IMG/VR virus record: IMGVR_UViG_3300030107_001678
Coordinates: 1 to 62,449 of that record
Direction: 5' to 3' (one strand)
DNA length: 62,449 bases
From: a virus
Lineage: Duplodnaviria > Caudoviricetes
Shown here: positions 1-62,449 of the stretch, in pieces
Numbering within the stretch: position 1 is the stretch's first letter
Layout of the letters: each line of letters starts with the position of its first letter
Position numbers and translations under genes: made by a program
Notes under the pieces: model-generated
What the model was told of the DNA's origin: nothing
Databases searched by the model: none
What the model saw: only the letters and a program-made list of their open reading frames with translations

Positions 1-628
1 GCTTTACGTCTTTATCGTCTGTCCAACGATTTACTCTTGCAACAACATCTATTGTACCATCGCCTTTATATGTATCATTGTGCAATGCAATAAAAGCGTT
101 CATATCACTAGCACCATCAATAGCATCACATATCGCTTTATGGTCGGTTCTTATTGATGCCATATATGTAACCACATCTGAAGGGATTGCAGTATCAGCA
201 GTAACTTTGCGTTGTATTAACCAATCAAAATCTTTAAGCAATCCATTAGCATCTGCTGTAGCTTTTCTTTTAGCTACAGTTTTTAAACCATAAACAATCA
301 TTTGATTGCCGTCTGCATCTTTTACTTTGTTACCATCTTCATCTACTGCATCTTCATCAACTAATTTTTTGTCGGCTGCTTTTTCTCCTATTGTTCTCAC
401 AACACTATTCTTATCGCCTGCTATAGCAAATTCTTCATCTTTTTCTATGTAATAAGCACTATTAAGAGATGTACCACTTGTCGTTATTGGTAATATTCCA
501 ATAGCTTTTCTTTCGGCATCTGTCCAAGCACTAAATAATGCTCTAGGGTGTCGAACATCATCTATTACCATTTCTTTTGGACTAGATATTATTTCTTCTA
601 TTTTATTACTTTTTACTAACGCCCACAT
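1..628 (-). CDS. Tail fibre-associated/assembly chaperone-like protein, copy A (3' end truncated by window edge)
   Basis: Not in ORF track. Read by hand from ATG at 628 (GGAG RBS upstream): MWALVKSNKIEEII...DWLIQRK...RVNRWTDD. Clear paralog of 60574..61197. Confidence 0.75.
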   Translation of the reverse strand, partial: MWALVKSNKIEEIISSPKEMVIDDVRHPRALFSAWTDAERKAIGILPITTSGTSLNSAYYIEKDEEFAIAGDKNSVVRTIGEKAADKKLVDEDAVDEDGNKVKDADGNQMIVYGLKTVAKRKATADANGLLKDFDWLIQRKVTADTAIPSDVVTYMASIRTDHKAICDAIDGASDMNAFIALHNDTYKGDGTIDVVARVNRWTDDKDVK

Positions 629-638
629 TGTTTTTCTC

Positions 639-3098
639 CTATCTTGCTGTTGCGTATTTAAATGGGTTATGTGCCATTGCTAAGTATATATAAGTTGCTC
701 CACTTGCATTCCAGTTTACTGCATCTCCACCTCTGGCTAACTTAAATCCATTTGAAAGAAAGTCGTTATAATCTGTACCATCTGTATATGCATCTTCTGC
801 CGCTGTACTATTTGGTACTAGCATATGGTATGCAGGATTATATGTATCTCTTGCATTATCTTCTATTCTCCAGTTATTTGAAGTTAATTTTTTCACCATA
901 ATCCATGCAGGTTTAAATCCTGTATAGACAAATGTACCATCAGAACCATCACCATTGCCAACGTATGATCCAGATTTAATATATCCTTCACAATTTGCAA
1001 AAACATAAGCAATCAAATCATTACCATTTTCATTTAAACCATCTGTATAATTTGTACTAAATACTGTTGAAGTAGGAGCAGACATTGAGCCATTTCCAGA
1101 TTTATCAGTTGATGCTCCTGTACTATTTAAATTCATTCCATAATTCCAATTAGTTTGCCCATCTGAAAATACCCACCAGTTTCCAGTTTTTTCTAAAGAT
1201 TTTGTAATAAATAGTGAAGGTGCTGTAGATAAACCATGTCCTACAGTTTCTACTCCAGATGAAGATAAACCTCCAGTATATTTAACTATAGAAAAACAAC
1301 CTGAAGGATCAACTTGAACAGTAGAATTTATATCTCCTTGAGTATTTGTAGATGTTGTTCCACCATTTGCTCTCCATGACCATGAAGCATAAGTATTACC
1401 AGATTGGTTATAATAAGTACCCATAGTATAACCAGTAGAACCAAATGCTGTTAATCCAGAAGATGTAGCTTCTGCATCAGTTTCATTTGAAATTAATATT
1501 TTAGTAGTTCCTCTTGTGCTATCCCACAAACCATTACTTTGACCACCATCTCGTCTTTTTACCCATACCAAGTCTGGTTGGAATCCAGTTGTAAAACTTC
1601 CTCCATTATTTCCAGAGTATGCTAAAGCAGTAAATGTTTTCTGTGGATAATTGTCATCAGTTTGTGCAGGATCAACTTCATCTGCTACTGGTTGATTACC
1701 AGAACATATTGCTAAAAATCCTGAAGGTACAGAATACTTAAAGTTACCATAACCTGTTCCATCACTATTTCCACCTGCTGTAACATTTCCAGCAAAAGTA
1801 CCATCTTGTCCAAAATTAAGAATTGTACTACATGGACCACTTCCTCCTGTATAACCCATATAACAAAAGAACTCTTCATCAAGACTAGATATATCTATAG
1901 TTCCTTGTCCAGCACCATTTTTATAAAACTGTAAAGTATCAGCAGTTCTATCAACAGCTATACTTATAATATCACCTTCAGCCCAAGTTGCACCATAAGA
2001 CGATCTAGTGCCTTTTAATATACTATTTCCATTAAGATTATAATAAACAAGTCCTAAATCATTTTGTTCTTGATTAATAGTAAGGTCAGTATTTGCAGGC
2101 ATAACTCCTATATACACTCCATGATCTGTAGCTATATCGTCAACATCAACTTCCCAATACCATTTACCAGTTACTGGAACTTGCCAATTAGTCATAATTC
2201 CATTATCATCTGAAGTTAATGTAGCTTTTAAATTACCTTCTGCAAGAGCTAAACCACTAGGTGGTTTTAATAAAGGATTGTATGTAGGAAAATTACCACC
2301 ATTAGAACTAGAGTTGAAGGTAGGACTATCTAGCATTTGATCGTGTGCTGCTGTTGATTCATAAGGAGTAAAATCATTATTATTACCAGAAGAATCATTA
2401 CCTAAATCAGAACTTGATTCAAATTTAAGATAATGTCCTGTGGTACCAAATGTTAATCCACTTGGATCTTTAGGAATCCACACACCATTTTTAGTTTCAC
2501 CAAAATCTCCAACAGCTTGAGCAGTTCCATCTATTAATACAATTTCAGCTAAATAACTATATAAAGTATAATTATTACCTGAATCATCACCATATCGTAT
2601 CGTATTAGCACCACACAAAACATTAGTTTGAGAAGCATCTGCTGGATAAGTTTCTGTATCAAATGCTGTTACTCTTTCACCATTTACATAAAGTTGTGCT
2701 CTATTACCTTGTGTTCCATTAGTAAAATCAAGAATACCTACTATATGATACCAAGCAGAAGCATCACGAAATACTTGTGTTGTTTCTAATTCAAATTTCA
2801 TAGCACCACCAACTTCACCTTGAAATTCTAATGTATCATCAGCTAAAAAAGTCATACGAACATAATTATTACCATCTGCATAAGCATGTAATATATATTG
2901 GTAAGCACCTATTTTATTTCTTTTAACCCAAAATGAAATACTAGAAGTTGTAGTAGAACCAGCAGATGATCTGCTTCTATCTAAATCTTGCACACCAGCA
3001 AATCTCATACTATTAGCTATTTGATGGCTATAGAAATCAGTACTTGCACTTGCTGCTGCTGCTGCAGCTCCCATTAAATTATTTTGAAATACACCCAT
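639..3098 (-). CDS. Tail fibre/receptor-binding protein copy A (LamG/ConA-like + SPRY + C-terminal repeats)
   Basis: SISFWVKR..WYHIV..LYVNGER (LamG-like); GKWYWEV..GDIISIAVD..FYKNG (SPRY); GFQPDLVWVKRR and GFKPAWIMVK repeats. Confidence 0.8.
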   Translation of the reverse strand: MGVFQNNLMGAAAAAASASTDFYSHQIANSMRFAGVQDLDRSRSSAGSTTTSSISFWVKRNKIGAYQYILHAYADGNNYVRMTFLADDTLEFQGEVGGAMKFELETTQVFRDASAWYHIVGILDFTNGTQGNRAQLYVNGERVTAFDTETYPADASQTNVLCGANTIRYGDDSGNNYTLYSYLAEIVLIDGTAQAVGDFGETKNGVWIPKDPSGLTFGTTGHYLKFESSSDLGNDSSGNNNDFTPYESTAAHDQMLDSPTFNSSSNGGNFPTYNPLLKPPSGLALAEGNLKATLTSDDNGIMTNWQVPVTGKWYWEVDVDDIATDHGVYIGVMPANTDLTINQEQNDLGLVYYNLNGNSILKGTRSSYGATWAEGDIISIAVDRTADTLQFYKNGAGQGTIDISSLDEEFFCYMGYTGGSGPCSTILNFGQDGTFAGNVTAGGNSDGTGYGNFKYSVPSGFLAICSGNQPVADEVDPAQTDDNYPQKTFTALAYSGNNGGSFTTGFQPDLVWVKRRDGGQSNGLWDSTRGTTKILISNETDAEATSSGLTAFGSTGYTMGTYYNQSGNTYASWSWRANGGTTSTNTQGDINSTVQVDPSGCFSIVKYTGGLSSSGVETVGHGLSTAPSLFITKSLEKTGNWWVFSDGQTNWNYGMNLNSTGASTDKSGNGSMSAPTSTVFSTNYTDGLNENGNDLIAYVFANCEGYIKSGSYVGNGDGSDGTFVYTGFKPAWIMVKKLTSNNWRIEDNARDTYNPAYHMLVPNSTAAEDAYTDGTDYNDFLSNGFKLARGGDAVNWNASGATYIYLAMAHNPFKYATAR

Positions 3099-5557
3099 TA
3101 TGCATACGCCTGTGAAATTATCATTTGAATATCTCCACCTACTCCATCACTTGAAGCAGATACTACTATATAATCTAATCTATCTACAGCACCATTAGCT
3201 GTTGACATGGTTGGATCTGTACCACCTATAAACTTAAAGTCTGCGTGATAAGCCATTGTACCACTACCACCTTGTTGAGTTAAGAAAATACTACCTGTTT
3301 GTCCTGATCTACAACCAATAGGTTGTGCTAAAGTATGAGCTGCAGTAACTGATGTTCTAAAGTTTTGACATGCACCAAAGTTTAATGATACAGAAGTTAC
3401 ACCATTAATAGCTGTTGCACATACAACTGCTGCTGCACTTTTTGTTAATTGTAATTGTCCTTCTAAACTTGTATTACCTGATACTCTTACAGTACCTAAG
3501 AATCCTGAATTACCTGCTATTGTTGTAGTACTACCTACTTTTAATGTTCCTGTAAGTGTTGTATTACCAGCTACTGTTAAAGTACTAGCAAGATGTACAG
3601 CTCCTCCAACAGATAGTGTACCTCCAACACTTGCATTACCTGCTACAGTTGCAGTACCACCTACAGCTAAATTACCTACAAGTACTGTATTACCTGATAC
3701 ACAAACATCATCATCAAACTCTGCCTTACCTACACCAGTAAATGTACCACCTACACCTAAATTACCTGTCATAGTAGTATTACCTGCTATAGTTACAGTA
3801 GATGCAAAAGTTGCTGCACCTCCTACTTTAAGAGTTCCAGTTAGTGTTGTATTTCCTGCAACTGTCAAAGTCGAAGCAAGATGTGTTGCTCCTCCTACAC
3901 TTAATGTACCTCCTACAGATGCATTACCTGCTATTGTAGCTGTACCACCAACTGCAAGATTTCCTACAAGAATACTATTACCTGATACACATACATCATC
4001 ATCAAACTCTGCTTTACCTCCAACTACAAGAGTACTTGCCATACTTACTGCATCTTGTAAATGAGTTTCTCCAGCTACTGTTGCAGTACTAGCAAATGTA
4101 GCAGCTCCTCCAACTTTAAGAGTACCTGTCATAGTAGTATTACCTGCAACTGTTAATGTTGAAGCTAGATGTGTAGCTCCTCCTACACTAAGAGTACCAC
4201 CTACTGAAGCATTTCCTGCAACTGTAGCTGTACCTCCTACTGCCAAGTTTCCTACTAATACTGTATTTCCAGAAACACATACATCATCATCAAATTCAGC
4301 TTTTCCTACAGCAGTAAATGTACCACCAACTCCTAAGTTAGCAGTTAATGTTGTATTACCTACAATAGTTGCAGTACCTCCTACATAAAGAGTACCTCCT
4401 ATTGTAGCATTATTAACTGATATATTTCCTGATATACCTCCTGCAGGTACATTTGTTAAATTAGCACCATCTCCATAAAAAGCACTAGCACAAACTCTAG
4501 CATTAGGAGCTTGGACATTAGTTCCACCTATTGTTACTGTACCACCTATAGATACATTACTAGCTATTGTGGCTGTACCTCCAATATTTACATTACCTGA
4601 TACAGAAACATCATCTTCAAATTCAGCTTTACCTGTTATATTTGAAGTACCTCCAATAGATACATTACTTGCTACTGTTAATGTACTAGCTAAATTTACA
4701 GCACCTCCTACACCAAGTGTACCTGTTAAAGTTGTATTACCTGCAACTGTTAGTGTAGATGCTAGATTAACAGCTCCACCTACATTAAGTGTTCCTGTCA
4801 TAGTTGTATTACCTGCAACAGTTAATGTAGATGCTAAATGTGTAGCACCACCAACTGATAATGTACCACCTACTGAAGCATTACCTGCTACTGTGGCTGT
4901 GCCACCAATATTTAAATTTCCAGAAACAGATACATCATCTTCAAATTCTGCTTTACCAGTTATATTAGATGTACCACCTATAGAAACATTACTTGCAACA
5001 GTTAATGTACTTGCCAGATTAACAGCTCCACCAACTCCAAGAGTTCCTGTTAATGTTGTATTACCTGCTACAGTTAAAGTACTTGCAAGATGTGTAGCAC
5101 CTCCTACTGATAAAGTTCCACCTATAGTAGTATTACCTGATACTCTAACAGTTCCTAAGAATCCTGCAGCTCCTGATACTGTAGCTGTACTTAAAAGATT
5201 TACAGCTCCTCCTACAGATAAAGCTCCACCAATAGTTGCATCATTTGTAACTCTTAATGTAGATACAGATACATCTCCTGATGCAGGAACATTAGTTAAA
5301 TTAGAACCATCTCCATAGAAAGCTGATGCACATACTTTACTACCTACTAAAAGATTACCAGATACTGAAGCATCTTCTGATACTCCAAAGTTACCTGCAA
5401 CTTGTATTACACTTGTAGATATTTGTAATGCTGAATTAGTACCATCACCTGTTTGCACTTGTGTTAAATCACCTGTAACACCAGTATTAGTACTTACAGC
5501 CATTTTTAATAGCTGCTTATAACTTTGTGATATTTGTTTTCCTGTAAGTTTTGTCAT
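3098..5557 (-). CDS. Long repetitive beta-structured fibre protein
   Basis: Many tandem ASTLTVAGNTT(L/M)TGTLxVGG and GKAEF(D/E)DDV(C/S)VSGN repeats. C-terminal domain resembles that of 59301..60224. Probable start MTKLTG at 5557. Confidence 0.75.
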   Translation of the reverse strand: MTKLTGKQISQSYKQLLKMAVSTNTGVTGDLTQVQTGDGTNSALQISTSVIQVAGNFGVSEDASVSGNLLVGSKVCASAFYGDGSNLTNVPASGDVSVSTLRVTNDATIGGALSVGGAVNLLSTATVSGAAGFLGTVRVSGNTTIGGTLSVGGATHLASTLTVAGNTTLTGTLGVGGAVNLASTLTVASNVSIGGTSNITGKAEFEDDVSVSGNLNIGGTATVAGNASVGGTLSVGGATHLASTLTVAGNTTMTGTLNVGGAVNLASTLTVAGNTTLTGTLGVGGAVNLASTLTVASNVSIGGTSNITGKAEFEDDVSVSGNVNIGGTATIASNVSIGGTVTIGGTNVQAPNARVCASAFYGDGANLTNVPAGGISGNISVNNATIGGTLYVGGTATIVGNTTLTANLGVGGTFTAVGKAEFDDDVCVSGNTVLVGNLAVGGTATVAGNASVGGTLSVGGATHLASTLTVAGNTTMTGTLKVGGAATFASTATVAGETHLQDAVSMASTLVVGGKAEFDDDVCVSGNSILVGNLAVGGTATIAGNASVGGTLSVGGATHLASTLTVAGNTTLTGTLKVGGAATFASTVTIAGNTTMTGNLGVGGTFTGVGKAEFDDDVCVSGNTVLVGNLAVGGTATVAGNASVGGTLSVGGAVHLASTLTVAGNTTLTGTLKVGSTTTIAGNSGFLGTVRVSGNTSLEGQLQLTKSAAAVVCATAINGVTSVSLNFGACQNFRTSVTAAHTLAQPIGCRSGQTGSIFLTQQGGSGTMAYHADFKFIGGTDPTMSTANGAVDRLDYIVVSASSDGVGGDIQMIISQAYA

Positions 5558-5829
5558 ATTGTTTGCCACCATTTATCTTCATCTTCCCAATTTACAGCAA
5601 CATTCTGCCATTCAAGGTTTCTGCCACCTATATCAGGTCGAGGATTTCTAATTGTTACATCATCTCTTACATCTGGTACTTTATTTTGAGGATGATTCTT
5701 AAAGTCATATGCACCATCCCAACATTCAGGACAAGTAACCATATTATAACTATTTAATTTCATTACTCTATGTGCATATACAAAACCACATGTATCACAC
5801 ATAGCTAAAGCATTTTTATTGGAAGCCAT
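5554..5829 (-). CDS. Small CxxC...CxxC virion-module protein
   Basis: CDTCGF...CPECWD..HPQ..RNPRPD; overlaps neighbouring genes. Confidence 0.6.
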   Translation of the reverse strand: MASNKNALAMCDTCGFVYAHRVMKLNSYNMVTCPECWDGAYDFKNHPQNKVPDVRDDVTIRNPRPDIGGRNLEWQNVAVNWEDEDKWWQTI

Positions 5830-6509
5830 TAAACATATCCTATTTTAGGTTTAAAATAGATACTAGCCCTTTCTCGATCTTCCTCCATTGCTCTCATTAA
5901 TTTTTCTTCATAATTCATTTTTAACATTTGTATTCTATCAACAGGAATACCAGGTCTTTTCATAGCCATATAATAAGATAATCCACAAGTTAAAGCTGGT
6001 AAAAATCTTACTGGTACATCTGCGTTTTGATCTGCAGATTTATTTACATCTTCTAATTGTCTAATACCTTCTACTTTTAAAACACCTGTAGAATTATCTG
6101 GAACAGGATAAAGATGTATTGTAGGATTATCTACATTACGTTTAATACTATATTGAGAAGGTCTACCTGTTTGTGATTTATTTGGAATAACATTATATTC
6201 TTCAAAAGATATTCTTTCTAATGCTAAATCAGAACTACTTGTATTTGCTGCATAAGTAACTTCTAATGCATCTGTAACTGAATCAGCTAATGCATATGTT
6301 GTTGTACTTGATGCTACAGTAACAGCAGTTGTAAATGTAGTCCATAATAAAACACCTCTATTCTGCCAGTCATTTAACATTAAATTAATAGAACGTCTAG
6401 CAGATTTAGGAGTATGTCCAAGTGTTTCTTCGCCACCAATCATTTCAGTAGCTTCTTGAATTACTTCATCAATATCTAAATTAAAATTATATGTACCTGA
6501 TCTAGCCAT
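5829..6509 (-). CDS. Head-tail connector/adaptor protein
   Basis: ARRSINLM..WQNRG, GRPSQY, LYPVPD motifs typical of podovirus adaptors. Confidence 0.6.
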   Translation of the reverse strand: MARSGTYNFNLDIDEVIQEATEMIGGEETLGHTPKSARRSINLMLNDWQNRGVLLWTTFTTAVTVASSTTTYALADSVTDALEVTYAANTSSSDLALERISFEEYNVIPNKSQTGRPSQYSIKRNVDNPTIHLYPVPDNSTGVLKVEGIRQLEDVNKSADQNADVPVRFLPALTCGLSYYMAMKRPGIPVDRIQMLKMNYEEKLMRAMEEDRERASIYFKPKIGYV

Positions 6510-6946
6510 TATTTTTTAACTAAACTCCCTCCAAAATATAATCCAATTATTGCTGACATTAAATGTGTATCAAGTGGTGTAATAATAACACCATTAAATA
6601 CTTTGTCCATAACAACTTCTTTCTTATCTATTAAGAACCAAAAACCAGGTTCAAACTCTGTCCATGTAAGAACAACATTTACATCAGTAAATACTGGAAC
6701 TAACTTTGGAAATGCAATAATAAAAAATACTGCTGTTAATGCAATAATTCTTCGTGTCCATTGGAATCCTTTATTATCATACTCTCTTGCTTTGTTAATT
6801 TCATCCATTTGAAACTTACCTCTAGCAAGAAGCATCTTTTGTTGATTAGCTCTTTCTTTTGCTTTCTGTCCCCAGATAGTCATCATACCACCTAGTAAAC
6901 TAGAACCCAGCATTGTCAACATTTCAACAGGTAAACCAGCTAACAT
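6509..6946 (-). CDS. Membrane protein, putative holin
   Basis: Three hydrophobic segments, WTRR, C-terminal IIGLYFGG. Confidence 0.5.
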   Translation of the reverse strand: MLAGLPVEMLTMLGSSLLGGMMTIWGQKAKERANQQKMLLARGKFQMDEINKAREYDNKGFQWTRRIIALTAVFFIIAFPKLVPVFTDVNVVLTWTEFEPGFWFLIDKKEVVMDKVFNGVIITPLDTHLMSAIIGLYFGGSLVKK

Positions 6947-6956
6947 AAATTAACTC

Positions 6957-7127
6957 CTATTTTTTCTTTTCACTCATCCAAAATCCTGCAGCACCTGCAA
7001 TACCACAACCTATTAGACATAGCATTTGCCATGTAGAATTAGGAACTATAATACCACACATAGCTAATATAGCTGCTATTCCAGAATATGATGATGGTTC
7101 TTTTAGTCTTGCTTTTATTTTATCCAT
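6957..7127 (-). CDS. Small 2-TM membrane protein (holin-like), 56 aa
   Basis: Not in ORF track: MDKIKARLKEPSSYSGIAAILAMCGII...GAAGFWMSEKKK, with AGGAG RBS. Confidence 0.6.
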   Translation of the reverse strand: MDKIKARLKEPSSYSGIAAILAMCGIIVPNSTWQMLCLIGCGIAGAAGFWMSEKKK

Positions 7128-7132
7128 TTTAA

Positions 7133-7387
7133 TTACTCCTTATTTTTAAAATATTTATTACCTTCTAGATTTCGTAAATGTGTATTAGGTGAGAAAGAAG
7201 TTTTTGCTGCAGATGGGTTTAAAAGCTTATATAATTTTGCTACAAAATTTTGTCCACTATTATCTATTTTACCCCCTCCAGATCTTTTCTTTACTTTATA
7301 CATATTTTCCTCCTTTTTAAATTTTTTATAAACTTCTGGTTCATTAATAGCTAAATAAGTTTTTTGTTTTTTAGATTTAAAAGGCAC
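7133..7387 (-). CDS. Small basic protein (MPFKSKKQ type) with GG tag
   Basis: Lys-rich; KKRSGGGKID. Confidence 0.55.
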   Translation of the reverse strand: MPFKSKKQKTYLAINEPEVYKKFKKEENMYKVKKRSGGGKIDNSGQNFVAKLYKLLNPSAAKTSFSPNTHLRNLEGNKYFKNKE

Positions 7388-8127
7388 TATTTATATCCTT
7401 TACCATAGCCACGTAGTGCAGCTCCTACTCCTCTAGGTGTTCCTATTTGTCCACCATATTTTTTATTAACAACTTTATCTTTAGATATGTCTGCCATTTC
7501 AGATTTAGTCATACCTTGATAAACAGATTTTCTATCTTTAACTTTTTTAGGTATTTTTATTTTTTGTCCAGGTTTTATTTTATTAAGATCTTTTATTTCA
7601 GGATTTGCTTCTTTTACAGCTTTTAAAGTTGTACCATGATCCCTAGCTATTTCTGAAAGAGTATCTCCTTTTTTAACTGTATATTTACTATCTTTATCTT
7701 TACCTAATAATAAAGTAGCTAAAATAGTACCAGTACCACCATACACACCTACTTTTGTACCTACTCTACGAATATCTCTTTTAAAAACTTTATTTGCTAT
7801 ATCTGCCCATTTTTTATCACTCATGGATTTTCGCATACGACCATATACAGGTGTTCCTTTTTTACTTAATCTTCCTTTTCGTGGTTTTACACCTCCTTGA
7901 ACAGAACTAACTCTTCTACCATAACCAGGTAAAGTTTTAATTTGTCCTTTTTCAACCATATTACTTATAAGTTTTTCTGCTATAACCATACGATCAGAAG
8001 ATTTTTTTGTTTTATTAGCAGGAAGTTTTCGCAAATCTCGTATAATATTCTTAATCCACTCTTTAGCTCCTCCTGATTCTTTAATTGGGTTTATTATTTC
8101 TTTAGCAATATCTGTTTTCTTGCCCAT
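7387..8127 (-). CDS. LysM-domain basic protein
   Basis: YTVKKGDTLSEIARDHGTT..IKPGQKIKIP is a canonical LysM; preceded by a hydrophobic stretch; KKYGGQIG near the C-terminus. Confidence 0.85.
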   Translation of the reverse strand: MGKKTDIAKEIINPIKESGGAKEWIKNIIRDLRKLPANKTKKSSDRMVIAEKLISNMVEKGQIKTLPGYGRRVSSVQGGVKPRKGRLSKKGTPVYGRMRKSMSDKKWADIANKVFKRDIRRVGTKVGVYGGTGTILATLLLGKDKDSKYTVKKGDTLSEIARDHGTTLKAVKEANPEIKDLNKIKPGQKIKIPKKVKDRKSVYQGMTKSEMADISKDKVVNKKYGGQIGTPRGVGAALRGYGKGYK

Positions 8128-8331
8128 TTATTTTACTCCTATATTAGGCACTTCATTTAAGTTAGTAGAAAAAGATTCTCCTTCAGAATACTTTTCATCT
8201 GTTACAGCTTCTATAGGACCACCATGAACTTGAGGTCCTTTACGAGCAGCTCCAAAACCTTGACCAGTTGGTTTCCCATTTATCTCTTCAAGTTTTGCAG
8301 GTCTTTGCAGTATTGTATGTGGTCCTAACAT
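8128..8331 (-). CDS. Hypothetical protein
   Basis: In operon; GFGAARKG and HGGPI motifs. Confidence 0.5.
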   Translation of the reverse strand: MLGPHTILQRPAKLEEINGKPTGQGFGAARKGPQVHGGPIEAVTDEKYSEGESFSTNLNEVPNIGVK

Positions 8332-8411
8332 TTTATTTTTTTCCTTTTCTTTTTTTTGTTTTTATTTTTTGATTTAGTTATTTGTTGTCTAATACTAGCT
8401 CTATTTACCAT
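8325..8411 (-). CDS. 28-aa basic peptide with capsid-like N-terminus
   Basis: MVNRASIRQQITKSKNKTKKKKRKKIKC; fills the gap and overlaps both neighbours. Confidence 0.45.
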   Translation of the reverse strand: MVNRASIRQQITKSKNKNKKKKRKKIKC

Positions 8412-8616
8412 ATCTAGCTTTTCCCCAACCTCTAGGTTTTTTCTTAGTTTTTTTTCTTTTTCTTTTATTTTTTATTTGTCCACCTGTTTTATTTGGTTTT
8501 AAATTTTTTGTTTTAAATAATTCAAGTTGCATCATTTCTTTATCAATAATATCTATTATATTCCCATCTTCGTCTAAAACTAAAATTTGGTCTTCATTAT
8601 CATTATCGTTAGCCAT
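8401..8616 (-). CDS. Small acidic/basic protein with GG tag
   Basis: NKTGGQIK...RGWGKARYGK. Confidence 0.5.
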   Translation of the reverse strand: MANDNDNEDQILVLDEDGNIIDIIDKEMMQLELFKTKNLKPNKTGGQIKNKRKRKKTKKKPRGWGKARYGK

Positions 8617-9296
8617 TAGTTAGCACCTTGTAAAACTGGATTAGGACCACCAGCAGGACTCGCTGGACTTTCCATATCATCCTGTCTAGTACGTCTAGCT
8701 TGATTACGTAAACCATCTATGGAATTTTTATACTTACCTTCCCAAGCAGCAAGTGTATTAAAATCTTTTATAAAATAATTAGCTTCAATCATACATGCTG
8801 AAAATAAAGCATTATAACAAAACTCACTAAAGTAATTAGAAGTTGTTGCACTTGTACCTGTTGCACTTGATAAAGCTAATGGTCTTTTTGTATATTGAAT
8901 TTCTCCTGTTAATGTTGATGCAGGAGTAGGTACTATATAAATTGATGTATTATTTTTTCGTGCATAATATCTAGGAGTACCAGTAGATGCACTTGCATAT
9001 CCCCAAAAATCTATAGCATATTCATAAGACCTTTGTAGTAAAGGAGTTATATTAGATGAAACACTTGTTTTAAAATTTACATTACGTATAACTAATGCTC
9101 CAGCAGGTAAACTTACTACTGGATCTGAAGCTGTAAATGTAAATGAAGAATAATAATCAAGACCTGCATCATCTAATTCTTTTGTTAAACGATCTTCAGC
9201 TTTTTCAATTATATAAGGAATATGATCTGAAAACTCTGTTGAATTATTCTCTATTGTATTTATAATGTCATCTTTAAGATAAGAATAAGCTGGCAT
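8616..9296 (-). CDS. Head-tail adaptor/tail tubular-like protein
   Basis: GTPRYYA..IYIVPTP motifs; downstream of capsid gene. Confidence 0.6.
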   Translation of the reverse strand: MPAYSYLKDDIINTIENNSTEFSDHIPYIIEKAEDRLTKELDDAGLDYYSSFTFTASDPVVSLPAGALVIRNVNFKTSVSSNITPLLQRSYEYAIDFWGYASASTGTPRYYARKNNTSIYIVPTPASTLTGEIQYTKRPLALSSATGTSATTSNYFSEFCYNALFSACMIEANYFIKDFNTLAAWEGKYKNSIDGLRNQARRTRQDDMESPASPAGGPNPVLQGAN

Positions 9297-9300
9297 GTAA

Positions 9301-9570
9301 TTATCCTAATAATAAAGTTACGCCACCATTAGCACCTGGAGCTGAACAACATACTGTTGCATCACACCTAATACCCATTTCTCCTATATAAATATCTGCT
9401 TGTCCACTTGCAGGAACTTGAAATTTTATTTTACTTCCACCACTATCAGAAATATCAAAAGTTCCATTAACTGTAGAATATACATGAATACCTAGAATAC
9501 GAGAAGTATTAGATGTTGTAACAATAACACCAGTACCTGCTAAAAATTTTGATGTAATATTTGTTGCCAT
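9301..9570 (-). CDS. Small beta-rich virion protein
   Basis: AAGGA RBS; directly after capsid gene. Confidence 0.5.
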   Translation of the reverse strand: MATNITSKFLAGTGVIVTTSNTSRILGIHVYSTVNGTFDISDSGGSKIKFQVPASGQADIYIGEMGIRCDATVCCSAPGANGGVTLLLG

Positions 9571-9591
9571 ATTTTTTCCTTTATATAGTTA

Positions 9592-9619
9592 GAGGGAGAA
9601 TAATTTCTTACTCTCCCTC
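9592..9619 (-). terminator. Stem-loop after major capsid gene
   Basis: GAGGGAGA...TCTCCCTC inverted repeat 10 nt past the capsid stop. Confidence 0.55.
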
Positions 9620-9628
9620 ATATACTAA

Positions 9629-10537
9629 TTAAGCACCAGCATTACCATACCAGCCACGCCAATCTGAAACACCAAAAGAATATCTTTCACGTGCTTTAAA
9701 TCTTAAGTTGCCAGTATCGAAGTCTGGTTCCATTTTAGTTTGTAAAGGTGTTCTTGTAAACATCTTAGTACCATTAGGTACATCAGTTTTAATGAACCAA
9801 GCATTGGTATCAGTAAAACGTCTATTTACGAAGAAGCCATCTGGAAATACTCCCAAGTGTCTTACAGCGTTGATGTCATTATTAGCACTACCAGGTGTAC
9901 CTGGAGTATTTAATAATTGATCTGCTGTAAATAGTAAATCAACAGGAACATGTAAAGATACTGCAGAAGCACCAATTAAGATACCTCTATCATCTTTTGT
10001 TTTCTGTATTTGAATTACTGCACTTTCTAAAGTACCTTCAGCTATTGCTGCAGCAGTTGCTCTATTGTCTTGAGTTCCATCAGCAATAGTTGGGTGAGAA
10101 GCACTAAAGAATGCTACACCATCACCAATAGCAGAAGCTCCAGCAGTAAAGCCATTATTAAAGACTTTAGCAGCTTTTACTTGCTTGGTGTTTGCCATTG
10201 CTCTTGCAAGACCTTTTGCACGTAACTTAGCGAAAGTATCGTAGAGGTTATCCTCCATAGCTTCCTCTGTTACTGCAAAAGCTAGAGCTACTGTTTCGTT
10301 ATCATAACGAGCTGTATATGATTCTTGTGCGTCATCATAACTTACAGCAGCACCTTCTGTTTTATCTGGAGCAGTACCAAAACCTGTAAATAGAACTTCT
10401 TCCTCGAATGCTCGATCAGAATTTTCTATTTCAAATAATGGTTTGTGCTCATCATTAACTTCGCCATACTCTGTTCCAAAGACTGCGTTCAATCCAGGAA
10501 GGAGTTCTTTGGCGATACTTGATCTATTTATAGCCAT
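9629..10537 (-). CDS. Major capsid protein
   Basis: 302 aa; KELLPGLNAVFG, FAVTEEAMEDNLY, DFDTGNLRFKARERYSFG..DWRG; follows scaffold. Confidence 0.85.
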   Translation of the reverse strand: MAINRSSIAKELLPGLNAVFGTEYGEVNDEHKPLFEIENSDRAFEEEVLFTGFGTAPDKTEGAAVSYDDAQESYTARYDNETVALAFAVTEEAMEDNLYDTFAKLRAKGLARAMANTKQVKAAKVFNNGFTAGASAIGDGVAFFSASHPTIADGTQDNRATAAAIAEGTLESAVIQIQKTKDDRGILIGASAVSLHVPVDLLFTADQLLNTPGTPGSANNDINAVRHLGVFPDGFFVNRRFTDTNAWFIKTDVPNGTKMFTRTPLQTKMEPDFDTGNLRFKARERYSFGVSDWRGWYGNAGA

Positions 10538-10551
10538 TTTCTATTTCCTTT

Positions 10552-11166
10552 CTATGCTGAAGATGCAGTCGCTGTAACGTAGCGATCTCTATGCATGTTT
10601 AGCCATACTTCCACAATAGGATAAGCATCTGAATCAGCTTCTCCATCATCTTGCTTCTTACCTATGACTCTTAGTTGTTGTTCAGATTCTGCTCCACTCG
10701 CTGCTAACATATAGTAGCTTGACTGACCAGTTGTGGTATCACCAGAACTTGCAGTTGAACTTACAGTTACATTATAGTTTTTAACAACCATTAGTTCGTT
10801 TGCAGACAAAGACAGACTACATTGGATGTAATATGTCTGATTTGGATCAGTTATGATAAAGAACTTAACATCTGAATATCCATTCGCAGAGGTTCCTGTA
10901 CCCCAATACCTACTAAACTTTTGCTCTCCATTATACACATATGAGCAGCCAGCAAAAATCCCAGAGGGTTTTAGCGTACCAGCCACATGTGGTTGAATAG
11001 TAGCAAGATTAGCACCAGGTAAAACTACAGGATCGCCAGTAAAAATATTATTATTACAAGCACCACCTGAAGTAGGTGAGAAAATCTGCGTAAAGGAACC
11101 AGTATTATAAGCTCCATCTTTTTTGCGAGCAGGAACAAAACCACGAAATGCCTTAGTTGTTGACAT
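10552..11166 (-). CDS. Capsid decoration/cement protein
   Basis: IFTGDPV, GIFAGCSY, DPNQTY motifs; immediately upstream of capsid gene. Confidence 0.55.
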   Translation of the reverse strand: MSTTKAFRGFVPARKKDGAYNTGSFTQIFSPTSGGACNNNIFTGDPVVLPGANLATIQPHVAGTLKPSGIFAGCSYVYNGEQKFSRYWGTGTSANGYSDVKFFIITDPNQTYYIQCSLSLSANELMVVKNYNVTVSSTASSGDTTTGQSSYYMLAASGAESEQQLRVIGKKQDDGEADSDAYPIVEVWLNMHRDRYVTATASSA

Positions 11167-11189
11167 GTTTTGTCTCCTTTTCTAAAGGA

Positions 11190-11681
11190 CTATTCCTGAA
11201 ATCTAGGTGTTCGCCCTTTTATTGTTTGTGTTTTACTTGTATTAGAAATAGGCATTCTAGAATTATTACCTCTCATTAGTTGTGAATTAACTGCATCCAT
11301 TAACTGATCAGATTTTTTTCTATAGTGCTCACTTCTAGCTTTGTAGATTCTAGTAGGAATTTTTCCTAACGCAATATCTCCACGACAGATTGCTCCAGCA
11401 TATCTACCTTCATCCCTAACGACAGATGTTGCTCCAAGTTCAGGAACTTCGTCTTTTGAAACAAACTCCCATCCTTCTTGCAATTTCTTACCTATATATT
11501 TATAATCTTCTTGACCTTTAAGAGTTATTCTTAACCATCCAAGAGTCATACCTTCGTTGGCGAAACGAGTTGTAATTGCTTCAGGAATATGAAGAGCATC
11601 TTGCTCCTCAAAAGTATATTCATTTGTTTCTCTATCTAAGTTCTCACGAGCTTCAGAACTACGTGTATTTGTTCGTGTCAT
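11190..11681 (-). CDS. Conserved head-module hypothetical protein
   Basis: WLR..EGWEFV motif; probable start MTRTN at 11681 with GGAGG RBS. Confidence 0.6.
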   Translation of the reverse strand: MTRTNTRSSEARENLDRETNEYTFEEQDALHIPEAITTRFANEGMTLGWLRITLKGQEDYKYIGKKLQEGWEFVSKDEVPELGATSVVRDEGRYAGAICRGDIALGKIPTRIYKARSEHYRKKSDQLMDAVNSQLMRGNNSRMPISNTSKTQTIKGRTPRFQE

Positions 11682-11685
11682 AACT

Positions 11686-12663
11686 TTATCCTCCACGCTG
11701 CATATTAATTGTAGTATACTCACCTTCAGCTTTATCAGCTTTCAGTTTTTCTTCTGCATACTTTTCAAGTGGTACATTCCATTTATTAGCTAAACGAATA
11801 TCTTCTTTAGATAGTTTAACTTTTTTATTGGAACCTGGAGAGCTGCGAGATGCTCCAGCTACTACTTGAGCAGGAGGTGACGTTTTCTCCTGCTGACGAA
11901 CTTCCTCGTTGGTTGTTGAAAACTTATGAGGAAATGTTCTTTTTATCCTATTATCTACTTCCTGATAAAATTCAGGATCTGTAGGACTAAATCCTTCTTC
12001 TTTTAATTCTGCATCTATTGCTAGTGCAGCAGCAGTCATTACTCTATCATTACCAAACCACTCATTTTGAGATGCCCAGTCTTGAGCTTTAGGATCAGGT
12101 GTAGGTTGAGGTTGATATTGTGGTTGTTGTTGTCCTATACCTTGTTGGTTTTCTTGTGGCTGCTGTTGTTGAAACTGTTGTTTTGTTATTTGTACTGCTT
12201 TTAAATCAGTTTGAGCATCATTAAGCATTTCTTGAGCTTGTAAAACTTTTTGAGAATCACCTTCTTCGTGAGCAGTTTTATATGCATTACGTGCTAACTC
12301 TAATTTATCAGTTAATTGTTTTTCAGAAGCATCTAAGTTTACTCCTCTAGCACTTGTAAATTGTTGATGAACTTGATTTAGTTGTTGTGATAATTGTTCA
12401 TTTTGTCGTATAACTTGAGCAAGTTGTTCATCACGTTCTTTACGTTGTTTAACTAACTGACGTATTCTTTTTTGTGCTCCTTTAGTTTGAACACCTTCAA
12501 GCTCTGGAGGTGTTTCTTCTGTAGGAGATTCTGCTACTACTTCTTCTTTTGGAGGTGGAGCTTCTTCTTTTTGTTCTCCTTCTACCTCATATTCTACTTT
12601 TTCTTCTGTTGTTTCTTCTGGAACAACTTCATTCCATTCTTCTTTTTTTTCGTCTTCAGACAT
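11686..12663 (-). CDS. Capsid scaffolding protein
   Basis: Acidic N-terminus, coiled coil, PDPKA..W..NEWFG, C-terminal VKLS..LEKYA. Confidence 0.65.
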   Translation of the reverse strand: MSEDEKKEEWNEVVPEETTEEKVEYEVEGEQKEEAPPPKEEVVAESPTEETPPELEGVQTKGAQKRIRQLVKQRKERDEQLAQVIRQNEQLSQQLNQVHQQFTSARGVNLDASEKQLTDKLELARNAYKTAHEEGDSQKVLQAQEMLNDAQTDLKAVQITKQQFQQQQPQENQQGIGQQQPQYQPQPTPDPKAQDWASQNEWFGNDRVMTAAALAIDAELKEEGFSPTDPEFYQEVDNRIKRTFPHKFSTTNEEVRQQEKTSPPAQVVAGASRSSPGSNKKVKLSKEDIRLANKWNVPLEKYAEEKLKADKAEGEYTTINMQRGG

Positions 12664-12714
12664 AGTTCTTCCTTTCGTTGTTTACGAGACATACGACTTA
12701 CGTATATACCTTAT

Positions 12715-12743
12715 ATTATACTACAAAAAAACAGTTTGTGCAA
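12715..12743 (-). promoter_or_regulatory. Sigma70-like promoter for scaffold/capsid genes
   Basis: TTGCAC-17 nt-TATAAT on the minus strand. Confidence 0.6.
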
Positions 12744-12746
12744 GTC

Positions 12747-13172
12747 TTATGCACTACCTGCATGTAAATTAAAGGTTGGATCTAGATCTTTTGGATGTTC
12801 CACACGCATAATAATTTGATCATCAAATAATAATATAAGACGAATACCCTTATATTTTATCTTTTGACCTGAGTGTTTTCCATAACAAACATAATCACCT
12901 TTTTTACACCATTCACCTTTAGGAAATTTATCTTTATCTTGATAAGCTAAATCTCCTAGAGCTACCACACGACCTACTGTAGTAAGATAGGACATGTCTT
13001 CCTTTGTTGAATCAGGTAATAGTATACCACCTTTTGTCTTTTCTTTAATTGAGACAGGTCTTACGAGTACATGAAAACCTGGAAGTTCAGGTAGAATATT
13101 TGGATCACTTTTTTCTTCTTCTGAAATCCACATATCATTCTTAATAGTCTTAGCTAATGATACCTGTTGCAT
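12747..13172 (-). CDS. groES: Co-chaperonin GroES (Cpn10) homolog
   Basis: VLVRP..EKTKGGILLPD..GRVVALG..GDYV mobile-loop signature. Confidence 0.85.
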   Translation of the reverse strand: MQQVSLAKTIKNDMWISEEEKSDPNILPELPGFHVLVRPVSIKEKTKGGILLPDSTKEDMSYLTTVGRVVALGDLAYQDKDKFPKGEWCKKGDYVCYGKHSGQKIKYKGIRLILLFDDQIIMRVEHPKDLDPTFNLHAGSA

Positions 13173-13369
13173 TAGTCTTCCTCTTCATCTGAATAGATAC
13201 GTTTTTTAACAATATCTGTTAGTTTATTTCTGGACCATTCAATTCCATAAATGTGTCCAACCATTTGTCTGTAATGAGGAAAATCATCTGATTGTCCATC
13301 ACAAACACCAGTTCTTAATTTATTGAGTTCGTTATTAAATTCTTTAACGACCTCATCCCATATTTCCAT
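13172..13369 (-). CDS. Conserved hypothetical protein
   Basis: YRQMVGHIYG motif; coupled to groES. Confidence 0.55.
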   Translation of the reverse strand: MEIWDEVVKEFNNELNKLRTGVCDGQSDDFPHYRQMVGHIYGIEWSRNKLTDIVKKRIYSDEEED

Positions 13370-13373
13370 TTAA

Positions 13374-13448
13374 TTAGATTTCTGCACAAGCGTAGCAGTT
13401 AATTTCTAATCCAACAGATACTTCTCTTAGTATAGGTTTAGTCCACAT
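13374..13448 (-). CDS. pqqA: Pyrroloquinoline quinone precursor peptide PqqA (24 aa)
   Basis: Not in ORF track: MWTKPILREVSVGLEINCYACAEI has WxxP and GLE-xxx-Y, the cross-linked Glu/Tyr pair of PqqA. TAATG-coupled to the upstream gene. Confidence 0.85.
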   Translation of the reverse strand: MWTKPILREVSVGLEINCYACAEI

Positions 13449-13654
13449 TATCTTTTTCCTTTAGTTGGTGAAGGATACTTCCAAGAAGAATCTTCACGTT
13501 GATTTAACACACCTTGTTTAGGTTTACTTCCAAAGTCAGCTTGTGACATTTTAGTAGAATCTCCATACAATCCACCATCTTTATTAGGTACATGCATAGG
13601 TTTACCATCAGTAATACCTTTATCAACAGGATATGCTTTATTCCCTATTGGCAT
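13448..13654 (-). CDS. Hypothetical protein
   Basis: AGGAG RBS; in operon. Confidence 0.5.
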   Translation of the reverse strand: MPIGNKAYPVDKGITDGKPMHVPNKDGGLYGDSTKMSQADFGSKPKQGVLNQREDSSWKYPSPTKGKR

Positions 13655-16196
13655 TTGTTTCTCCTTTTGTTTCTTCTTTTATTAGATCTGTCATAACATC
13701 CATAAGTTTAAAACTTCGTTGTCTATCATCTAGATCTTCCATTAATGAAACTTTCTCTAGAGCATTCATACGAATTTTTTCTAGATCAATTTCAGCTTTC
13801 TGGTCAGCAATAGCTGTTTTAGTTAGATTATCAAGAGCTTTCATAGTTTCTTTACTTGCTCTATCAAGATCAGCTTTTTCCTTTTTCAGTATTGAATCTT
13901 GACCAGCTTTACCAGATTCCACCATTAATTTAGCTTCCTCTAATTCCAATTTCTGTGCATCTAATGCAGAGTCTGCAGAATACTTAGCAGCAGTTTGTTG
14001 TAGTTTTTGTTTTTCTAATTCGACTTTAGCTTGTTCTAAAGCTACCATTTGTTGTTCAGGTGATTGTACTTGACCTGCTGCCATATTTGCATTTAATACT
14101 TGTTGAGCTGCACTTGCCATAGCTGCTTCTGCAACTTTAGGATCTTTTTGTTGTTCAGGTGGCATTTGTTCCATTGCCATTCTTGCCATACCATTCATTT
14201 GTTCTTGGTATTTCATTACAGAATGTTCTTGTATATTTGCTTCTAGTATTGGTTTTAACCTAGCCATTATAGGATTAGCACCATTCTGTGGATCTTGTAA
14301 GTATGCCATTTTTGTTTGTATATGAGCATCATGGTTTTGTCCTGCAAATGCTGCAATAGGTATACCTTTTGTTGCAGCCATTATATCAGATACAGGGTCC
14401 ATTTGTTGTGGTTCTTTTTTAGGTGGTAACACTTCTTCTAAATTAGGCATATTAGCAGAATTTAATATTGTTCTATTTAATGCTTCAAGATTAAACATAC
14501 CAGGAGGTGATTGTTGTGCCATTTGTAATGCCATTTGTGCAATCATCATTCTATGGGCATTTGATGGAATGTTAGGATCTGAGACAGGGATAACATCCAC
14601 TCTTCCATCAAAGTCTTGTTTAAGAATGTTTTTTTCAGCAAAAGGAACTTCATATGGATATTCTGAAGGTAAGTAATCATAATTGATTCTTGCAAGTATT
14701 TTAAATTCATCTCTTTGAGATTTGTGTAATCTCTTATGGATAGCAGAGAAGAACTTACTTGATGCTTCTAGTAATGCCATAGTCGTTCCAACAGGTCCAT
14801 AAGATGCAGCATCAGAAACTATTTGTTCTGTACTATCTGCAAACTTTTGTCCTGCTGCAGTTACAAAGCCAAGCATTTGAAAAAGAGTTGAGGAAGGTTC
14901 TTTATAGGGGAGAGAGATAATCGCCTTGTTCAAATCTTGTCCTGTTGCTTCAACTTCTTTAAACTCACCTGGACTTATTGGTTCATTATCACCAACAATC
15001 CTTACGCCTTTTGCTTTAAATCCTCCTGGTAAGTTTGCGAATTGACCTGCATCCACTAAACTTCTCATAGCTGCTGTAGCAGTCATAGTTAAGTTTCCTA
15101 AAAAGTGCATGAGACCAAATCCATAGAAACCAAATCCTGGAACGAATCTATAATGTACAAAGTGCGAGACTTTTTCTTGGTTCGTATCGTTCTTCTTATA
15201 GTTTCTACGAATACTTAAAATTTGTTGTGATTGCTCTTCAACTGTAACAATATAAGGAAGAGCATAGTCTTCTTCTATTTCTAAATAACAATGCTGTTCA
15301 AGTAATGTATATTGAGGATCATTATTTTCTGTAGGTGATAATCCTAATATAGTATCCATTTTAGAAGAGAATGATGTAGGTTGTGGGTTTGTTGCATCTG
15401 GTAATTCTACATCATTATATATTCCTGATCGTATATCTTTAGCAAGATCAACAGGACTTCTATATATAACATGTGTATATCTATCTGCTTTTTTTAGATT
15501 AGATGCATAGTAAGACACATAGAATTGATCAATAGGAACAAATTCAGATACTGGTCTTTTTAATGTTGCATCATAATAAACTTTTTTAAATGCTGATCCT
15601 ATTAAGGGAAGGTGAAACAACATTCTTTCAAACTCATCAAAATATTCAGGCATCTGTTCTGTTGTTTGATAGTTCATAAACTCTTGTACACGATTAGCTT
15701 GATCTTCTCTTTCAGGAGTAGACTTACCTAATATATGTGCTTTAACTGGACCTGATGGTGGAAATAATTCTTGTATAGCTTTTGATTGAAACTTAACAGC
15801 AGATTCTATTAACATAGGATGTACTGCTGTACATGCACCCTCAAATGGTTCTGATGAATCTTGTATCTTTAATCCTAATAAATCAAATCCTCTTTCAAAC
15901 ATGGACTCCCATTCTTGACGAGAATCTCTATCTGATGTAAAACAATCAATAACTTCATTTGCTATATTAGCTAATTGTTCTTCTTCTAATGTATCAACTA
16001 AATTACCATACCATTCTTGTATAGATTCTTCAGCTCCCATTTCTGGTGATGTACCTTCAAGATCAACAATAACACCACCATCTGTATCCATTTCAAATGT
16101 TGGTTGTCCTATTGGTGCTTCTTCTGGTGTAGGTAAATTCACTATGTTTGATACTTCTTCTGGTATAGTATCAAATGGATTTCTTTCTGTTGCCAT
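13638..16196 (-). CDS. Portal protein with long C-terminal coiled coil
   Basis: 852 aa; SRQEWE..GFDLLG, HPMLIES, GSAFKKVYYD, PGFGFYGFG; Q/A-rich tail. Confidence 0.85.
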   Translation of the reverse strand: MATERNPFDTIPEEVSNIVNLPTPEEAPIGQPTFEMDTDGGVIVDLEGTSPEMGAEESIQEWYGNLVDTLEEEQLANIANEVIDCFTSDRDSRQEWESMFERGFDLLGLKIQDSSEPFEGACTAVHPMLIESAVKFQSKAIQELFPPSGPVKAHILGKSTPEREDQANRVQEFMNYQTTEQMPEYFDEFERMLFHLPLIGSAFKKVYYDATLKRPVSEFVPIDQFYVSYYASNLKKADRYTHVIYRSPVDLAKDIRSGIYNDVELPDATNPQPTSFSSKMDTILGLSPTENNDPQYTLLEQHCYLEIEEDYALPYIVTVEEQSQQILSIRRNYKKNDTNQEKVSHFVHYRFVPGFGFYGFGLMHFLGNLTMTATAAMRSLVDAGQFANLPGGFKAKGVRIVGDNEPISPGEFKEVEATGQDLNKAIISLPYKEPSSTLFQMLGFVTAAGQKFADSTEQIVSDAASYGPVGTTMALLEASSKFFSAIHKRLHKSQRDEFKILARINYDYLPSEYPYEVPFAEKNILKQDFDGRVDVIPVSDPNIPSNAHRMMIAQMALQMAQQSPPGMFNLEALNRTILNSANMPNLEEVLPPKKEPQQMDPVSDIMAATKGIPIAAFAGQNHDAHIQTKMAYLQDPQNGANPIMARLKPILEANIQEHSVMKYQEQMNGMARMAMEQMPPEQQKDPKVAEAAMASAAQQVLNANMAAGQVQSPEQQMVALEQAKVELEKQKLQQTAAKYSADSALDAQKLELEEAKLMVESGKAGQDSILKKEKADLDRASKETMKALDNLTKTAIADQKAEIDLEKIRMNALEKVSLMEDLDDRQRSFKLMDVMTDLIKEETKGETNANRE

Positions 16197-17119
16197 TATA
16201 TAAACCTCGCTTCTCTCTTATATGGATCACGCATGATCATACCCCCTTTATATTTTTCGTGTAGATATTTTAACATATCACTTCCACCTTTAGTATCTAA
16301 AAACATTCCTATATTTGTATTACCTGCTTCTCTAATTGTAAAACCATCATATCCATGTCTTTTTAATATAGGATGTAAATCTTCATTTTCTACATAACTT
16401 CCTGATCCTTTACCAAACCATTTATTTTTTCTAAAAGATTCTATAAATTGTTTTGGATTTAATTGATCTACAGCATCATCAACATTATAAGAATTAAATA
16501 ATCTATTTGATCTCATTAACCATTCTTTAAAATTATTATCTTTCATAAGTTCATTAAATTGTTTATCATTTGTAGGATCAAATATCTTAGCATTCTCTTT
16601 AATTCGTAATGGATATACTCGTGAACCTTGGTCTTTTCCTTCCATTAGTGTATGTCGTGTTACATGAAAATTTGCTTCTTCAGGATTTCTTGTTACAAAT
16701 AAAACATTATCTGGAGTTTTAAATATATCTTCATCATATTTTTTAGCTGTGCCATGATATACTTTTAATTCTTTTCCTTGAGGAATAGTTGGATAGTCAT
16801 CTGTATCTAAATCTCTTAATAAGTCTTTTTCTTTTTTAGGAATAACACGATTTATAAGATTACTTGTTCCTTGTTTTATATACTTAGATCCTGGAACCCA
16901 TATACCTAATAAACCTGTTAATGCTTGTGGTATACCCCATAAGTTTCCTTGCATAGTTTGTTGTACACCTTGTTGATATTCTTTTATATCATGGGCTGGA
17001 GATATAATATCTGCTGCTAATAATCCCATGTTCTGTAAATCTTCACGAGTTATAGGTTTTGTAGGTACTACTTCATTTGGACCTATACCATACTTTAAAG
17101 AACGTAATCCATTAGCCAT
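16196..17119 (-). CDS. Tagged cassette protein 3: ADP-ribosyltransferase-like payload
   Basis: VYHGT...LFVTRNPEEANFH...GSRVYPLRI...GYDGF, resembling ART-PolyVal domains. Confidence 0.65.
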   Translation of the reverse strand: MANGLRSLKYGIGPNEVVPTKPITREDLQNMGLLAADIISPAHDIKEYQQGVQQTMQGNLWGIPQALTGLLGIWVPGSKYIKQGTSNLINRVIPKKEKDLLRDLDTDDYPTIPQGKELKVYHGTAKKYDEDIFKTPDNVLFVTRNPEEANFHVTRHTLMEGKDQGSRVYPLRIKENAKIFDPTNDKQFNELMKDNNFKEWLMRSNRLFNSYNVDDAVDQLNPKQFIESFRKNKWFGKGSGSYVENEDLHPILKRHGYDGFTIREAGNTNIGMFLDTKGGSDMLKYLHEKYKGGMIMRDPYKREARFI

Positions 17120-18003
17120 TATATAGCCCTTTGTGCGTTATAATTTTTATTAGGATCTCTCATTACTCTACCACCTATAGCTTTATCTATATTAATATCT
17201 GGATTAGGTATAAAACCTTTTTTAGAATAACTTCCTTTATCTTTAGGAAACATTTTAGCTTCATCTGTTAATCCTAATTTTCTCCAAAAATTAATAGCAT
17301 TTTTTTGTATATCTGTAATTTCTAATCCTTTTGGATTTTCTGATAAATAAGATAATGCTTTTACAATTTTTTTTCCTAAACCTGATTTTCTTGCTTCAGG
17401 AACTATTTCAATATTTACTAAACCTTTAATCGTATCTTCTTTTCCTTGTATTAAAGATACAGTACCTACTGGTTTTTCTTTATTTGGTAAAAAAATATTA
17501 TATTTATGTCTTGCATCTATTGCTTTTATACCACCAGCTCTATCAACACCCATATCTATTAAAGCAAATGCATTATCTCGATCATATATATTTTTTTGAT
17601 CAAGTCCATAAAAATGCTCTTTATTTATTATAGGTTTCTTAGTAACTGCTTTAGCAGCTAACTTAGCTAATTGACTTGCACCTATTACTGCTGCTCCTAG
17701 AGGTGCACCAGCTCCTGTACCCATCATTATAGCACCTGTACCTGTACCAATATCTCCTGCAGTACTAATACCTTTTAATAATGCATCCATGTATCTTTTA
17801 TTTATTAGATCCTGATAGATAGTAGGTTCTATACTTGATAGTCCAGTTTCTCTTGCTATATCAGAACCTGGAAGCATTTGTGCTGAAAGTAATCCTATGT
17901 TCTTCAAATCCTGTTCTGTAAGATTTGAAGTTGTTTGATCACCTATACCATATTTAAGTGAACGTAAACCATCAGCCATTATATAAACCTTTGTGTATTA
18001 TAA
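17081..18003. repeat. Imperfect direct repeat at cassette gene junctions (17081-17143 / 17941-18003)
   Basis: 53/63 nt identical by manual alignment; core GCCATTATATAAACCT also at about 16192-16207. Confidence 0.8.
17119..17979 (-). CDS. Tagged cassette protein 2: GNAT acetyltransferase payload
   Basis: IEIVPEARKSGLGKKIV (acetyl-CoA motif A) and AINFWRKLG (motif B). Confidence 0.7.
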   Translation of the reverse strand: MADGLRSLKYGIGDQTTSNLTEQDLKNIGLLSAQMLPGSDIARETGLSSIEPTIYQDLINKRYMDALLKGISTAGDIGTGTGAIMMGTGAGAPLGAAVIGASQLAKLAAKAVTKKPIINKEHFYGLDQKNIYDRDNAFALIDMGVDRAGGIKAIDARHKYNIFLPNKEKPVGTVSLIQGKEDTIKGLVNIEIVPEARKSGLGKKIVKALSYLSENPKGLEITDIQKNAINFWRKLGLTDEAKMFPKDKGSYSKKGFIPNPDINIDKAIGGRVMRDPNKNYNAQRAI

Positions 18004-19607
18004 CTTTTATAAGGATCTTGTGAAACTCTTCCTTTTATTTCTCTACGTACACCATATCCTCTTGGAGAAGTTTCTAAAGGTAGTTCTGCATCTCCAACTT
18101 CTTTTGTATAGAATGCTGCACCTAAAGGACTATACTTTAATCTTTTTCCTATTCCTAGTAAATCTTGTCCTAAATTTCTTATAGGTTTTTCTTTAGCTTT
18201 AGGTTTTACTTCTTTAACTTCTTTAGCTTTTTCAGCTCTTACTTTATCTGATTCTATTGAAGTACTAGAAGATTTAACAGTTTTAAATTGTTTTAAAACA
18301 TCTGCCATTTTTTTTGTAAAACTACCAGGTTTTCCTTCTCTAGTAATAAATTTATCTTTTACATAATCTTTAGCAATATCTTTTCCTGCACTTAATATTT
18401 CTTCTTTAACAGTATTTAAAATATCTTTACTATATATAGGTTCTATTTCTTTTTGACCATAACTATCACTATAAGTACCAGATAATCCTCTGTCAAATAC
18501 TGTATATGTATTACTTTCTAAAAGAGATTTAATTCTATTTTTTTCATTTGTTATATATTGTTCAGCTCCTAGTTCTGCTAGGTCTTCTTTCATTTTTGCA
18601 GAAAGATTAGGATCTCGTATTGATTGTGTTATAGCACCATGTGAACCATCTATAGAGCTATAATTATATTTTTGCCTAGATTGAATAAAAGTATCATTTA
18701 ATATAGCTTGTTTTACTCTTTCTTTTTCTTCAATAGAATTTATAATATTATATTCATTTTCTAAATCTTCAAATTTTTTTATATTTTCAAATGCATCATC
18801 TATTAAATATTCTTCTCTTGCATTATTTAAAACTGTATCATCTGATTCGTAATCAGGATCTTCAGATAATTGTCCATATCCAAAAGATACATCATCTATA
18901 AAATCATACTCTTCATTCTTTACTTGTTGTATAGCAAAATTAAAAGGAAGTTTTTTATTACTTGCTATAGTTCTTATTTCATTTTGTTCATTATCTAATT
19001 TTAATAATTCTAATATAGCTTTTTTTTGTGCCTTATTTTCATTATTATTTAAAATATCTAATTTTATTTCTAAACGCCTAGTTATATCATCTAATTGTTG
19101 TTTAAGTATATCTTTTTTAATAACTAGATCTCCACCAGGTGTAAGAAAATTAGTTATTTCGTTACCTTGTTTATCTACTCTATATGTATAACTTATAGGA
19201 ATTTTACTTGGATCTGTTATTTTTGAATATTCTGTAAGTCTATTTTTATGTTCTGCTAATTTTTTTATATCTTCATACAGATTTTCAACAGTACCTTGAT
19301 ATGTATTTTCTGTAAGACCACCAATTTCAAATTTTTTTTCTCTAGATAAGTTGTCTAATACCTTATTTTTTAAAGATTCTATTTTATAATATCGTTTTAT
19401 TAATTCTTTTGTTATAGGAATTTTTTTAAGTATTGAACTACCTTTTGAAATATTTCCTACAGCAGATAGACCACTATCTAATAAAGGTCCTGTAGCTATT
19501 TCTGTTGCTATACCTGTTAAACCTTTTCCAAAATCTCTACGAGATAAATCTGTACCAATACCTTTAGTTATTAAAGCAGGTAAACCTTTTTTATCGTCTG
19601 AAGGCAT
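17979..19607 (-). CDS. Tagged cassette protein 1: unknown helical payload with twin-Arg-like motif
   Basis: Probable start MPSDD at 19607 (AAGGAG RBS); SRRDFGKG; C-terminal tag shared with neighbours. Confidence 0.65.
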   Translation of the reverse strand: MPSDDKKGLPALITKGIGTDLSRRDFGKGLTGIATEIATGPLLDSGLSAVGNISKGSSILKKIPITKELIKRYYKIESLKNKVLDNLSREKKFEIGGLTENTYQGTVENLYEDIKKLAEHKNRLTEYSKITDPSKIPISYTYRVDKQGNEITNFLTPGGDLVIKKDILKQQLDDITRRLEIKLDILNNNENKAQKKAILELLKLDNEQNEIRTIASNKKLPFNFAIQQVKNEEYDFIDDVSFGYGQLSEDPDYESDDTVLNNAREEYLIDDAFENIKKFEDLENEYNIINSIEEKERVKQAILNDTFIQSRQKYNYSSIDGSHGAITQSIRDPNLSAKMKEDLAELGAEQYITNEKNRIKSLLESNTYTVFDRGLSGTYSDSYGQKEIEPIYSKDILNTVKEEILSAGKDIAKDYVKDKFITREGKPGSFTKKMADVLKQFKTVKSSSTSIESDKVRAEKAKEVKEVKPKAKEKPIRNLGQDLLGIGKRLKYSPLGAAFYTKEVGDAELPLETSPRGYGVRREIKGRVSQDPYKSYNTQRFI

Positions 19608-19693
19608 ATAATACTCCTTCAAACAATATAGCAAATACTATAATTGACATAAAAAATAACATGAATTTCCCCTATATACTATCTATTATACCA

Positions 19694-21235
19694 CTAAGTT
19701 CTCCAGTATGCAACCTTTTTCTTTCTAGGTTCATCTTCCCACTCAGGATCTTCAGGATGCGACAAGTGCCACGACTCTTTCATATAATGTATTGCCATAG
19801 TCATAGCATCAACTTGGTCATCATGTGCAGCATTAGGAAACCTTAACATTTCTTCTAATAAGTCTTCTGACCATTTTTTATTTTGTGGTATCCATACACG
19901 ACCTGATTCCATCATAGGAGATGCTGCATATACTCTGGATACCTTATCTTTATCTGGTAAATATTCTAATACAGGCACACCAGATCTACGCATATCTTGT
20001 ATTAATGATTGTCCTGATGCTTTCTTTTCTATCATACAAACATCAGGTTTATGCTCATGGTATAATAATTGAGCCATACGTCTTAATTCTGGATATTCAA
20101 ATCTTCCTTTTATATTTCCTAATAAAATTAAATTTGATTGATACGATTCATATCCTTCTTCATCCTGATCATACATGGAGAATATACCCCATGTCTGAAT
20201 AACACTATAATCTGCTGTAGTTTTTGTAGAGAATGCTGTATCATATGTTTGTATTATAAAATCACATGTAGGTGGTTCTGCATATTCCCACCAACGTATC
20301 CATTTCTTTTTTATTAATCCCCCTTCATCTGGTGTGGGATCTTGCATATACAAAGCATTCCAGTATCGTGCACCATTTGACGCTTTAATTTCTGATTCAT
20401 CTACTTTTAATATGTTATCTGGCTTCCATTCAGGAAAATAACTAGAACCTACAGGTAAATCTAATAATTCTGATGCTTCTTCATCAAGCCATGCTGGAAT
20501 ACGTACAACATCCCAAGGAGTTACAGCATAATCTCCTACATTTTCTTGTTGTTTTAATAACCATCCACAGAGATCATCATAATGATACCTTGTATTAATA
20601 ATTAATATGGAACCATTAGGCATAATACGTGTTCTTAGTCCTGCTGGATACCATTCCTTAACGTATCTTCTACCTGCTTCAGAGTATGAGTCTTCTTCTG
20701 ACATGACATCATCAAGGATCGCAATGTGTGCACCTCTTCCTGCAATCTGGGATCGTACTCCTGCAGCATAGTAGGTTCCTCCAATATTTGTTTTCCATTT
20801 TCCTGCTGCTCGTACATCTGTACGTAAGGACACTCCTTTGAAAATATCCTGAAATGTTTCTTCATTAACAATATCTCTGACAGAACGACCAAAATCGCTT
20901 GATAACTGGTCACTATGGGAAACAGTAAGTATTTCATGTTCTGGATTCCTTCCAATATACCATGCAGGAAACAATTTAGAACAGATAACAGACTTAGAAG
21001 ACCTGGGTGGTAGAAAAACCATAAGTCTTTTTATCTCTCCAGCTTCTAATTGTCTTAGTTTTTCACTAATAACCTCTATATGTCTACCCATTTTCCAATC
21101 AGAAACAAGTTTTGGAGCCATTTGGCGAACAAATGTCAAGAAATCTACCTTAGATTCCTGTTGAACTTTTGTACTTAATAGATTATTAAGAGTTAAAAGA
21201 GGTGATATGTCTATAGAGTTCTCTATAGTTTCCAA
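19694..21235 (-). CDS. terL: Terminase large subunit
   Basis: PPRSSKS Walker A, IAILDD Walker B, TYDTA and HDDQVDAM nuclease motifs. Confidence 0.92.
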   Translation of the reverse strand: METIENSIDISPLLTLNNLLSTKVQQESKVDFLTFVRQMAPKLVSDWKMGRHIEVISEKLRQLEAGEIKRLMVFLPPRSSKSVICSKLFPAWYIGRNPEHEILTVSHSDQLSSDFGRSVRDIVNEETFQDIFKGVSLRTDVRAAGKWKTNIGGTYYAAGVRSQIAGRGAHIAILDDVMSEEDSYSEAGRRYVKEWYPAGLRTRIMPNGSILIINTRYHYDDLCGWLLKQQENVGDYAVTPWDVVRIPAWLDEEASELLDLPVGSSYFPEWKPDNILKVDESEIKASNGARYWNALYMQDPTPDEGGLIKKKWIRWWEYAEPPTCDFIIQTYDTAFSTKTTADYSVIQTWGIFSMYDQDEEGYESYQSNLILLGNIKGRFEYPELRRMAQLLYHEHKPDVCMIEKKASGQSLIQDMRRSGVPVLEYLPDKDKVSRVYAASPMMESGRVWIPQNKKWSEDLLEEMLRFPNAAHDDQVDAMTMAIHYMKESWHLSHPEDPEWEDEPRKKKVAYWRT

Positions 21236-21349
21236 TATTATAATCCTTGTTGTATATTATTATATATTTAATAAGAAAAAAACAAAAAACAAAATGAAAA
21301 ACAAAATATAATATACTTGTGGTTTTTAAATCTTTATATATTATATATA

Positions 21350-21378
21350 ATTATACACTACTCCCCACTTAAAGTCAA
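21350..21378 (-). promoter_or_regulatory. Sigma70-like promoter for terL operon
   Basis: TTGACT-17 nt-TATAAT on the minus strand. Confidence 0.65.
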
Positions 21379-21885
21379 GTCTTTTTTTTATTTTTAGTTA
21401 TTAACCCTAGTTTTTAGGTAAATATGTGGGGGTATCATATATATATAATACACACGTGCGAATTTTTTGGGGTGGGGTGGTGCAATTCCTTTTATAATAA
21501 TGCGAATCATTCTCAATAGATACCTTATTAAAAAGAATCTTTTAAAATTTACTATAATATAGGTAAATCTTTTATAATTTGTTTATTACTCTATAAATTA
21601 TAATCGTAAACAAGTGTATTATGCCTATATATCTCTTAAAAACCTTATAAAACAAGGTATTTGCTACAATCTAATAATAATTATTAGTTATTATTATTAA
21701 TACTATTGATTATTATTAATAGTTATTATGATTATTCAATATAGTGTTTAATAGCATTTTAAGCGTTGCTAATAGCGTTTAGTAATTTAATGTATATTAG
21801 TACATTAAACTAGTTTATGTTAATTGTGGGTTATTATAGAGCTATTTAAAGGTATTTTAATATCTATATCTTTATAATATAGGTA

Positions 21886-21925
21886 TAAAAAAAGAACTAC
21901 TAAAATTAATTAATAGTTCTTTTTA
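21886..21925. terminator. Intrinsic terminator-like hairpin
   Basis: AAAAAGAACTA...TAGTTCTTTTT just downstream of 21947..22147. Confidence 0.55.
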
Positions 21926-21946
21926 TTTAGGGATGTTTTATTTTAA

Positions 21947-22147
21947 TTATCTATTTAATAAATAACTATGTAATTCACTTAAATTGATTTGATTAAATGG
22001 AATATTAAATTTCCTAGAGATTTCATTCATTAAAGTGATAGAATGAAAACCATTTTTAATATACTTCTCATTATTAGGAAAATGAGAACCAGTTTTAAAA
22101 GATTGATTTATATAACTATCTATATATTTTTTAATTTCATTATTCAT
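21947..22147 (-). CDS. Hypothetical protein
   Basis: AAGGA RBS. Confidence 0.45.
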   Translation of the reverse strand: MNNEIKKYIDSYINQSFKTGSHFPNNEKYIKNGFHSITLMNEISRKFNIPFNQINLSELHSYLLNR

Positions 22148-22167
22148 TATTTTTTTATTCCTTTATT

Positions 22168-22446
22168 TTAATTTTCATAAGCCATTAAAGTTCCTGCATC
22201 GTGTGGCTCACCATACCATCCTGCATTAGTAAGTATTTTTTCTAATTTAGGGTGAATGTCATAGCCAAACTCTTCATAATAATCAAATATGCGTAAATCG
22301 TCAGAGGCATAATCCTCACTACCTTTAAACCATATGCCTACTACTTCAGTATCATCATAAAATTCACTTGCTTTTATTGGTTTAGCTTCAGGCATTAGTT
22401 TATTAATCCTTTTTATTAAAGCATTTTCAGTTAATTTTTTGTTCAT
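22168..22446 (-). CDS. Hypothetical protein
   Basis: AAGGA RBS; HPKLEKIL..GWYGEPHDAGT. Confidence 0.6.
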   Translation of the reverse strand: MNKKLTENALIKRINKLMPEAKPIKASEFYDDTEVVGIWFKGSEDYASDDLRIFDYYEEFGYDIHPKLEKILTNAGWYGEPHDAGTLMAYEN

Positions 22447-22523
22447 GTTTTGTTTCCTTTATACTGTTTATTATTAATATTAATTATGTTATAGCATTTT
22501 AAAAAATATTAATGCAAGTTATT

Positions 22524-23174
22524 TTATATATTTTTATCCAATCTACCATTTATTTTAACAGCTTCCACAATCGTATTTATATTATTAAACTCATAACATT
22601 TAAAACAATCCTTGCATTTTTGCCCAGTACAATTCTGCTTATTTATGAATTTATCATGTGATACATTATTAAAAGTTTTATTGAAATACTTAGGAATATT
22701 ATTTTTATCTATAATATTATTTATTTTTGGATTGCTATAAACTAATATTAAATTAGATGGTTTTTTATTATTATCAAAATACTTTTTAATTATATCTTTT
22801 CTTTTTGACCATAAAGCAAAATTTGTTCTTTTATATTTATTACAAATTAATACGATATTATGTAAATGCATTTCATTAATTAATTCACCATGTGCATTAA
22901 TTCTTATATATAATTCATTAATAAAGGGAATTTGATTGTTTTTTAATTCTTTTTTACTTAATAAATCAGAATTACGTTGCAAACAATTTTGCATATTTTT
23001 TCTATATGTATTTAACATACTATGGGAATAACAAAACTTACAAATTATATTATCAGATTTTGTTTTATTCATTTTTAAACAAAAATTATTTGTTACTGTA
23101 TTAGTAGAAATTGCTTTTAAACTTTCAAGCTTTCCAGTCATTTTTGAAATATGTATTAAATCGTTTTTATTCAT
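22524..23174 (-). CDS. Gp88-like Cys-rich (radical-SAM-related) protein
   Basis: C..ICKFCYS, IRINAHGEL, FALWSK, CTGQKCKDCFKCY. Confidence 0.6.
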   Translation of the reverse strand: MNKNDLIHISKMTGKLESLKAISTNTVTNNFCLKMNKTKSDNIICKFCYSHSMLNTYRKNMQNCLQRNSDLLSKKELKNNQIPFINELYIRINAHGELINEMHLHNIVLICNKYKRTNFALWSKRKDIIKKYFDNNKKPSNLILVYSNPKINNIIDKNNIPKYFNKTFNNVSHDKFINKQNCTGQKCKDCFKCYEFNNINTIVEAVKINGRLDKNI

Positions 23175-23238
23175 TTTTTAAAACCTCTATAAAATTAAAC
23201 ATACTATTTAATATAATTATAAAATTTTAATTGTCAAT

Positions 23239-23443
23239 TGTTATAAATGCATAGCTGTTATGCAATAATTAGTTATGTTATAAATGCATAGCTGTTATGC
23301 AATAATTAGATATGTCTTTTATGCATAACTAAGTATGTAATAATTAGTTATGTTATAAATGCATAACTAGCTATGCACATGACTAGCTATGCAAAAATAT
23401 ACTAGCTAATAAACATATAACTAGCTATGCAAAAAATGCATAT
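23239..23443. repeat. Array of GCATA-N5/6-TATGC palindromes
   Basis: 37-nt-period direct repeat TGTTATAAATGCATAGCTGTTATGCAATAATTAG, plus ACTAGCTATGC repeats and TATGCAAAAAATGCATA. Confidence 0.8.
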
Positions 23444-23615
23444 CTATTTTACAGGCGTTTTTAAGCTCGTCAGTAAACGATAGCACCTTTAAGCTACGAT
23501 AGTATACAAGCAAGACGTTATCAAAATATAAGTTTTTCCTATAACAAGTATAAGTTGAAATTATATTTAATTGTGTTATGGTAAATTATGTTTAACAAAA
23601 ACGAGGATAACGAAA

Positions 23616-23891
23616 ATGAATAAATATCAAACAATAACACGACACTTAGTGTCAGATAATACAGAAGCTTTTAATAAAAATTTATATAAATTACCATTCT
23701 TTAATATATACTTTTTAAAAGCAATTAAAACTGAAAATAATTTAAAATTTACTTTACCTAATACTAATAATTATGTAAGTAAAAATTATGGTTTTAAACA
23801 AATTGTTGACATTCCAAAAACTCTATGGAAAAAATTAGAGAAAAATAATAAAAGATATGTTAATGATAATTCAAGAATAGAGAAAGTATAA
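23616..23891 (+). CDS. Hypothetical early protein
   Basis: GAGG RBS before MNKYQ at 23616. Confidence 0.5.
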   Translation: MNKYQTITRHLVSDNTEAFNKNLYKLPFFNIYFLKAIKTENNLKFTLPNTNNYVSKNYGFKQIVDIPKTLWKKLEKNNKRYVNDNSRIEKV

Positions 23892-23897
23892 TAATAG

Positions 23898-23926
23898 TTG
23901 ACAAGTTTGTTAGTATCTTGTATAAA
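23898..23926 (+). promoter_or_regulatory. Sigma70-like early promoter
   Basis: TTGACA-17 nt-TATAAA; similar promoters at 24410-24437 and 26723-26751. Confidence 0.6.
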
Positions 23927-23964
23927 AAAACTAACATATATAAAATAATAAAGGAGAATGTATA

Positions 23965-26900
23965 ATGGCACAAGTAAAATATCTTATGATGCAAGATGAG
24001 GAGCATTGGTGCGAAGATGTATATGATATACTAAAACAAGGGCATGAGGATTTTTATTTCTTTGCATCTGAAGTTATGGATAATCTTATACATCCAAACC
24101 CAAACTTAACTGAACAAGAAGTTATGGAAGAACTGGAATGGGTATGGGAAGAACATACTATCAATCATGCTGACGCATATTAAGGAGAATAAAATGATAA
24201 CACTTATGAAAATAGTTGGAAGTTTTGCTTTGTTTCATTCAATAGCAAGTATATTTTTTCTTATGTATTTTAAATATCCTATTGATTTATTTATGTTTTT
24301 TATATTTGCTTTTGAATTTGCAATAGGAATATTATTATTTATAGGAATTAAAATATTAAGAGATGAGTATTACCATAAAAATTACCAATCTGGTAATAAA
24401 AAATAATACTTGACATAAAAATTTACATGAGTATAATAGAAATAAATTAAGGAGAAAAATAAATGACTAAAGAACAAATACTAGATAAACTATATCAAGC
24501 AAGAGACTATGCATCTAATGCTTTGAATGTTGCACAACAAGCAAGTGAATTGGCATCAGAAGCAGAAACACAAGCAGTAGAAACATATGATAATCTATGT
24601 GATGCTATTAACATGGTAGAGGAATTAAAAGATGAGTGATAAACAATTAGCTGAAAAACATTTTGGTATGTTGTATGACAACTGGATTGATGATGAACTA
24701 AAACACTATGAAGAATACTATAGGGTGGAAGATGCAGATTTAATAACAACATCTAGATTAGAAGAACATAATTACAAAGACTTGAGAGTACTAAAAGATT
24801 TTTTTGAGGAGAATCATTATGCCTAATTATACTATAATAACATACGCAACATTAAATACTGAATATAAAATAAAAGCAAAGGATGAAGATGAAGCTTTTG
24901 AAAAATATTATTCTGGAGAATGGTATGAGTCTGGAGAGTTAGATGTTCATGATGAACAAATAGATACAATAGCAGTAGATGAGGAGATGAGTGATGAGGA
25001 ATAAAAAGACTTGGGTATATTTGTATGGAGATGAGTGTTCTGAAATATGGCAACACTTTGGATTTACTAATCCAGATAAAGATGATAGAATCAAATTAAA
25101 GTTTATTGAATTTCAATCAGTAGACTCTCAAATGGAGATGAGTGATGATTAGTAGAGGATATAGAATAACAGAGTTTAGAGATAAATGGAAAACTATTTA
25201 TAGTAAAACATTTTTCAATAAGTATATACCTATTCATGAAGATGTATGGGTAGATGATAAAGAGTTTATAAAAGCTATGAAGAAACCAGATGGTGAAAGA
25301 TACATATGGACAATAGGAGAAGAAGATGGTAATTACTATGTGCATAGTGGGTATCATTGGGTTAATAGATTAGGTTTTATAATAACTAAAAATAAATGGG
25401 AGCATGACATGAATATACAAGTGTTAGGATATTAAAATGAGTAATTTTGATAGCTATAAACTTAAAGATAAAACAAAACATGGTCTTATAGATAAAATAA
25501 TTTTACATGATAGTAATGTTTATTTTGTAATTAAAAATAAATGGTTTTTATTAGATGAATTATAAAGGAGAATGATAATGACTAAAATAAAATATAAAAA
25601 GTATGCAGATGTAAACACATCAGTTGAGAGCATGGCTCTTGATGCATACAAAGTAAGTAATATAAAACAAATACCATTGGCAGAGTTACAAGATTTTGCT
25701 AATGAATTAGAAGAAGGATTTACAGATTTAGATAACCAACAATATAGTGAAGGAGAAAAATATGAAAGTTGATAAAGTTGTAGACATAATACACGCAATA
25801 GATGACAAGAAAGTTCCCTCTGATATAATAGATATTCTTGATGTATCGCATTGGTCAGAAGGATTAGAAGATTACATAGATGTAGGTGATATGGATATAT
25901 ATCATCTGTTAAGAACTTTTAATATATTGTTGCGTGATAGAGAGAAACTTACTAAAGTAATAAAAGCATTGGAGATTGATAATGAATAACTACAGTATAA
26001 TAACAGTAGCAACAGTAACTACTGAATATATAGTAAAAGCAAAGAATAAAAAAGAAGCAGAAGAAAACTTCTGGGATGGTGAATATACAGAAGAAGGTAT
26101 ATTAGATTATCATGACGAACAAGTAGATGACATAGCAATATATGAGGAGAATGTATAGTGATGAAAACTTGTGAAAATTGTAAAGTTAATAAAGGTGAAG
26201 AAGAAGATATGACATATAAATTTGTTCCTATATTATTGTGTGATGATTGCTACACAGGAATACGATATTGGATTGCAGATGAATTAGATATTCATGTACA
26301 AGGAGTAGACATATGAAAATGACTAAAGAAGAATTAGAAAGTTTATATGTGAGTGAACTTACATTTGAAACTGAAGATAAAAATGGAAAGGTAAGATATT
26401 GGAGAACCACATATAAGTTTGACCATTCGTTTATATGTGATGCTATTGAGGAAAATGACTTGGAAGAAATAAAAGAGAAAGAAGGAGATTAAAATGATAT
26501 TAGTTTATTATAAAATAAAAGATGGAGACTATGAATATACAGAGTTCTCATGGTTTTCAGAAGGCACACATAAAGATTGGCAACAACACGTTATAAAAGA
26601 TAAGTGGTTAATTGAAGAAGTTTATCCTCAAGATGAGAGACATATACGAGTAGATTATGTTAGAGATATAACACCAAAAGATTTAAAAGTATTAACGAAA
26701 TATGAAATAGTTTTTAATTAACTTGACATTTAAAATAAAATAGTGTATGTTATATTATGAAAAAAAATAATTATATTATAGCTCTCTTATCTACAGATAA
26801 AGATATAATGTTAGAGCCATTGGCTACATTTAGTGGAGACACTATGTATTTTAAAACAGAAAGAGATGCCAAAGATTATGTTGACAAACTACTAGATAGA

Positions 26901-27258
26901 AATGGTCTTGGAGATATTGAAGCATTTGAAATGGAAGCATTAAAAATTATAAGAGTACAATAGGAGAAAGTAAATACATAAATCACAAATACATAAAGAT
27001 GTTTTAAAGTTAAAGAAAAATGCTACGTTTAATGCAGAAGATGTGTTGGCTTGGTTAAAATATAATCAAGAATTACTACCTGCATTACGAAAACAAGCAC
27101 GAAAGACACCTAGAATAGAAGGTGCTAAAGCAAGACTAGCAGATGTTCAAGGGTATATAAAAATGCTTACAAGATACTTGAGACATGGTGATTGGTGTAG
27201 TAATTTTTATGGTAAAGACCAAGAGTTTAAAACAAAATGGAAGGTAATTAAAAAATGA
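23965..27258 (+). other. Cluster of roughly 17 short, mostly acidic hypothetical early genes
   Basis: Tightly packed ORFs with GGAG RBSs, e.g. 23965-24183, 24194-24406, 24463-24639, 24632-24826, 24819-25004, 25142-25435, 25572-25772, 25982-26158, 26494-26721, 26757-26963. Confidence 0.6.
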
Positions 27259-27749
27259 GGTATGTAATAGGAAGTATTTATTTTTTTATAGCTATACTTA
27301 TGTTATATAGTTGGTCAATAAATGCAATAGCTGATGATGGAAGAGATTGTTTAGCTGAAGCAGTCTATTATGAAGCAAGGTCAGAAAGTTTTGAAGGTAA
27401 GTTAGCAGTAGCTAATGTAATATTAGAAAGATTAAGAAGAGAAGATTTTCCAAATACTATTTGCAAAGTTGTGCATGATGGTGTATATTGGAAAAATAAT
27501 ATAGTAAGAAACAAATGTGCTTTTTCTTATTATTGTGATGGAAAACATGAACGTATGTTAAATATAAAAGCTAAAGCAGACGCATATACAATAGCTGACT
27601 TTGCTTTGAATGGTGTAGAATTACACGATACTTTAGGTGCTACACATTATCATGCAGTTTATGTACATCCCAAGTGGGCAGATGAATTTTATTTCATTAC
27701 TAAAATAGGAAAACATTTATTTTATTTAAAGGATTATAATGAAAATTAA
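27255..27749 (+). CDS. SleB-like cell wall hydrolase (Hydrolase_2)
   Basis: CLAEAVYYEARSE..AVANVIL.R..FPNTICKVV..FSY..GATHYHA..IGKHLFY; N-terminal TM/signal. Confidence 0.88.
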   Translation: MRYVIGSIYFFIAILMLYSWSINAIADDGRDCLAEAVYYEARSESFEGKLAVANVILERLRREDFPNTICKVVHDGVYWKNNIVRNKCAFSYYCDGKHERMLNIKAKADAYTIADFALNGVELHDTLGATHYHAVYVHPKWADEFYFITKIGKHLFYLKDYNEN

Positions 27750-27870
27750 TTTTGTATATAAAAATGAATATGTGAGAAAGAAAACTGCGATTGGTCGTTC
27801 TAATTTAAGTAGACCATTAAATAAACATAAGCGAAGACAATGGAAAAAATATAGAGGACAAGGAAAATGA
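27739..27870 (+). CDS. Small basic protein ending KKYRGQGK
   Basis: Read by hand; overlaps both neighbours. Confidence 0.5.
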   Translation: MKINFVYKNEYVRKKTAIGRSNLSRPLNKHKRRQWKKYRGQGK

Positions 27871-28091
27871 GAACTAGATTTAATGAGATAGAATTGTTAC
27901 GTAAAAATATAAAAGATTTACAAGGACAATTACAAAATGCTTACATAAGAATAAAAGAATTAACAGAAGCATTACATGAAGAAAGAAAAAGAGCAGGGCA
28001 TCAAAACCAATACACAACAGAATTTGGATGGGCTGAACCATCAGAAAATCCAGATGCAACACATATAGAGGAGAAAAAAGATGACAAATAG
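27867..28091 (+). CDS. Coiled-coil hypothetical protein
   Basis: LQGQLQNAYIRIKEL. Confidence 0.55.
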   Translation: MRTRFNEIELLRKNIKDLQGQLQNAYIRIKELTEALHEERKRAGHQNQYTTEFGWAEPSENPDATHIEEKKDDK

Positions 28092-28446
28092 TTTTATCCA
28101 ATGGATAGAAAACGAAGCTAAAGCATATGAAAGGAGAAATAATATGGCTAAAGCAAAAACACCTAAAGCAGAGATGACTTTAGATGAAAAACAAAAGAAA
28201 GCATTACTTGACATTTTTAATGCAGGTAATAGTTTTGCAAATAGTTATAGAGAGTCAGGCATTAAGTATATAACTGCCTGGGAAATAGAACAACTATTAG
28301 ATTTAATAGATGACATGAAAGATTTATATGGCATATCACCTAGAAAATCTGATGAGCCAGACATGCATGGGGATATTTATCCTTGGCATTGGGCAGATCA
28401 TGTATGGTCTGATGATCCTCAAGCATGGAAGAGGAAAGATGATTGA
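28081..28446 (+). CDS. Hypothetical protein
   Basis: In operon; an alternative start at MAKAK has an AGGAG RBS. Confidence 0.5.
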   Translation: MTNSFIQWIENEAKAYERRNNMAKAKTPKAEMTLDEKQKKALLDIFNAGNSFANSYRESGIKYITAWEIEQLLDLIDDMKDLYGISPRKSDEPDMHGDIYPWHWADHVWSDDPQAWKRKDD

Positions 28447-28624
28447 AGATCTAAAGAGAGAGCAAAGTCAAGTTTATCGTGAGTTTCTAAAAGAATATCT
28501 ATCAGAAGGATATGATTTAGAAGAAGCAAAAGAGTTAGCTAAACAAGATACAATGGAAGTTATGCAAGATAAGCTTGACTTTGTAGAAGAATTGTGGGAT
28601 AATTCATTTGATAATTTGGATTAG
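28439..28624 (+). CDS. Hypothetical acidic protein
   Basis: Probable start MIEDL; EGYDLEEAKELA. Confidence 0.5.
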   Translation: MIEDLKREQSQVYREFLKEYLSEGYDLEEAKELAKQDTMEVMQDKLDFVEELWDNSFDNLD

Positions 28625-28627
28625 AGC

Positions 28628-30268
28628 ATGGATAAAAAATGGTTAGATAGGGGAGCTTGTCCTGAATGTGGATCAAGTGATGGTAATGTAAAACATTCAG
28701 AAGGATATAGCTATTGCTTTGTTTGTAACACGAGGTTTGGAGAGAATATGAAAACAGAAACAGTAATTCCTATGAAGAGGGAGAGTAATATAAAAACTAT
28801 AGGTACTTTAGGTGCGTTGAGTGAACGTAGTATATCAAAAGAAACTGCACAAAAATATAATACTGATGTTAAAGTTAATGGCAACATGAATACACATCAC
28901 ATCTATAAATATTTTGATGAGGGTGGAAATAATATAGGAAATAAAGTACGTAATGTTTCTACTAAAGATATGTGGGTTGAAGGAAGTATGACTGAAGCAT
29001 TATTGTTTGGTCAGAATATCTTTGCTCCTAATGGTAAGTATATTACAATTACTGAAGGTGAAGTAGATGCTATGTCTGCTTATGAATTACTTGGTAGTAA
29101 GTGGGCATGTGTTTCTATTAAGACAGGAGCAGGATCAGCATTACGTGATTGTAAAAAAGCATTTGAATACCTAGATAGTTTTCAGAATATTGTTATATCT
29201 TTTGATATGGACAAGCAAGGAAGAGAAGCAAGTGAAAAGGTTGCACAATTATTTTCACCTAACAAGTGTAAGATTATGCACATGGAATATAAAGATGCGA
29301 ATGAATACTTAAAGATAAGTAAACGTGAGGAGTTTTCAAGAGCATGGTGGAATGCACAACCTTATACTCCTGCAGGTATAGTTAATCTAAAAGATTTGAA
29401 GTCTACTATATTTGAAGAAGAGTATTGTGAGACTTGTTTATATCCTTGGAATAAACTGAATGATAAGACCTATGGTATGAGGACAGGTGAGTTGATTACC
29501 TTTACAAGTGGTGCAGGTATGGGTAAGTCTTCTATTATGAGAGAGTTAATGTATCATATGTTAAAGAATACAAATGATAATGTAGGCATACTTGCATTAG
29601 AAGAGAGTACAAAAAATACTGCATTTAATATCATGTCTGTTGAAGCTAATGCTAGACTATATATTAATGAGATACGTAAGAAGTATAGCCAAGATGAATT
29701 AGATACATGGTTTGATAATACTATGGGTACTGGTAGATTCTTTGCCTTCGATCACTTTGGTTCTATTTCTAATGACGAGATACTTTCACGAGTACGATTC
29801 ATGGCACAAGCATTGGATTGTAAATGGATATTTCTTGACCACTTATCCATCCTTGTATCAGGACAAGATGATGGAGATGAAAGAAAATCTATTGATGTTC
29901 TAATGACAAAGCTACGTTCTCTGGTAGAGCAGACAGGTGTAGGATTGTTATTGGTATCACATCTACGTAGACCTGCAGGTGATACTGGACATGAGAATGG
30001 AAGAGAGGTAACTCTGTCTCACTTGAGAGGTAGTGCGTCTATTGCACATCTATCTGATAGTGTGATTGCTTTAGAAAGAAATCAGCAAGATGAAGATGAT
30101 GTTATTTCTAATACCACAACCATACGAATATTAAAGAATAGATATACAGGTGAGACAGGTATAGCTACACATCTCTTTTATGATAAAGATACTGGTCGTA
30201 TGAAAGAGATTGACAATCCTTACGAAGTAAGTGATAATAACTCTGATGATGAGGAAATACCTTTCTAA
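28628..30268 (+). CDS. T7 gp4-like DNA primase/helicase
   Basis: CPECGSSD..CFVC zinc domain, TEGEVDAM and FDMD TOPRIM, GAGMGKS, FLDHLS, LVSHLRR, LRGS, KNR. Confidence 0.93.
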   Translation: MDKKWLDRGACPECGSSDGNVKHSEGYSYCFVCNTRFGENMKTETVIPMKRESNIKTIGTLGALSERSISKETAQKYNTDVKVNGNMNTHHIYKYFDEGGNNIGNKVRNVSTKDMWVEGSMTEALLFGQNIFAPNGKYITITEGEVDAMSAYELLGSKWACVSIKTGAGSALRDCKKAFEYLDSFQNIVISFDMDKQGREASEKVAQLFSPNKCKIMHMEYKDANEYLKISKREEFSRAWWNAQPYTPAGIVNLKDLKSTIFEEEYCETCLYPWNKLNDKTYGMRTGELITFTSGAGMGKSSIMRELMYHMLKNTNDNVGILALEESTKNTAFNIMSVEANARLYINEIRKKYSQDELDTWFDNTMGTGRFFAFDHFGSISNDEILSRVRFMAQALDCKWIFLDHLSILVSGQDDGDERKSIDVLMTKLRSLVEQTGVGLLLVSHLRRPAGDTGHENGREVTLSHLRGSASIAHLSDSVIALERNQQDEDDVISNTTTIRILKNRYTGETGIATHLFYDKDTGRMKEIDNPYEVSDNNSDDEEIPF

Positions 30269-30531
30269 TGAAATGTTGGCATTGCAATACAGAATTAATA
30301 TGGGGTGGAGACTATGATATTTCAGAAGAGGATAGTGAATATTGTGTAGAAACAAATTTATCTTGTCCTCAATGTGATTCTTTTGTTATGGTTTATCTTC
30401 CTAAAGATAAGATGTGGAAACATGTATGTCCTGTTGAAGAAACAGAAATGGAAATTGGTAAAAGCGAAGAGTGTAATTGGTGTGGTGCAACAGAAGATTG
30501 TGATTGGAAAGACAATGAGAGCAGTAGTTGA
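30268..30531 (+). CDS. Small zinc-ribbon protein
   Basis: CWHC..LIWGGD..LSCPQC..HVC..CNWC. Confidence 0.6.
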   Translation: MKCWHCNTELIWGGDYDISEEDSEYCVETNLSCPQCDSFVMVYLPKDKMWKHVCPVEETEMEIGKSEECNWCGATEDCDWKDNESSS

Positions 30532-32149
30532 TATAGAAACAGATAGTTTAAATCCTACCAAAGTGCATTGTGTTGTGGCTAAAGATGTAGATACAGGTAA
30601 GGTTTATCCTTTTTCTCCTGATATGATACATGGGTTTAGAGATTGGTCACATGGAGTAGATAAATTTATTATGCATAATGGTTTATCTTTTGATGCACCT
30701 ATTCTTAATAAGTTATTAAATACAAATATAAAATCTAGTCAGGTTATAGATACGTTAATACTATCTCAATTATTTAATCCTACTAGAGACAATGGGCATA
30801 GTCTGGAAGCATGGGGAAATAGATTAGCTATGCCTAAAGGAGATGTTGATTCTTTTGAAGTGTACACACCAGACATGTTAGAGTATTGTAAACAAGATGT
30901 CCATATAACACATAAGTTATTCCATGTTTTACAGAACGAGGGCAGAAATTTTTCTAAGTCTTCTATATATCTTGAGCATCAAGTGCGTTTAATTATAGAT
31001 CAACAAGAGAGAAATGGTTTCTATTTAGATATGCAGAAAGCTATGAGTTTATATAATAAATTAAGAGATGAAGCAAATGAATTAGAAAGATGGGCAGTAA
31101 CTACCTTTGATCCTACAGTTGTTGAGTTGAAAACAAAAACAAAATACATACCATTTAATATAGGATCAAGACAACAGATTGCAGAAAGATTAATGGAACT
31201 AGGTTGGAAACCTAATCAACATACAGATAAAGGCAATATAATTATTAACGAAGCTGTATTAGATACTATAGATATGCCTGAAGCAAAAAAGTTTTCACGA
31301 TTTTTTCTTTTACAAAAACGTATAGCACAAATTAAGTCATGGATAGAAGCATGTGATGATACAGATGGTAGAGTACATGGTAGAGTTATGACTCTTAAAA
31401 CTATTACTGGTCGTATGTCTCACCATTCTCCTAACATGGCACAGATACCTGCAGTTCGTTCTCCTTATGGAAAAGAGTGTAGGGATTGTTGGACAGTTGA
31501 TAATCCTTATACTCATTCCATAGTAGGAACTGATGCAAGTGGATTAGAGTTAAGATGTTTAGCACATCTAATGAATGATACTACATTTACAGATATACTA
31601 TTGACTGGAGATATACATACACACAATATGCAAATGGCAGGATTAACTAACAGAGATCAGGCAAAGACATTTATATATGCATTTATGTATGGTGCAGGTG
31701 CATCTAAGATAGGACAGATCGTAGGTGCAGGTGCTAAAGAAGGACAGATATTAATTAATAAGTTCTTATCAAGTATGCCTTCTTTAAAAAGAGTCAGAGA
31801 TTCTGTTACAAAAGCTGCAAATAAAGGTATGATTAAAGGTATTGATGGTAGACTATTACATATACGTAGTCCTCATAGTGCCTTGAATACTTTAATACAA
31901 GGTGCAGGTGCAGTAGTCTGTAAATTATGGTTAATCAATATGATTAAACGTATTAGAAGAACAGGTGTGGATGCTAAACTTGTAGCATCTATACATGATG
32001 AGTATCAGTTTGAAGTTTTAAATAAAGATATTAAAAAGTTTGGACAATTAACAAAGGATGCTATGAAAGATACAGAGATACAGTTACAAATGAAATGTCC
32101 TTTAGATAATGAATGGAAGGTAGGAAAAACATGGGCACAGACACATTAA
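30515..32149 (+). CDS. Family A DNA polymerase (T7-like, 3'-5' exonuclease + polymerase)
   Basis: DIETD, HNGLSFD, DASGLELR, AKTFIYAFMYG, IHDE. Probable start MRAVVD at 30515. Confidence 0.93.
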   Translation: MRAVVDIETDSLNPTKVHCVVAKDVDTGKVYPFSPDMIHGFRDWSHGVDKFIMHNGLSFDAPILNKLLNTNIKSSQVIDTLILSQLFNPTRDNGHSLEAWGNRLAMPKGDVDSFEVYTPDMLEYCKQDVHITHKLFHVLQNEGRNFSKSSIYLEHQVRLIIDQQERNGFYLDMQKAMSLYNKLRDEANELERWAVTTFDPTVVELKTKTKYIPFNIGSRQQIAERLMELGWKPNQHTDKGNIIINEAVLDTIDMPEAKKFSRFFLLQKRIAQIKSWIEACDDTDGRVHGRVMTLKTITGRMSHHSPNMAQIPAVRSPYGKECRDCWTVDNPYTHSIVGTDASGLELRCLAHLMNDTTFTDILLTGDIHTHNMQMAGLTNRDQAKTFIYAFMYGAGASKIGQIVGAGAKEGQILINKFLSSMPSLKRVRDSVTKAANKGMIKGIDGRLLHIRSPHSALNTLIQGAGAVVCKLWLINMIKRIRRTGVDAKLVASIHDEYQFEVLNKDIKKFGQLTKDAMKDTEIQLQMKCPLDNEWKVGKTWAQTH

Positions 32150-32646
32150 ACGAACAGTTAGCACTATTTCCATACAAGAAAGAGATAGTTTATGCTTTGG
32201 AAACAGATACGAGAAAATGTAGAGACTGTAAAGAAACTTTACCATTAACTAACTTTCCAATTAAAAATATTATGAGTAATAATTTAGGAATTTTATCAAA
32301 AGTTTGTTCTAAATGTAGCAACAAAAATACTCTTGAATCATACGTAAGAAGGAAAAAAGTTAAGCTTCCTGATAAAGATTACTGTTGTCCTATATGTTTA
32401 AAGAATGAACAACAATTAAGCAACAACAAAATAGTTGTAGATATTAATACTTATGAAATTACAGATCATAAACATAAAAGAAAGACTCCATGGAGGTTCG
32501 ACCATGACCATAAAACAGGTGAGTTTAGAGGATGGTTATGCAACTCCTGTAATATTTCTTTGGGTATGTTAGGTGATAGTTTAGAATCAGCAAAAAGAAT
32601 AGTAAAATATTTGGAAGGAGACGTTAATGGAAGTTCAGGAGTTTAA
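32113..32646 (+). CDS. Endonuclease VII-like (HNH) protein
   Basis: CPIC..DHDHKTGEFRGWLCNSCNISLG. Confidence 0.8.
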   Translation: MEGRKNMGTDTLNEQLALFPYKKEIVYALETDTRKCRDCKETLPLTNFPIKNIMSNNLGILSKVCSKCSNKNTLESYVRRKKVKLPDKDYCCPICLKNEQQLSNNKIVVDINTYEITDHKHKRKTPWRFDHDHKTGEFRGWLCNSCNISLGMLGDSLESAKRIVKYLEGDVNGSSGV

Positions 32647-33169
32647 AGGTAGAAAAGATCACGTTGCTTATATCAAACGTGGTATAGCAGTAGAAAATTA
32701 TTTTGTTAAAGAAGCAAAGAAACGAAAGTATGATATTGTAATTGCTTCTGAAGAACAAAATATTAAAGAGCATATAGATTTAGTGTTACAAAAAAAAGGA
32801 AAGGAGTTTAGTGTTGATGTAAAAGCAATAAGGACAGGGAATAAAAGTAGAGTACCTGATGATACTTGGATTGTTGTAGAATTTTTGAATACTATGGGTA
32901 ATAAAGGTTGGCTTTATGGTAGTGCTGATTACATAGTGTTTGAAAGAATAAAAGATTTTGTATTTTGTAGTACAAAAGAATTAGTAGACTTAGCACATAA
33001 ACTTGTTGATAGAAATGATAGAGTTTTTAGTTATAAGGATGCTGAATATAAAGTTTGGGGTAGGTTATATCAGGGAAAGAAAGATCTAATATCAAGAATG
33101 GAAATGTCTAAGATATTAGAATTAAAAAATACTTTTATATGGAAAAAAACTGTTGACATTTCTGATTAG
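32627..33169 (+). CDS. PD-(D/E)xK-like nuclease fold protein
   Basis: HIDL..VDVKA..VEF..GWLYGSADYIVFE. Confidence 0.55.
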   Translation: MEVQEFKGRKDHVAYIKRGIAVENYFVKEAKKRKYDIVIASEEQNIKEHIDLVLQKKGKEFSVDVKAIRTGNKSRVPDDTWIVVEFLNTMGNKGWLYGSADYIVFERIKDFVFCSTKELVDLAHKLVDRNDRVFSYKDAEYKVWGRLYQGKKDLISRMEMSKILELKNTFIWKKTVDISD

Positions 33170-33181
33170 ATGTGTCATAAT
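33153..33181 (+). promoter_or_regulatory. Sigma70-like promoter for ssb
   Basis: TTGACA-17 nt-CATAAT. Confidence 0.65.
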
Positions 33182-33213
33182 TACTTTATTAATAATAAGA
33201 AAGGAGTACACCT

Positions 33214-33699
33214 ATGAGTGTCGTTAAAGGAAATGCTTATTGGGCAAGCATAACAAGTCCAAACACTACATTTGATTCAGATGGAGTGTGGTCTATTGAC
33301 GTAGGTAATCTTGATAAAAAGAATATAGAGATTGCTAAAGCTGATGGTCTTTCTATTAAGAACAAGGGAGATGATCGTGGAGATTTTGTTACTGTTAAAA
33401 GAAAAGTAAGACGTAAAGATGGTAACATGAATAAAGCACCTGAAGTTGTGGATGCACAGAAACGCAACATGATAGGTACATTAATTGGTAATGGTTCAGA
33501 AGTCAATGTGCTCTATACCACATATGAGTGGGAATTTAAAGGTCGTTCTGGAATATCTGCTGATCTTCGTGCAGTACAGGTAACTAACTTAGTACCTTAT
33601 AATGTAGATGCTGATGCAGATGAAGCTTTTGAAGTAGTAGCTGATGGCTTTGTAAGTAATGAAGCTGATGAAGAAATACCTTTAGCAGCTACATCTTAA
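33214..33699 (+). CDS. Single-stranded DNA-binding protein (T7 gp2.5-like)
   Basis: IGNGSEVNV..LRAVQV..LVPY and an acidic C-terminal tail. Confidence 0.75.
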   Translation: MSVVKGNAYWASITSPNTTFDSDGVWSIDVGNLDKKNIEIAKADGLSIKNKGDDRGDFVTVKRKVRRKDGNMNKAPEVVDAQKRNMIGTLIGNGSEVNVLYTTYEWEFKGRSGISADLRAVQVTNLVPYNVDADADEAFEVVADGFVSNEADEEIPLAATS

Positions 33700-33713
33700 C
33701 CAACCAAGAAAGG

Positions 33714-33747
33714 ATGGAGAGGTGCTACTGAACGAGTATCTCTCCAT
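33714..33747 (+). terminator. Stem-loop after ssb
   Basis: ATGGAGAGGTGCT...AGTATCTCTCCAT. Confidence 0.55.
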
Positions 33748-33755
33748 TATTTATT

Positions 33756-34619
33756 ATGAAAACAATAGATACTTTAGTGAAAGATATATATGGTTTATTT
33801 GATCCTCTTGTAGAGGTAGATTTAAATGACAAAGAAATAGATGAGCATTTAGATTCTTTTACAAGAAGTGTCAAAGAAACATTACGAATGTTTTTAAAAG
33901 AGAAACCTGTACAGAAACGTAACCTAAGACTATCTGCTATAGGTAAACCTACGAGACAGTTATGGTATGATAAACATTCTAAAGATGAACCTAAACCTTT
34001 AGAACCTAGTACAAGAATTAAGTTTTTATATGGACATTTATTAGAAGACTTATTAATATTATTCTGTAGACTAGCAGGACATACAGTAACTGATCAACAA
34101 AAACAAATTGATGTTAATGGAATAAAAGGACATCAAGATTGTATGATTGATGGTGTTCTTGTTGATTGTAAGAGTGCATCAGGTAGAAGTTTTGAAAAGT
34201 TTTCTAAAAGAACTTTATATTCTAATGATCCTTTTGGTTATATCGCACAGATCTCTGCTTATGCTGAAGGCAATGGTGTAGATGAAGCTGCTTTTCTTGC
34301 TATAGATAAACAACATGGAGACATTTGTTTGACTCCTGTTCACTCGTTGGAAATGATTAATGCTAAAGAAAGAATTGATTATCTTAAAGGAGTTATGGAA
34401 CAAGATACTCCTCCTGATAGGTGTTATGATGATTTGCCTGATGGAGTTAGTGGTAATCGTAAGCTTGGTATTAGTTGCTTGTATTGTACACATAAACGTA
34501 CTTGTTGGAGTGATGCTAATCAAGGTAAAGGATTGCGTGTGTTTCAGTATGCAAAAGGTTATAGGTTTCTTACGAATGTTGCTAAAGAACCTAACGTAGA
34601 TGAGGTTTTAGATTGGTAA
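33756..34619 (+). CDS. PD-(D/E)xK (Cas4-like) exonuclease
   Basis: LRLSAIGKP, GHQD..DCKS, QISAY, CLYC..C. Confidence 0.75.
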   Translation: MKTIDTLVKDIYGLFDPLVEVDLNDKEIDEHLDSFTRSVKETLRMFLKEKPVQKRNLRLSAIGKPTRQLWYDKHSKDEPKPLEPSTRIKFLYGHLLEDLLILFCRLAGHTVTDQQKQIDVNGIKGHQDCMIDGVLVDCKSASGRSFEKFSKRTLYSNDPFGYIAQISAYAEGNGVDEAAFLAIDKQHGDICLTPVHSLEMINAKERIDYLKGVMEQDTPPDRCYDDLPDGVSGNRKLGISCLYCTHKRTCWSDANQGKGLRVFQYAKGYRFLTNVAKEPNVDEVLDW

Positions 34620-35044
34620 AAAATCATTGGGTAGATTTAAGAACAGGTAAATCTTTTGTTCCTGATCTTGAACAGTTTGGTTTTGTTTATATTATTACTA
34701 ACGTGAAGACAGAAAAAAAATATATAGGATGTAAACAATATTTAATTGGTAAGTCTAAAAGAAAATCAAGATGGCAATCTTATATAGGTTCTTCAAAATA
34801 TTTAAAGGAAGATATAAAAAAATTAGGTAAGAAAAATTTTAAGTTTGAAGTGATTGATGAATTTAAAAACAAAAGAAGTTTAAAATATTATGAGTTAGCT
34901 TATCAAGTACAACATAATGTTTTAACTTCTTGTGTTGAAGGTTCAGATAATCATAAGTATTATAATAATTATATAGGTGGTAAATTTTTTAGACCTGTAG
35001 AAAGAAAGGAGGTAAAAGATGTCAATAAAAAAGTCCATGTATGA
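34613..35044 (+). CDS. GIY-YIG (Seg-like) endonuclease
   Basis: GFVYIITN..KKYIGCK..YIGSS..F.FEVI..E..YYN. Confidence 0.78.
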   Translation: MVKNHWVDLRTGKSFVPDLEQFGFVYIITNVKTEKKYIGCKQYLIGKSKRKSRWQSYIGSSKYLKEDIKKLGKKNFKFEVIDEFKNKRSLKYYELAYQVQHNVLTSCVEGSDNHKYYNNYIGGKFFRPVERKEVKDVNKKVHV

Positions 35045-35249
35045 ATCAGCTTTATCTGAGTTTGAATCTCAAAGAGATAAAGCTATAGCTACTGCACGTA
35101 TATACTTGGAACATCCTGTTGGTATAGGAGAACATCCCCAAGTTATTGATGAATTTATTAAACAAATTAAATTAGCTGCTGAAAATGAAGAAGCTATTTA
35201 TATGTTGCAAAATACATTTCAAGATGAGATAAGTCCAAAAGAAGAATAA
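35019..35249 (+). CDS. Conserved phage protein (PVGIGEH motif)
   Basis: IYLEHPVGIGEHP. Confidence 0.6.
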   Translation: MSIKKSMYESALSEFESQRDKAIATARIYLEHPVGIGEHPQVIDEFIKQIKLAAENEEAIYMLQNTFQDEISPKEE

Positions 35250-35252
35250 TAA

Positions 35253-35594
35253 ATGGAATACGACTACTTTAGTATAACATTGGATGTGTCTGCTAATACA
35301 AAAGAACATCCTGAAAAAGTTTTATTTTTATCTGTTATACTACAAGCATTGTTAGATGCTACTAAAACAAAAAGTAAAGTTGAATCTTCTCAAACAAGTG
35401 TTGAGAGAGAGAGGGCACGTGCATGGTTTTTCTGTAGTGTTGGTGTAACGTGTGAAAATTTTGAAAATGTATGTCAGAATGCAGGACTTGATCCTTCTTA
35501 TACAAGAAGTTTTGCATATGAAGTAATTAACTCAAAGGAAATAGGATATGTCAGACAAAAAATTAAAAGAGTCTTGGATAAATCAAGAAGATAG
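35253..35594 (+). CDS. Conserved phage hypothetical protein
   Basis: LFLSVILQALLDA..ARAWF..FENVC..AGLDP. Confidence 0.6.
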   Translation: MEYDYFSITLDVSANTKEHPEKVLFLSVILQALLDATKTKSKVESSQTSVERERARAWFFCSVGVTCENFENVCQNAGLDPSYTRSFAYEVINSKEIGYVRQKIKRVLDKSRR

Positions 35595-35934
35595 AGGGTG
35601 GTCAACAGAAAGTTATAAAAACTATATGAAGAGAAGAAATCAAGAAGAGAAAGCATTACAAAAAGGCACATATGAATATGAATATTTAACACATGATGAA
35701 ATGATTCGTGATTCTGTAAAAGCTACGAGTAAACAAATAGGTGGAAACCATTATAAAGATTGTAAGATTATGCCTATTGAATATATTGTTAAAAATAATC
35801 TTGACTTCTTAGAAGGTAATGTGGTAAAATATATAACTCGCCATAAATTAAAAGGTGGTCAAGAAGATATAGAAAAAGTAATTCATTATGCAGAATTAAT
35901 ATTAGAACTAAAGTATGGAAAGGAAAATAGATGA
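35548..35934 (+). CDS. DUF3310 family protein
   Basis: QIGGNHY..PIEYI..GNVVKYITR..EDIEK. Confidence 0.8.
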   Translation: MSDKKLKESWINQEDRGWSTESYKNYMKRRNQEEKALQKGTYEYEYLTHDEMIRDSVKATSKQIGGNHYKDCKIMPIEYIVKNNLDFLEGNVVKYITRHKLKGGQEDIEKVIHYAELILELKYGKENR

Positions 35935-37856
35935 CAATAAATAATTATTTACCTACAGAATATCAATCATTTATACATATGTCTAGGTATTCAAGATGGT
36001 TAGAAGAAAAAGGTAGAAGAGAAACATGGACTGAAACTGCAGGTAGATTAATATCTTATTTTAAAAATCATATAGATACGAATTATAAAGGTGTGCTTAA
36101 AAATAAAGAATGGAATGAATTAGAAGAAGGTATATTATCTTTACAAGTTATGCCTAGCATGAGAGCTTTAATGACTGCAGGTGGAGCATTAGATAGAGAG
36201 AATGTTGCTGCTTATAATTGTTCTTATATTCCTATTGATAGTCCAAAAGCATTTGATGAAGTGTTATATATACTTATGAATGGTACAGGTGTAGGTTTTT
36301 CTGTTGAAAGACAGTATGCTGACAAGCTTCCCACTATACCTGATCAAGAGTTTGAACATACAGATGATGTTATTTCTGTTGCTGATTCTAAAGAAGGATG
36401 GGCAAGAGCATTCAGAGATCTTATTTCTTTTTTATATACTGCTCGTATACCTAAGATAAGTGTAACAAAAGTAAGACCTGCAGGTGCAAGACTTAAAACA
36501 TTTGGTGGTAGAGCTAGTGGACCACAACCTTTAGTTGATCTATTTGATTTTACTATTAGTAAGTTTACAGGTGCACGAGGTAGAAAGCTTTCCTCTATGG
36601 AGTGCCATGATATTGTATGTAAGACAGGTGAAGTTGTAGTGGTTGGTGGTGTTAGAAGATCAGCTCTTATATCTTTATCTAATCTTTCTGATCAACGTAT
36701 TCGTGGTGCTAAGATGGGTGAATGGTGGAATGATAATCCACAAAGAGCATTGGCTAATAACTCTGTTGCTTATACAGAGAAACCAGATGTAGGAATCTTT
36801 ATGAAAGAATGGTTGTCTTTATATGAAAGTAAATCAGGTGAAAGAGGTATCTTTAATAGACAATCTGCTCAAGCTAAAGCTAGTGAGAATGGTAGACGAG
36901 ATGCATCATGGGATTTTGGTACTAATCCTTGTAGTGAAATTATATTAAGACCTAATCAATTCTGTAACTTAACAGAGGTTGTGTGTCGTTCTACTGATAC
37001 ATTAAATACTCTTAAAGCAAAAGTACGATTAGCTACTATACTAGGTACAATACAATCAACCTTTACAAACTTTGGTTATCTTCGTAAAAGGTGGCAGAAT
37101 AATACAGAAGAAGAAAGACTACTAGGTGTATCTCTTACAGGCATTATGGATTGTTCTGAATTAAATAATCTTGATGGATTAAAAATTAAATTAGAAATAT
37201 TAAAACAACATGCAATAGATACAAATAAAGAACTTGCTAAAAAATTAGGCATACCTCAATCAACTGCCATTACTTGTGTGAAACCTTCAGGTACTGTTAG
37301 TCAATTAGTTGATAGTGCTAGTGGTATACATGCTAGACATAATCCTTACTACATACGAACAGTAAGAGGTGATAATAAAGATCCATTGACAGAGTTTATG
37401 AAAGCATCTGGCATTCCTAACGAACCAGATTATTTAAAACCAGAACATACAACTGTATTTTCATTTCCTATGATGGCTCCTAAAGGTTCAGTATGTCGTA
37501 AAGATATGTCTGCTCTTGAGCAATTAGAGATATGGAAATGTTATGCACAACATTGGTGCGAACATAAACCTTCTGTAACTATTAGTGTTAAGGAAGATGA
37601 GTGGATTCCTGTAGGTGCATGGTGTTGGGAAAATTTTGAGCATGTAAGTGGTATATCTTTCTTACCTTTTTCTGACCATACATATCAACAAGCACCTTAT
37701 CAAGATATAACTGAGAAAGTATATAAACAATTAGAAAAAGGTATGCCAAAAAATATTGATTGGAATAAACTTCAAGATTTTGAGAAAGAAGATAATACAA
37801 AAGGATCACAACAACTTGCATGTACTGCAGGTGTATGTGAGTTGGTAGACATATAA
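35931..37856 (+). CDS. nrdJ: Class II (B12-dependent) ribonucleotide reductase
   Basis: YNCS, GTGVGFS, GGVRRSALI, TNPCSEI, CNLTE, TCVKPSGT, C-terminal CTAGVC; no beta subunit nearby. Confidence 0.88.
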   Translation: MTINNYLPTEYQSFIHMSRYSRWLEEKGRRETWTETAGRLISYFKNHIDTNYKGVLKNKEWNELEEGILSLQVMPSMRALMTAGGALDRENVAAYNCSYIPIDSPKAFDEVLYILMNGTGVGFSVERQYADKLPTIPDQEFEHTDDVISVADSKEGWARAFRDLISFLYTARIPKISVTKVRPAGARLKTFGGRASGPQPLVDLFDFTISKFTGARGRKLSSMECHDIVCKTGEVVVVGGVRRSALISLSNLSDQRIRGAKMGEWWNDNPQRALANNSVAYTEKPDVGIFMKEWLSLYESKSGERGIFNRQSAQAKASENGRRDASWDFGTNPCSEIILRPNQFCNLTEVVCRSTDTLNTLKAKVRLATILGTIQSTFTNFGYLRKRWQNNTEEERLLGVSLTGIMDCSELNNLDGLKIKLEILKQHAIDTNKELAKKLGIPQSTAITCVKPSGTVSQLVDSASGIHARHNPYYIRTVRGDNKDPLTEFMKASGIPNEPDYLKPEHTTVFSFPMMAPKGSVCRKDMSALEQLEIWKCYAQHWCEHKPSVTISVKEDEWIPVGAWCWENFEHVSGISFLPFSDHTYQQAPYQDITEKVYKQLEKGMPKNIDWNKLQDFEKEDNTKGSQQLACTAGVCELVDI

Positions 37857-38122
37857 TTAGTTCACCTTGTGTTGGTGTATGTACACTAGAGAATGATGTT
37901 TGTATTGGTTGTTTTAGAACAAGTAAACAAATAGCTGATTGGGCATTTTATAATGATAAAGAAAGAGAAAAGATAATGAAAGAAACTAAACCTGCATTAG
38001 CTACAGCAGATGCTGCATTAATTAAAAAAGTAATAACATATTATCTTAATAATATTTTTCCAGTTGATAAAGAAGAGCAAGAAAAACTAATGAATATTTT
38101 TCATAGGTTAGGTAGACTATAA
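37853..38122 (+). CDS. DUF1289-like Cys domain fused in frame to a small helical protein
   Basis: Not in ORF track: IISSPCVGVCTLENDVCIGCFRT..IADW...FHRLGRL; begins at ATA overlapping the nrdJ stop; internal ATG at 37976. Confidence 0.6.
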   Translation: MISSPCVGVCTLENDVCIGCFRTSKQIADWAFYNDKEREKIMKETKPALATADAALIKKVITYYLNNIFPVDKEEQEKLMNIFHRLGRL

Positions 38123-38130
38123 AAAAATGC

Positions 38131-38159
38131 TTGACTTTTATAGTAAAGTGTGTCATAAT
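38131..38159 (+). promoter_or_regulatory. Sigma70-like promoter for hsp20
   Basis: TTGACT-17 nt-CATAAT. Confidence 0.65.
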
Positions 38160-38166
38160 ATACAAT

Positions 38167-38216
38167 ATAGAATGCCATATTGGGTTCTATAACTCGCTTA
38201 ATGAAAGGAGAAAAGC
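38167..38216 (+). promoter_or_regulatory. ROSE-like RNA thermometer in hsp20 5' UTR
   Basis: 5' hairpin ATAGAA..TTCTAT, then CTCGCTT pairing with SD AAGGAG with a bulged G. Confidence 0.65.
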
Positions 38217-38633
38217 ATGAGTTTATTTCATAACATAAATAGATATGCTATAGGATTTGATCATTTGATGGATCATATGGTAGCTCTGCAAAATAATGAT
38301 AACTTAACAGGTAATGATTACCCACCTTATGATATTGTTAAAGCAGGAGAAGATAAATATACTATAGAATTAGCAGTTGCTGGTTTTAAAAAGGATGAAT
38401 TAATTCTTGAAGTTAAAGATCAATACTTAACTATCAAGGGTGACTCTAATAAAAGACATTCTAATGAGGAGTATCTTCATAAGAATATAGCACGAAGATC
38501 TTTTCACAAAAGATTTTCTCTAGCAGAAAATATAGAAGTTAATGATGCTAGAATGGAGGATGGTGTATTGATTGTTAGTCTGACACATAATATACCTGAA
38601 GAACAGAAACCAAAAAGCATTACTATCCAGTAG
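38217..38633 (+). CDS. Small heat shock protein Hsp20 (IbpA-like)
   Basis: YPPYDI..IELAVAGF..YLHKNIARRSF..DGVL..IPEEQKP. Confidence 0.93.
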   Translation: MSLFHNINRYAIGFDHLMDHMVALQNNDNLTGNDYPPYDIVKAGEDKYTIELAVAGFKKDELILEVKDQYLTIKGDSNKRHSNEEYLHKNIARRSFHKRFSLAENIEVNDARMEDGVLIVSLTHNIPEEQKPKSITIQ

Positions 38634-38645
38634 TAGTGTTACGTT

Positions 38646-38680
38646 AGAGGAGTACTTAGTCAAATAGTACTCCTCTTTAT
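38646..38680 (+). terminator. Intrinsic terminator after hsp20
   Basis: AGAGGAGTACT...AGTACTCCTCT followed by TTATT. Confidence 0.6.
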
Positions 38681-38693
38681 TAATGGAGATACT

Positions 38694-39482
38694 ATGAGTA
38701 ATAAAAAGAAAAGTATAAATACAGTTTATATAGGATATGATCCTAGAGAATATGCTGCTTATGAAGTTTTAAAGTTTTCAATAGAACGCATTTCAATGGA
38801 ACCTGTTAGAGTTGTACCAATTAAGAAACCTATTGTAGAACGTATGGGATTGTATACTAGAAAACATGAAGTATTGCATGGTCAATCTTATGACGTAATA
38901 GATGGCAGACCTTTCTCAACTGATTTTTCTTTTACTCGTTTTTTAGTTCCTGCTCTTAATATGTATGAAGGTTATGCTTTATATATGGATTGTGATATGT
39001 ATGTACGTACAGATATTTCTGAATTATTTGAGATATGTAACAATAGATACTATCCTATATGGTGTGTTCATCATATGTATGAACCTAAAAAAGGTATGAA
39101 GATGGATGGTAAAGCACAAGAACCTTATCGTAGAAAGAACTGGTCAAGTCTTATGATGTTTAATTGTTCACATGATTATAATAAAAAACTAACAGTTAAA
39201 GATGTTAATACAAAATCAGGTAGATGGTTGCATGGTTTCGATTGGTTGCCAGATAAAGAAGCAGATATAGGTAGAATACCTGAAGAATGGAATTGGTTAG
39301 ATGGACATTCAGATGTTAAGTTAGAAGCAAAGAATGTACACTTTACAACAGGTGGTCCTTGGTTTAAAGATTGGGGTCCAAAGAGAGACCAAGATACTAA
39401 GTATGGTATCGAATGGGTTAATGATGCTAGATGGCTACAAATGAATGGCTTATTAGATGAGTCTAAGGATTATGTTATATGA
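38694..39482 (+). CDS. GT-A glycosyltransferase (GT8-like)
   Basis: IGYDPRE, STDFSFTRFLVP, YMDCDM (DxD), RKNWSS, HFTTGGPW. Confidence 0.82.
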   Translation: MSNKKKSINTVYIGYDPREYAAYEVLKFSIERISMEPVRVVPIKKPIVERMGLYTRKHEVLHGQSYDVIDGRPFSTDFSFTRFLVPALNMYEGYALYMDCDMYVRTDISELFEICNNRYYPIWCVHHMYEPKKGMKMDGKAQEPYRRKNWSSLMMFNCSHDYNKKLTVKDVNTKSGRWLHGFDWLPDKEADIGRIPEEWNWLDGHSDVKLEAKNVHFTTGGPWFKDWGPKRDQDTKYGIEWVNDARWLQMNGLLDESKDYVI

Positions 39483-41827
39483 CCAAAATAAATTTTGTTA
39501 CTTCATTTAATGAAGATATTTTAAAGAATGTTGGACATCATTTTTTAAAATCAATTAGCGAACATTGGGAACCTTCTTTAAGTCTTACATGTTATACACA
39601 TGATTGTTCTTTAGAAAGTTATTCTCTTCCTAAAAATAAATCTATTTCTTATAAACAATTAAATGATATAGAAGATTATAAAACTTTTAAAGAAGCTAAC
39701 ATAGGACATGATGGTACAGAGAATGGACAGGTAGCTTATAATTGGAGACTTGATGTTATTAGATGGGCACATAAAGTATATGCTTTAACAGAATATGCTT
39801 TTGAATTAGCAGAAAAATCTAAGGATGCAGGTTGGTTAATATGGATTGATGCTGATTCTTTTGCTAAGAAAAGATTAGTACCTGATGATATACTTGCTAT
39901 GCTACCTGAAGCTTGTGATGTAGCTTATGCAGGTATCAGAACAACAGATGATAATGTACAATATCTTGATACATCTTTTATGGCTTTTAATTTAAATAAA
40001 AAACCTGCTCTTGATTTACTAGGTGATTTAAGAGGTGCTTATAATTCAGGAGAGTTAATTTCTTATAGAGAATGGCATGATGGTTTTATAATAGAAAGAC
40101 TTTTAAATATATATAAAGCACATGGTATGAAGATTATATCTCTTAATGGTATATCTGATTATGTTATGCATTTTAAAGGTGTTCAAGATATAACTATGCT
40201 ACCTGTTAGAGATAGTTCTGGTAGAAGATTATTTAATTTATCTGAAGATGATACAAGTCCAGACATTATGCCTACTAGATATAAACAAATTATAGAAATT
40301 GTAGATGAATATAAACCTAAATCTTTTGTTGAAGTAGGTACATGGAATGCAGGTCGTGCTATTGAAATGGCTATGACTGCTTTTAAACACCATGATGAAA
40401 TATTTTATAAAGGTTTTGATTTATTTGAAGATGCTACTACTGAAACAGATATAGAAGAATTTAATGTTAAAGCTCATAATACTAAATCTGCAGTAGTAAA
40501 AAGATTAAAAGCATTTAAAGATAAAATGAAAAAAGAAAAGAAAGTATTTACTTTTGAAATAGTTAAAGGCAATTCTAGAAATACACTAAAGGAACACCAA
40601 AATGTAAATGCAGATTTTGCTTTAATAGGTGGTGGCAATAGTATTAAAACAGTAGCAAGTGATTACAAACATTTAAAGCATGTTCCTATTGTTATGATTG
40701 ATCATTATTTTTTAGAAGATAAAGATGGTAATCAAACTCCTGAAGAATTTCAAGGTGCAAATAAAGTATTAGATCAAATTAAAAAAGAAAAGAATAAAAA
40801 TACTAGACAATGGGTACTACCTTCAGCAGATAAAGTTCGTGGTGGTGGTCATACACATCTAGCTATTATTTTAAATGATAAAAAATTATCTAATATTCCT
40901 AAGTCCATGTTAAATGTACCTATTGTAGTTAATCCTAGAGATTGTGTATCAAAAGATTATATACGTAATAATATAAAAGAAAACATGACTTTAATAGATG
41001 AGAATAAATGGTTAGGAAAATATCTTTATCATTCAGGTAGAGCTATTATAGTTTCAGGAGGACCTTATACAAATTATGATGAATTAAAAGCTACTATTAA
41101 AAAATATAATGGTAACGCTAAAATTGTATGTGTTAAACATTCCTATTTAAATTTATTAAAACAAGGAATACAACCTTGGGCTTGTGTTGTTCTTGATCCT
41201 AGACCTATTACAGGTACAAGTACACATGGTGTAGTAAGAAAAGATTTATTTAAAGAAGTTGATTCTAAAACTAAATTTTTTGTAGCTTCCATGACTGATC
41301 CATCTGTAACTAAATATTTAAAAGAAAGAGATGCAAATGTCTGGGGATGGCACGCATTTACAGAATCATTAAGAGATCCTGAAGAACAAAAAAAAGGTAT
41401 ACAGAATAATGCAGTTAAAGTAAATGACGAATTAGGTATACCACAAGGAGCTACTCTTATAACAGGTGGTACGTGTGCTGCTATGCGAACTATAGGTATC
41501 ATGCATACTATGGGTTTTAGAGCTTTTGATTTATTTGGTTTTGATTGTAATATGGAAGAACCTACAGATGAAATGAAGAAAGAAACTACTGGTGCTGAAG
41601 ATGAAGAACCAAGACCAAAGTATTTTCAAGTAGGTGTTAAAGATAAAAGTTACTGGACAACAGGAGAACTATTAGCTATGGCTCAAGATTGTGAAAGAAC
41701 TTTTGCTGATCAAAAAATGGAAATGGATTTTACTTTTCATGGAGAGAATACATTAGTATCTTCTTTATGGGAAATAGCTCAAGAAAATAAACAACATAAA
41801 ACTTTTGAGGAAATGTTTAATGACTGA
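39479..41827 (+). CDS. Tri-domain protein: GT-A glycosyltransferase + class I methyltransferase + Maf/DUF115-like domain
   Basis: WIDAD and EWHD; VEVGTWNAG..GFDLFE; AIIVSGGP..CVVLDP..GFRAFDLFGFD. Confidence 0.7.
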   Translation: MTKINFVTSFNEDILKNVGHHFLKSISEHWEPSLSLTCYTHDCSLESYSLPKNKSISYKQLNDIEDYKTFKEANIGHDGTENGQVAYNWRLDVIRWAHKVYALTEYAFELAEKSKDAGWLIWIDADSFAKKRLVPDDILAMLPEACDVAYAGIRTTDDNVQYLDTSFMAFNLNKKPALDLLGDLRGAYNSGELISYREWHDGFIIERLLNIYKAHGMKIISLNGISDYVMHFKGVQDITMLPVRDSSGRRLFNLSEDDTSPDIMPTRYKQIIEIVDEYKPKSFVEVGTWNAGRAIEMAMTAFKHHDEIFYKGFDLFEDATTETDIEEFNVKAHNTKSAVVKRLKAFKDKMKKEKKVFTFEIVKGNSRNTLKEHQNVNADFALIGGGNSIKTVASDYKHLKHVPIVMIDHYFLEDKDGNQTPEEFQGANKVLDQIKKEKNKNTRQWVLPSADKVRGGGHTHLAIILNDKKLSNIPKSMLNVPIVVNPRDCVSKDYIRNNIKENMTLIDENKWLGKYLYHSGRAIIVSGGPYTNYDELKATIKKYNGNAKIVCVKHSYLNLLKQGIQPWACVVLDPRPITGTSTHGVVRKDLFKEVDSKTKFFVASMTDPSVTKYLKERDANVWGWHAFTESLRDPEEQKKGIQNNAVKVNDELGIPQGATLITGGTCAAMRTIGIMHTMGFRAFDLFGFDCNMEEPTDEMKKETTGAEDEEPRPKYFQVGVKDKSYWTTGELLAMAQDCERTFADQKMEMDFTFHGENTLVSSLWEIAQENKQHKTFEEMFND

Positions 41828-42506
41828 TTATGTATTACCACGAAAACCAAAACCATCTCAAGAGTATGTAGAATTACTTGATGCTTATAAAGAAATGCAT
41901 TCTGAGTCAGGTGCATTTAAAGGTATAAGTTTAGTACCTTTTATTCTTGTTATTAAAGATCTTATAAAAGAAAATAAATGTAAAACATTATTTGATTATG
42001 GTTGTGGTAAAGGTATACCTTATCATAAAGAATATTTTAAAGCTGCTGATCCTAAAAATAAATGGAAAGAATTTGATAAACCTATACAAGATGTATGGGG
42101 AATAGATGAATTTTTTCTTTACGATCCTGCTTATCCTGACCATGATAAATTACCTAATAAAAAGTATGATATAGTTTTATGTACTGATGTTCTTGAACAT
42201 ATACCTGAAGATGATTTAGACTGGGTAATAAGAGAAATACTACATCATTCAAATAATGTAGTATTTATAAATGTGTGTGCTATGAAAGCTTTAAAAACAT
42301 TTCAAAAAGGAAAACATAAAGGAAGAAATGTTCACGTCTCTCTCTTTAGTCATAATGAATGGGTAGAAAGACTAGCAAATATATGGAAAGATTTTAAACA
42401 TTTAAAAATTTATTTAGCTACAACAGGAGATCAAGGTGAAAAAAGTTTAAAAGGAGTTTGTATTAAACGCAATACAAATAACACTAAAAAACCAAAAGTA
42501 TTATGA
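41820..42506 (+). CDS. Class I SAM-dependent methyltransferase
   Basis: LFDYGCGKG, YDP, YDIVLCTDVLEHIP. Confidence 0.85.
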   Translation: MTDYVLPRKPKPSQEYVELLDAYKEMHSESGAFKGISLVPFILVIKDLIKENKCKTLFDYGCGKGIPYHKEYFKAADPKNKWKEFDKPIQDVWGIDEFFLYDPAYPDHDKLPNKKYDIVLCTDVLEHIPEDDLDWVIREILHHSNNVVFINVCAMKALKTFQKGKHKGRNVHVSLFSHNEWVERLANIWKDFKHLKIYLATTGDQGEKSLKGVCIKRNTNNTKKPKVL

Positions 42507-42606
42507 ACATTTAAAGACAGAAAGGAGTAAAGAAAATGTTCCCCTATAACGAAGACGAATGGCTGTGGTTATCAGCTAGAAAAACTTTACAAGGAGAGTT
42601 AAACAT

Positions 42607-42960
42607 ATGGCAAAGAAAATTAAAGAAACCAAAGACAATAAAAAAATTGCATACATTATTGCAGCGATTCTTTTAGGTATCATTATTCTTGGTTCTATTA
42701 TAAGTAAACCTACTAAAGAAGCAGAAGCTAATGAGGAAATAAGAAGTACACTTCCTGGTTGGTCTATAGGTTATAGATACTGGTATGATATGGATGAAGA
42801 TGAGAAAAGTAAACTAAGATTATTTAGTAAATATAAACAAAGAAATGGCAACACATTTAAAATAGGTTGGGATAGACAGACTGGTAAAGATTTAAATCAG
42901 TTTGAAACTAACATAGATGATGATGGAGTTGTATTTTTTGAACAGGAGTTTAAATTCTAA
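42607..42960 (+). CDS. Membrane-anchored beta-rich protein
   Basis: N-terminal TM; ends FEQEFKF. Confidence 0.55.
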   Translation: MAKKIKETKDNKKIAYIIAAILLGIIILGSIISKPTKEAEANEEIRSTLPGWSIGYRYWYDMDEDEKSKLRLFSKYKQRNGNTFKIGWDRQTGKDLNQFETNIDDDGVVFFEQEFKF

Positions 42961-43085
42961 TGATAAAATATATAATAGCAATTGTAGTTATTGGAGTAGT
43001 TGCATATGGTGGATGGTATTACCATACTAATCCATCAGGAGATCAAGTTATAGAAGAGATAATTAAAGAAACTGGCACAGAATAA
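42960..43085 (+). CDS. Small TM protein (41 aa)
   Basis: MIKYIIAIVVIGVVAYGGWYY...; TAATG coupling on both sides. Confidence 0.5.
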   Translation: MIKYIIAIVVIGVVAYGGWYYHTNPSGDQVIEEIIKETGTE

Positions 43086-43426
43086 TGCCAGAAGTATTTA
43101 AAGTAGCCATGCTACTTGTATGTTTTCATGGTGATTGCACACGATTTGAAAGTGCTCCTTACTCAAGAGATCTAAGTCAAGAGTTTTGTAGAAAGATGTT
43201 AGTCTATACTTTTCAAACTCAAGTTGGACCTTACTACGATAAGATTATAGACTTTGAGAAGGATTCACCTGAAGATATTAAGATAACATATGCAGGTTGT
43301 GATATTACACAACGAAGACCTGATACAGATAATGATTGGAGAATAACACCTAATGCAGATCCAGAACATATTATCCCAGATCAAAACGATCTTAGGTGGC
43401 AACAAGAAAAAGGACAAGAGCTCTAA
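43085..43426 (+). CDS. Hypothetical protein
   Basis: LLVC..C..C..GC pattern. Confidence 0.5.
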   Translation: MPEVFKVAMLLVCFHGDCTRFESAPYSRDLSQEFCRKMLVYTFQTQVGPYYDKIIDFEKDSPEDIKITYAGCDITQRRPDTDNDWRITPNADPEHIIPDQNDLRWQQEKGQEL

Positions 43427-43501
43427 TGTCTTTGTTGTTACTTTTTATTATGCTGTTATAACAGGTATAGTTGCAGGTTTATTCCATTGGATAGTTAATT
43501 A

Positions 43502-43918
43502 ATGTCACTAAACGAAAAGCAAGAACGATTTGCTCAAGCTTATATTTTACATAGGAATGCTAAAGAAGCAGCAAAAGCTGCAGGATATACAGCTAATTCA
43601 GGACAAGCTCTAGCTAATCAAGGGCATAGATTAATTCATAATGATGAAGTTAAAGAACGTATAGCAGAATTAGAAAATAATCTTGAAACAAATGTAGATG
43701 TAATATCTGAAATAGAAACACAATATACCTATGCAAAAAACAATGGGCATACAAATAGTGCTATTAAAGCATTAGAATTATTATCACGAGTAAGAGGAGC
43801 TAAGAGTGACAAAGAAATTGATATGTCACCTGAAGGTCTTGATGCTAATATAGTTGAAACATTAAAGATATTAGGTAAGAAAAAAGTTATGGAGCTTATT
43901 AAGAAATGTGGTTTTTAA
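43502..43918 (+). CDS. terS: Terminase small subunit
   Basis: LNEKQERFAQAY..NAKEAAKAAGY HTH; AIKALELL. Confidence 0.78.
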   Translation: MSLNEKQERFAQAYILHRNAKEAAKAAGYTANSGQALANQGHRLIHNDEVKERIAELENNLETNVDVISEIETQYTYAKNNGHTNSAIKALELLSRVRGAKSDKEIDMSPEGLDANIVETLKILGKKKVMELIKKCGF

Positions 43919-44497
43919 TTATTGACCAGCTAAAGGATTATCTAAAGCTCGTTGTAGCATCTCCCTTAACTTTGTTTCTAGCTCTGATAGTTTATTATCT
44001 ATTAGTTCTATTCTTCGTTGAGCATCAGACTCGATTGCTGTCCTTTTAGAATCAAATCTATCACTTGCATGATCAATCATAGTTCTTAAATCTGTTTCAG
44101 TTTGTCTAAGAGAAGTTCTTACTTCCTGATCCATGTTACGAGAACGTCTATCAGATGCTGCAACTTGATCTTGCACTTCATTAATATCTTTTCTTAAATC
44201 TATTCTTATAGTACGTGCATCATCTTGTGCTGAACCTACTAATTCTTTTACAGTACGTAATTCTGTACTTACATTATCTTCTAAAGAAATAATTCTTTCC
44301 TCTAATACATCTAGTTTTAAAGTAAAACCAGACAAATCAGGAGCCACATACTCATTTATCTTTTCCTCCATTGCTACCCACCTAGCATAACCTTCAAAGC
44401 CAGCCCATATAGCACCAGCTAAAGTTCCTAGTAATGGGAAAATTAAAAATAATCTACCACCTTTTACTTTAATACCTTGATATTCTACTTCACTCAT
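43919..44497 (-). CDS. TM-anchored coiled-coil protein
   Basis: N-terminal TM, long coiled coil, ends ALDNPLA. Confidence 0.6.
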   Translation of the reverse strand: MSEVEYQGIKVKGGRLFLIFPLLGTLAGAIWAGFEGYARWVAMEEKINEYVAPDLSGFTLKLDVLEERIISLEDNVSTELRTVKELVGSAQDDARTIRIDLRKDINEVQDQVAASDRRSRNMDQEVRTSLRQTETDLRTMIDHASDRFDSKRTAIESDAQRRIELIDNKLSELETKLREMLQRALDNPLAGQ

Positions 44498-46043
44498 ATT
44501 GCTGCTGAATCATCCTTTCCATTTGTAAGTTAGATCTAACAGAGATATAATCTCCTAGAGGATCAGACATTATTACATCATTATAAATTTCTTCTGCTTC
44601 GTACCATTGCATCTGTTGTATTATATCTTGTTGCTGATACTGTTGTATATCAGGACCAAGAGCTGTCACTAATGCTATGGTTGTTAGTTGTGCTACAGGA
44701 TCATATTGTGATTGTATTGTAGCAAGTATCTCGTTTGCTTTTTCTTGTTTCTTTTCTTGTTCTTTTGTAGTTTCTAATTTCTTTGGTTCTGTTTTCTGAT
44801 CCACTTCTTCTGCATCCATATCCTTACTCGCAACTTCCTTCTCTTGTGGTTCAGTCTCTTCTTTAGCTTCTTCTTTAATTTCTTCCATGTTATTGTCTTC
44901 AGAAACATCAGCGACCTCCTTTGTAGGTTCTTCGTTAGTTTCTTCTACAACTTCAACAGGTTCTTCTTTAATCTCCTCAATAACTTCAACAGTTTCTGTA
45001 ACAGTTTCTGTTTCTACTTCTACTGGTTCTTCTACTGGTTGTTCAATAGCAACCTCTTTAACTTCTTCTACTGTAGGCATAGATACTTCAACATCCATTC
45101 CTATATCTTGTATTTCCTCTACCATTTCCTGAACTTCTGTTATAACTTCTTCATATGATATAGTACCTTCATTATATTCTTCCATCATAGTACCCATTTC
45201 TATAGGTATATCTACTATCATCTCTTCCATAGGTTGTTCCATAGTAGGCATATCAAATGTCATAACCATATCAAACTCTTCCATCATCTCATCCATTTGA
45301 TATTGTTCTTCTGGTGTAGCAACGTCATATTGCTCTATTAATTCTACTGTTATTTGATCTTCCATTAATGCTGGTTGAACAATTTCTATCCATGTTTCTA
45401 CTGATGTTGTTATATGATTGTAATTAACTGTATATTCTACATTATCAAAAAAATAATTCTTTGCTCCACCTATTCTTATAAATACTTTATCTAAATCTCC
45501 TGCAAAATCATATGTTCCTGTATATGTTGTAGGTGTTTGATTATTTTGTAATGTAATTTGTCCTGTATCCCATTGCAGAATATTATTATTATATCCTTTT
45601 GTTTGAAAATATCCTGTGGTGTTTGCTTGTGAATGATGCATTTGTAATTCCCAATCTAAAGCACCACCATCTGATATATGAAATTCACTTATGTCTACGT
45701 ATTGATCAAATGTTGTATGTGAACTAGACGTTCCTTTACCACATGTACCTGTACCAAAGTATGCATTACAATTAGGCATACTTGCTGGACCAAGCCCACC
45801 CCAATCTTGATCCATGTCACCCTCGTACCTTGTGGCTACGACACCTGTATCTTTATGTAGTAAATCACCTGTTGTTTTGTGTTCAACAGTTGTAGTAGTT
45901 TCTGTTATTGTATCTATATGTCCTTCACCTAGATGTTCAGTCTCTATCTCTTGAGTAGATGTGTCACCTTCTGGCAACATTTGTGCATTAGATGAATAAC
46001 AACATAAGAAGAACAGAGAAGATACCAAGAGCACCTTCATCAT
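44490..46043 (-). CDS. Secreted-type protein with long acidic linker
   Basis: Signal-peptide-like start (MMKVLLVSSLFFLCC), beta domain, Glu-rich region. Confidence 0.6.
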   Translation of the reverse strand: MMKVLLVSSLFFLCCYSSNAQMLPEGDTSTQEIETEHLGEGHIDTITETTTTVEHKTTGDLLHKDTGVVATRYEGDMDQDWGGLGPASMPNCNAYFGTGTCGKGTSSSHTTFDQYVDISEFHISDGGALDWELQMHHSQANTTGYFQTKGYNNNILQWDTGQITLQNNQTPTTYTGTYDFAGDLDKVFIRIGGAKNYFFDNVEYTVNYNHITTSVETWIEIVQPALMEDQITVELIEQYDVATPEEQYQMDEMMEEFDMVMTFDMPTMEQPMEEMIVDIPIEMGTMMEEYNEGTISYEEVITEVQEMVEEIQDIGMDVEVSMPTVEEVKEVAIEQPVEEPVEVETETVTETVEVIEEIKEEPVEVVEETNEEPTKEVADVSEDNNMEEIKEEAKEETEPQEKEVASKDMDAEEVDQKTEPKKLETTKEQEKKQEKANEILATIQSQYDPVAQLTTIALVTALGPDIQQYQQQDIIQQMQWYEAEEIYNDVIMSDPLGDYISVRSNLQMERMIQQQYE

Positions 46044-46527
46044 TAATAATTTCTTCATCTTTAATAGCATTCTCTTTTAACCACTTCTCATAATCAGGTC
46101 TTTTTTCAGGGTTGTTTAACCATTCTTGTGCAGCTTCAATTCCTATCTTACCCATATATGGACAAGGTGTTCCTGCCATTTCCATAGCAGAAAATACTCT
46201 TTCGTCTTGACATAGCATGGATACTGCTGCAACCTTCATACCCATTCTATATAAAGCACGACTTAATTTTAATCTTTCACAATTTAAATCTCTTATAGAT
46301 GTACCACCTGCTATACCTAGTATTTGTGATTGAATAGCAGCAGATGCAGCAAAGCTACAGACATCTTGATTACTGTTCATAATAGAGGGAGCACTTGCAG
46401 TTGATGGAGTTCTATCAACGCTAGTTGTTCCACTAACAGTAGAGGTAGTAGATGTTACTGTATTCGTTTGTGCATAACTTTGTAATGTAAATAAAAATGC
46501 AAATATAAATAAAAAATATTTAACCAT
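45988..46527 (-). CDS. Secreted/TM Cys-containing protein
   Basis: Signal peptide from MVKYFLF; NCERLKLSR..GMKVAAVSMLCQD..GTPCP; C-terminal TM. Confidence 0.6.
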   Translation of the reverse strand: MVKYFLFIFAFLFTLQSYAQTNTVTSTTSTVSGTTSVDRTPSTASAPSIMNSNQDVCSFAASAAIQSQILGIAGGTSIRDLNCERLKLSRALYRMGMKVAAVSMLCQDERVFSAMEMAGTPCPYMGKIGIEAAQEWLNNPEKRPDYEKWLKENAIKDEEIINDEGALGIFSVLLMLLFI

Positions 46528-46855
46528 AAGCAAAACTTTCTCCACATCCACATTGTGAGGTAGCATTAGGATTATTAATTTGTAAATAACTTCCTGCTAC
46601 ATCTTTAGTAAAATCTATAATTGTACCTAATACATACATAATAGCAGTAGGATGTATGTATAATAAACCTTTATCTAATTTAATAATCTCATCTGAATTA
46701 ACATCTTCAACTTTTGAATTAACAAATTCCCATTTATAATTAAATCCTGCACAACCACCACCTTCAATAGATAACTGTACACCTAATGCTTTGTGTTCGT
46801 CTATGGTATTTGATAAGTATTCATTAGCTTCTTTAGTAATAGATACTGGTGACAT
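46520..46855 (-). CDS. iscA: HesB/IscA Fe-S cluster assembly carrier
   Basis: GGGCAGFNY...NPNATSQCGCGESF. Probable start at 46855. Confidence 0.9.
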   Translation of the reverse strand: MSPVSITKEANEYLSNTIDEHKALGVQLSIEGGGCAGFNYKWEFVNSKVEDVNSDEIIKLDKGLLYIHPTAIMYVLGTIIDFTKDVAGSYLQINNPNATSQCGCGESFAYG

Positions 46856-47112
46856 TATTGTTTCTCCATCCACCTATCTAGTTTTTCTTCTAGTCTATCA
46901 AATCTATCTAGTATTTTATTAACTTCACTATATACTTCTTTTTTTGTAGCATAGTTTGTAGCCATAAATTCTCTAGTCTTTGCATCAGACAATGCATGTT
47001 CTTTTAAATCTTCACGTAGTTTATTTATATCACTATTAGTACCACGTATCCACCATAGGAACGCACCTACTGCTAAAGTTAATATAGCATTCCATAACAT
47101 TATATCTTGCAT
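46855..47112 (-). CDS. Small TM + coiled-coil protein
   Basis: WNAILTL TM segment; RFDRLEEKLDR. Confidence 0.55.
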   Translation of the reverse strand: MQDIMLWNAILTLAVGAFLWWIRGTNSDINKLREDLKEHALSDAKTREFMATNYATKKEVYSEVNKILDRFDRLEEKLDRWMEKQ

Positions 47113-47113
47113 T

Positions 47114-50100
47114 TTATTTTTCCTCTTGTGTAATTTCTAATAAAGGTGTTCCATTTGCTTGTACTAATAAATTTTCAAAATATTGTAATATATCTGTAGG
47201 AATATTTTGATTTTTTTGTAAGTCATCCATTATAGAGGTTAAGGAAGGTGCATTATAAAATCCTGCAATAGTACCATCATCATTTTGTAATAGAGCTTGT
47301 CCATGAATAGGACCTATAGAAGAACTGTCACTATATATTTTTGTTCCTCCATCAGTTAATAAATCTAATATCATGCTATCGTCTCTTCCTCCTTCTCCTC
47401 CAACAAATCGTTCTACTTGTATAATTTTATCTTTAATTTTTTCATCTTTATAATATTTTAATTTTTTAAAATCTAAAAATAATTTAGCTAAATCTTTTTG
47501 TTTATTAATACTATATTCTAGTCGTTGATTAAATTCTTTTTTTATTTTTTCTACGTCATTTGGATTAGTCCAATCAATATTATAAGAATTTTTTAAAAAA
47601 TTTTTTAAATAATTATTTGCATCTCGCACATCTGCAGATTTGCTATTAGTTGCTGATATAAAAGATTTACTTAAATCTAATGTTTCATGTTTAACACCAG
47701 ATAAAGATTTAATTCTATCTGAATATTTATTACCCCATCCTTTATCAGTTACACCATATCCTTTTCTAAAAGCATCATTTATTTCTTCAGATCTTTTTGA
47801 ATCTCTTATATTTTGTACAGTTTTTATAGTTCCAGCACCAGGAATTATAACTTTTGCTAAATGAAGTATAGCTGTTAATGCCTTTTCTCCTAGTGGATCT
47901 GCTTTACCATATATAGGTCTACCTGTATCTGTTGTTCCCCTTACTACATCTAATAACTGTCCAGCTAAAAGACTTTCATCTGTAAATACTGATAAAGATT
48001 CTTCAAGTGCATTCATAACATCATTAAAATTATTAAGATTACCATTTTCAAAATCTTCTTTACCTTTCTCTGACATTAGATAAGGATAAAGTTGTTGTAC
48101 TATTTGTATAATAGGTGCATGAGGAAGAGTATATGTTAAGTTTTTATAACTTGTTTGAATACTATTTGTTTTAGGATTCCAATGGATAAAATTATCATAG
48201 TCTCTTATCTCATGTTTTTGCCAAGGTTGTGAAACAGCATCAATAGCTTCTCTATCATTTGCACTTATTTTATAACGATCATAATTATATTGTATATACT
48301 GTTGTGCACCAACTGCTGATGCTGTTGTACCTGCTATTCGTGCAGCACCTGCTCTTACTAATGCTAAATTTCCTGTTGCTGTACCTACTCTTATATCATT
48401 TAAAGCAATTCGTAATGCCTTTTGTGTAGTACGAAATACTTCATGTGTAAATGCAGGAAAAGTTCCAAAAGGTGTTCGTCTTAATTGTTTTACAGGTCTA
48501 ATTAATTTATGATATGTAGGCATAGTATCTGTAACAATTTTAATAGCATACTGATCTAATTCTTGTGCAGTCTTATTAGGAAATGCTGCTTTATATCTTG
48601 CACGTTCTTTATAAAAAGATAATATTTTAAAGACATCATCTTCAATAGAATATGCACTATTAGCTACATCTATAGTACGAGTTTTTATTTTTTCAAACCA
48701 ACCATTAGGATTTTTAACAGCTTCATCTAAAGTTCTAATAAGTTGTTGTGCTCTTACACCACTATTTATAAGACCAGTTTCTGCAAAAAATCTTAATCTA
48801 TCTAAACTTTGTGGAGTTGCTTTAGTTAAATCTTTTATAGTTGGTACAAAATTTTTAAATAAACTAGGACCTAAATTACCATTCATAGCTAGAAAAAATA
48901 TATTACCTTCCATATTTCGTAAGTGTGTATTTGCAGATAAAGATGTTGCATTAGAATTTGTTAAACCACTTGCTGTATACCACCAAGCATAAGTAGGATT
49001 AGCTTTTCCTAATTCAATTCCTTGTTGTAAATATTTTTTATATTCAGGTGTAGTAAAAATATTAACTAAAGGATTAGAATTTTTTCCTGCATTTATAAGA
49101 TAACCAGAAGCTAAGTTTGATAAATCTTCAGTAAGATTTCCTGTTGATGTTGTTTTACCTACACTAAATAAATTTGATCCATATTGAGATTCAGCTATTC
49201 CTTTTATTGTATTCATAAATTTATGTTCAGAAATAATTGCACTCATATTTCGCATAGTATTATTCCACCTAACTATAGGATTTTTTTCTTCACCTAATAT
49301 TAATCTAAAAGGTTTATCTATATCTTTTCTTTTTGTTAAAAGTTTTCCAAATTTATTTTGAGATATAGCATCAGATTGCCCAAGTTTTAACATATCTATA
49401 GCTGAAGCACGATCTTTTACATATTGATTAACATAAGTTAATAATAATCCTTCTATTTCATCAGCAGATGTATTTTTTGGTAACATTTCTTTTAACATTT
49501 TTTTTGCTTGAAGTACAGCTTGATATGCTTCTGTATCAGTAGCTCCTTTATTTACTATAGCATTTTTAACTTGACGTAACCATTCAGGTCTTGTGAATAA
49601 AGGATAATCATCTGCTATATATAATCCTAAATTTTTTTCTAAAGTTAAAGTATTACCTCTGGATAAACCAAAATTATCTAACATATATTTTGATTGTGTA
49701 TCTACCATAACACGCATTTTTATTAATTCTTTTTTAACATTTTCTGGTAATTGATCTAATGCTGCTGCTTGATTAGATTTAGCAGTTGATAAAATTTCAG
49801 TATAATATGCTTCTAAAAGTTCTTTATCATTTTTTGTAAGTTTTGTAGCAGGTTTTTTTAAAATAGTTTTTATTTCTGAAGGAGCATTAAATCCTATAAC
49901 AGGTCTTTTACCTAGAGCTGTATTAATAAGAGCTATTGTAGTATCATCTAATTTATCAAAGGGTTTACCATATGCAGTTTCTATAGCTCTAAAAAAATTT
50001 TTATCCTGATTCTTTAAAGCGATTGCAAGAGACTTAGGTGCATTATCCCATGTTACAAAAGCTCTATAAGTTTTAGGATCAAATGCTTGTTCTGCATTAA

Positions 50101-51352
50101 AATATCTTTTAAAGAATCCCCCACTTTTAGCTTTATTTGGATCACTAATTAATGTTACAGGTTCTGATAAATTTATTTTCCAATTAAATTTTCCATCAGG
50201 TTTTTTATTAACTTCTATTTCTTTTACATTAGTGTTATTTTTTGCAAGATTTTCTGGTTCTACAATACCTTCTTTTATAGCTTTACTTTTATTTATAATA
50301 TTTCTTAAACTTTGTGATGCTTTAATAGCTTTTTCTATAATAGGTTTTAATACAGGACTTGCTGTAGCTGTTGCAACATTAAATGTTGTACCCATTCCAG
50401 CAGCATCTATAATATTTTTTACAAGTCGTTGATAAGAAACATCATCATCTCGAATAGCAAGATCTTCTACATAAGGAGCAAGTTTAGGAAATTCTTCTAA
50501 ATAATTACCAAGAAAAGTTTCATCTTTACTTCCTACAATAAGATTTGATCCTATAAAAGCTGTTGTACCTCCACTTAATTTATTTATCCATTTAGGAGCT
50601 CCTTTTATTGCAGGTAATGCTTTTTGAATTTTATTAAAACTTACAAGAAAAGCAGCTAAATGTCCTAATGATTCGTCTCCTTTAGCAGGTGAAGGAGGAT
50701 CTGTTAATTGAATCCATGCATTAGATTCTAAAATAGGTTTAGTAAATTTATTATTATGTAAATATCTATTTGTAATATTATATTGATCTCGTATAGCATC
50801 TGATAAGTTAGGAGGATCTTTATGAGGTTTTGAAACGTCTGGATGTGGTAGTTTCATTGGACCTCCTGGAGTTATATAAGATAATAGTTTATTTTTATTT
50901 GCATATAAATCAAGAGGTAAATCTATAACATGTCCACCTAAATCTATTGCTCCTTCTACTGCAGATTTAACTGTCTGTTTTAAAACTGAAGGTATATAAG
51001 TACCAGGAGAATATTTATCTAACCATGTTGCTTCATTAGTATCTGAATCATCTAATAACGTAGAAGAAAATTGAGATGCATTACGTGCATTTGCAGTTAA
51101 ACCTTTATTTTTAGCTTCTTCATATAGTTTTAAAGCATTTGTATTTTCTGATATTCTACTTTTAAATTCATCAATATTATAATTATATTTATTTGCAATA
51201 GATATAATTATTGAATTTTGTTCTTCAGGAGTAACAGGTTTCCCAGAATTTTTTGTATACAGTTGCATTAGATTACTTAAATCATTATAAACCTGTCCCC
51301 AACTATTAGATTTTATATCAGGAACTCTTGTAAAAGTTTGTAAATCTGCCAT
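47114..51352 (-). CDS. Large internal virion/ejection protein
   Basis: 1412 aa, helical; last and largest of the internal-protein block. Confidence 0.55.
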   Translation of the reverse strand: MADLQTFTRVPDIKSNSWGQVYNDLSNLMQLYTKNSGKPVTPEEQNSIIISIANKYNYNIDEFKSRISENTNALKLYEEAKNKGLTANARNASQFSSTLLDDSDTNEATWLDKYSPGTYIPSVLKQTVKSAVEGAIDLGGHVIDLPLDLYANKNKLLSYITPGGPMKLPHPDVSKPHKDPPNLSDAIRDQYNITNRYLHNNKFTKPILESNAWIQLTDPPSPAKGDESLGHLAAFLVSFNKIQKALPAIKGAPKWINKLSGGTTAFIGSNLIVGSKDETFLGNYLEEFPKLAPYVEDLAIRDDDVSYQRLVKNIIDAAGMGTTFNVATATASPVLKPIIEKAIKASQSLRNIINKSKAIKEGIVEPENLAKNNTNVKEIEVNKKPDGKFNWKINLSEPVTLISDPNKAKSGGFFKRYFNAEQAFDPKTYRAFVTWDNAPKSLAIALKNQDKNFFRAIETAYGKPFDKLDDTTIALINTALGKRPVIGFNAPSEIKTILKKPATKLTKNDKELLEAYYTEILSTAKSNQAAALDQLPENVKKELIKMRVMVDTQSKYMLDNFGLSRGNTLTLEKNLGLYIADDYPLFTRPEWLRQVKNAIVNKGATDTEAYQAVLQAKKMLKEMLPKNTSADEIEGLLLTYVNQYVKDRASAIDMLKLGQSDAISQNKFGKLLTKRKDIDKPFRLILGEEKNPIVRWNNTMRNMSAIISEHKFMNTIKGIAESQYGSNLFSVGKTTSTGNLTEDLSNLASGYLINAGKNSNPLVNIFTTPEYKKYLQQGIELGKANPTYAWWYTASGLTNSNATSLSANTHLRNMEGNIFFLAMNGNLGPSLFKNFVPTIKDLTKATPQSLDRLRFFAETGLINSGVRAQQLIRTLDEAVKNPNGWFEKIKTRTIDVANSAYSIEDDVFKILSFYKERARYKAAFPNKTAQELDQYAIKIVTDTMPTYHKLIRPVKQLRRTPFGTFPAFTHEVFRTTQKALRIALNDIRVGTATGNLALVRAGAARIAGTTASAVGAQQYIQYNYDRYKISANDREAIDAVSQPWQKHEIRDYDNFIHWNPKTNSIQTSYKNLTYTLPHAPIIQIVQQLYPYLMSEKGKEDFENGNLNNFNDVMNALEESLSVFTDESLLAGQLLDVVRGTTDTGRPIYGKADPLGEKALTAILHLAKVIIPGAGTIKTVQNIRDSKRSEEINDAFRKGYGVTDKGWGNKYSDRIKSLSGVKHETLDLSKSFISATNSKSADVRDANNYLKNFLKNSYNIDWTNPNDVEKIKKEFNQRLEYSINKQKDLAKLFLDFKKLKYYKDEKIKDKIIQVERFVGGEGGRDDSMILDLLTDGGTKIYSDSSSIGPIHGQALLQNDDGTIAGFYNAPSLTSIMDDLQKNQNIPTDILQYFENLLVQANGTPLLEITQEEK

Positions 51353-51356
51353 AATA

Positions 51357-53375
51357 TTAAACTTTAGTAGGTGTTAATAATTCTTTAAAGTCGTCATTAT
51401 TTAAAATTGGATCTATCATACCTCCATGTTTTTTTGCATTAATTGCTTGCAATCCAGTTTCTCGTGCTATATGTTGCATTAATAATAATTGGTTATTTTC
51501 TAAGTTAGCTGTATTAGTTTTATATGCATCCATATTTGGTCCACCTAATCCTAAATCTGCCATAGTAATTGTTAAAGATTTAGTATTTCCACTTTTATCT
51601 TGATACGAAATAGTAGCTGTATTCTTATCTATTAATTGTGCAAAAGCAGCAGTATATAGAGTTGATAAAGTATTAGCTTCTCCAGTAAGTTTTCCTTTAG
51701 GTTGCCATGCTCCAGTATTTTTATTTTGTTCCATATCATCACCAACAATAGATGCAGCTTGACTTATTATATCTTTTTGACTCCATGCACTTCCAAATTT
51801 ATTTATTTTACCTTCAGCAGCTTTTAATGCAGCTTGAGCTGATATATCTTGAATATCTAATCCTGCTATTGCACCTATTTGTGCTGTTAATGCTTGAACT
51901 AAATCAAGATTACCTGCTGCTTCTGCTTGTTTTAATTGTAATTTTAAATTATCAAGTTCTTTTTGTTCAGTTATATTCCTTGCTTTAATTTCTGTTCCTT
52001 TTGTTCCTACATCTGTACCTATTTTACCTAAAAGGTTAGCAATTTTCATACCAGCAGTTGTTCCTTCTGGACCTGTAACTTCTGGTGACATACCATGGTC
52101 AGACATAGCTTTAAATAATGCTTGTTCTCTATCAAATTGATCTCTAATAGCTGCTGTATTTCGCCATTCTTCTGCTGCAGATACTTGATTAGCTATTGTA
52201 TCTAAAACATTTTTTCTACCTGTACGCATTTGATCTAATTCTGTAGATAATAATCTTGTTCCTCCTGCCATTTGATCTTGCCAAGGTAAAGCTGTATCAA
52301 TATTAAAATAAGGTTGTGGTTTACTTTTTTCATATTCTTCTAAATATTTTCCTGCTTCTGTAGTTAAGGGATCGAATATTATACCACTATTAGCTCTTTT
52401 AACTAATGAAGAAATACCACCACCAGTTTTACCAGCTCCTTGATACATAGGATATGGTTGACCACCTATAGTTTTACCAGTAAATTGTCCATAAAGTTGC
52501 CCAAGTCCTCCAAGTCCAGTAATAAGTTGTTGACCTACACTAGGACCAAAAGTTGCTGGTTTACTTGGTTCAAATACTGTTTGTCCTAAAGGAGCACCTG
52601 TAACTAACGATTGATACTTACCTATTTGTTGATAAGGATATTCTCTTTCAGTTAAATATTGTTGAAATAAATTATCAATAGCAGTTTGAGATTGTTGTTG
52701 TCGAGCTTCCCCTACTAAACCAAGTCCTGATAATTCTGCAGCAGCTTGTTTATAACCTTGTGTGCCTATATTTGCTAATTGTGTTGCTGCTTGACCTGTT
52801 CTAGTACGTTCTTCAGTTAATCTATTTACAGCATCTTGATATGCTTGTGCACTTCCTTTAGCTTGAATATCAGCTAAAAGTCTTTGTTGTGTATCTGCAG
52901 CCATACCTTCAAGAATAGCTTGTCTACTTCCACCAAATGCTTGTGCTTGTACAGCTTGTTCTGCTAATTTTGGAATAACTTCTGATTCAAATTGTTTAGT
53001 AGCTTCTCTTTTTTCTATATCAGTTACTGCTTGTTGATAAGGTGACATATAAGATTCAATTTGTTCAGCAGTTATAGGAGCAGCACCAGTTCTTGTCATA
53101 GTTTGAGCTTCATCAAATACAGGAGCAGTAGATCCTACAAGACCTGCAATACCTGTAAATGCTTGCTCTTGTTCAGGTGTAAACTCTGCAAGTGTAGCTC
53201 CAGTATAAGGTTGATAACCTTCATCCATTCGTTGATTATATAATGCTTGAGCTTTACTTAATATATCTTTATAATAAGGAGCTAGTTCTTTAGGTATTTC
53301 TGAAACATTTATAGCTTGAGCAGGAACTGGAGGTGTTAATTGTTTTTCACCAAATAAAGAAGAAAATACTGCCAT
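51357..53375 (-). CDS. DNA transfer/ejection protein
   Basis: YMSPYQQAV, AFGGSRQAI, Q/A/G-rich. Confidence 0.6.
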   Translation of the reverse strand: MAVFSSLFGEKQLTPPVPAQAINVSEIPKELAPYYKDILSKAQALYNQRMDEGYQPYTGATLAEFTPEQEQAFTGIAGLVGSTAPVFDEAQTMTRTGAAPITAEQIESYMSPYQQAVTDIEKREATKQFESEVIPKLAEQAVQAQAFGGSRQAILEGMAADTQQRLLADIQAKGSAQAYQDAVNRLTEERTRTGQAATQLANIGTQGYKQAAAELSGLGLVGEARQQQSQTAIDNLFQQYLTEREYPYQQIGKYQSLVTGAPLGQTVFEPSKPATFGPSVGQQLITGLGGLGQLYGQFTGKTIGGQPYPMYQGAGKTGGGISSLVKRANSGIIFDPLTTEAGKYLEEYEKSKPQPYFNIDTALPWQDQMAGGTRLLSTELDQMRTGRKNVLDTIANQVSAAEEWRNTAAIRDQFDREQALFKAMSDHGMSPEVTGPEGTTAGMKIANLLGKIGTDVGTKGTEIKARNITEQKELDNLKLQLKQAEAAGNLDLVQALTAQIGAIAGLDIQDISAQAALKAAEGKINKFGSAWSQKDIISQAASIVGDDMEQNKNTGAWQPKGKLTGEANTLSTLYTAAFAQLIDKNTATISYQDKSGNTKSLTITMADLGLGGPNMDAYKTNTANLENNQLLLMQHIARETGLQAINAKKHGGMIDPILNNDDFKELLTPTKV

Positions 53376-53378
53376 TTT

Positions 53379-55709
53379 TTATACCCTTTCCATCATAGGT
53401 CTTAGTGCTTCAAGACCATTTATTTCATTAGGTTGTTTTATTGTACCATAAGCTTTCTTACGTACACTTTCAACAACACCATCCATTACTTTTGCACCTG
53501 CATCTGGATTACCATTACCAAGTGCAGACATAGTATAAGAATCTACAACATATTCAGTAGGAGATACTGCTAATGTTCCTACTTGTTTACCTTTATCTTT
53601 TATAGGCATATAAACATTATCTTCCATACCATGTCCTTCACCAGGAACCATACCACTAAATTCTCCACCATGTGCTTTTTCTATAGTTCCTCCTGTTTTT
53701 AAATTACTTGAACCAAAACTAACATATTTTCTTGTATCTATATTTTTAAAATAATGTTTACCAGTACCTTGATCTGTATACATATACATATAATCTGCTG
53801 GATTTAATCCATTTGATGATAGTAAACTCCAAGGAGGATCTGGTAAAACTATCATATTTCTATTTGCAACTTCTGTTGAAATATCAGGAGTATCAGGAAG
53901 ATCTTTAACTATATCAGAAAGATCATTAAAAGTTGAATCTTTTTCAGGCATTCCTCCAGTTGCTAAACTAATTAATCCTCCTTTTTTTGTATATGTTGTA
54001 GGATTAAATGTATATCGAGGTGTTAAACGAGGTCGTGCTCGTCTACCATAAGCTATATCTAATATTTCATCTTCAGTTAAATTATATTCAACACCACTAG
54101 GATCAACTACAACATATGTTTGATTAAATCCTGACTCTTCATCTGTTAATGGTCTTGTTAATTCATAATTTCTACGTCTTAATTCTTCTTCAGCTTCTCG
54201 TAATTCTTTTTCACGTTCACGATCTCCTCTATAATCAGGAGTCATTGCATCCATAGCAGCTAATTCAAGTAGTCCTGTACCTGTACCATAATCTTCTATA
54301 ATACCTCCAGTTACTGATTGAGGATCTGCTATATAATCCATTCCTTGACCTACTGTTTGACCTATTGGACTTGCTTTTAGATCTGCCCATTGTCTTTCTA
54401 ATAAGTTAGGAGGTTGATAATTTGGATCTATAGTTGGAAGTTCTGTTATTGTAGGATCAGGTGTATAACTTACAGGATTTCCTAATTTATCATAAGTAAC
54501 TGTAGAATGAGCAGGTATTCCTGCTGTTTGTGCGATTGATTTAGGATATAAATTATGTTGTCCATAACCAGCACTATCACTAAAAGTTGTTTGTGTTTCT
54601 ATTGGTATACTTTTAGAAGTTGTAGTTGTAAGTGCAGGTTCTTGAGTTGGTGCTTGCCATAAAGATCCAGTATCTCTATAATTACGTAAACCTCTAAGAC
54701 CACCTGCAGTTACACCAGACATTGCTGCAGCTTTTAAAGCATCTTTAGGTTTTGCACCAGCAACTAATGCTCCAAAACCACTACCAAGTCCTGTTGATAT
54801 ACCCATTGCCCAAGGACTCATAGAAGCAACTTGTTGAGATAAAGTTAAACCTTTAGCTAATGAACCAGGAAGAAACCAAGTAGGAGCAAATTTAGCAGCT
54901 AAATAAGGTGCTACAATAGTTGCTGCAAGAGGAGCTAATGTTCTAAAAGCTTTAGACTTAGCTACTTTTTTAATTGATTTAGCTGCTTGTTTAAATGGTT
55001 TAAAGAAACTTTTAATACCCCAAGCTTCAGGTAATCCTGTAATAGGATTATATGTAATTGTTCCAAGAGATGCTAGTCCTGCAACTTCTTCAGGATTCAT
55101 ATGAACAAGCATATTATCCCCATATCTACCAAGATCTGCTAATCCTTGAGCTGTATTAACTATTTGTCCACCACCTGCTCTTAAAATCCCACCAAGATCT
55201 CCTTGTTCTGCAATTTTTCTTCTTTCAAATTGCTCATGTTGTGCTTTATTTCCTGAAAGATCTTCTAAATCTCTTAAATAATTATTATGTCTATATGCTT
55301 CTTCAGGAGTAAAATATCCTGCATCTATTTGTTCTTTAGTAATTCTATCTAATCCACCTGTTATATTATGATCAAGCATATCTATTTGATCACTAGATCG
55401 TAATGCTGGTATTTTAGTTTGATTTCCTTCTGCATCTACACTTACATCAACAAAATATATCTTACCATTATACATAAAAGTTTCACCAACCTCTGTATTA
55501 GCTATACCATCTTCTAAAGTATTAAAACTCATTTGACCACCATTTTCTTTTCGTACAATAGGTTCTTGCGTAACTTGTGGCAATCCCATAAGTCCTTGAT
55601 TGTTTATTCCTTGTAAATATTGCATAGCTCTTAACCTTTCTAATCCTTCTTCGCTTTGTATAGCATCTTGAAAATCTTCTAATTGTTCTAATTTATTTTG
55701 TGGTGTCAT
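53379..55709 (-). CDS. Internal virion/ejection protein with multiple GG motifs
   Basis: GDNMLVHMNPEE..NPITGLPE, Gly/Ala hydrophobic region, GEGHGMEDNV..EYVV. Confidence 0.55.
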   Translation of the reverse strand: MTPQNKLEQLEDFQDAIQSEEGLERLRAMQYLQGINNQGLMGLPQVTQEPIVRKENGGQMSFNTLEDGIANTEVGETFMYNGKIYFVDVSVDAEGNQTKIPALRSSDQIDMLDHNITGGLDRITKEQIDAGYFTPEEAYRHNNYLRDLEDLSGNKAQHEQFERRKIAEQGDLGGILRAGGGQIVNTAQGLADLGRYGDNMLVHMNPEEVAGLASLGTITYNPITGLPEAWGIKSFFKPFKQAAKSIKKVAKSKAFRTLAPLAATIVAPYLAAKFAPTWFLPGSLAKGLTLSQQVASMSPWAMGISTGLGSGFGALVAGAKPKDALKAAAMSGVTAGGLRGLRNYRDTGSLWQAPTQEPALTTTTSKSIPIETQTTFSDSAGYGQHNLYPKSIAQTAGIPAHSTVTYDKLGNPVSYTPDPTITELPTIDPNYQPPNLLERQWADLKASPIGQTVGQGMDYIADPQSVTGGIIEDYGTGTGLLELAAMDAMTPDYRGDREREKELREAEEELRRRNYELTRPLTDEESGFNQTYVVVDPSGVEYNLTEDEILDIAYGRRARPRLTPRYTFNPTTYTKKGGLISLATGGMPEKDSTFNDLSDIVKDLPDTPDISTEVANRNMIVLPDPPWSLLSSNGLNPADYMYMYTDQGTGKHYFKNIDTRKYVSFGSSNLKTGGTIEKAHGGEFSGMVPGEGHGMEDNVYMPIKDKGKQVGTLAVSPTEYVVDSYTMSALGNGNPDAGAKVMDGVVESVRKKAYGTIKQPNEINGLEALRPMMERV

Positions 55710-56929
55710 TATATTGCCTTTAAACCTGGTTTTATAGGATTACCATATTGATCTGCAGGAACTCTTATAGGTTTAATTCCTCCTGGTGGTATTAACATTC
55801 CTCCTTGAAAAGGAGGTGTATATTCTACATAACCATATGGAGCATCTGGATCAACTGGTGTAGGATTTTGTTGTTCATTTACTATTTTCATTAAGCTAGG
55901 TAATCCTTGTTGTTGATTTTGAAATCCTGTGCTACCAGATAACCCTGGATATAAAACTCTATTTAATCCTTCTTGATAATTATAATAACCAGGTGTTGTA
56001 ACTGAAACTGCTACATTTTGAGCTACTTCAGGAGGAACTTCTATATTAGTAGTAGGTTGAAAAGCATTTATTCTATCTTCTGGTCTTGTATGTAATTGTG
56101 AATCAGGACCTTTAAAATATGTTTGAAAAAAATTTGCATCTGTAGGACTTAATATTATAGGCATTCCTGAATAACTACCTTTTCTAGTTTCTACTCTTTC
56201 ATCATAAGGAGTATCAAAGTAACCTTCATATGTTACATTTAATGGTCTATATCCTTCTGGTAAAGTTTGTTCAAATTGATTTTTTTGTTCTTCTCTGGTT
56301 AAAGGTTGTTCTTGATTTTGTATTGCTTCTTGTACTCCACCATAATCATCTTGAGGATTATTTGTTCCATAAACATCTTTATAAATTTCTGCAGGAGTAG
56401 TACCAGAAGGATAATTAAGACCTGTAATATTAGCTTTTATATCTTCTAAAGCTGCAGGAAAATAAGACATCCCTCTTTGTCCTAGATCAGAAAGTTCTTC
56501 AGCTACTCCTCCTCCAAATGAAAGAACATTACCTATATATTTTCCTCCTGGAATATCTGGAGTAAGTCTATTAGCTAACTCTCTACTTGCTGCAGCATGT
56601 CTAGCAAGATTTGCTTCATCTCCTTTTGTTGAATCATAAAAATCACTAGCTAATTTATTAACTTTATCAACACCAGTTATTTGTTCCAAATTTAAAATAT
56701 CACTTATATTTTTATTTTTTAAATTTTCTATAGCTTTAGGAAGTGCCATTAAACCAGATGAACCTCTTTGGGGAATAAATCTAGGTTTAGGTGTTCTTAC
56801 TCTTTGTGCTACTTCTCCTTTAGTACGTCTATTCCAATCTTCAATAGCTTTCCTACTAGCTTCACGTATCTGAGCACGCAAGCCTTCTTCAGCTAATCCT
56901 CCTTCTTGTCTATATACTTTTTTGTACAT
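55709..56929 (-). CDS. Hypothetical internal virion protein
   Basis: RQEGGLA at the N-terminus; GLMAL; ARHAAAS segment. Confidence 0.5.
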   Translation of the reverse strand: MYKKVYRQEGGLAEEGLRAQIREASRKAIEDWNRRTKGEVAQRVRTPKPRFIPQRGSSGLMALPKAIENLKNKNISDILNLEQITGVDKVNKLASDFYDSTKGDEANLARHAAASRELANRLTPDIPGGKYIGNVLSFGGGVAEELSDLGQRGMSYFPAALEDIKANITGLNYPSGTTPAEIYKDVYGTNNPQDDYGGVQEAIQNQEQPLTREEQKNQFEQTLPEGYRPLNVTYEGYFDTPYDERVETRKGSYSGMPIILSPTDANFFQTYFKGPDSQLHTRPEDRINAFQPTTNIEVPPEVAQNVAVSVTTPGYYNYQEGLNRVLYPGLSGSTGFQNQQQGLPSLMKIVNEQQNPTPVDPDAPYGYVEYTPPFQGGMLIPPGGIKPIRVPADQYGNPIKPGLKAI

Positions 56930-57152
56930 TATTCTTTACATTCATATAGTTTGATTGGGGTTTTGTATTATCAGCAATAAAGTTACTATTACTATTATAC
57001 ACTATTTTTGAAGAGTCTGCTATAGGTTTAACAATTTCTTGTGAATTATACATATTAGGAGGTATAACTTCTCCTGAGTTTATATTACCTATATAAGTAC
57101 TCTCATTAATAAATTTAAAATATTCACTTTTATTCAATTTAAATTTTCCCAA
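56910..57152 (-). CDS. Hypothetical protein
   Basis: In operon. Confidence 0.4.
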   Translation of the reverse strand: MGKFKLNKSEYFKFINESTYIGNINSGEVIPPNMYNSQEIVKPIADSSKIVYNSNSNFIADNTKPQSNYMNVKNNVQKSI

Positions 57153-57424
57153 GCTTGTGTTGCTGTTGTACTAACATATCCTTTAAACTTACCTGTAGAT
57201 GCAGAATATGCTATGTCTCCTTTATTAGGATTACCTACTAATGTTATAGTAGTAACTGTATAAATATTTGTAGCAGGTCTTGTTTCCATTTGTATATCTC
57301 TTGTATCTAATTCGTTTACTAATGCTGCACCCCATTGCTCTACTTTATTATAAACTTTTTTTGATTCTGGATTATCTTTTAATTCATAATCAAACATAGG
57401 TGGTAAATCTGGATAACGTGCCAT
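57134..57424 (-). CDS. Small tail protein
   Basis: GDIAYS..KFKGY..W fibre-like motif. Confidence 0.5.
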   Translation of the reverse strand: MARYPDLPPMFDYELKDNPESKKVYNKVEQWGAALVNELDTRDIQMETRPATNIYTVTTITLVGNPNKGDIAYSASTGKFKGYVSTTATQAWENLN

Positions 57425-59295
57425 TATCTTCTACCATCAGGTTGTATTGCAAGTCTAATAGATCCCCATCTCCAACTTGTTCCTGCAGCATTACACGATA
57501 CTCTTACTCTCCCCTGTCTTCCTCGTGCTCTTAAATCTATTTTTGTTGTATCTTCTGTTACTGTATGTGGTGGATTTGGTTTTTCTCTAGATGTTCCACT
57601 TTCAGGAAAGTCTTTTGTCTTAATAGAAAAACTTAATGATCCATCACTAATTGTAAAATCAGGTATAACTCTACTTAAAAACATTATATCATTACCATCT
57701 TGTATATCAAAATCTGCTGATTCAATAAAGGATGATATAGCTACACCATCTGCTGTATAAACTCCATTAGGTTCATTATTATATAAATAATTTTTATCTC
57801 CACTTATACCTGTTGTAATTGTATTTCCAAATACAGTTTTATCTGCAAAGGTTGTAAAAATACCTGAACCATATGTCCAATAGTTTTCATCAGGAGACCA
57901 TATAACATAACTATCACATTCAGTAGAATTAGTAGAAGGATATAACCAAATAATTTCTTTAAATTGTGAGTTTATTCCACAAAATATTTTATCTTTTTGA
58001 TCTACATTTAATCTATCAAATATATATCTTCTAACTGTACAAGGTAAACTTCGTACTTGTCCATCAAACATATAGAAATTATCATATCCCATCCATACTG
58101 CTCGACCATCATAATCTACTGCTGCATGTTGTGCTATTAATCCACAATTAGTTCCTAGTTGTTGTAGTCTAAATATAAAAGGTGGACCTACAAAAGTCAT
58201 AGACCATAAAGAATTATCAGTCCATATATTAATAGCATTACGAGATCTTACTCCACCTACAATTTTTGTACCATCAGCAACAACAACTTCACCAGAGGTA
58301 GAACTTACAGAAGGAACCCAATTTGTATAATCTTCTTGATCACTCCATCTAATAGTCATAGGATCATAAGTTCCTGTAGGTGATGCAGTTGTATTAAATG
58401 AATTACTTCCTAAAGCAATTAAATGTCTATCATTAGGAGATACAATAACACTATCAACAGTTGTAGGTGTTGAATTAGTAGCACCTGAAACTAATGTAGC
58501 TCTTAATGGTGTTGTTGAAGCATCTGCATCCCAATAATAAATAGATCCTTTTCTTCTATTTGCTACAACATCTTCACCCCAATTATCTAAACTCCATTGT
58601 GTTATCTCACTTGAGAAATCACTAGCACCTGCAGAAGTTGGTTGATTCCATGCTCTTGTTTCTGATGCACATACAGTTGCTTGATAAGATGCAGCACCAT
58701 ATCCTAAACCTGTAACAGCATTTGATACACCAGTTGATAATAAATAATGTATTGTTCCACCACCTGAAGATGATTGAGCAACACTTGCTGTTGCTGTTAC
58801 ATCTATTGCTAATGTATTCGCATTAATAACACTTACTGCATAGGTATTAGTACCTAATAATATATTTCCACCTATAGTTGTAGGACTTAAACTTGTAAAA
58901 AATATCCAGTCACCAGTTTGTCTACCATGAGCAGTAGCAGAAATTGTTACAACATTTGCACTTAACGCTACAGAAAAAGCATTTGCTAAAGTTGTAGATG
59001 CTGATACAGGTGTAACATCAAATATTTCATCACCATTATGCTGATACAATTTTTGAGCTGTACCAAACATAGCTCTTTTAAATTGATCATTATCTGACCA
59101 TGTTATTAAATCTCTTCCAGCTCCATTAAATGATGCAGATACTTTTGTTTCATAACCACCAATATTTTCTGGCTTACCTGCACGAAATCTAACTTTATCT
59201 ACATCATACCAAGAATTTTCTTCAGCATACTGAGTTGATTCTCGTTTGACACCAGCTTCAAAATCAAGTTTTACGAGTTTAGAACTTGTTGACAT
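57424..59295 (-). CDS. Tail tubular/nozzle (P22 gp10-like) protein
   Basis: DKVRFR, WSLDNWGEDV, IRWSDQE, ESADFD, RARGRQ. Confidence 0.65.
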   Translation of the reverse strand: MSTSSKLVKLDFEAGVKRESTQYAEENSWYDVDKVRFRAGKPENIGGYETKVSASFNGAGRDLITWSDNDQFKRAMFGTAQKLYQHNGDEIFDVTPVSASTTLANAFSVALSANVVTISATAHGRQTGDWIFFTSLSPTTIGGNILLGTNTYAVSVINANTLAIDVTATASVAQSSSGGGTIHYLLSTGVSNAVTGLGYGAASYQATVCASETRAWNQPTSAGASDFSSEITQWSLDNWGEDVVANRRKGSIYYWDADASTTPLRATLVSGATNSTPTTVDSVIVSPNDRHLIALGSNSFNTTASPTGTYDPMTIRWSDQEDYTNWVPSVSSTSGEVVVADGTKIVGGVRSRNAINIWTDNSLWSMTFVGPPFIFRLQQLGTNCGLIAQHAAVDYDGRAVWMGYDNFYMFDGQVRSLPCTVRRYIFDRLNVDQKDKIFCGINSQFKEIIWLYPSTNSTECDSYVIWSPDENYWTYGSGIFTTFADKTVFGNTITTGISGDKNYLYNNEPNGVYTADGVAISSFIESADFDIQDGNDIMFLSRVIPDFTISDGSLSFSIKTKDFPESGTSREKPNPPHTVTEDTTKIDLRARGRQGRVRVSCNAAGTSWRWGSIRLAIQPDGRR

Positions 59296-59300
59296 ATATT

Positions 59301-60224
59301 TTACCTATCAAAGTTTTTTAATAAAGCTGCATCTATTGTTGTTGCACTCCTTGCTATATAACAAAGTATATCAACATCACTTGCTCCTGTACTTAATGTA
59401 GGAACTGTTGCAGATACAAATTGCCATGCTGTATTATATCCTAAAGTTCTACTTCCTGTACCATCTTGAATAACATGTATAGTTCCACTCTGTCCTGCTG
59501 TACAATTTGCAGGAGCTTTTAATGTTCTATTACCTCCAAGAGTAACAACAAAGTTATTTCCTAATGCAAAGTTTACACTTACACATGCTGCATCAGTTAC
59601 TGTTACCATAGCACTATAAGCTCTAGCTGATGTTCCTATTTTTAAAGAACCTGCTTCATATGTTATATTACCTCTTATAGTTGTATCTGTTGTTACAGAA
59701 GTTCTAACATATCGTAAATCTGCTGCTGAAACTTCTGGTACATTAGAAGCACATACTCCTATATCTGCTGAAGCTGCTGTACCTAATCCTAATCCTTTAG
59801 CATTAGTAGGATATACAGAAGTACCATCACAAACAACTAAACCTACTGCACCAAAAGGAATATTATATCCATCTCCAGAAGCTGTTTTAATTTTAACTAT
59901 ATCAGATGCAGTTGTATTTGCTGATACAACATTATTAATTACATATGATTTAGAATTAGCAGGTATAATAAGTGATATAGTATTATTAGTACCACCTACA
60001 GAACCTTTAACTTCTAAAAAAGCTGCACGAGGTACATCACTAGCACCATTAACTGCTGATAAAGTTACAGTTGCATTTGCTCCTATTTCAACTGTTGTAT
60101 AACCTGCTATGGCATCATCAACTAAACTGATAACACCATCATTTAAAACTGTACCCCAAGAATTAGGATTATCTCCATCTCCTTGTTTTGTCAGTCTTAT
60201 TCTACTTGTGTATGTTGATGCCAT
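59301..60224 (-). CDS. Tail fibre/spike protein
   Basis: N-terminal GDNPNSWG..N; C-terminal GQSG.I..QDGTGSRTL domain. Confidence 0.6.
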   Translation of the reverse strand: MASTYTSRIRLTKQGDGDNPNSWGTVLNDGVISLVDDAIAGYTTVEIGANATVTLSAVNGASDVPRAAFLEVKGSVGGTNNTISLIIPANSKSYVINNVVSANTTASDIVKIKTASGDGYNIPFGAVGLVVCDGTSVYPTNAKGLGLGTAASADIGVCASNVPEVSAADLRYVRTSVTTDTTIRGNITYEAGSLKIGTSARAYSAMVTVTDAACVSVNFALGNNFVVTLGGNRTLKAPANCTAGQSGTIHVIQDGTGSRTLGYNTAWQFVSATVPTLSTGASDVDILCYIARSATTIDAALLKNFDR

Positions 60225-60233
60225 TATGTACTC

Positions 60234-60572
60234 CTATTGTATTGTTTCTACTTTACTATCTATATCATAGTTGGCTCCACTATGATCTGCTCCTATTAAA
60301 GCACAGGAAAATCTTTCTCCATTTGTTATTACGATTGTCCATGCTCCATTATTATTATTAACGAATAATTCTATAAGTTCATTATCACTATTTACTGCCC
60401 ACCATTTACGTGCTTCACCATGTTCTTTTTTTAAATTGCCTGTAAGTTCATCATGTGTTGCACATAATAAAGTTTTCATATAAGTTCTTGTTTGTACATC
60501 TATATCTTGAGCTTTTACATTTACTATAAAACTTAATAATCCTGCTATTATTCCTACGATAATATATTTCAT
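60234..60572 (-). CDS. Secreted hypothetical protein
   Basis: Signal peptide; ELFVN..WTIV..C. Confidence 0.5.
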   Translation of the reverse strand: MKYIIVGIIAGLLSFIVNVKAQDIDVQTRTYMKTLLCATHDELTGNLKKEHGEARKWWAVNSDNELIELFVNNNNGAWTIVITNGERFSCALIGADHSGANYDIDSKVETIQ

Positions 60573-60573
60573 A

Positions 60574-61197
60574 TTATGTTCCTAATTCTGTCCAACGATT
60601 AACTCTAGCTACTACATCTACTGTTCCATCTGCTTTATAAGTATCAGTATGTAATGCTATAAATGCATTCATATCTGCTGCATTAGTTATTGCTGTTTCT
60701 ATATCAGTTGCATCAGAACGTATTGCATTTCTCCATGTTTGTATATTAGATGGTATTGCTGTTCCTGCATCTGCTTTACGTATTATATACCAATCTGTTT
60801 GTGATAAAAATCCTTCTTGCTGTTTTTTAACTTTTTGTATAGCATTATGTTTTAATCCATAATTAATAACTTGATTACCATCTTTATCTTTTAATTTATT
60901 TCCATCTTCATCTGTTGCATCTTCATTTTCTAATTTTCTATCAGCAGCTTTAACTCCAATAGTTCTTATTACACTATTACCATCTCCTGCTATTGCATCT
61001 GAATGATTTTTTTCTATATAATAATTAGTATCAAGATGTGATCCTGAAATAACTACAGGTACAATACCTAAATCTTTACGTTGTGCATCTGTCCATATTG
61101 TAAATATTTGAGAAGAATAACGTACATTATTTAATACTATAGATTGTTTTCTATCATAGTATTCTACTATTTTATTACTTTCTATTCGTGCCCACAT
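60574..61197 (-). CDS. Tail fibre-associated/assembly chaperone-like protein, copy B
   Basis: LSQTDWYIIRK..WRNAIR; paralog of 1..628. Confidence 0.7.
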   Translation of the reverse strand: MWARIESNKIVEYYDRKQSIVLNNVRYSSQIFTIWTDAQRKDLGIVPVVISGSHLDTNYYIEKNHSDAIAGDGNSVIRTIGVKAADRKLENEDATDEDGNKLKDKDGNQVINYGLKHNAIQKVKKQQEGFLSQTDWYIIRKADAGTAIPSNIQTWRNAIRSDATDIETAITNAADMNAFIALHTDTYKADGTVDVVARVNRWTELGT

Positions 61198-61206
61198 ATT
61201 TTATTC

Positions 61207-62449
61207 CTATCTTGCTGTTGCGTATTTAAATGGATTTTTTGCCATAGCAAAGTAGATATAATTTCCACTACCAGCATTTCCAGTTGCATTTGATGTTCTT
61301 AATTTGAACCCATTGGAAAGTATATCTATTGCTCTTGATGCTTGATTTTCTTCAGCAGCAGTTAAATCTGGATATAAAACTGCATTACCTGATGAATCTA
61401 AATTATAACCTACTCTTTTATTATCATATATTAACCAGTTATCTACTACTAATTCTTTAACTATAATCATTGCAGGTCTAAATCCAGTATAGACAAATGT
61501 ACCATCATTATCACCATTTCCAACATATGTACCTGATTTAATATAACCTTCACAATTTGCAAAACAATAAACAATTATACTTTCACCTGAACCATTATTA
61601 TTATTACCATCTACTGTAAATACAGTTGAAGTAGGCATAACTCCTCCCCAACCTTTATATGATTGATTTGTATAAAGTGCAGCATTTGAATTTAAAACTA
61701 ATGAATTACTAGCAGCATTAGAACCACCTATAGTTGCACCTCCATAATCACTAAAAAATACAGACCATTCATCAGCTTTATCATAATTTTTTAATATCAT
61801 ACAAGTTGGAGCAGAACTTAATCCATGTCCTATAGTTTCTGCATTACTCCATGAATCATTTTGTCCTTCAAATTTTACAATAGAAAAATGTCCAGATGGA
61901 TCAACTTGTACTGTAGAATTTGTTGAACCATTACTATTTGTAGATGTTGTTCCACCATTTGCTCTCCATGACCAACCAACATAAGTTCCTGTACCATTCA
62001 TACCATCTGTATAATTAGTAGGATAAGTTGTATCTGTAGCAAATGTACTACCCATATCTCCATTACTAGATTTATCTGTACTAGCAGTTGTTTCATTTGG
62101 TGCTAACATATAATTAGGACCTCTTGTTGAATCTCTTAATACATGCCTTTGTGATGTACTTCTACTTTTTGTCCATACAACATCAGGTTTAAAACCTAAT
62201 CCATGCGTTATTTGTGCAACACCACTACTACTTAAAGTGCCAGTATACAAATTAGTACCAAACAATTTCTGTGGATAATCATCATCAGTTTGTGCAGGAT
62301 CAACTTCATCTACTACTGGTTGATTACCAGAACATAATGCTAAAAATCCTGAAGGCACAGAATATTTAAAGTTACCATAACCTGTTCCATCACTATTTCC
62401 ACCTGCTGTAACATTTCCAGCAAAAGTACCATCTTGTCCAAAATTAAGA
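61207..62449 (-). CDS. Tail fibre/receptor-binding protein copy B (5' end truncated)
   Basis: Frame open to the window edge; paralog of the 639..3098 C-terminal half; same NPFKYATAR end. Confidence 0.8.
   Translation of the reverse strand, partial: LNFGQDGTFAGNVTAGGNSDGTGYGNFKYSVPSGFLALCSGNQPVVDEVDPAQTDDDYPQKLFGTNLYTGTLSSSGVAQITHGLGFKPDVVWTKSRSTSQRHVLRDSTRGPNYMLAPNETTASTDKSSNGDMGSTFATDTTYPTNYTDGMNGTGTYVGWSWRANGGTTSTNSNGSTNSTVQVDPSGHFSIVKFEGQNDSWSNAETIGHGLSSAPTCMILKNYDKADEWSVFFSDYGGATIGGSNAASNSLVLNSNAALYTNQSYKGWGGVMPTSTVFTVDGNNNNGSGESIIVYCFANCEGYIKSGTYVGNGDNDGTFVYTGFRPAMIIVKELVVDNWLIYDNKRVGYNLDSSGNAVLYPDLTAAEENQASRAIDILSNGFKLRTSNATGNAGSGNYIYFAMAKNPFKYATAR

Follow-up and report, generated by a model that had tools for sequence, protein, structure and literature searches.

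How might a phage gain, lose or exchange accessory genes one at a time while the essential gene downstream of them stays expressed? The question is raised by the locus between the genes of the terminase large subunit (TerL) and the portal protein in a complete 62.4-kb marine podovirus genome of 62449 bases, the whole of which was analysed here and is referred to as the window. A preliminary description of this DNA had pointed out repeats across the gene junctions of the locus and had proposed that recombination between them inserts, deletes or swaps whole genes. We propose, with a probability of roughly 0.7, that the boundaries between these genes are modular and that short-homology or homologous recombination between boundaries diversifies the array one gene at a time.

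Accessory genes between TerL and portal

The phage is a lytic marine podovirus in which the interval from TerL to portal is a hot spot with accessory genes. Its portal protein is 41–42% identical to those of HTVC023P-type pelagiphages, in which this interval is occupied by two large and different genes, and similarity to HTVC027P or 023Pt covered only 2–3% of a 7.7-kb query at 66–71% identity. From these comparisons we regard the phage as a relative of the HTVC023P-type pelagiphages that stands outside the group. On the minus strand the gene order is TerL, cassette A, cassette B (GNAT), cassette C (predicted ADP-ribosyltransferase-like fold) and portal. The upstream anchor is TerL (513 aa; 19694..21235, minus strand; Pfam Terminase_6C, E 3.4e-17; phrog_38, E 4.9e-112) and the downstream anchor is the portal protein (852 aa; 13638..16196, minus strand; phrog_1216, E 4.6e-40). 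Directly 3′ of the TerL stop codon stands TGGTATAAT (19685..19693, minus strand), an extended −10-like element that may serve as promoter for the array and the portal gene. In the loci printed, TATAAT comes right after the TerL stop with or without cassettes, and the three bases 5′ of it vary (TGG, TGT, TGA or TGC). Nucleotide comparison with relatives also revealed a shared SD-like leader, AGGGGAAATTCA (19662..19673, minus strand). In the relatives L042 and L003 the leader joins the first N-tagged cassette directly, and in the window cassette A starts after it; a homology break lies at reverse coordinate 2339.

Cassette A (17979..19607, minus strand) encodes 542 aa from the ATG at 19607, in an ORF whose open frame reaches back to a TTG at 19634. 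The cassette comes with an SD of its own (GAAGGAG), its N-terminal tag DDKKGLPALITKGIG is degenerate, and its C-terminal tag is GRVSQDPYKSYNTQRFI. Its family comprises 44 clusters, all full-length; it matched no Pfam or PHROG family, and ESM Atlas scores of at most 0.79 pointed to no family. Cassette B (286 aa; 17119..17979, minus strand) consists of the N-tag MADGLRSLKYGIG, a shared N-domain (aa 1–121) that is found with several different bodies, a GNAT acetyltransferase body and the C-tag GGRVMRDPNKNYNAQRAI. The body matched Pfam Acetyltransf_1 at aa 157–236 (24.2 bits against a cut-off of 20.7, E 4.3e-5) and PHROG acetyltransferase families at E 4e-4; tblastn against 50,697 phage records gave no match to cassette B. 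Cassette C (307 aa; 16196..17119, minus strand) carries the N-tag MANGLRSLKYGIG, a body at aa ~107–285 and the C-tag GGMIMRDPYKREARFI. In its AlphaFold model, with a pLDDT of 55 overall, higher at aa 107–285, both termini are disordered. The top VIA-align rows were ART-fold proteins, namely ParT (Z 6.6, the highest), RES toxins, MbcT, AcrIF11, diphtheria toxin and PARPs, all with Z below 8. Foldseek gave no match at E≤0.001, no Pfam family was assigned and the ART-PolyVal gathering score was not reached; two of 18 members of the cassette C family matched ART-PolyVal, the best at only E 0.014. Residues H122, G123 and T124 are invariant among 18 homologues, and Y169 and E264 are kept in at least 90%; H122, Y169 and E264 are candidates for a catalytic triad of the H...Y...E type. 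The body of cassette C is predicted to adopt an ADP-ribosyltransferase-like fold. An NCBIfam search with A, B, C and six relatives found nothing above cut-offs.

Anatomy of the junction repeats

The stretches at 17081–17143 and 17941–18003 are identical at 53 of 63 nt, as the preliminary description had stated, and form the top 63-nt direct match within 13000–21500. The best matches in 20 first-order Markov simulations of this region reached only 37–42, which excludes chance as the source of the repeat. The pair extends to 105 nt at 76% identity, giving the junction repeats J1 (17941..18045) and J2 (17081..17185), for which no strand is assigned. Read on the minus strand, either copy takes in the closing codons of one ORF, the stop/start overlap TAATG and 13 codons at the head of the ORF that follows; J1 thus joins the C-tag of A to the N-tag of B, and J2 the C-tag of B to the N-tag of C, in agreement with the earlier account. 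The TAATG overlap occurs at every A/B/C/portal junction. At the partial junction J3 (16192..16248, likewise unstranded) the portal gene starts at an ATG that shares bases with the stop codon of cassette C, and only the C-tag and the TAATGGC part are held in common with the other copies. A core that had been said to recur at the portal start does so: GCCATTATATAAACCT is present exactly at 16192–16207 and 17975–17990, and with two mismatches at 17115–17130. The longest exact runs common to the junctions are 11–16 nt. The 62449-base record contains the pattern AGGNNNATATAATGGC three times, always at a junction, and its backwards-read control not at all. A scan of IMG/VR with the junction pattern returned 81 stretches that represent 65 distinct junctions. 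Of these, 59 have a portal-like start downstream, 5 an N-tagged cassette and 1 some other sequence.

Among 20 unique tag ends, 12 encode the Arg three codons before the stop by AGG; genome-wide this codon accounts for 49 of 642 Arg codons. The last codons of the C-tag can be read as doubling as an SD-like AGG, that is, as dual coding. Judged from sequence, the repeat mirrors at the DNA level a C-terminal peptide tag, an SD-like AGG with TAATG and an N-terminal tag. At the junctions the genes overlap by TAATG, with no space between them. The region 13400–19900 contains a single terminator-like site, away from the junctions, and 26 promoter-like hits versus 34.2 in shuffles. One candidate internal promoter, a TATAAT (18024->17997) that arises from Tyr-Asn codons in the tag of A, was rejected because hits were below shuffles overall and the type-1 tag lacks TATAAT. 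Inspection by eye found no slippery heptamer at a junction for a −1 frameshift that would fuse cassettes.

Synonymous-site conservation, which had been suggested as a check on the repeats, was not found in excess. At codon pairs with identical amino acids the same codon was used in 15 of 22 cases against 12.4 expected (z=1.17), and the identity between the in-window copies, 52 of 62 nt, compares with a simulated 47.9 ± 2.7 given the peptides and codon bias (P=0.083). Peptide tags, codon bias and the fixed TAATG are enough to account for how alike the two in-window copies are. Since their likeness is not above what the peptides demand, there is no signal of gene conversion or silent-site selection. 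Junction sequences drift by synonymous changes, like ordinary coding DNA.

This result fits the strongest of the alternatives, according to which the repeats are only a by-product of peptide tags together with a preferred start context and have no role in recombination, and the array changes by wholesale replacement or illegitimate recombination with selection setting the boundaries at gene ends. The flanking TerL and portal genes, 84–99% identical among relatives, could carry such an exchange of the whole array. Untagged genes are also found at this site, namely a family of MGTK proteins of 90–146 aa and a 298-aa ORF in L012, and these too overlap the portal gene by TAATG. We nonetheless regard this explanation as rather unlikely, for reasons that come from natural variants.

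Variation of the array among relatives

Eighty IMG/VR loci with TerL 76–99% identical were collected, 64 of which, like the window, include the end of TerL as well as the start of portal. Among these 65 loci the gap between TerL and portal ranges from 28 to 3497 nt, the largest being that of the window, and contains no ORF of at least 60 aa in 37 loci, one in 22, two in 2 and three in 4. The variation in copy number and content to which the preliminary description had looked thus exists, with zero to three genes per locus. In L042, which has a TerL 99% identical in amino acids to that of the window and flanks 98.6–99.6% identical in nucleotides, cassette A is absent, the second gene is different and cassette C is held in common with the window. 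L003 equals L042 minus cassette C. It matches c0 of L042 as far as CCAAGGGGG and from there the tag of cassette C and the portal start, with 64 nt identical; against L042's own c0 tag it differs at 6 positions past the switch. The change of partner therefore falls inside the C-tag, within AAGGGGG, a breakpoint inside the repeat that the by-product explanation does not lead one to expect. The J3 sequence of the window and the c0 tag of L042 agree over 57 nt at 89.5%.

Tags are also reshuffled against bodies, which again argues against a mere by-product. The family of the cassette C body bears at least six C-tag types, and one tag type, GGM[IV]MRDPYKRE[AE]RFI, is found on five body clusters. The border after aa ~121 of cassette B is a module edge that lies away from a junction. 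Because some module borders stand off the junctions, the repeat is not used by all exchange. Selection for intact genes, it may be added, would also enrich breakpoints at gene boundaries.

Joints in metagenome contigs

Assembled contigs contain joints of the kind that recombination between junctions would leave. A joint of 16204->17128 skips 923 nt, the J3–J2 spacing (cassette C), and yields a hybrid tag; it was present in X2 (one contig), X4 (two contigs) and X5 (one contig), from three studies. The shorter side of these joints is only 33–34 nt at a likeness threshold of 90%, so they could belong to related phages rather than being deletions in this genome. A contig of 2474 nt in X4 (record 19), ~99% identical to the window, joins 16293–17080 to 17941–19595. 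It skips 860 nt, the J2–J1 spacing (cassette B), with its edges exactly at 17080/17941. A hybrid tag in one case and a skip that ends exactly at the repeat edge in the other both weigh against the by-product explanation. Together with the content variation, these joints inside repeats support the proposal that recombination diversifies the array by whole genes. One X4 contig has the empty-site form. Joints in X5 that skip 1059, 1373 and 317 nt, with sides of 22–25 nt, were set aside as unreliable.

Proposed recombination at the boundaries

The natural variants among relatives lead us to infer recombination between boundaries, which would probably work as follows. A boundary comprises ~17 codons of C-tag with the SD-like AGG, the ATA-TAA-TG overlap and at least 13 codons of N-tag. 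The three accessory genes probably share the one promoter-like TGGTATAAT for transcription, with translational coupling that reaches as far as the portal gene. Recombination between two boundaries, inside one genome or between co-infecting relatives, would remove, add or exchange exactly one gene and keep the downstream start, which would stay intact because all boundaries are alike. The machinery would presumably be the phage's own replication and recombination genes, such as those of the Cas4-like exonuclease and endonuclease VII found in a PHROG scan of 57 ORFs. Exact runs of 11–16 nt are short for classical homologous recombination.

Could a dedicated recombinase act at the junctions instead? 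Integrons have an IntI tyrosine-recombinase integrase next to the array, and their cassettes end in attC, an imperfect inverted repeat. The present array resembles them in that exchangeable single-gene cassettes, apparently promoterless and each bounded by a recurring sequence, lie downstream of one promoter-like element, so that ATATAATGGC might be the site of a site-specific recombinase. We consider this highly improbable. The PHROG scan found no integrase or recombinase family among the 57 ORFs of the 62.4-kb record (E≤1e-5), nor was either found among the five TerL-to-portal proteins at E≤0.01. The three junctions have no conserved inverted repeat or hairpin in common; an unrelated 9-nt pair occurs in two of the three and none in the other. 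The synonymous drift of the junctions is that of coding DNA, and their boundaries, unlike those of integron cassettes, lie inside coding sequence. Since neither an integrase nor an attC-like hairpin was found, the array probably changes by short-homology recombination.

Assembly artefacts, in the form of strain chimeras joined at the repeats, are hardly credible as the source of the three-cassette array or its variants: the window is a metagenome-derived record and Logan contigs of X1 break at 17136–17165, within the B tag, pointing to a branch in the graph there, but exact identity between junction copies never exceeds 16 bases, below the assembler's k=31, an independent X1 assembly spans J1 in one 2663-nt contig and J2 + J3 in one 1293-nt contig at equal depth, and the same kinds of array recur in many independent IMG/VR contigs.

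If recombination between boundaries does diversify the array, the boundary would be a sequence-defined unit of gene exchange in widespread uncultured marine podoviruses related to pelagiphages. Enzymes of an anti-host kind could be gained or lost singly there with the essential portal still expressed, and the locus would offer a natural, testable example of coding repeats as recombination substrates.

Relation to other phage loci

The closest parallel in mechanism is found in the hyperplastic regions of T4-type phages, where, according to the part of the source available, recombination between the short repeats known as PeSLs inserts, deletes and replaces whole non-essential genes (PMC2839356). 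As there described, short repeated units flank non-essential genes in both cases. PeSLs are, however, a non-coding promoter plus stem-loop, whereas the repeat here is coding, with peptide tags and a stop/start overlap, and lacks a stem-loop or terminator. In content, the array is more like the loci of the T-even internal proteins, which the available portions of two papers present as non-essential, highly diverse and sharing only a short conserved terminal signal, and as packaged and injected (PMC3012670, PMC12373910). T4 Alt, an injected ADP-ribosyltransferase in the accessible part of another paper (PMC5512222), offers a parallel to cassette C. Unlike T-even loci, the present one has tags at both termini and TAATG-chained genes directly upstream of a podovirus portal gene. 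MuF-fused and polyvalent effectors (ART, GNAT and others) are likewise encoded beside portal and terminase and are predicted to be carried in the virion, again as far as that part of the source goes (PMC5512222). They differ from the present array, in which each small gene encodes a single enzyme, the swapping of genes would be the source of diversity and a Pfam scan found no MuF domain. Our literature searches turned up no description of the locus; the available text of a comparative paper on HTVC023P-type phages is without the words 'portal', 'hypervariable' and 'cassette', and its supplementary data might list the genes.

Possible role of the tags

A further reading, tentative and in our estimate somewhat more likely wrong than right, is that the N- and C-tags would form a portable virion-loading and ejection signal, and the array an integrase-free 'effector integron' whose boundaries also provide the RBS of the next gene and the recombination site. 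The tags may mark the proteins as virion-borne cargo that is injected into the host. The motif K-K-x-G-G-x-I, 16–27 residues from the C-terminus, is common to the tags, an ejection-protein homologue (51357–53375) and a transglycosylase-like protein (7387–8127), and five of 11 GG[RMQSTL][IV] sites fall within the last 35 residues (P=0.012). In the T-even internal proteins an N-terminal capsid targeting sequence is cleaved by the prohead protease; the PHROG scan of 57 ORFs found no prohead protease gene. If the reading is true, any enzyme placed between the tags would travel inside the capsid and be injected along with the DNA, and abundant marine phages would swap anti-host enzymes as single units. 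Tags that act as loading signals would also offer a compact means of recognizing injected effectors in viromes and of bringing proteins into capsids.

Some observations on the cassette proteins may be added. The enzyme types encoded, GNAT in the body of B and an ART-like fold in C, are kinds injected by other phages, which lends the loading reading indirect support, as do the disordered termini of the cassette C model. A cassette of L052 has a weak ART-PolyVal score (E 1.6e-4, below the cut-off). In the NCBIfam search the N-terminus of the L071 protein matched a TAT-target model at E 0.028, and the Tat-like RR motifs are only a lead.

A tagged gene array between TerL and portal

The window comprises an entire IMG/VR virus record, which is 62,449 bases long, of the linear class and 100% complete according to CheckV, with a G+C content of 31.6%. 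On its minus strand, the TerL gene (19694–21235; Pfam Terminase_6C, phrog_38) is followed by three accessory genes, cassettes A (17979–19634 as an ORF), B (17119–17979) and C (16196–17119), and the portal gene (13638–16196; phrog_1216) comes last in reading order. Stop and start codons overlap as TAATG at all three junctions (17979, 17119 and 16196). Cassettes B and C have the N-terminus MA[DN]GLRSLKYGIG (N-tag) in common, and A, B and C end in the C-tags GRVSQDPYKSYNTQRFI, GGRVMRDPNKNYNAQRAI and GGMIMRDPYKREARFI, respectively. A six-frame scan of the window found no further tag copies elsewhere. Two minus-strand ORFs (2–628 and 61207–62448) are open at the record ends; since they do not join in frame as given, the record could lack a few bases or be circularly permuted. 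Paralogues resembling tail fibres (phrog_19943/24898) occupy 639–3098 and 61207–62358.

The junction repeat is explained by the encoded peptides

The junctions examined were J1 (17941–18045, A/B), J2 (17081–17185, B/C) and J3 (16192–16248, C/portal, a partial copy). The preliminary description reported that 17081–17143 and 17941–18003 match at 53/63 nt, and this is exact. It is the top 63-nt direct match within 13000–21500, compared with best matches of 37–42 in 20 first-order Markov simulations, and the J1/J2 match can be lengthened to 105 nt (76% identity). The 16-mer core described as recurring at the portal start is indeed present, with perfect copies at 16192 and 17975 and a copy bearing two mismatches at 17115; AGGNNNATATAATGGC is confined to the three junctions in the whole record.

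The same codon is used in 15 of the 22 same-amino-acid codon pairs of J1 and J2, against 12.4 predicted from window codon usage (z = 1.17). When codons were redrawn for the two peptide pairs with TAA held fixed, 47.9 ± 2.7 of 62 bases were identical, compared with 52 in the real sequences (P = 0.083). The DNA identity of J1 and J2 is thus no more than the peptides demand, yet gene content varies and breakpoints fall within tags among relatives. Silent differences, among them GGA/GGT, GTT/GTA and AAT/AAC, lie next to conserved residues, which shows that selection acts on the protein to maintain the tags.

Two resemblances to the tags were noted. All portals start with MA[TIV]E[RK]NPF (window 16170–16196), in which R-N-P-F resembles the C-tag core [RE]-[DN]-P-Y; several relatives have an ERNPY version of this core, and the resemblance may be chance or a trace of tag origin. 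Within the cassette A family, G[IV]GKRLKYSPLG is conserved about 55 residues before the C-terminus (alignment A4; window 18125–18160, residues ~485–496 of the 551-aa ORF). This stretch is similar to the N-tag GLRSLKYGIG and could be what is left of an earlier junction.

The tag end doubles as a translation start region

One nucleotide-level feature is conspicuous. AGG encodes the arginine that sits three codons ahead of the stop in each of the three window tags and, among relatives, in 12 of 20 distinct tag ends, whereas only 49 of 642 arginine codons across the long ORFs of the window are AGG. Together with the codon in front of it (CAA, CAG or GAG), this AGG gives an AAAGG or GAGG located eight bases ahead of the following ATG, a spacing that would fit a Shine-Dalgarno site. 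The final isoleucine is ATA in 19/20 tag ends and the TAATG overlap is found in 14/20. The AGG preference, the ATA codon and the overlap indicate that the tag end also serves as the start region for translating the following gene.

Gene content varies among relatives

Cultured or deposited phages gave only weak DNA matches, to Pelagibacter phage HTVC027P and phage 023Pt_psg01, whose portals are 41–42% identical to that of the window and whose TerL-portal interval holds two large genes different from the window's. IMG/VR contained 80 loci with TerL 76–99% identical. We compared 64 of these together with the window (65 loci); the 16 left out stop short of the TerL 3′ end or of the start of portal. 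Copy number and content vary, as recombination of cassettes had been expected to produce: the gap holds no ORF of at least 60 aa in 37 loci, one ORF in 22, two in 2 and three in 4, and the window's array is the largest (3497 nt). The 37 gaps measure 28–162 nt in 35 loci, 455 nt in L067 and 1062 nt in L036 (1897–2963); the last is possibly the remains of a cassette. C-tagged cassettes, one or more per locus, are present in 16/65 loci (counted from the locus listings, L005 included), and 12/65 have untagged small genes, mostly of a 90–146 aa MGTK/METK family ending in KKGG[KQ]I. Among the loci listed, whether empty or filled, the TerL stop is followed by TATAAT, with three variable bases in front of it. 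On the portal side, filled sites end in ATATAATGGC and empty sites have an ordinary GGGGA leader. A small conserved ORF (50–62 aa, containing K[KN]HTITITN) lies between or before cassettes in several relatives (L019:4043–4231, L039:3027–3212, L021:6857–7009, L023:1567–1719), with no TAATG junction to them.

Some breakpoints fall within the tags

The related locus L042 has flanks 98.6% and 99.6% identical to the window at the nucleotide level. It lacks cassette A: the common leader ending in GGGGAAATTCA runs straight into ATAAAATGGCTGATGG. Its first gene is 89% identical to B over the initial ~335 nt, then has another body, and identity returns at 99.6% from thirteen bases before the cassette C ATG. 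A second locus, L003, equals L042 minus cassette C. Upstream of CCAAGGGGG it tracks the first gene of L042 (55 nt, 1 mismatch); beginning with AAGGGGG, it agrees at all of 64 nt with the tag of cassette C and the start of portal, and this tag differs at 6 positions from that of L042's own first gene. This places the switch point inside the C-tag and hence within the repeat, as exchange of two junction copies predicts.

The stretch 15800–20200 is present in marine metagenome runs from 16 studies, and Logan contigs of four runs (X1, X2, X4 and X5) were placed on 13000–22000 at 90% likeness. A joint from 16204 to 17128 skips 923 nt, exactly the J3–J2 spacing, in X2 (1 contig), X4 (2) and X5 (1), from three studies. 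Its shorter side is 33–34 nt, and its product is a hybrid tag in which B's NYNAQR is followed by FI, the stop and the portal. One 2474-nt X4 contig (record 19) lies on 16293–17080 and 17941–19595 with nothing in between, skipping 860 nt, exactly the J2–J1 spacing, with edges at the repeat coordinates of the preliminary description. It has 7 + 17 differing letters plus a 30-nt insert and codes for A then directly C, with the N-tag MADGLRSLKYGIG followed by PNEVV, an N-terminus also found in database proteins P0006 and P0007. In another X4 contig the site is empty, with portal joined to TerL and 19 other letters between. An in-frame 30-nt insertion behind 18202 (cassette A) is present in X2 and X4 contigs and absent from the window and X1.

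X1 contains 95% of the words sampled and is perhaps the sample of origin. There, J1 lies inside one 2663-nt contig and J2 and J3 inside one 1293-nt contig of equal depth, so that the A-B-C order is reproduced. Misassembly at the repeat is unlikely because the junctions share at most 16 exact bases, shorter than the 31-mers. The short-sided joints, seen in contigs and not reads, could come from related phages and are not necessarily fresh deletions. X1 contigs also break with a 30-nt overlap at 17136–17165, inside the B C-tag, which would fit an assembly-graph branch if array variants coexist in the sample.

Mechanism and module exchange

The array fails the tests that define an integron. No integrase or recombinase family was found in the 57 ORFs of the record (E ≤ 1e-5) or in the five TerL-to-portal proteins (E ≤ 0.01), nor was any hairpin common to the junctions. 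The record codes for a Cas4-like exonuclease, endonuclease VII, a DNA polymerase and a primase-helicase. For these reasons we favor short-homology recombination, by which cassettes would be exchanged through the phage's own replication/recombination apparatus or during co-infection. It is well known for T7 that sequence between short direct repeats can be deleted. The proposal that the repeats act as recombination units is supported: relatives differ by whole genes with joints in tags. The caveat is that the J1/J2 identity is itself accounted for by the peptides.

Tags and bodies are reassorted. No fewer than 6 C-tag types are found on homologues of the cassette C body, 19 sequences that form one cluster; the tag GGM[IV]MRDPYKRE[AE]RFI occurs on five body clusters, and the GNAT body bears B's tag in the window and the other tag type in L006. 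In L003 and L042, the first 121 residues of B (79–87% identity) are attached to a different body, and the protein database has them on several further bodies; some module borders therefore fall behind this N-domain, away from the junction. An IMG/VR junction-pattern scan gave 81 stretches with 65 distinct junctions; what lies downstream resembles a portal start in 59, is an N-tagged cassette in 5 and is an unrelated gene in 1. Single-linkage clustering of the 84 ORFs of at least 140 aa that bear a tag gave 18 clusters.

Among known systems, the closest are the Ip loci of T-even phages and the shuffling by PeSLs in T4-type hyperplastic regions, the latter described in the abstract of PMC2839356. 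In contrast to these, the repeat here is coding and flanks every gene on either side, stop/start overlaps link the genes in a chain that leads into an essential gene, and the group is one of uncultured marine podoviruses. We found no description of a tagged-cassette TerL-portal locus in open-access literature text.

Payload proteins and possible virion loading

Cassette B matches Pfam Acetyltransf_1 above cut-off. Cassette C matched no Pfam family. Its structural model has a pLDDT of 55 overall, better at residues 107–285, with both termini disordered. Against ~48,000 PDB chains, the best matches were mostly of the ADP-ribosyltransferase (ART) fold (top ParT, Z 6.6; also RES toxins, MbcT, AcrIF11, diphtheria toxin and PARPs); a pre-ejectosome protein domain of cyanophage A4 also matched (Z 5.7), and Foldseek with this model returned nothing at E ≤ 0.001. 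H-G-T is invariant across the family, and ART-PolyVal was hit below cut-off in 2/18 members and one L052 cassette. We take cassette C to be a probable ART-fold enzyme. The cassette A family, with 44 clusters of full-length homologues, has no known domain. First-position cassettes carry S/T-R-R-x-[FVL]-[GL]-K-G and then an Ala/Gly-rich stretch (window 19530–19607, the A N-terminus; L071:1966–2060; L053:1931–2020; L052:1917–2010), which we take to resemble a twin-arginine signal; the TAT target model matched weakly, in L071 only (E 0.028).

C-terminal loading signals are known from the HK97 protease tail and encapsulin cargo peptides. We infer from sequence that the cassette proteins may travel in the virion, because the genes lie within the head-gene block, because of the kinds of enzyme encoded, because the termini of the cassette C model are disordered, and because K-K-x-G-G-x-I, 16–27 residues from the C-terminus, is common with an ejection-protein homologue and a transglycosylase-like protein. 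GG[RMQSTL][IV] sites fall in the last 35 residues in 5/11 cases (P = 0.012). In the extracts of PMC3012670 and PMC12373910, the injected internal proteins of T-even phages have only a capsid targeting sequence in common; T4 Alt and MuF fusions are described as injected effectors in those of PMC5512222.

K-[KT]-x-G-G-x-I, like the C-tag start, lies 22–27 residues from the C-terminus in three minus-strand proteins: the transglycosylase-like protein (7387–8127), a 71-aa protein (8401–8616) and the DNA ejection protein homologue (51357–53375; phrog_4287). It may be a common processing or loading motif of internal virion proteins. The 776-aa protein adjoining the ejection-protein homologue (53379–55709, minus strand) contains it three times internally.
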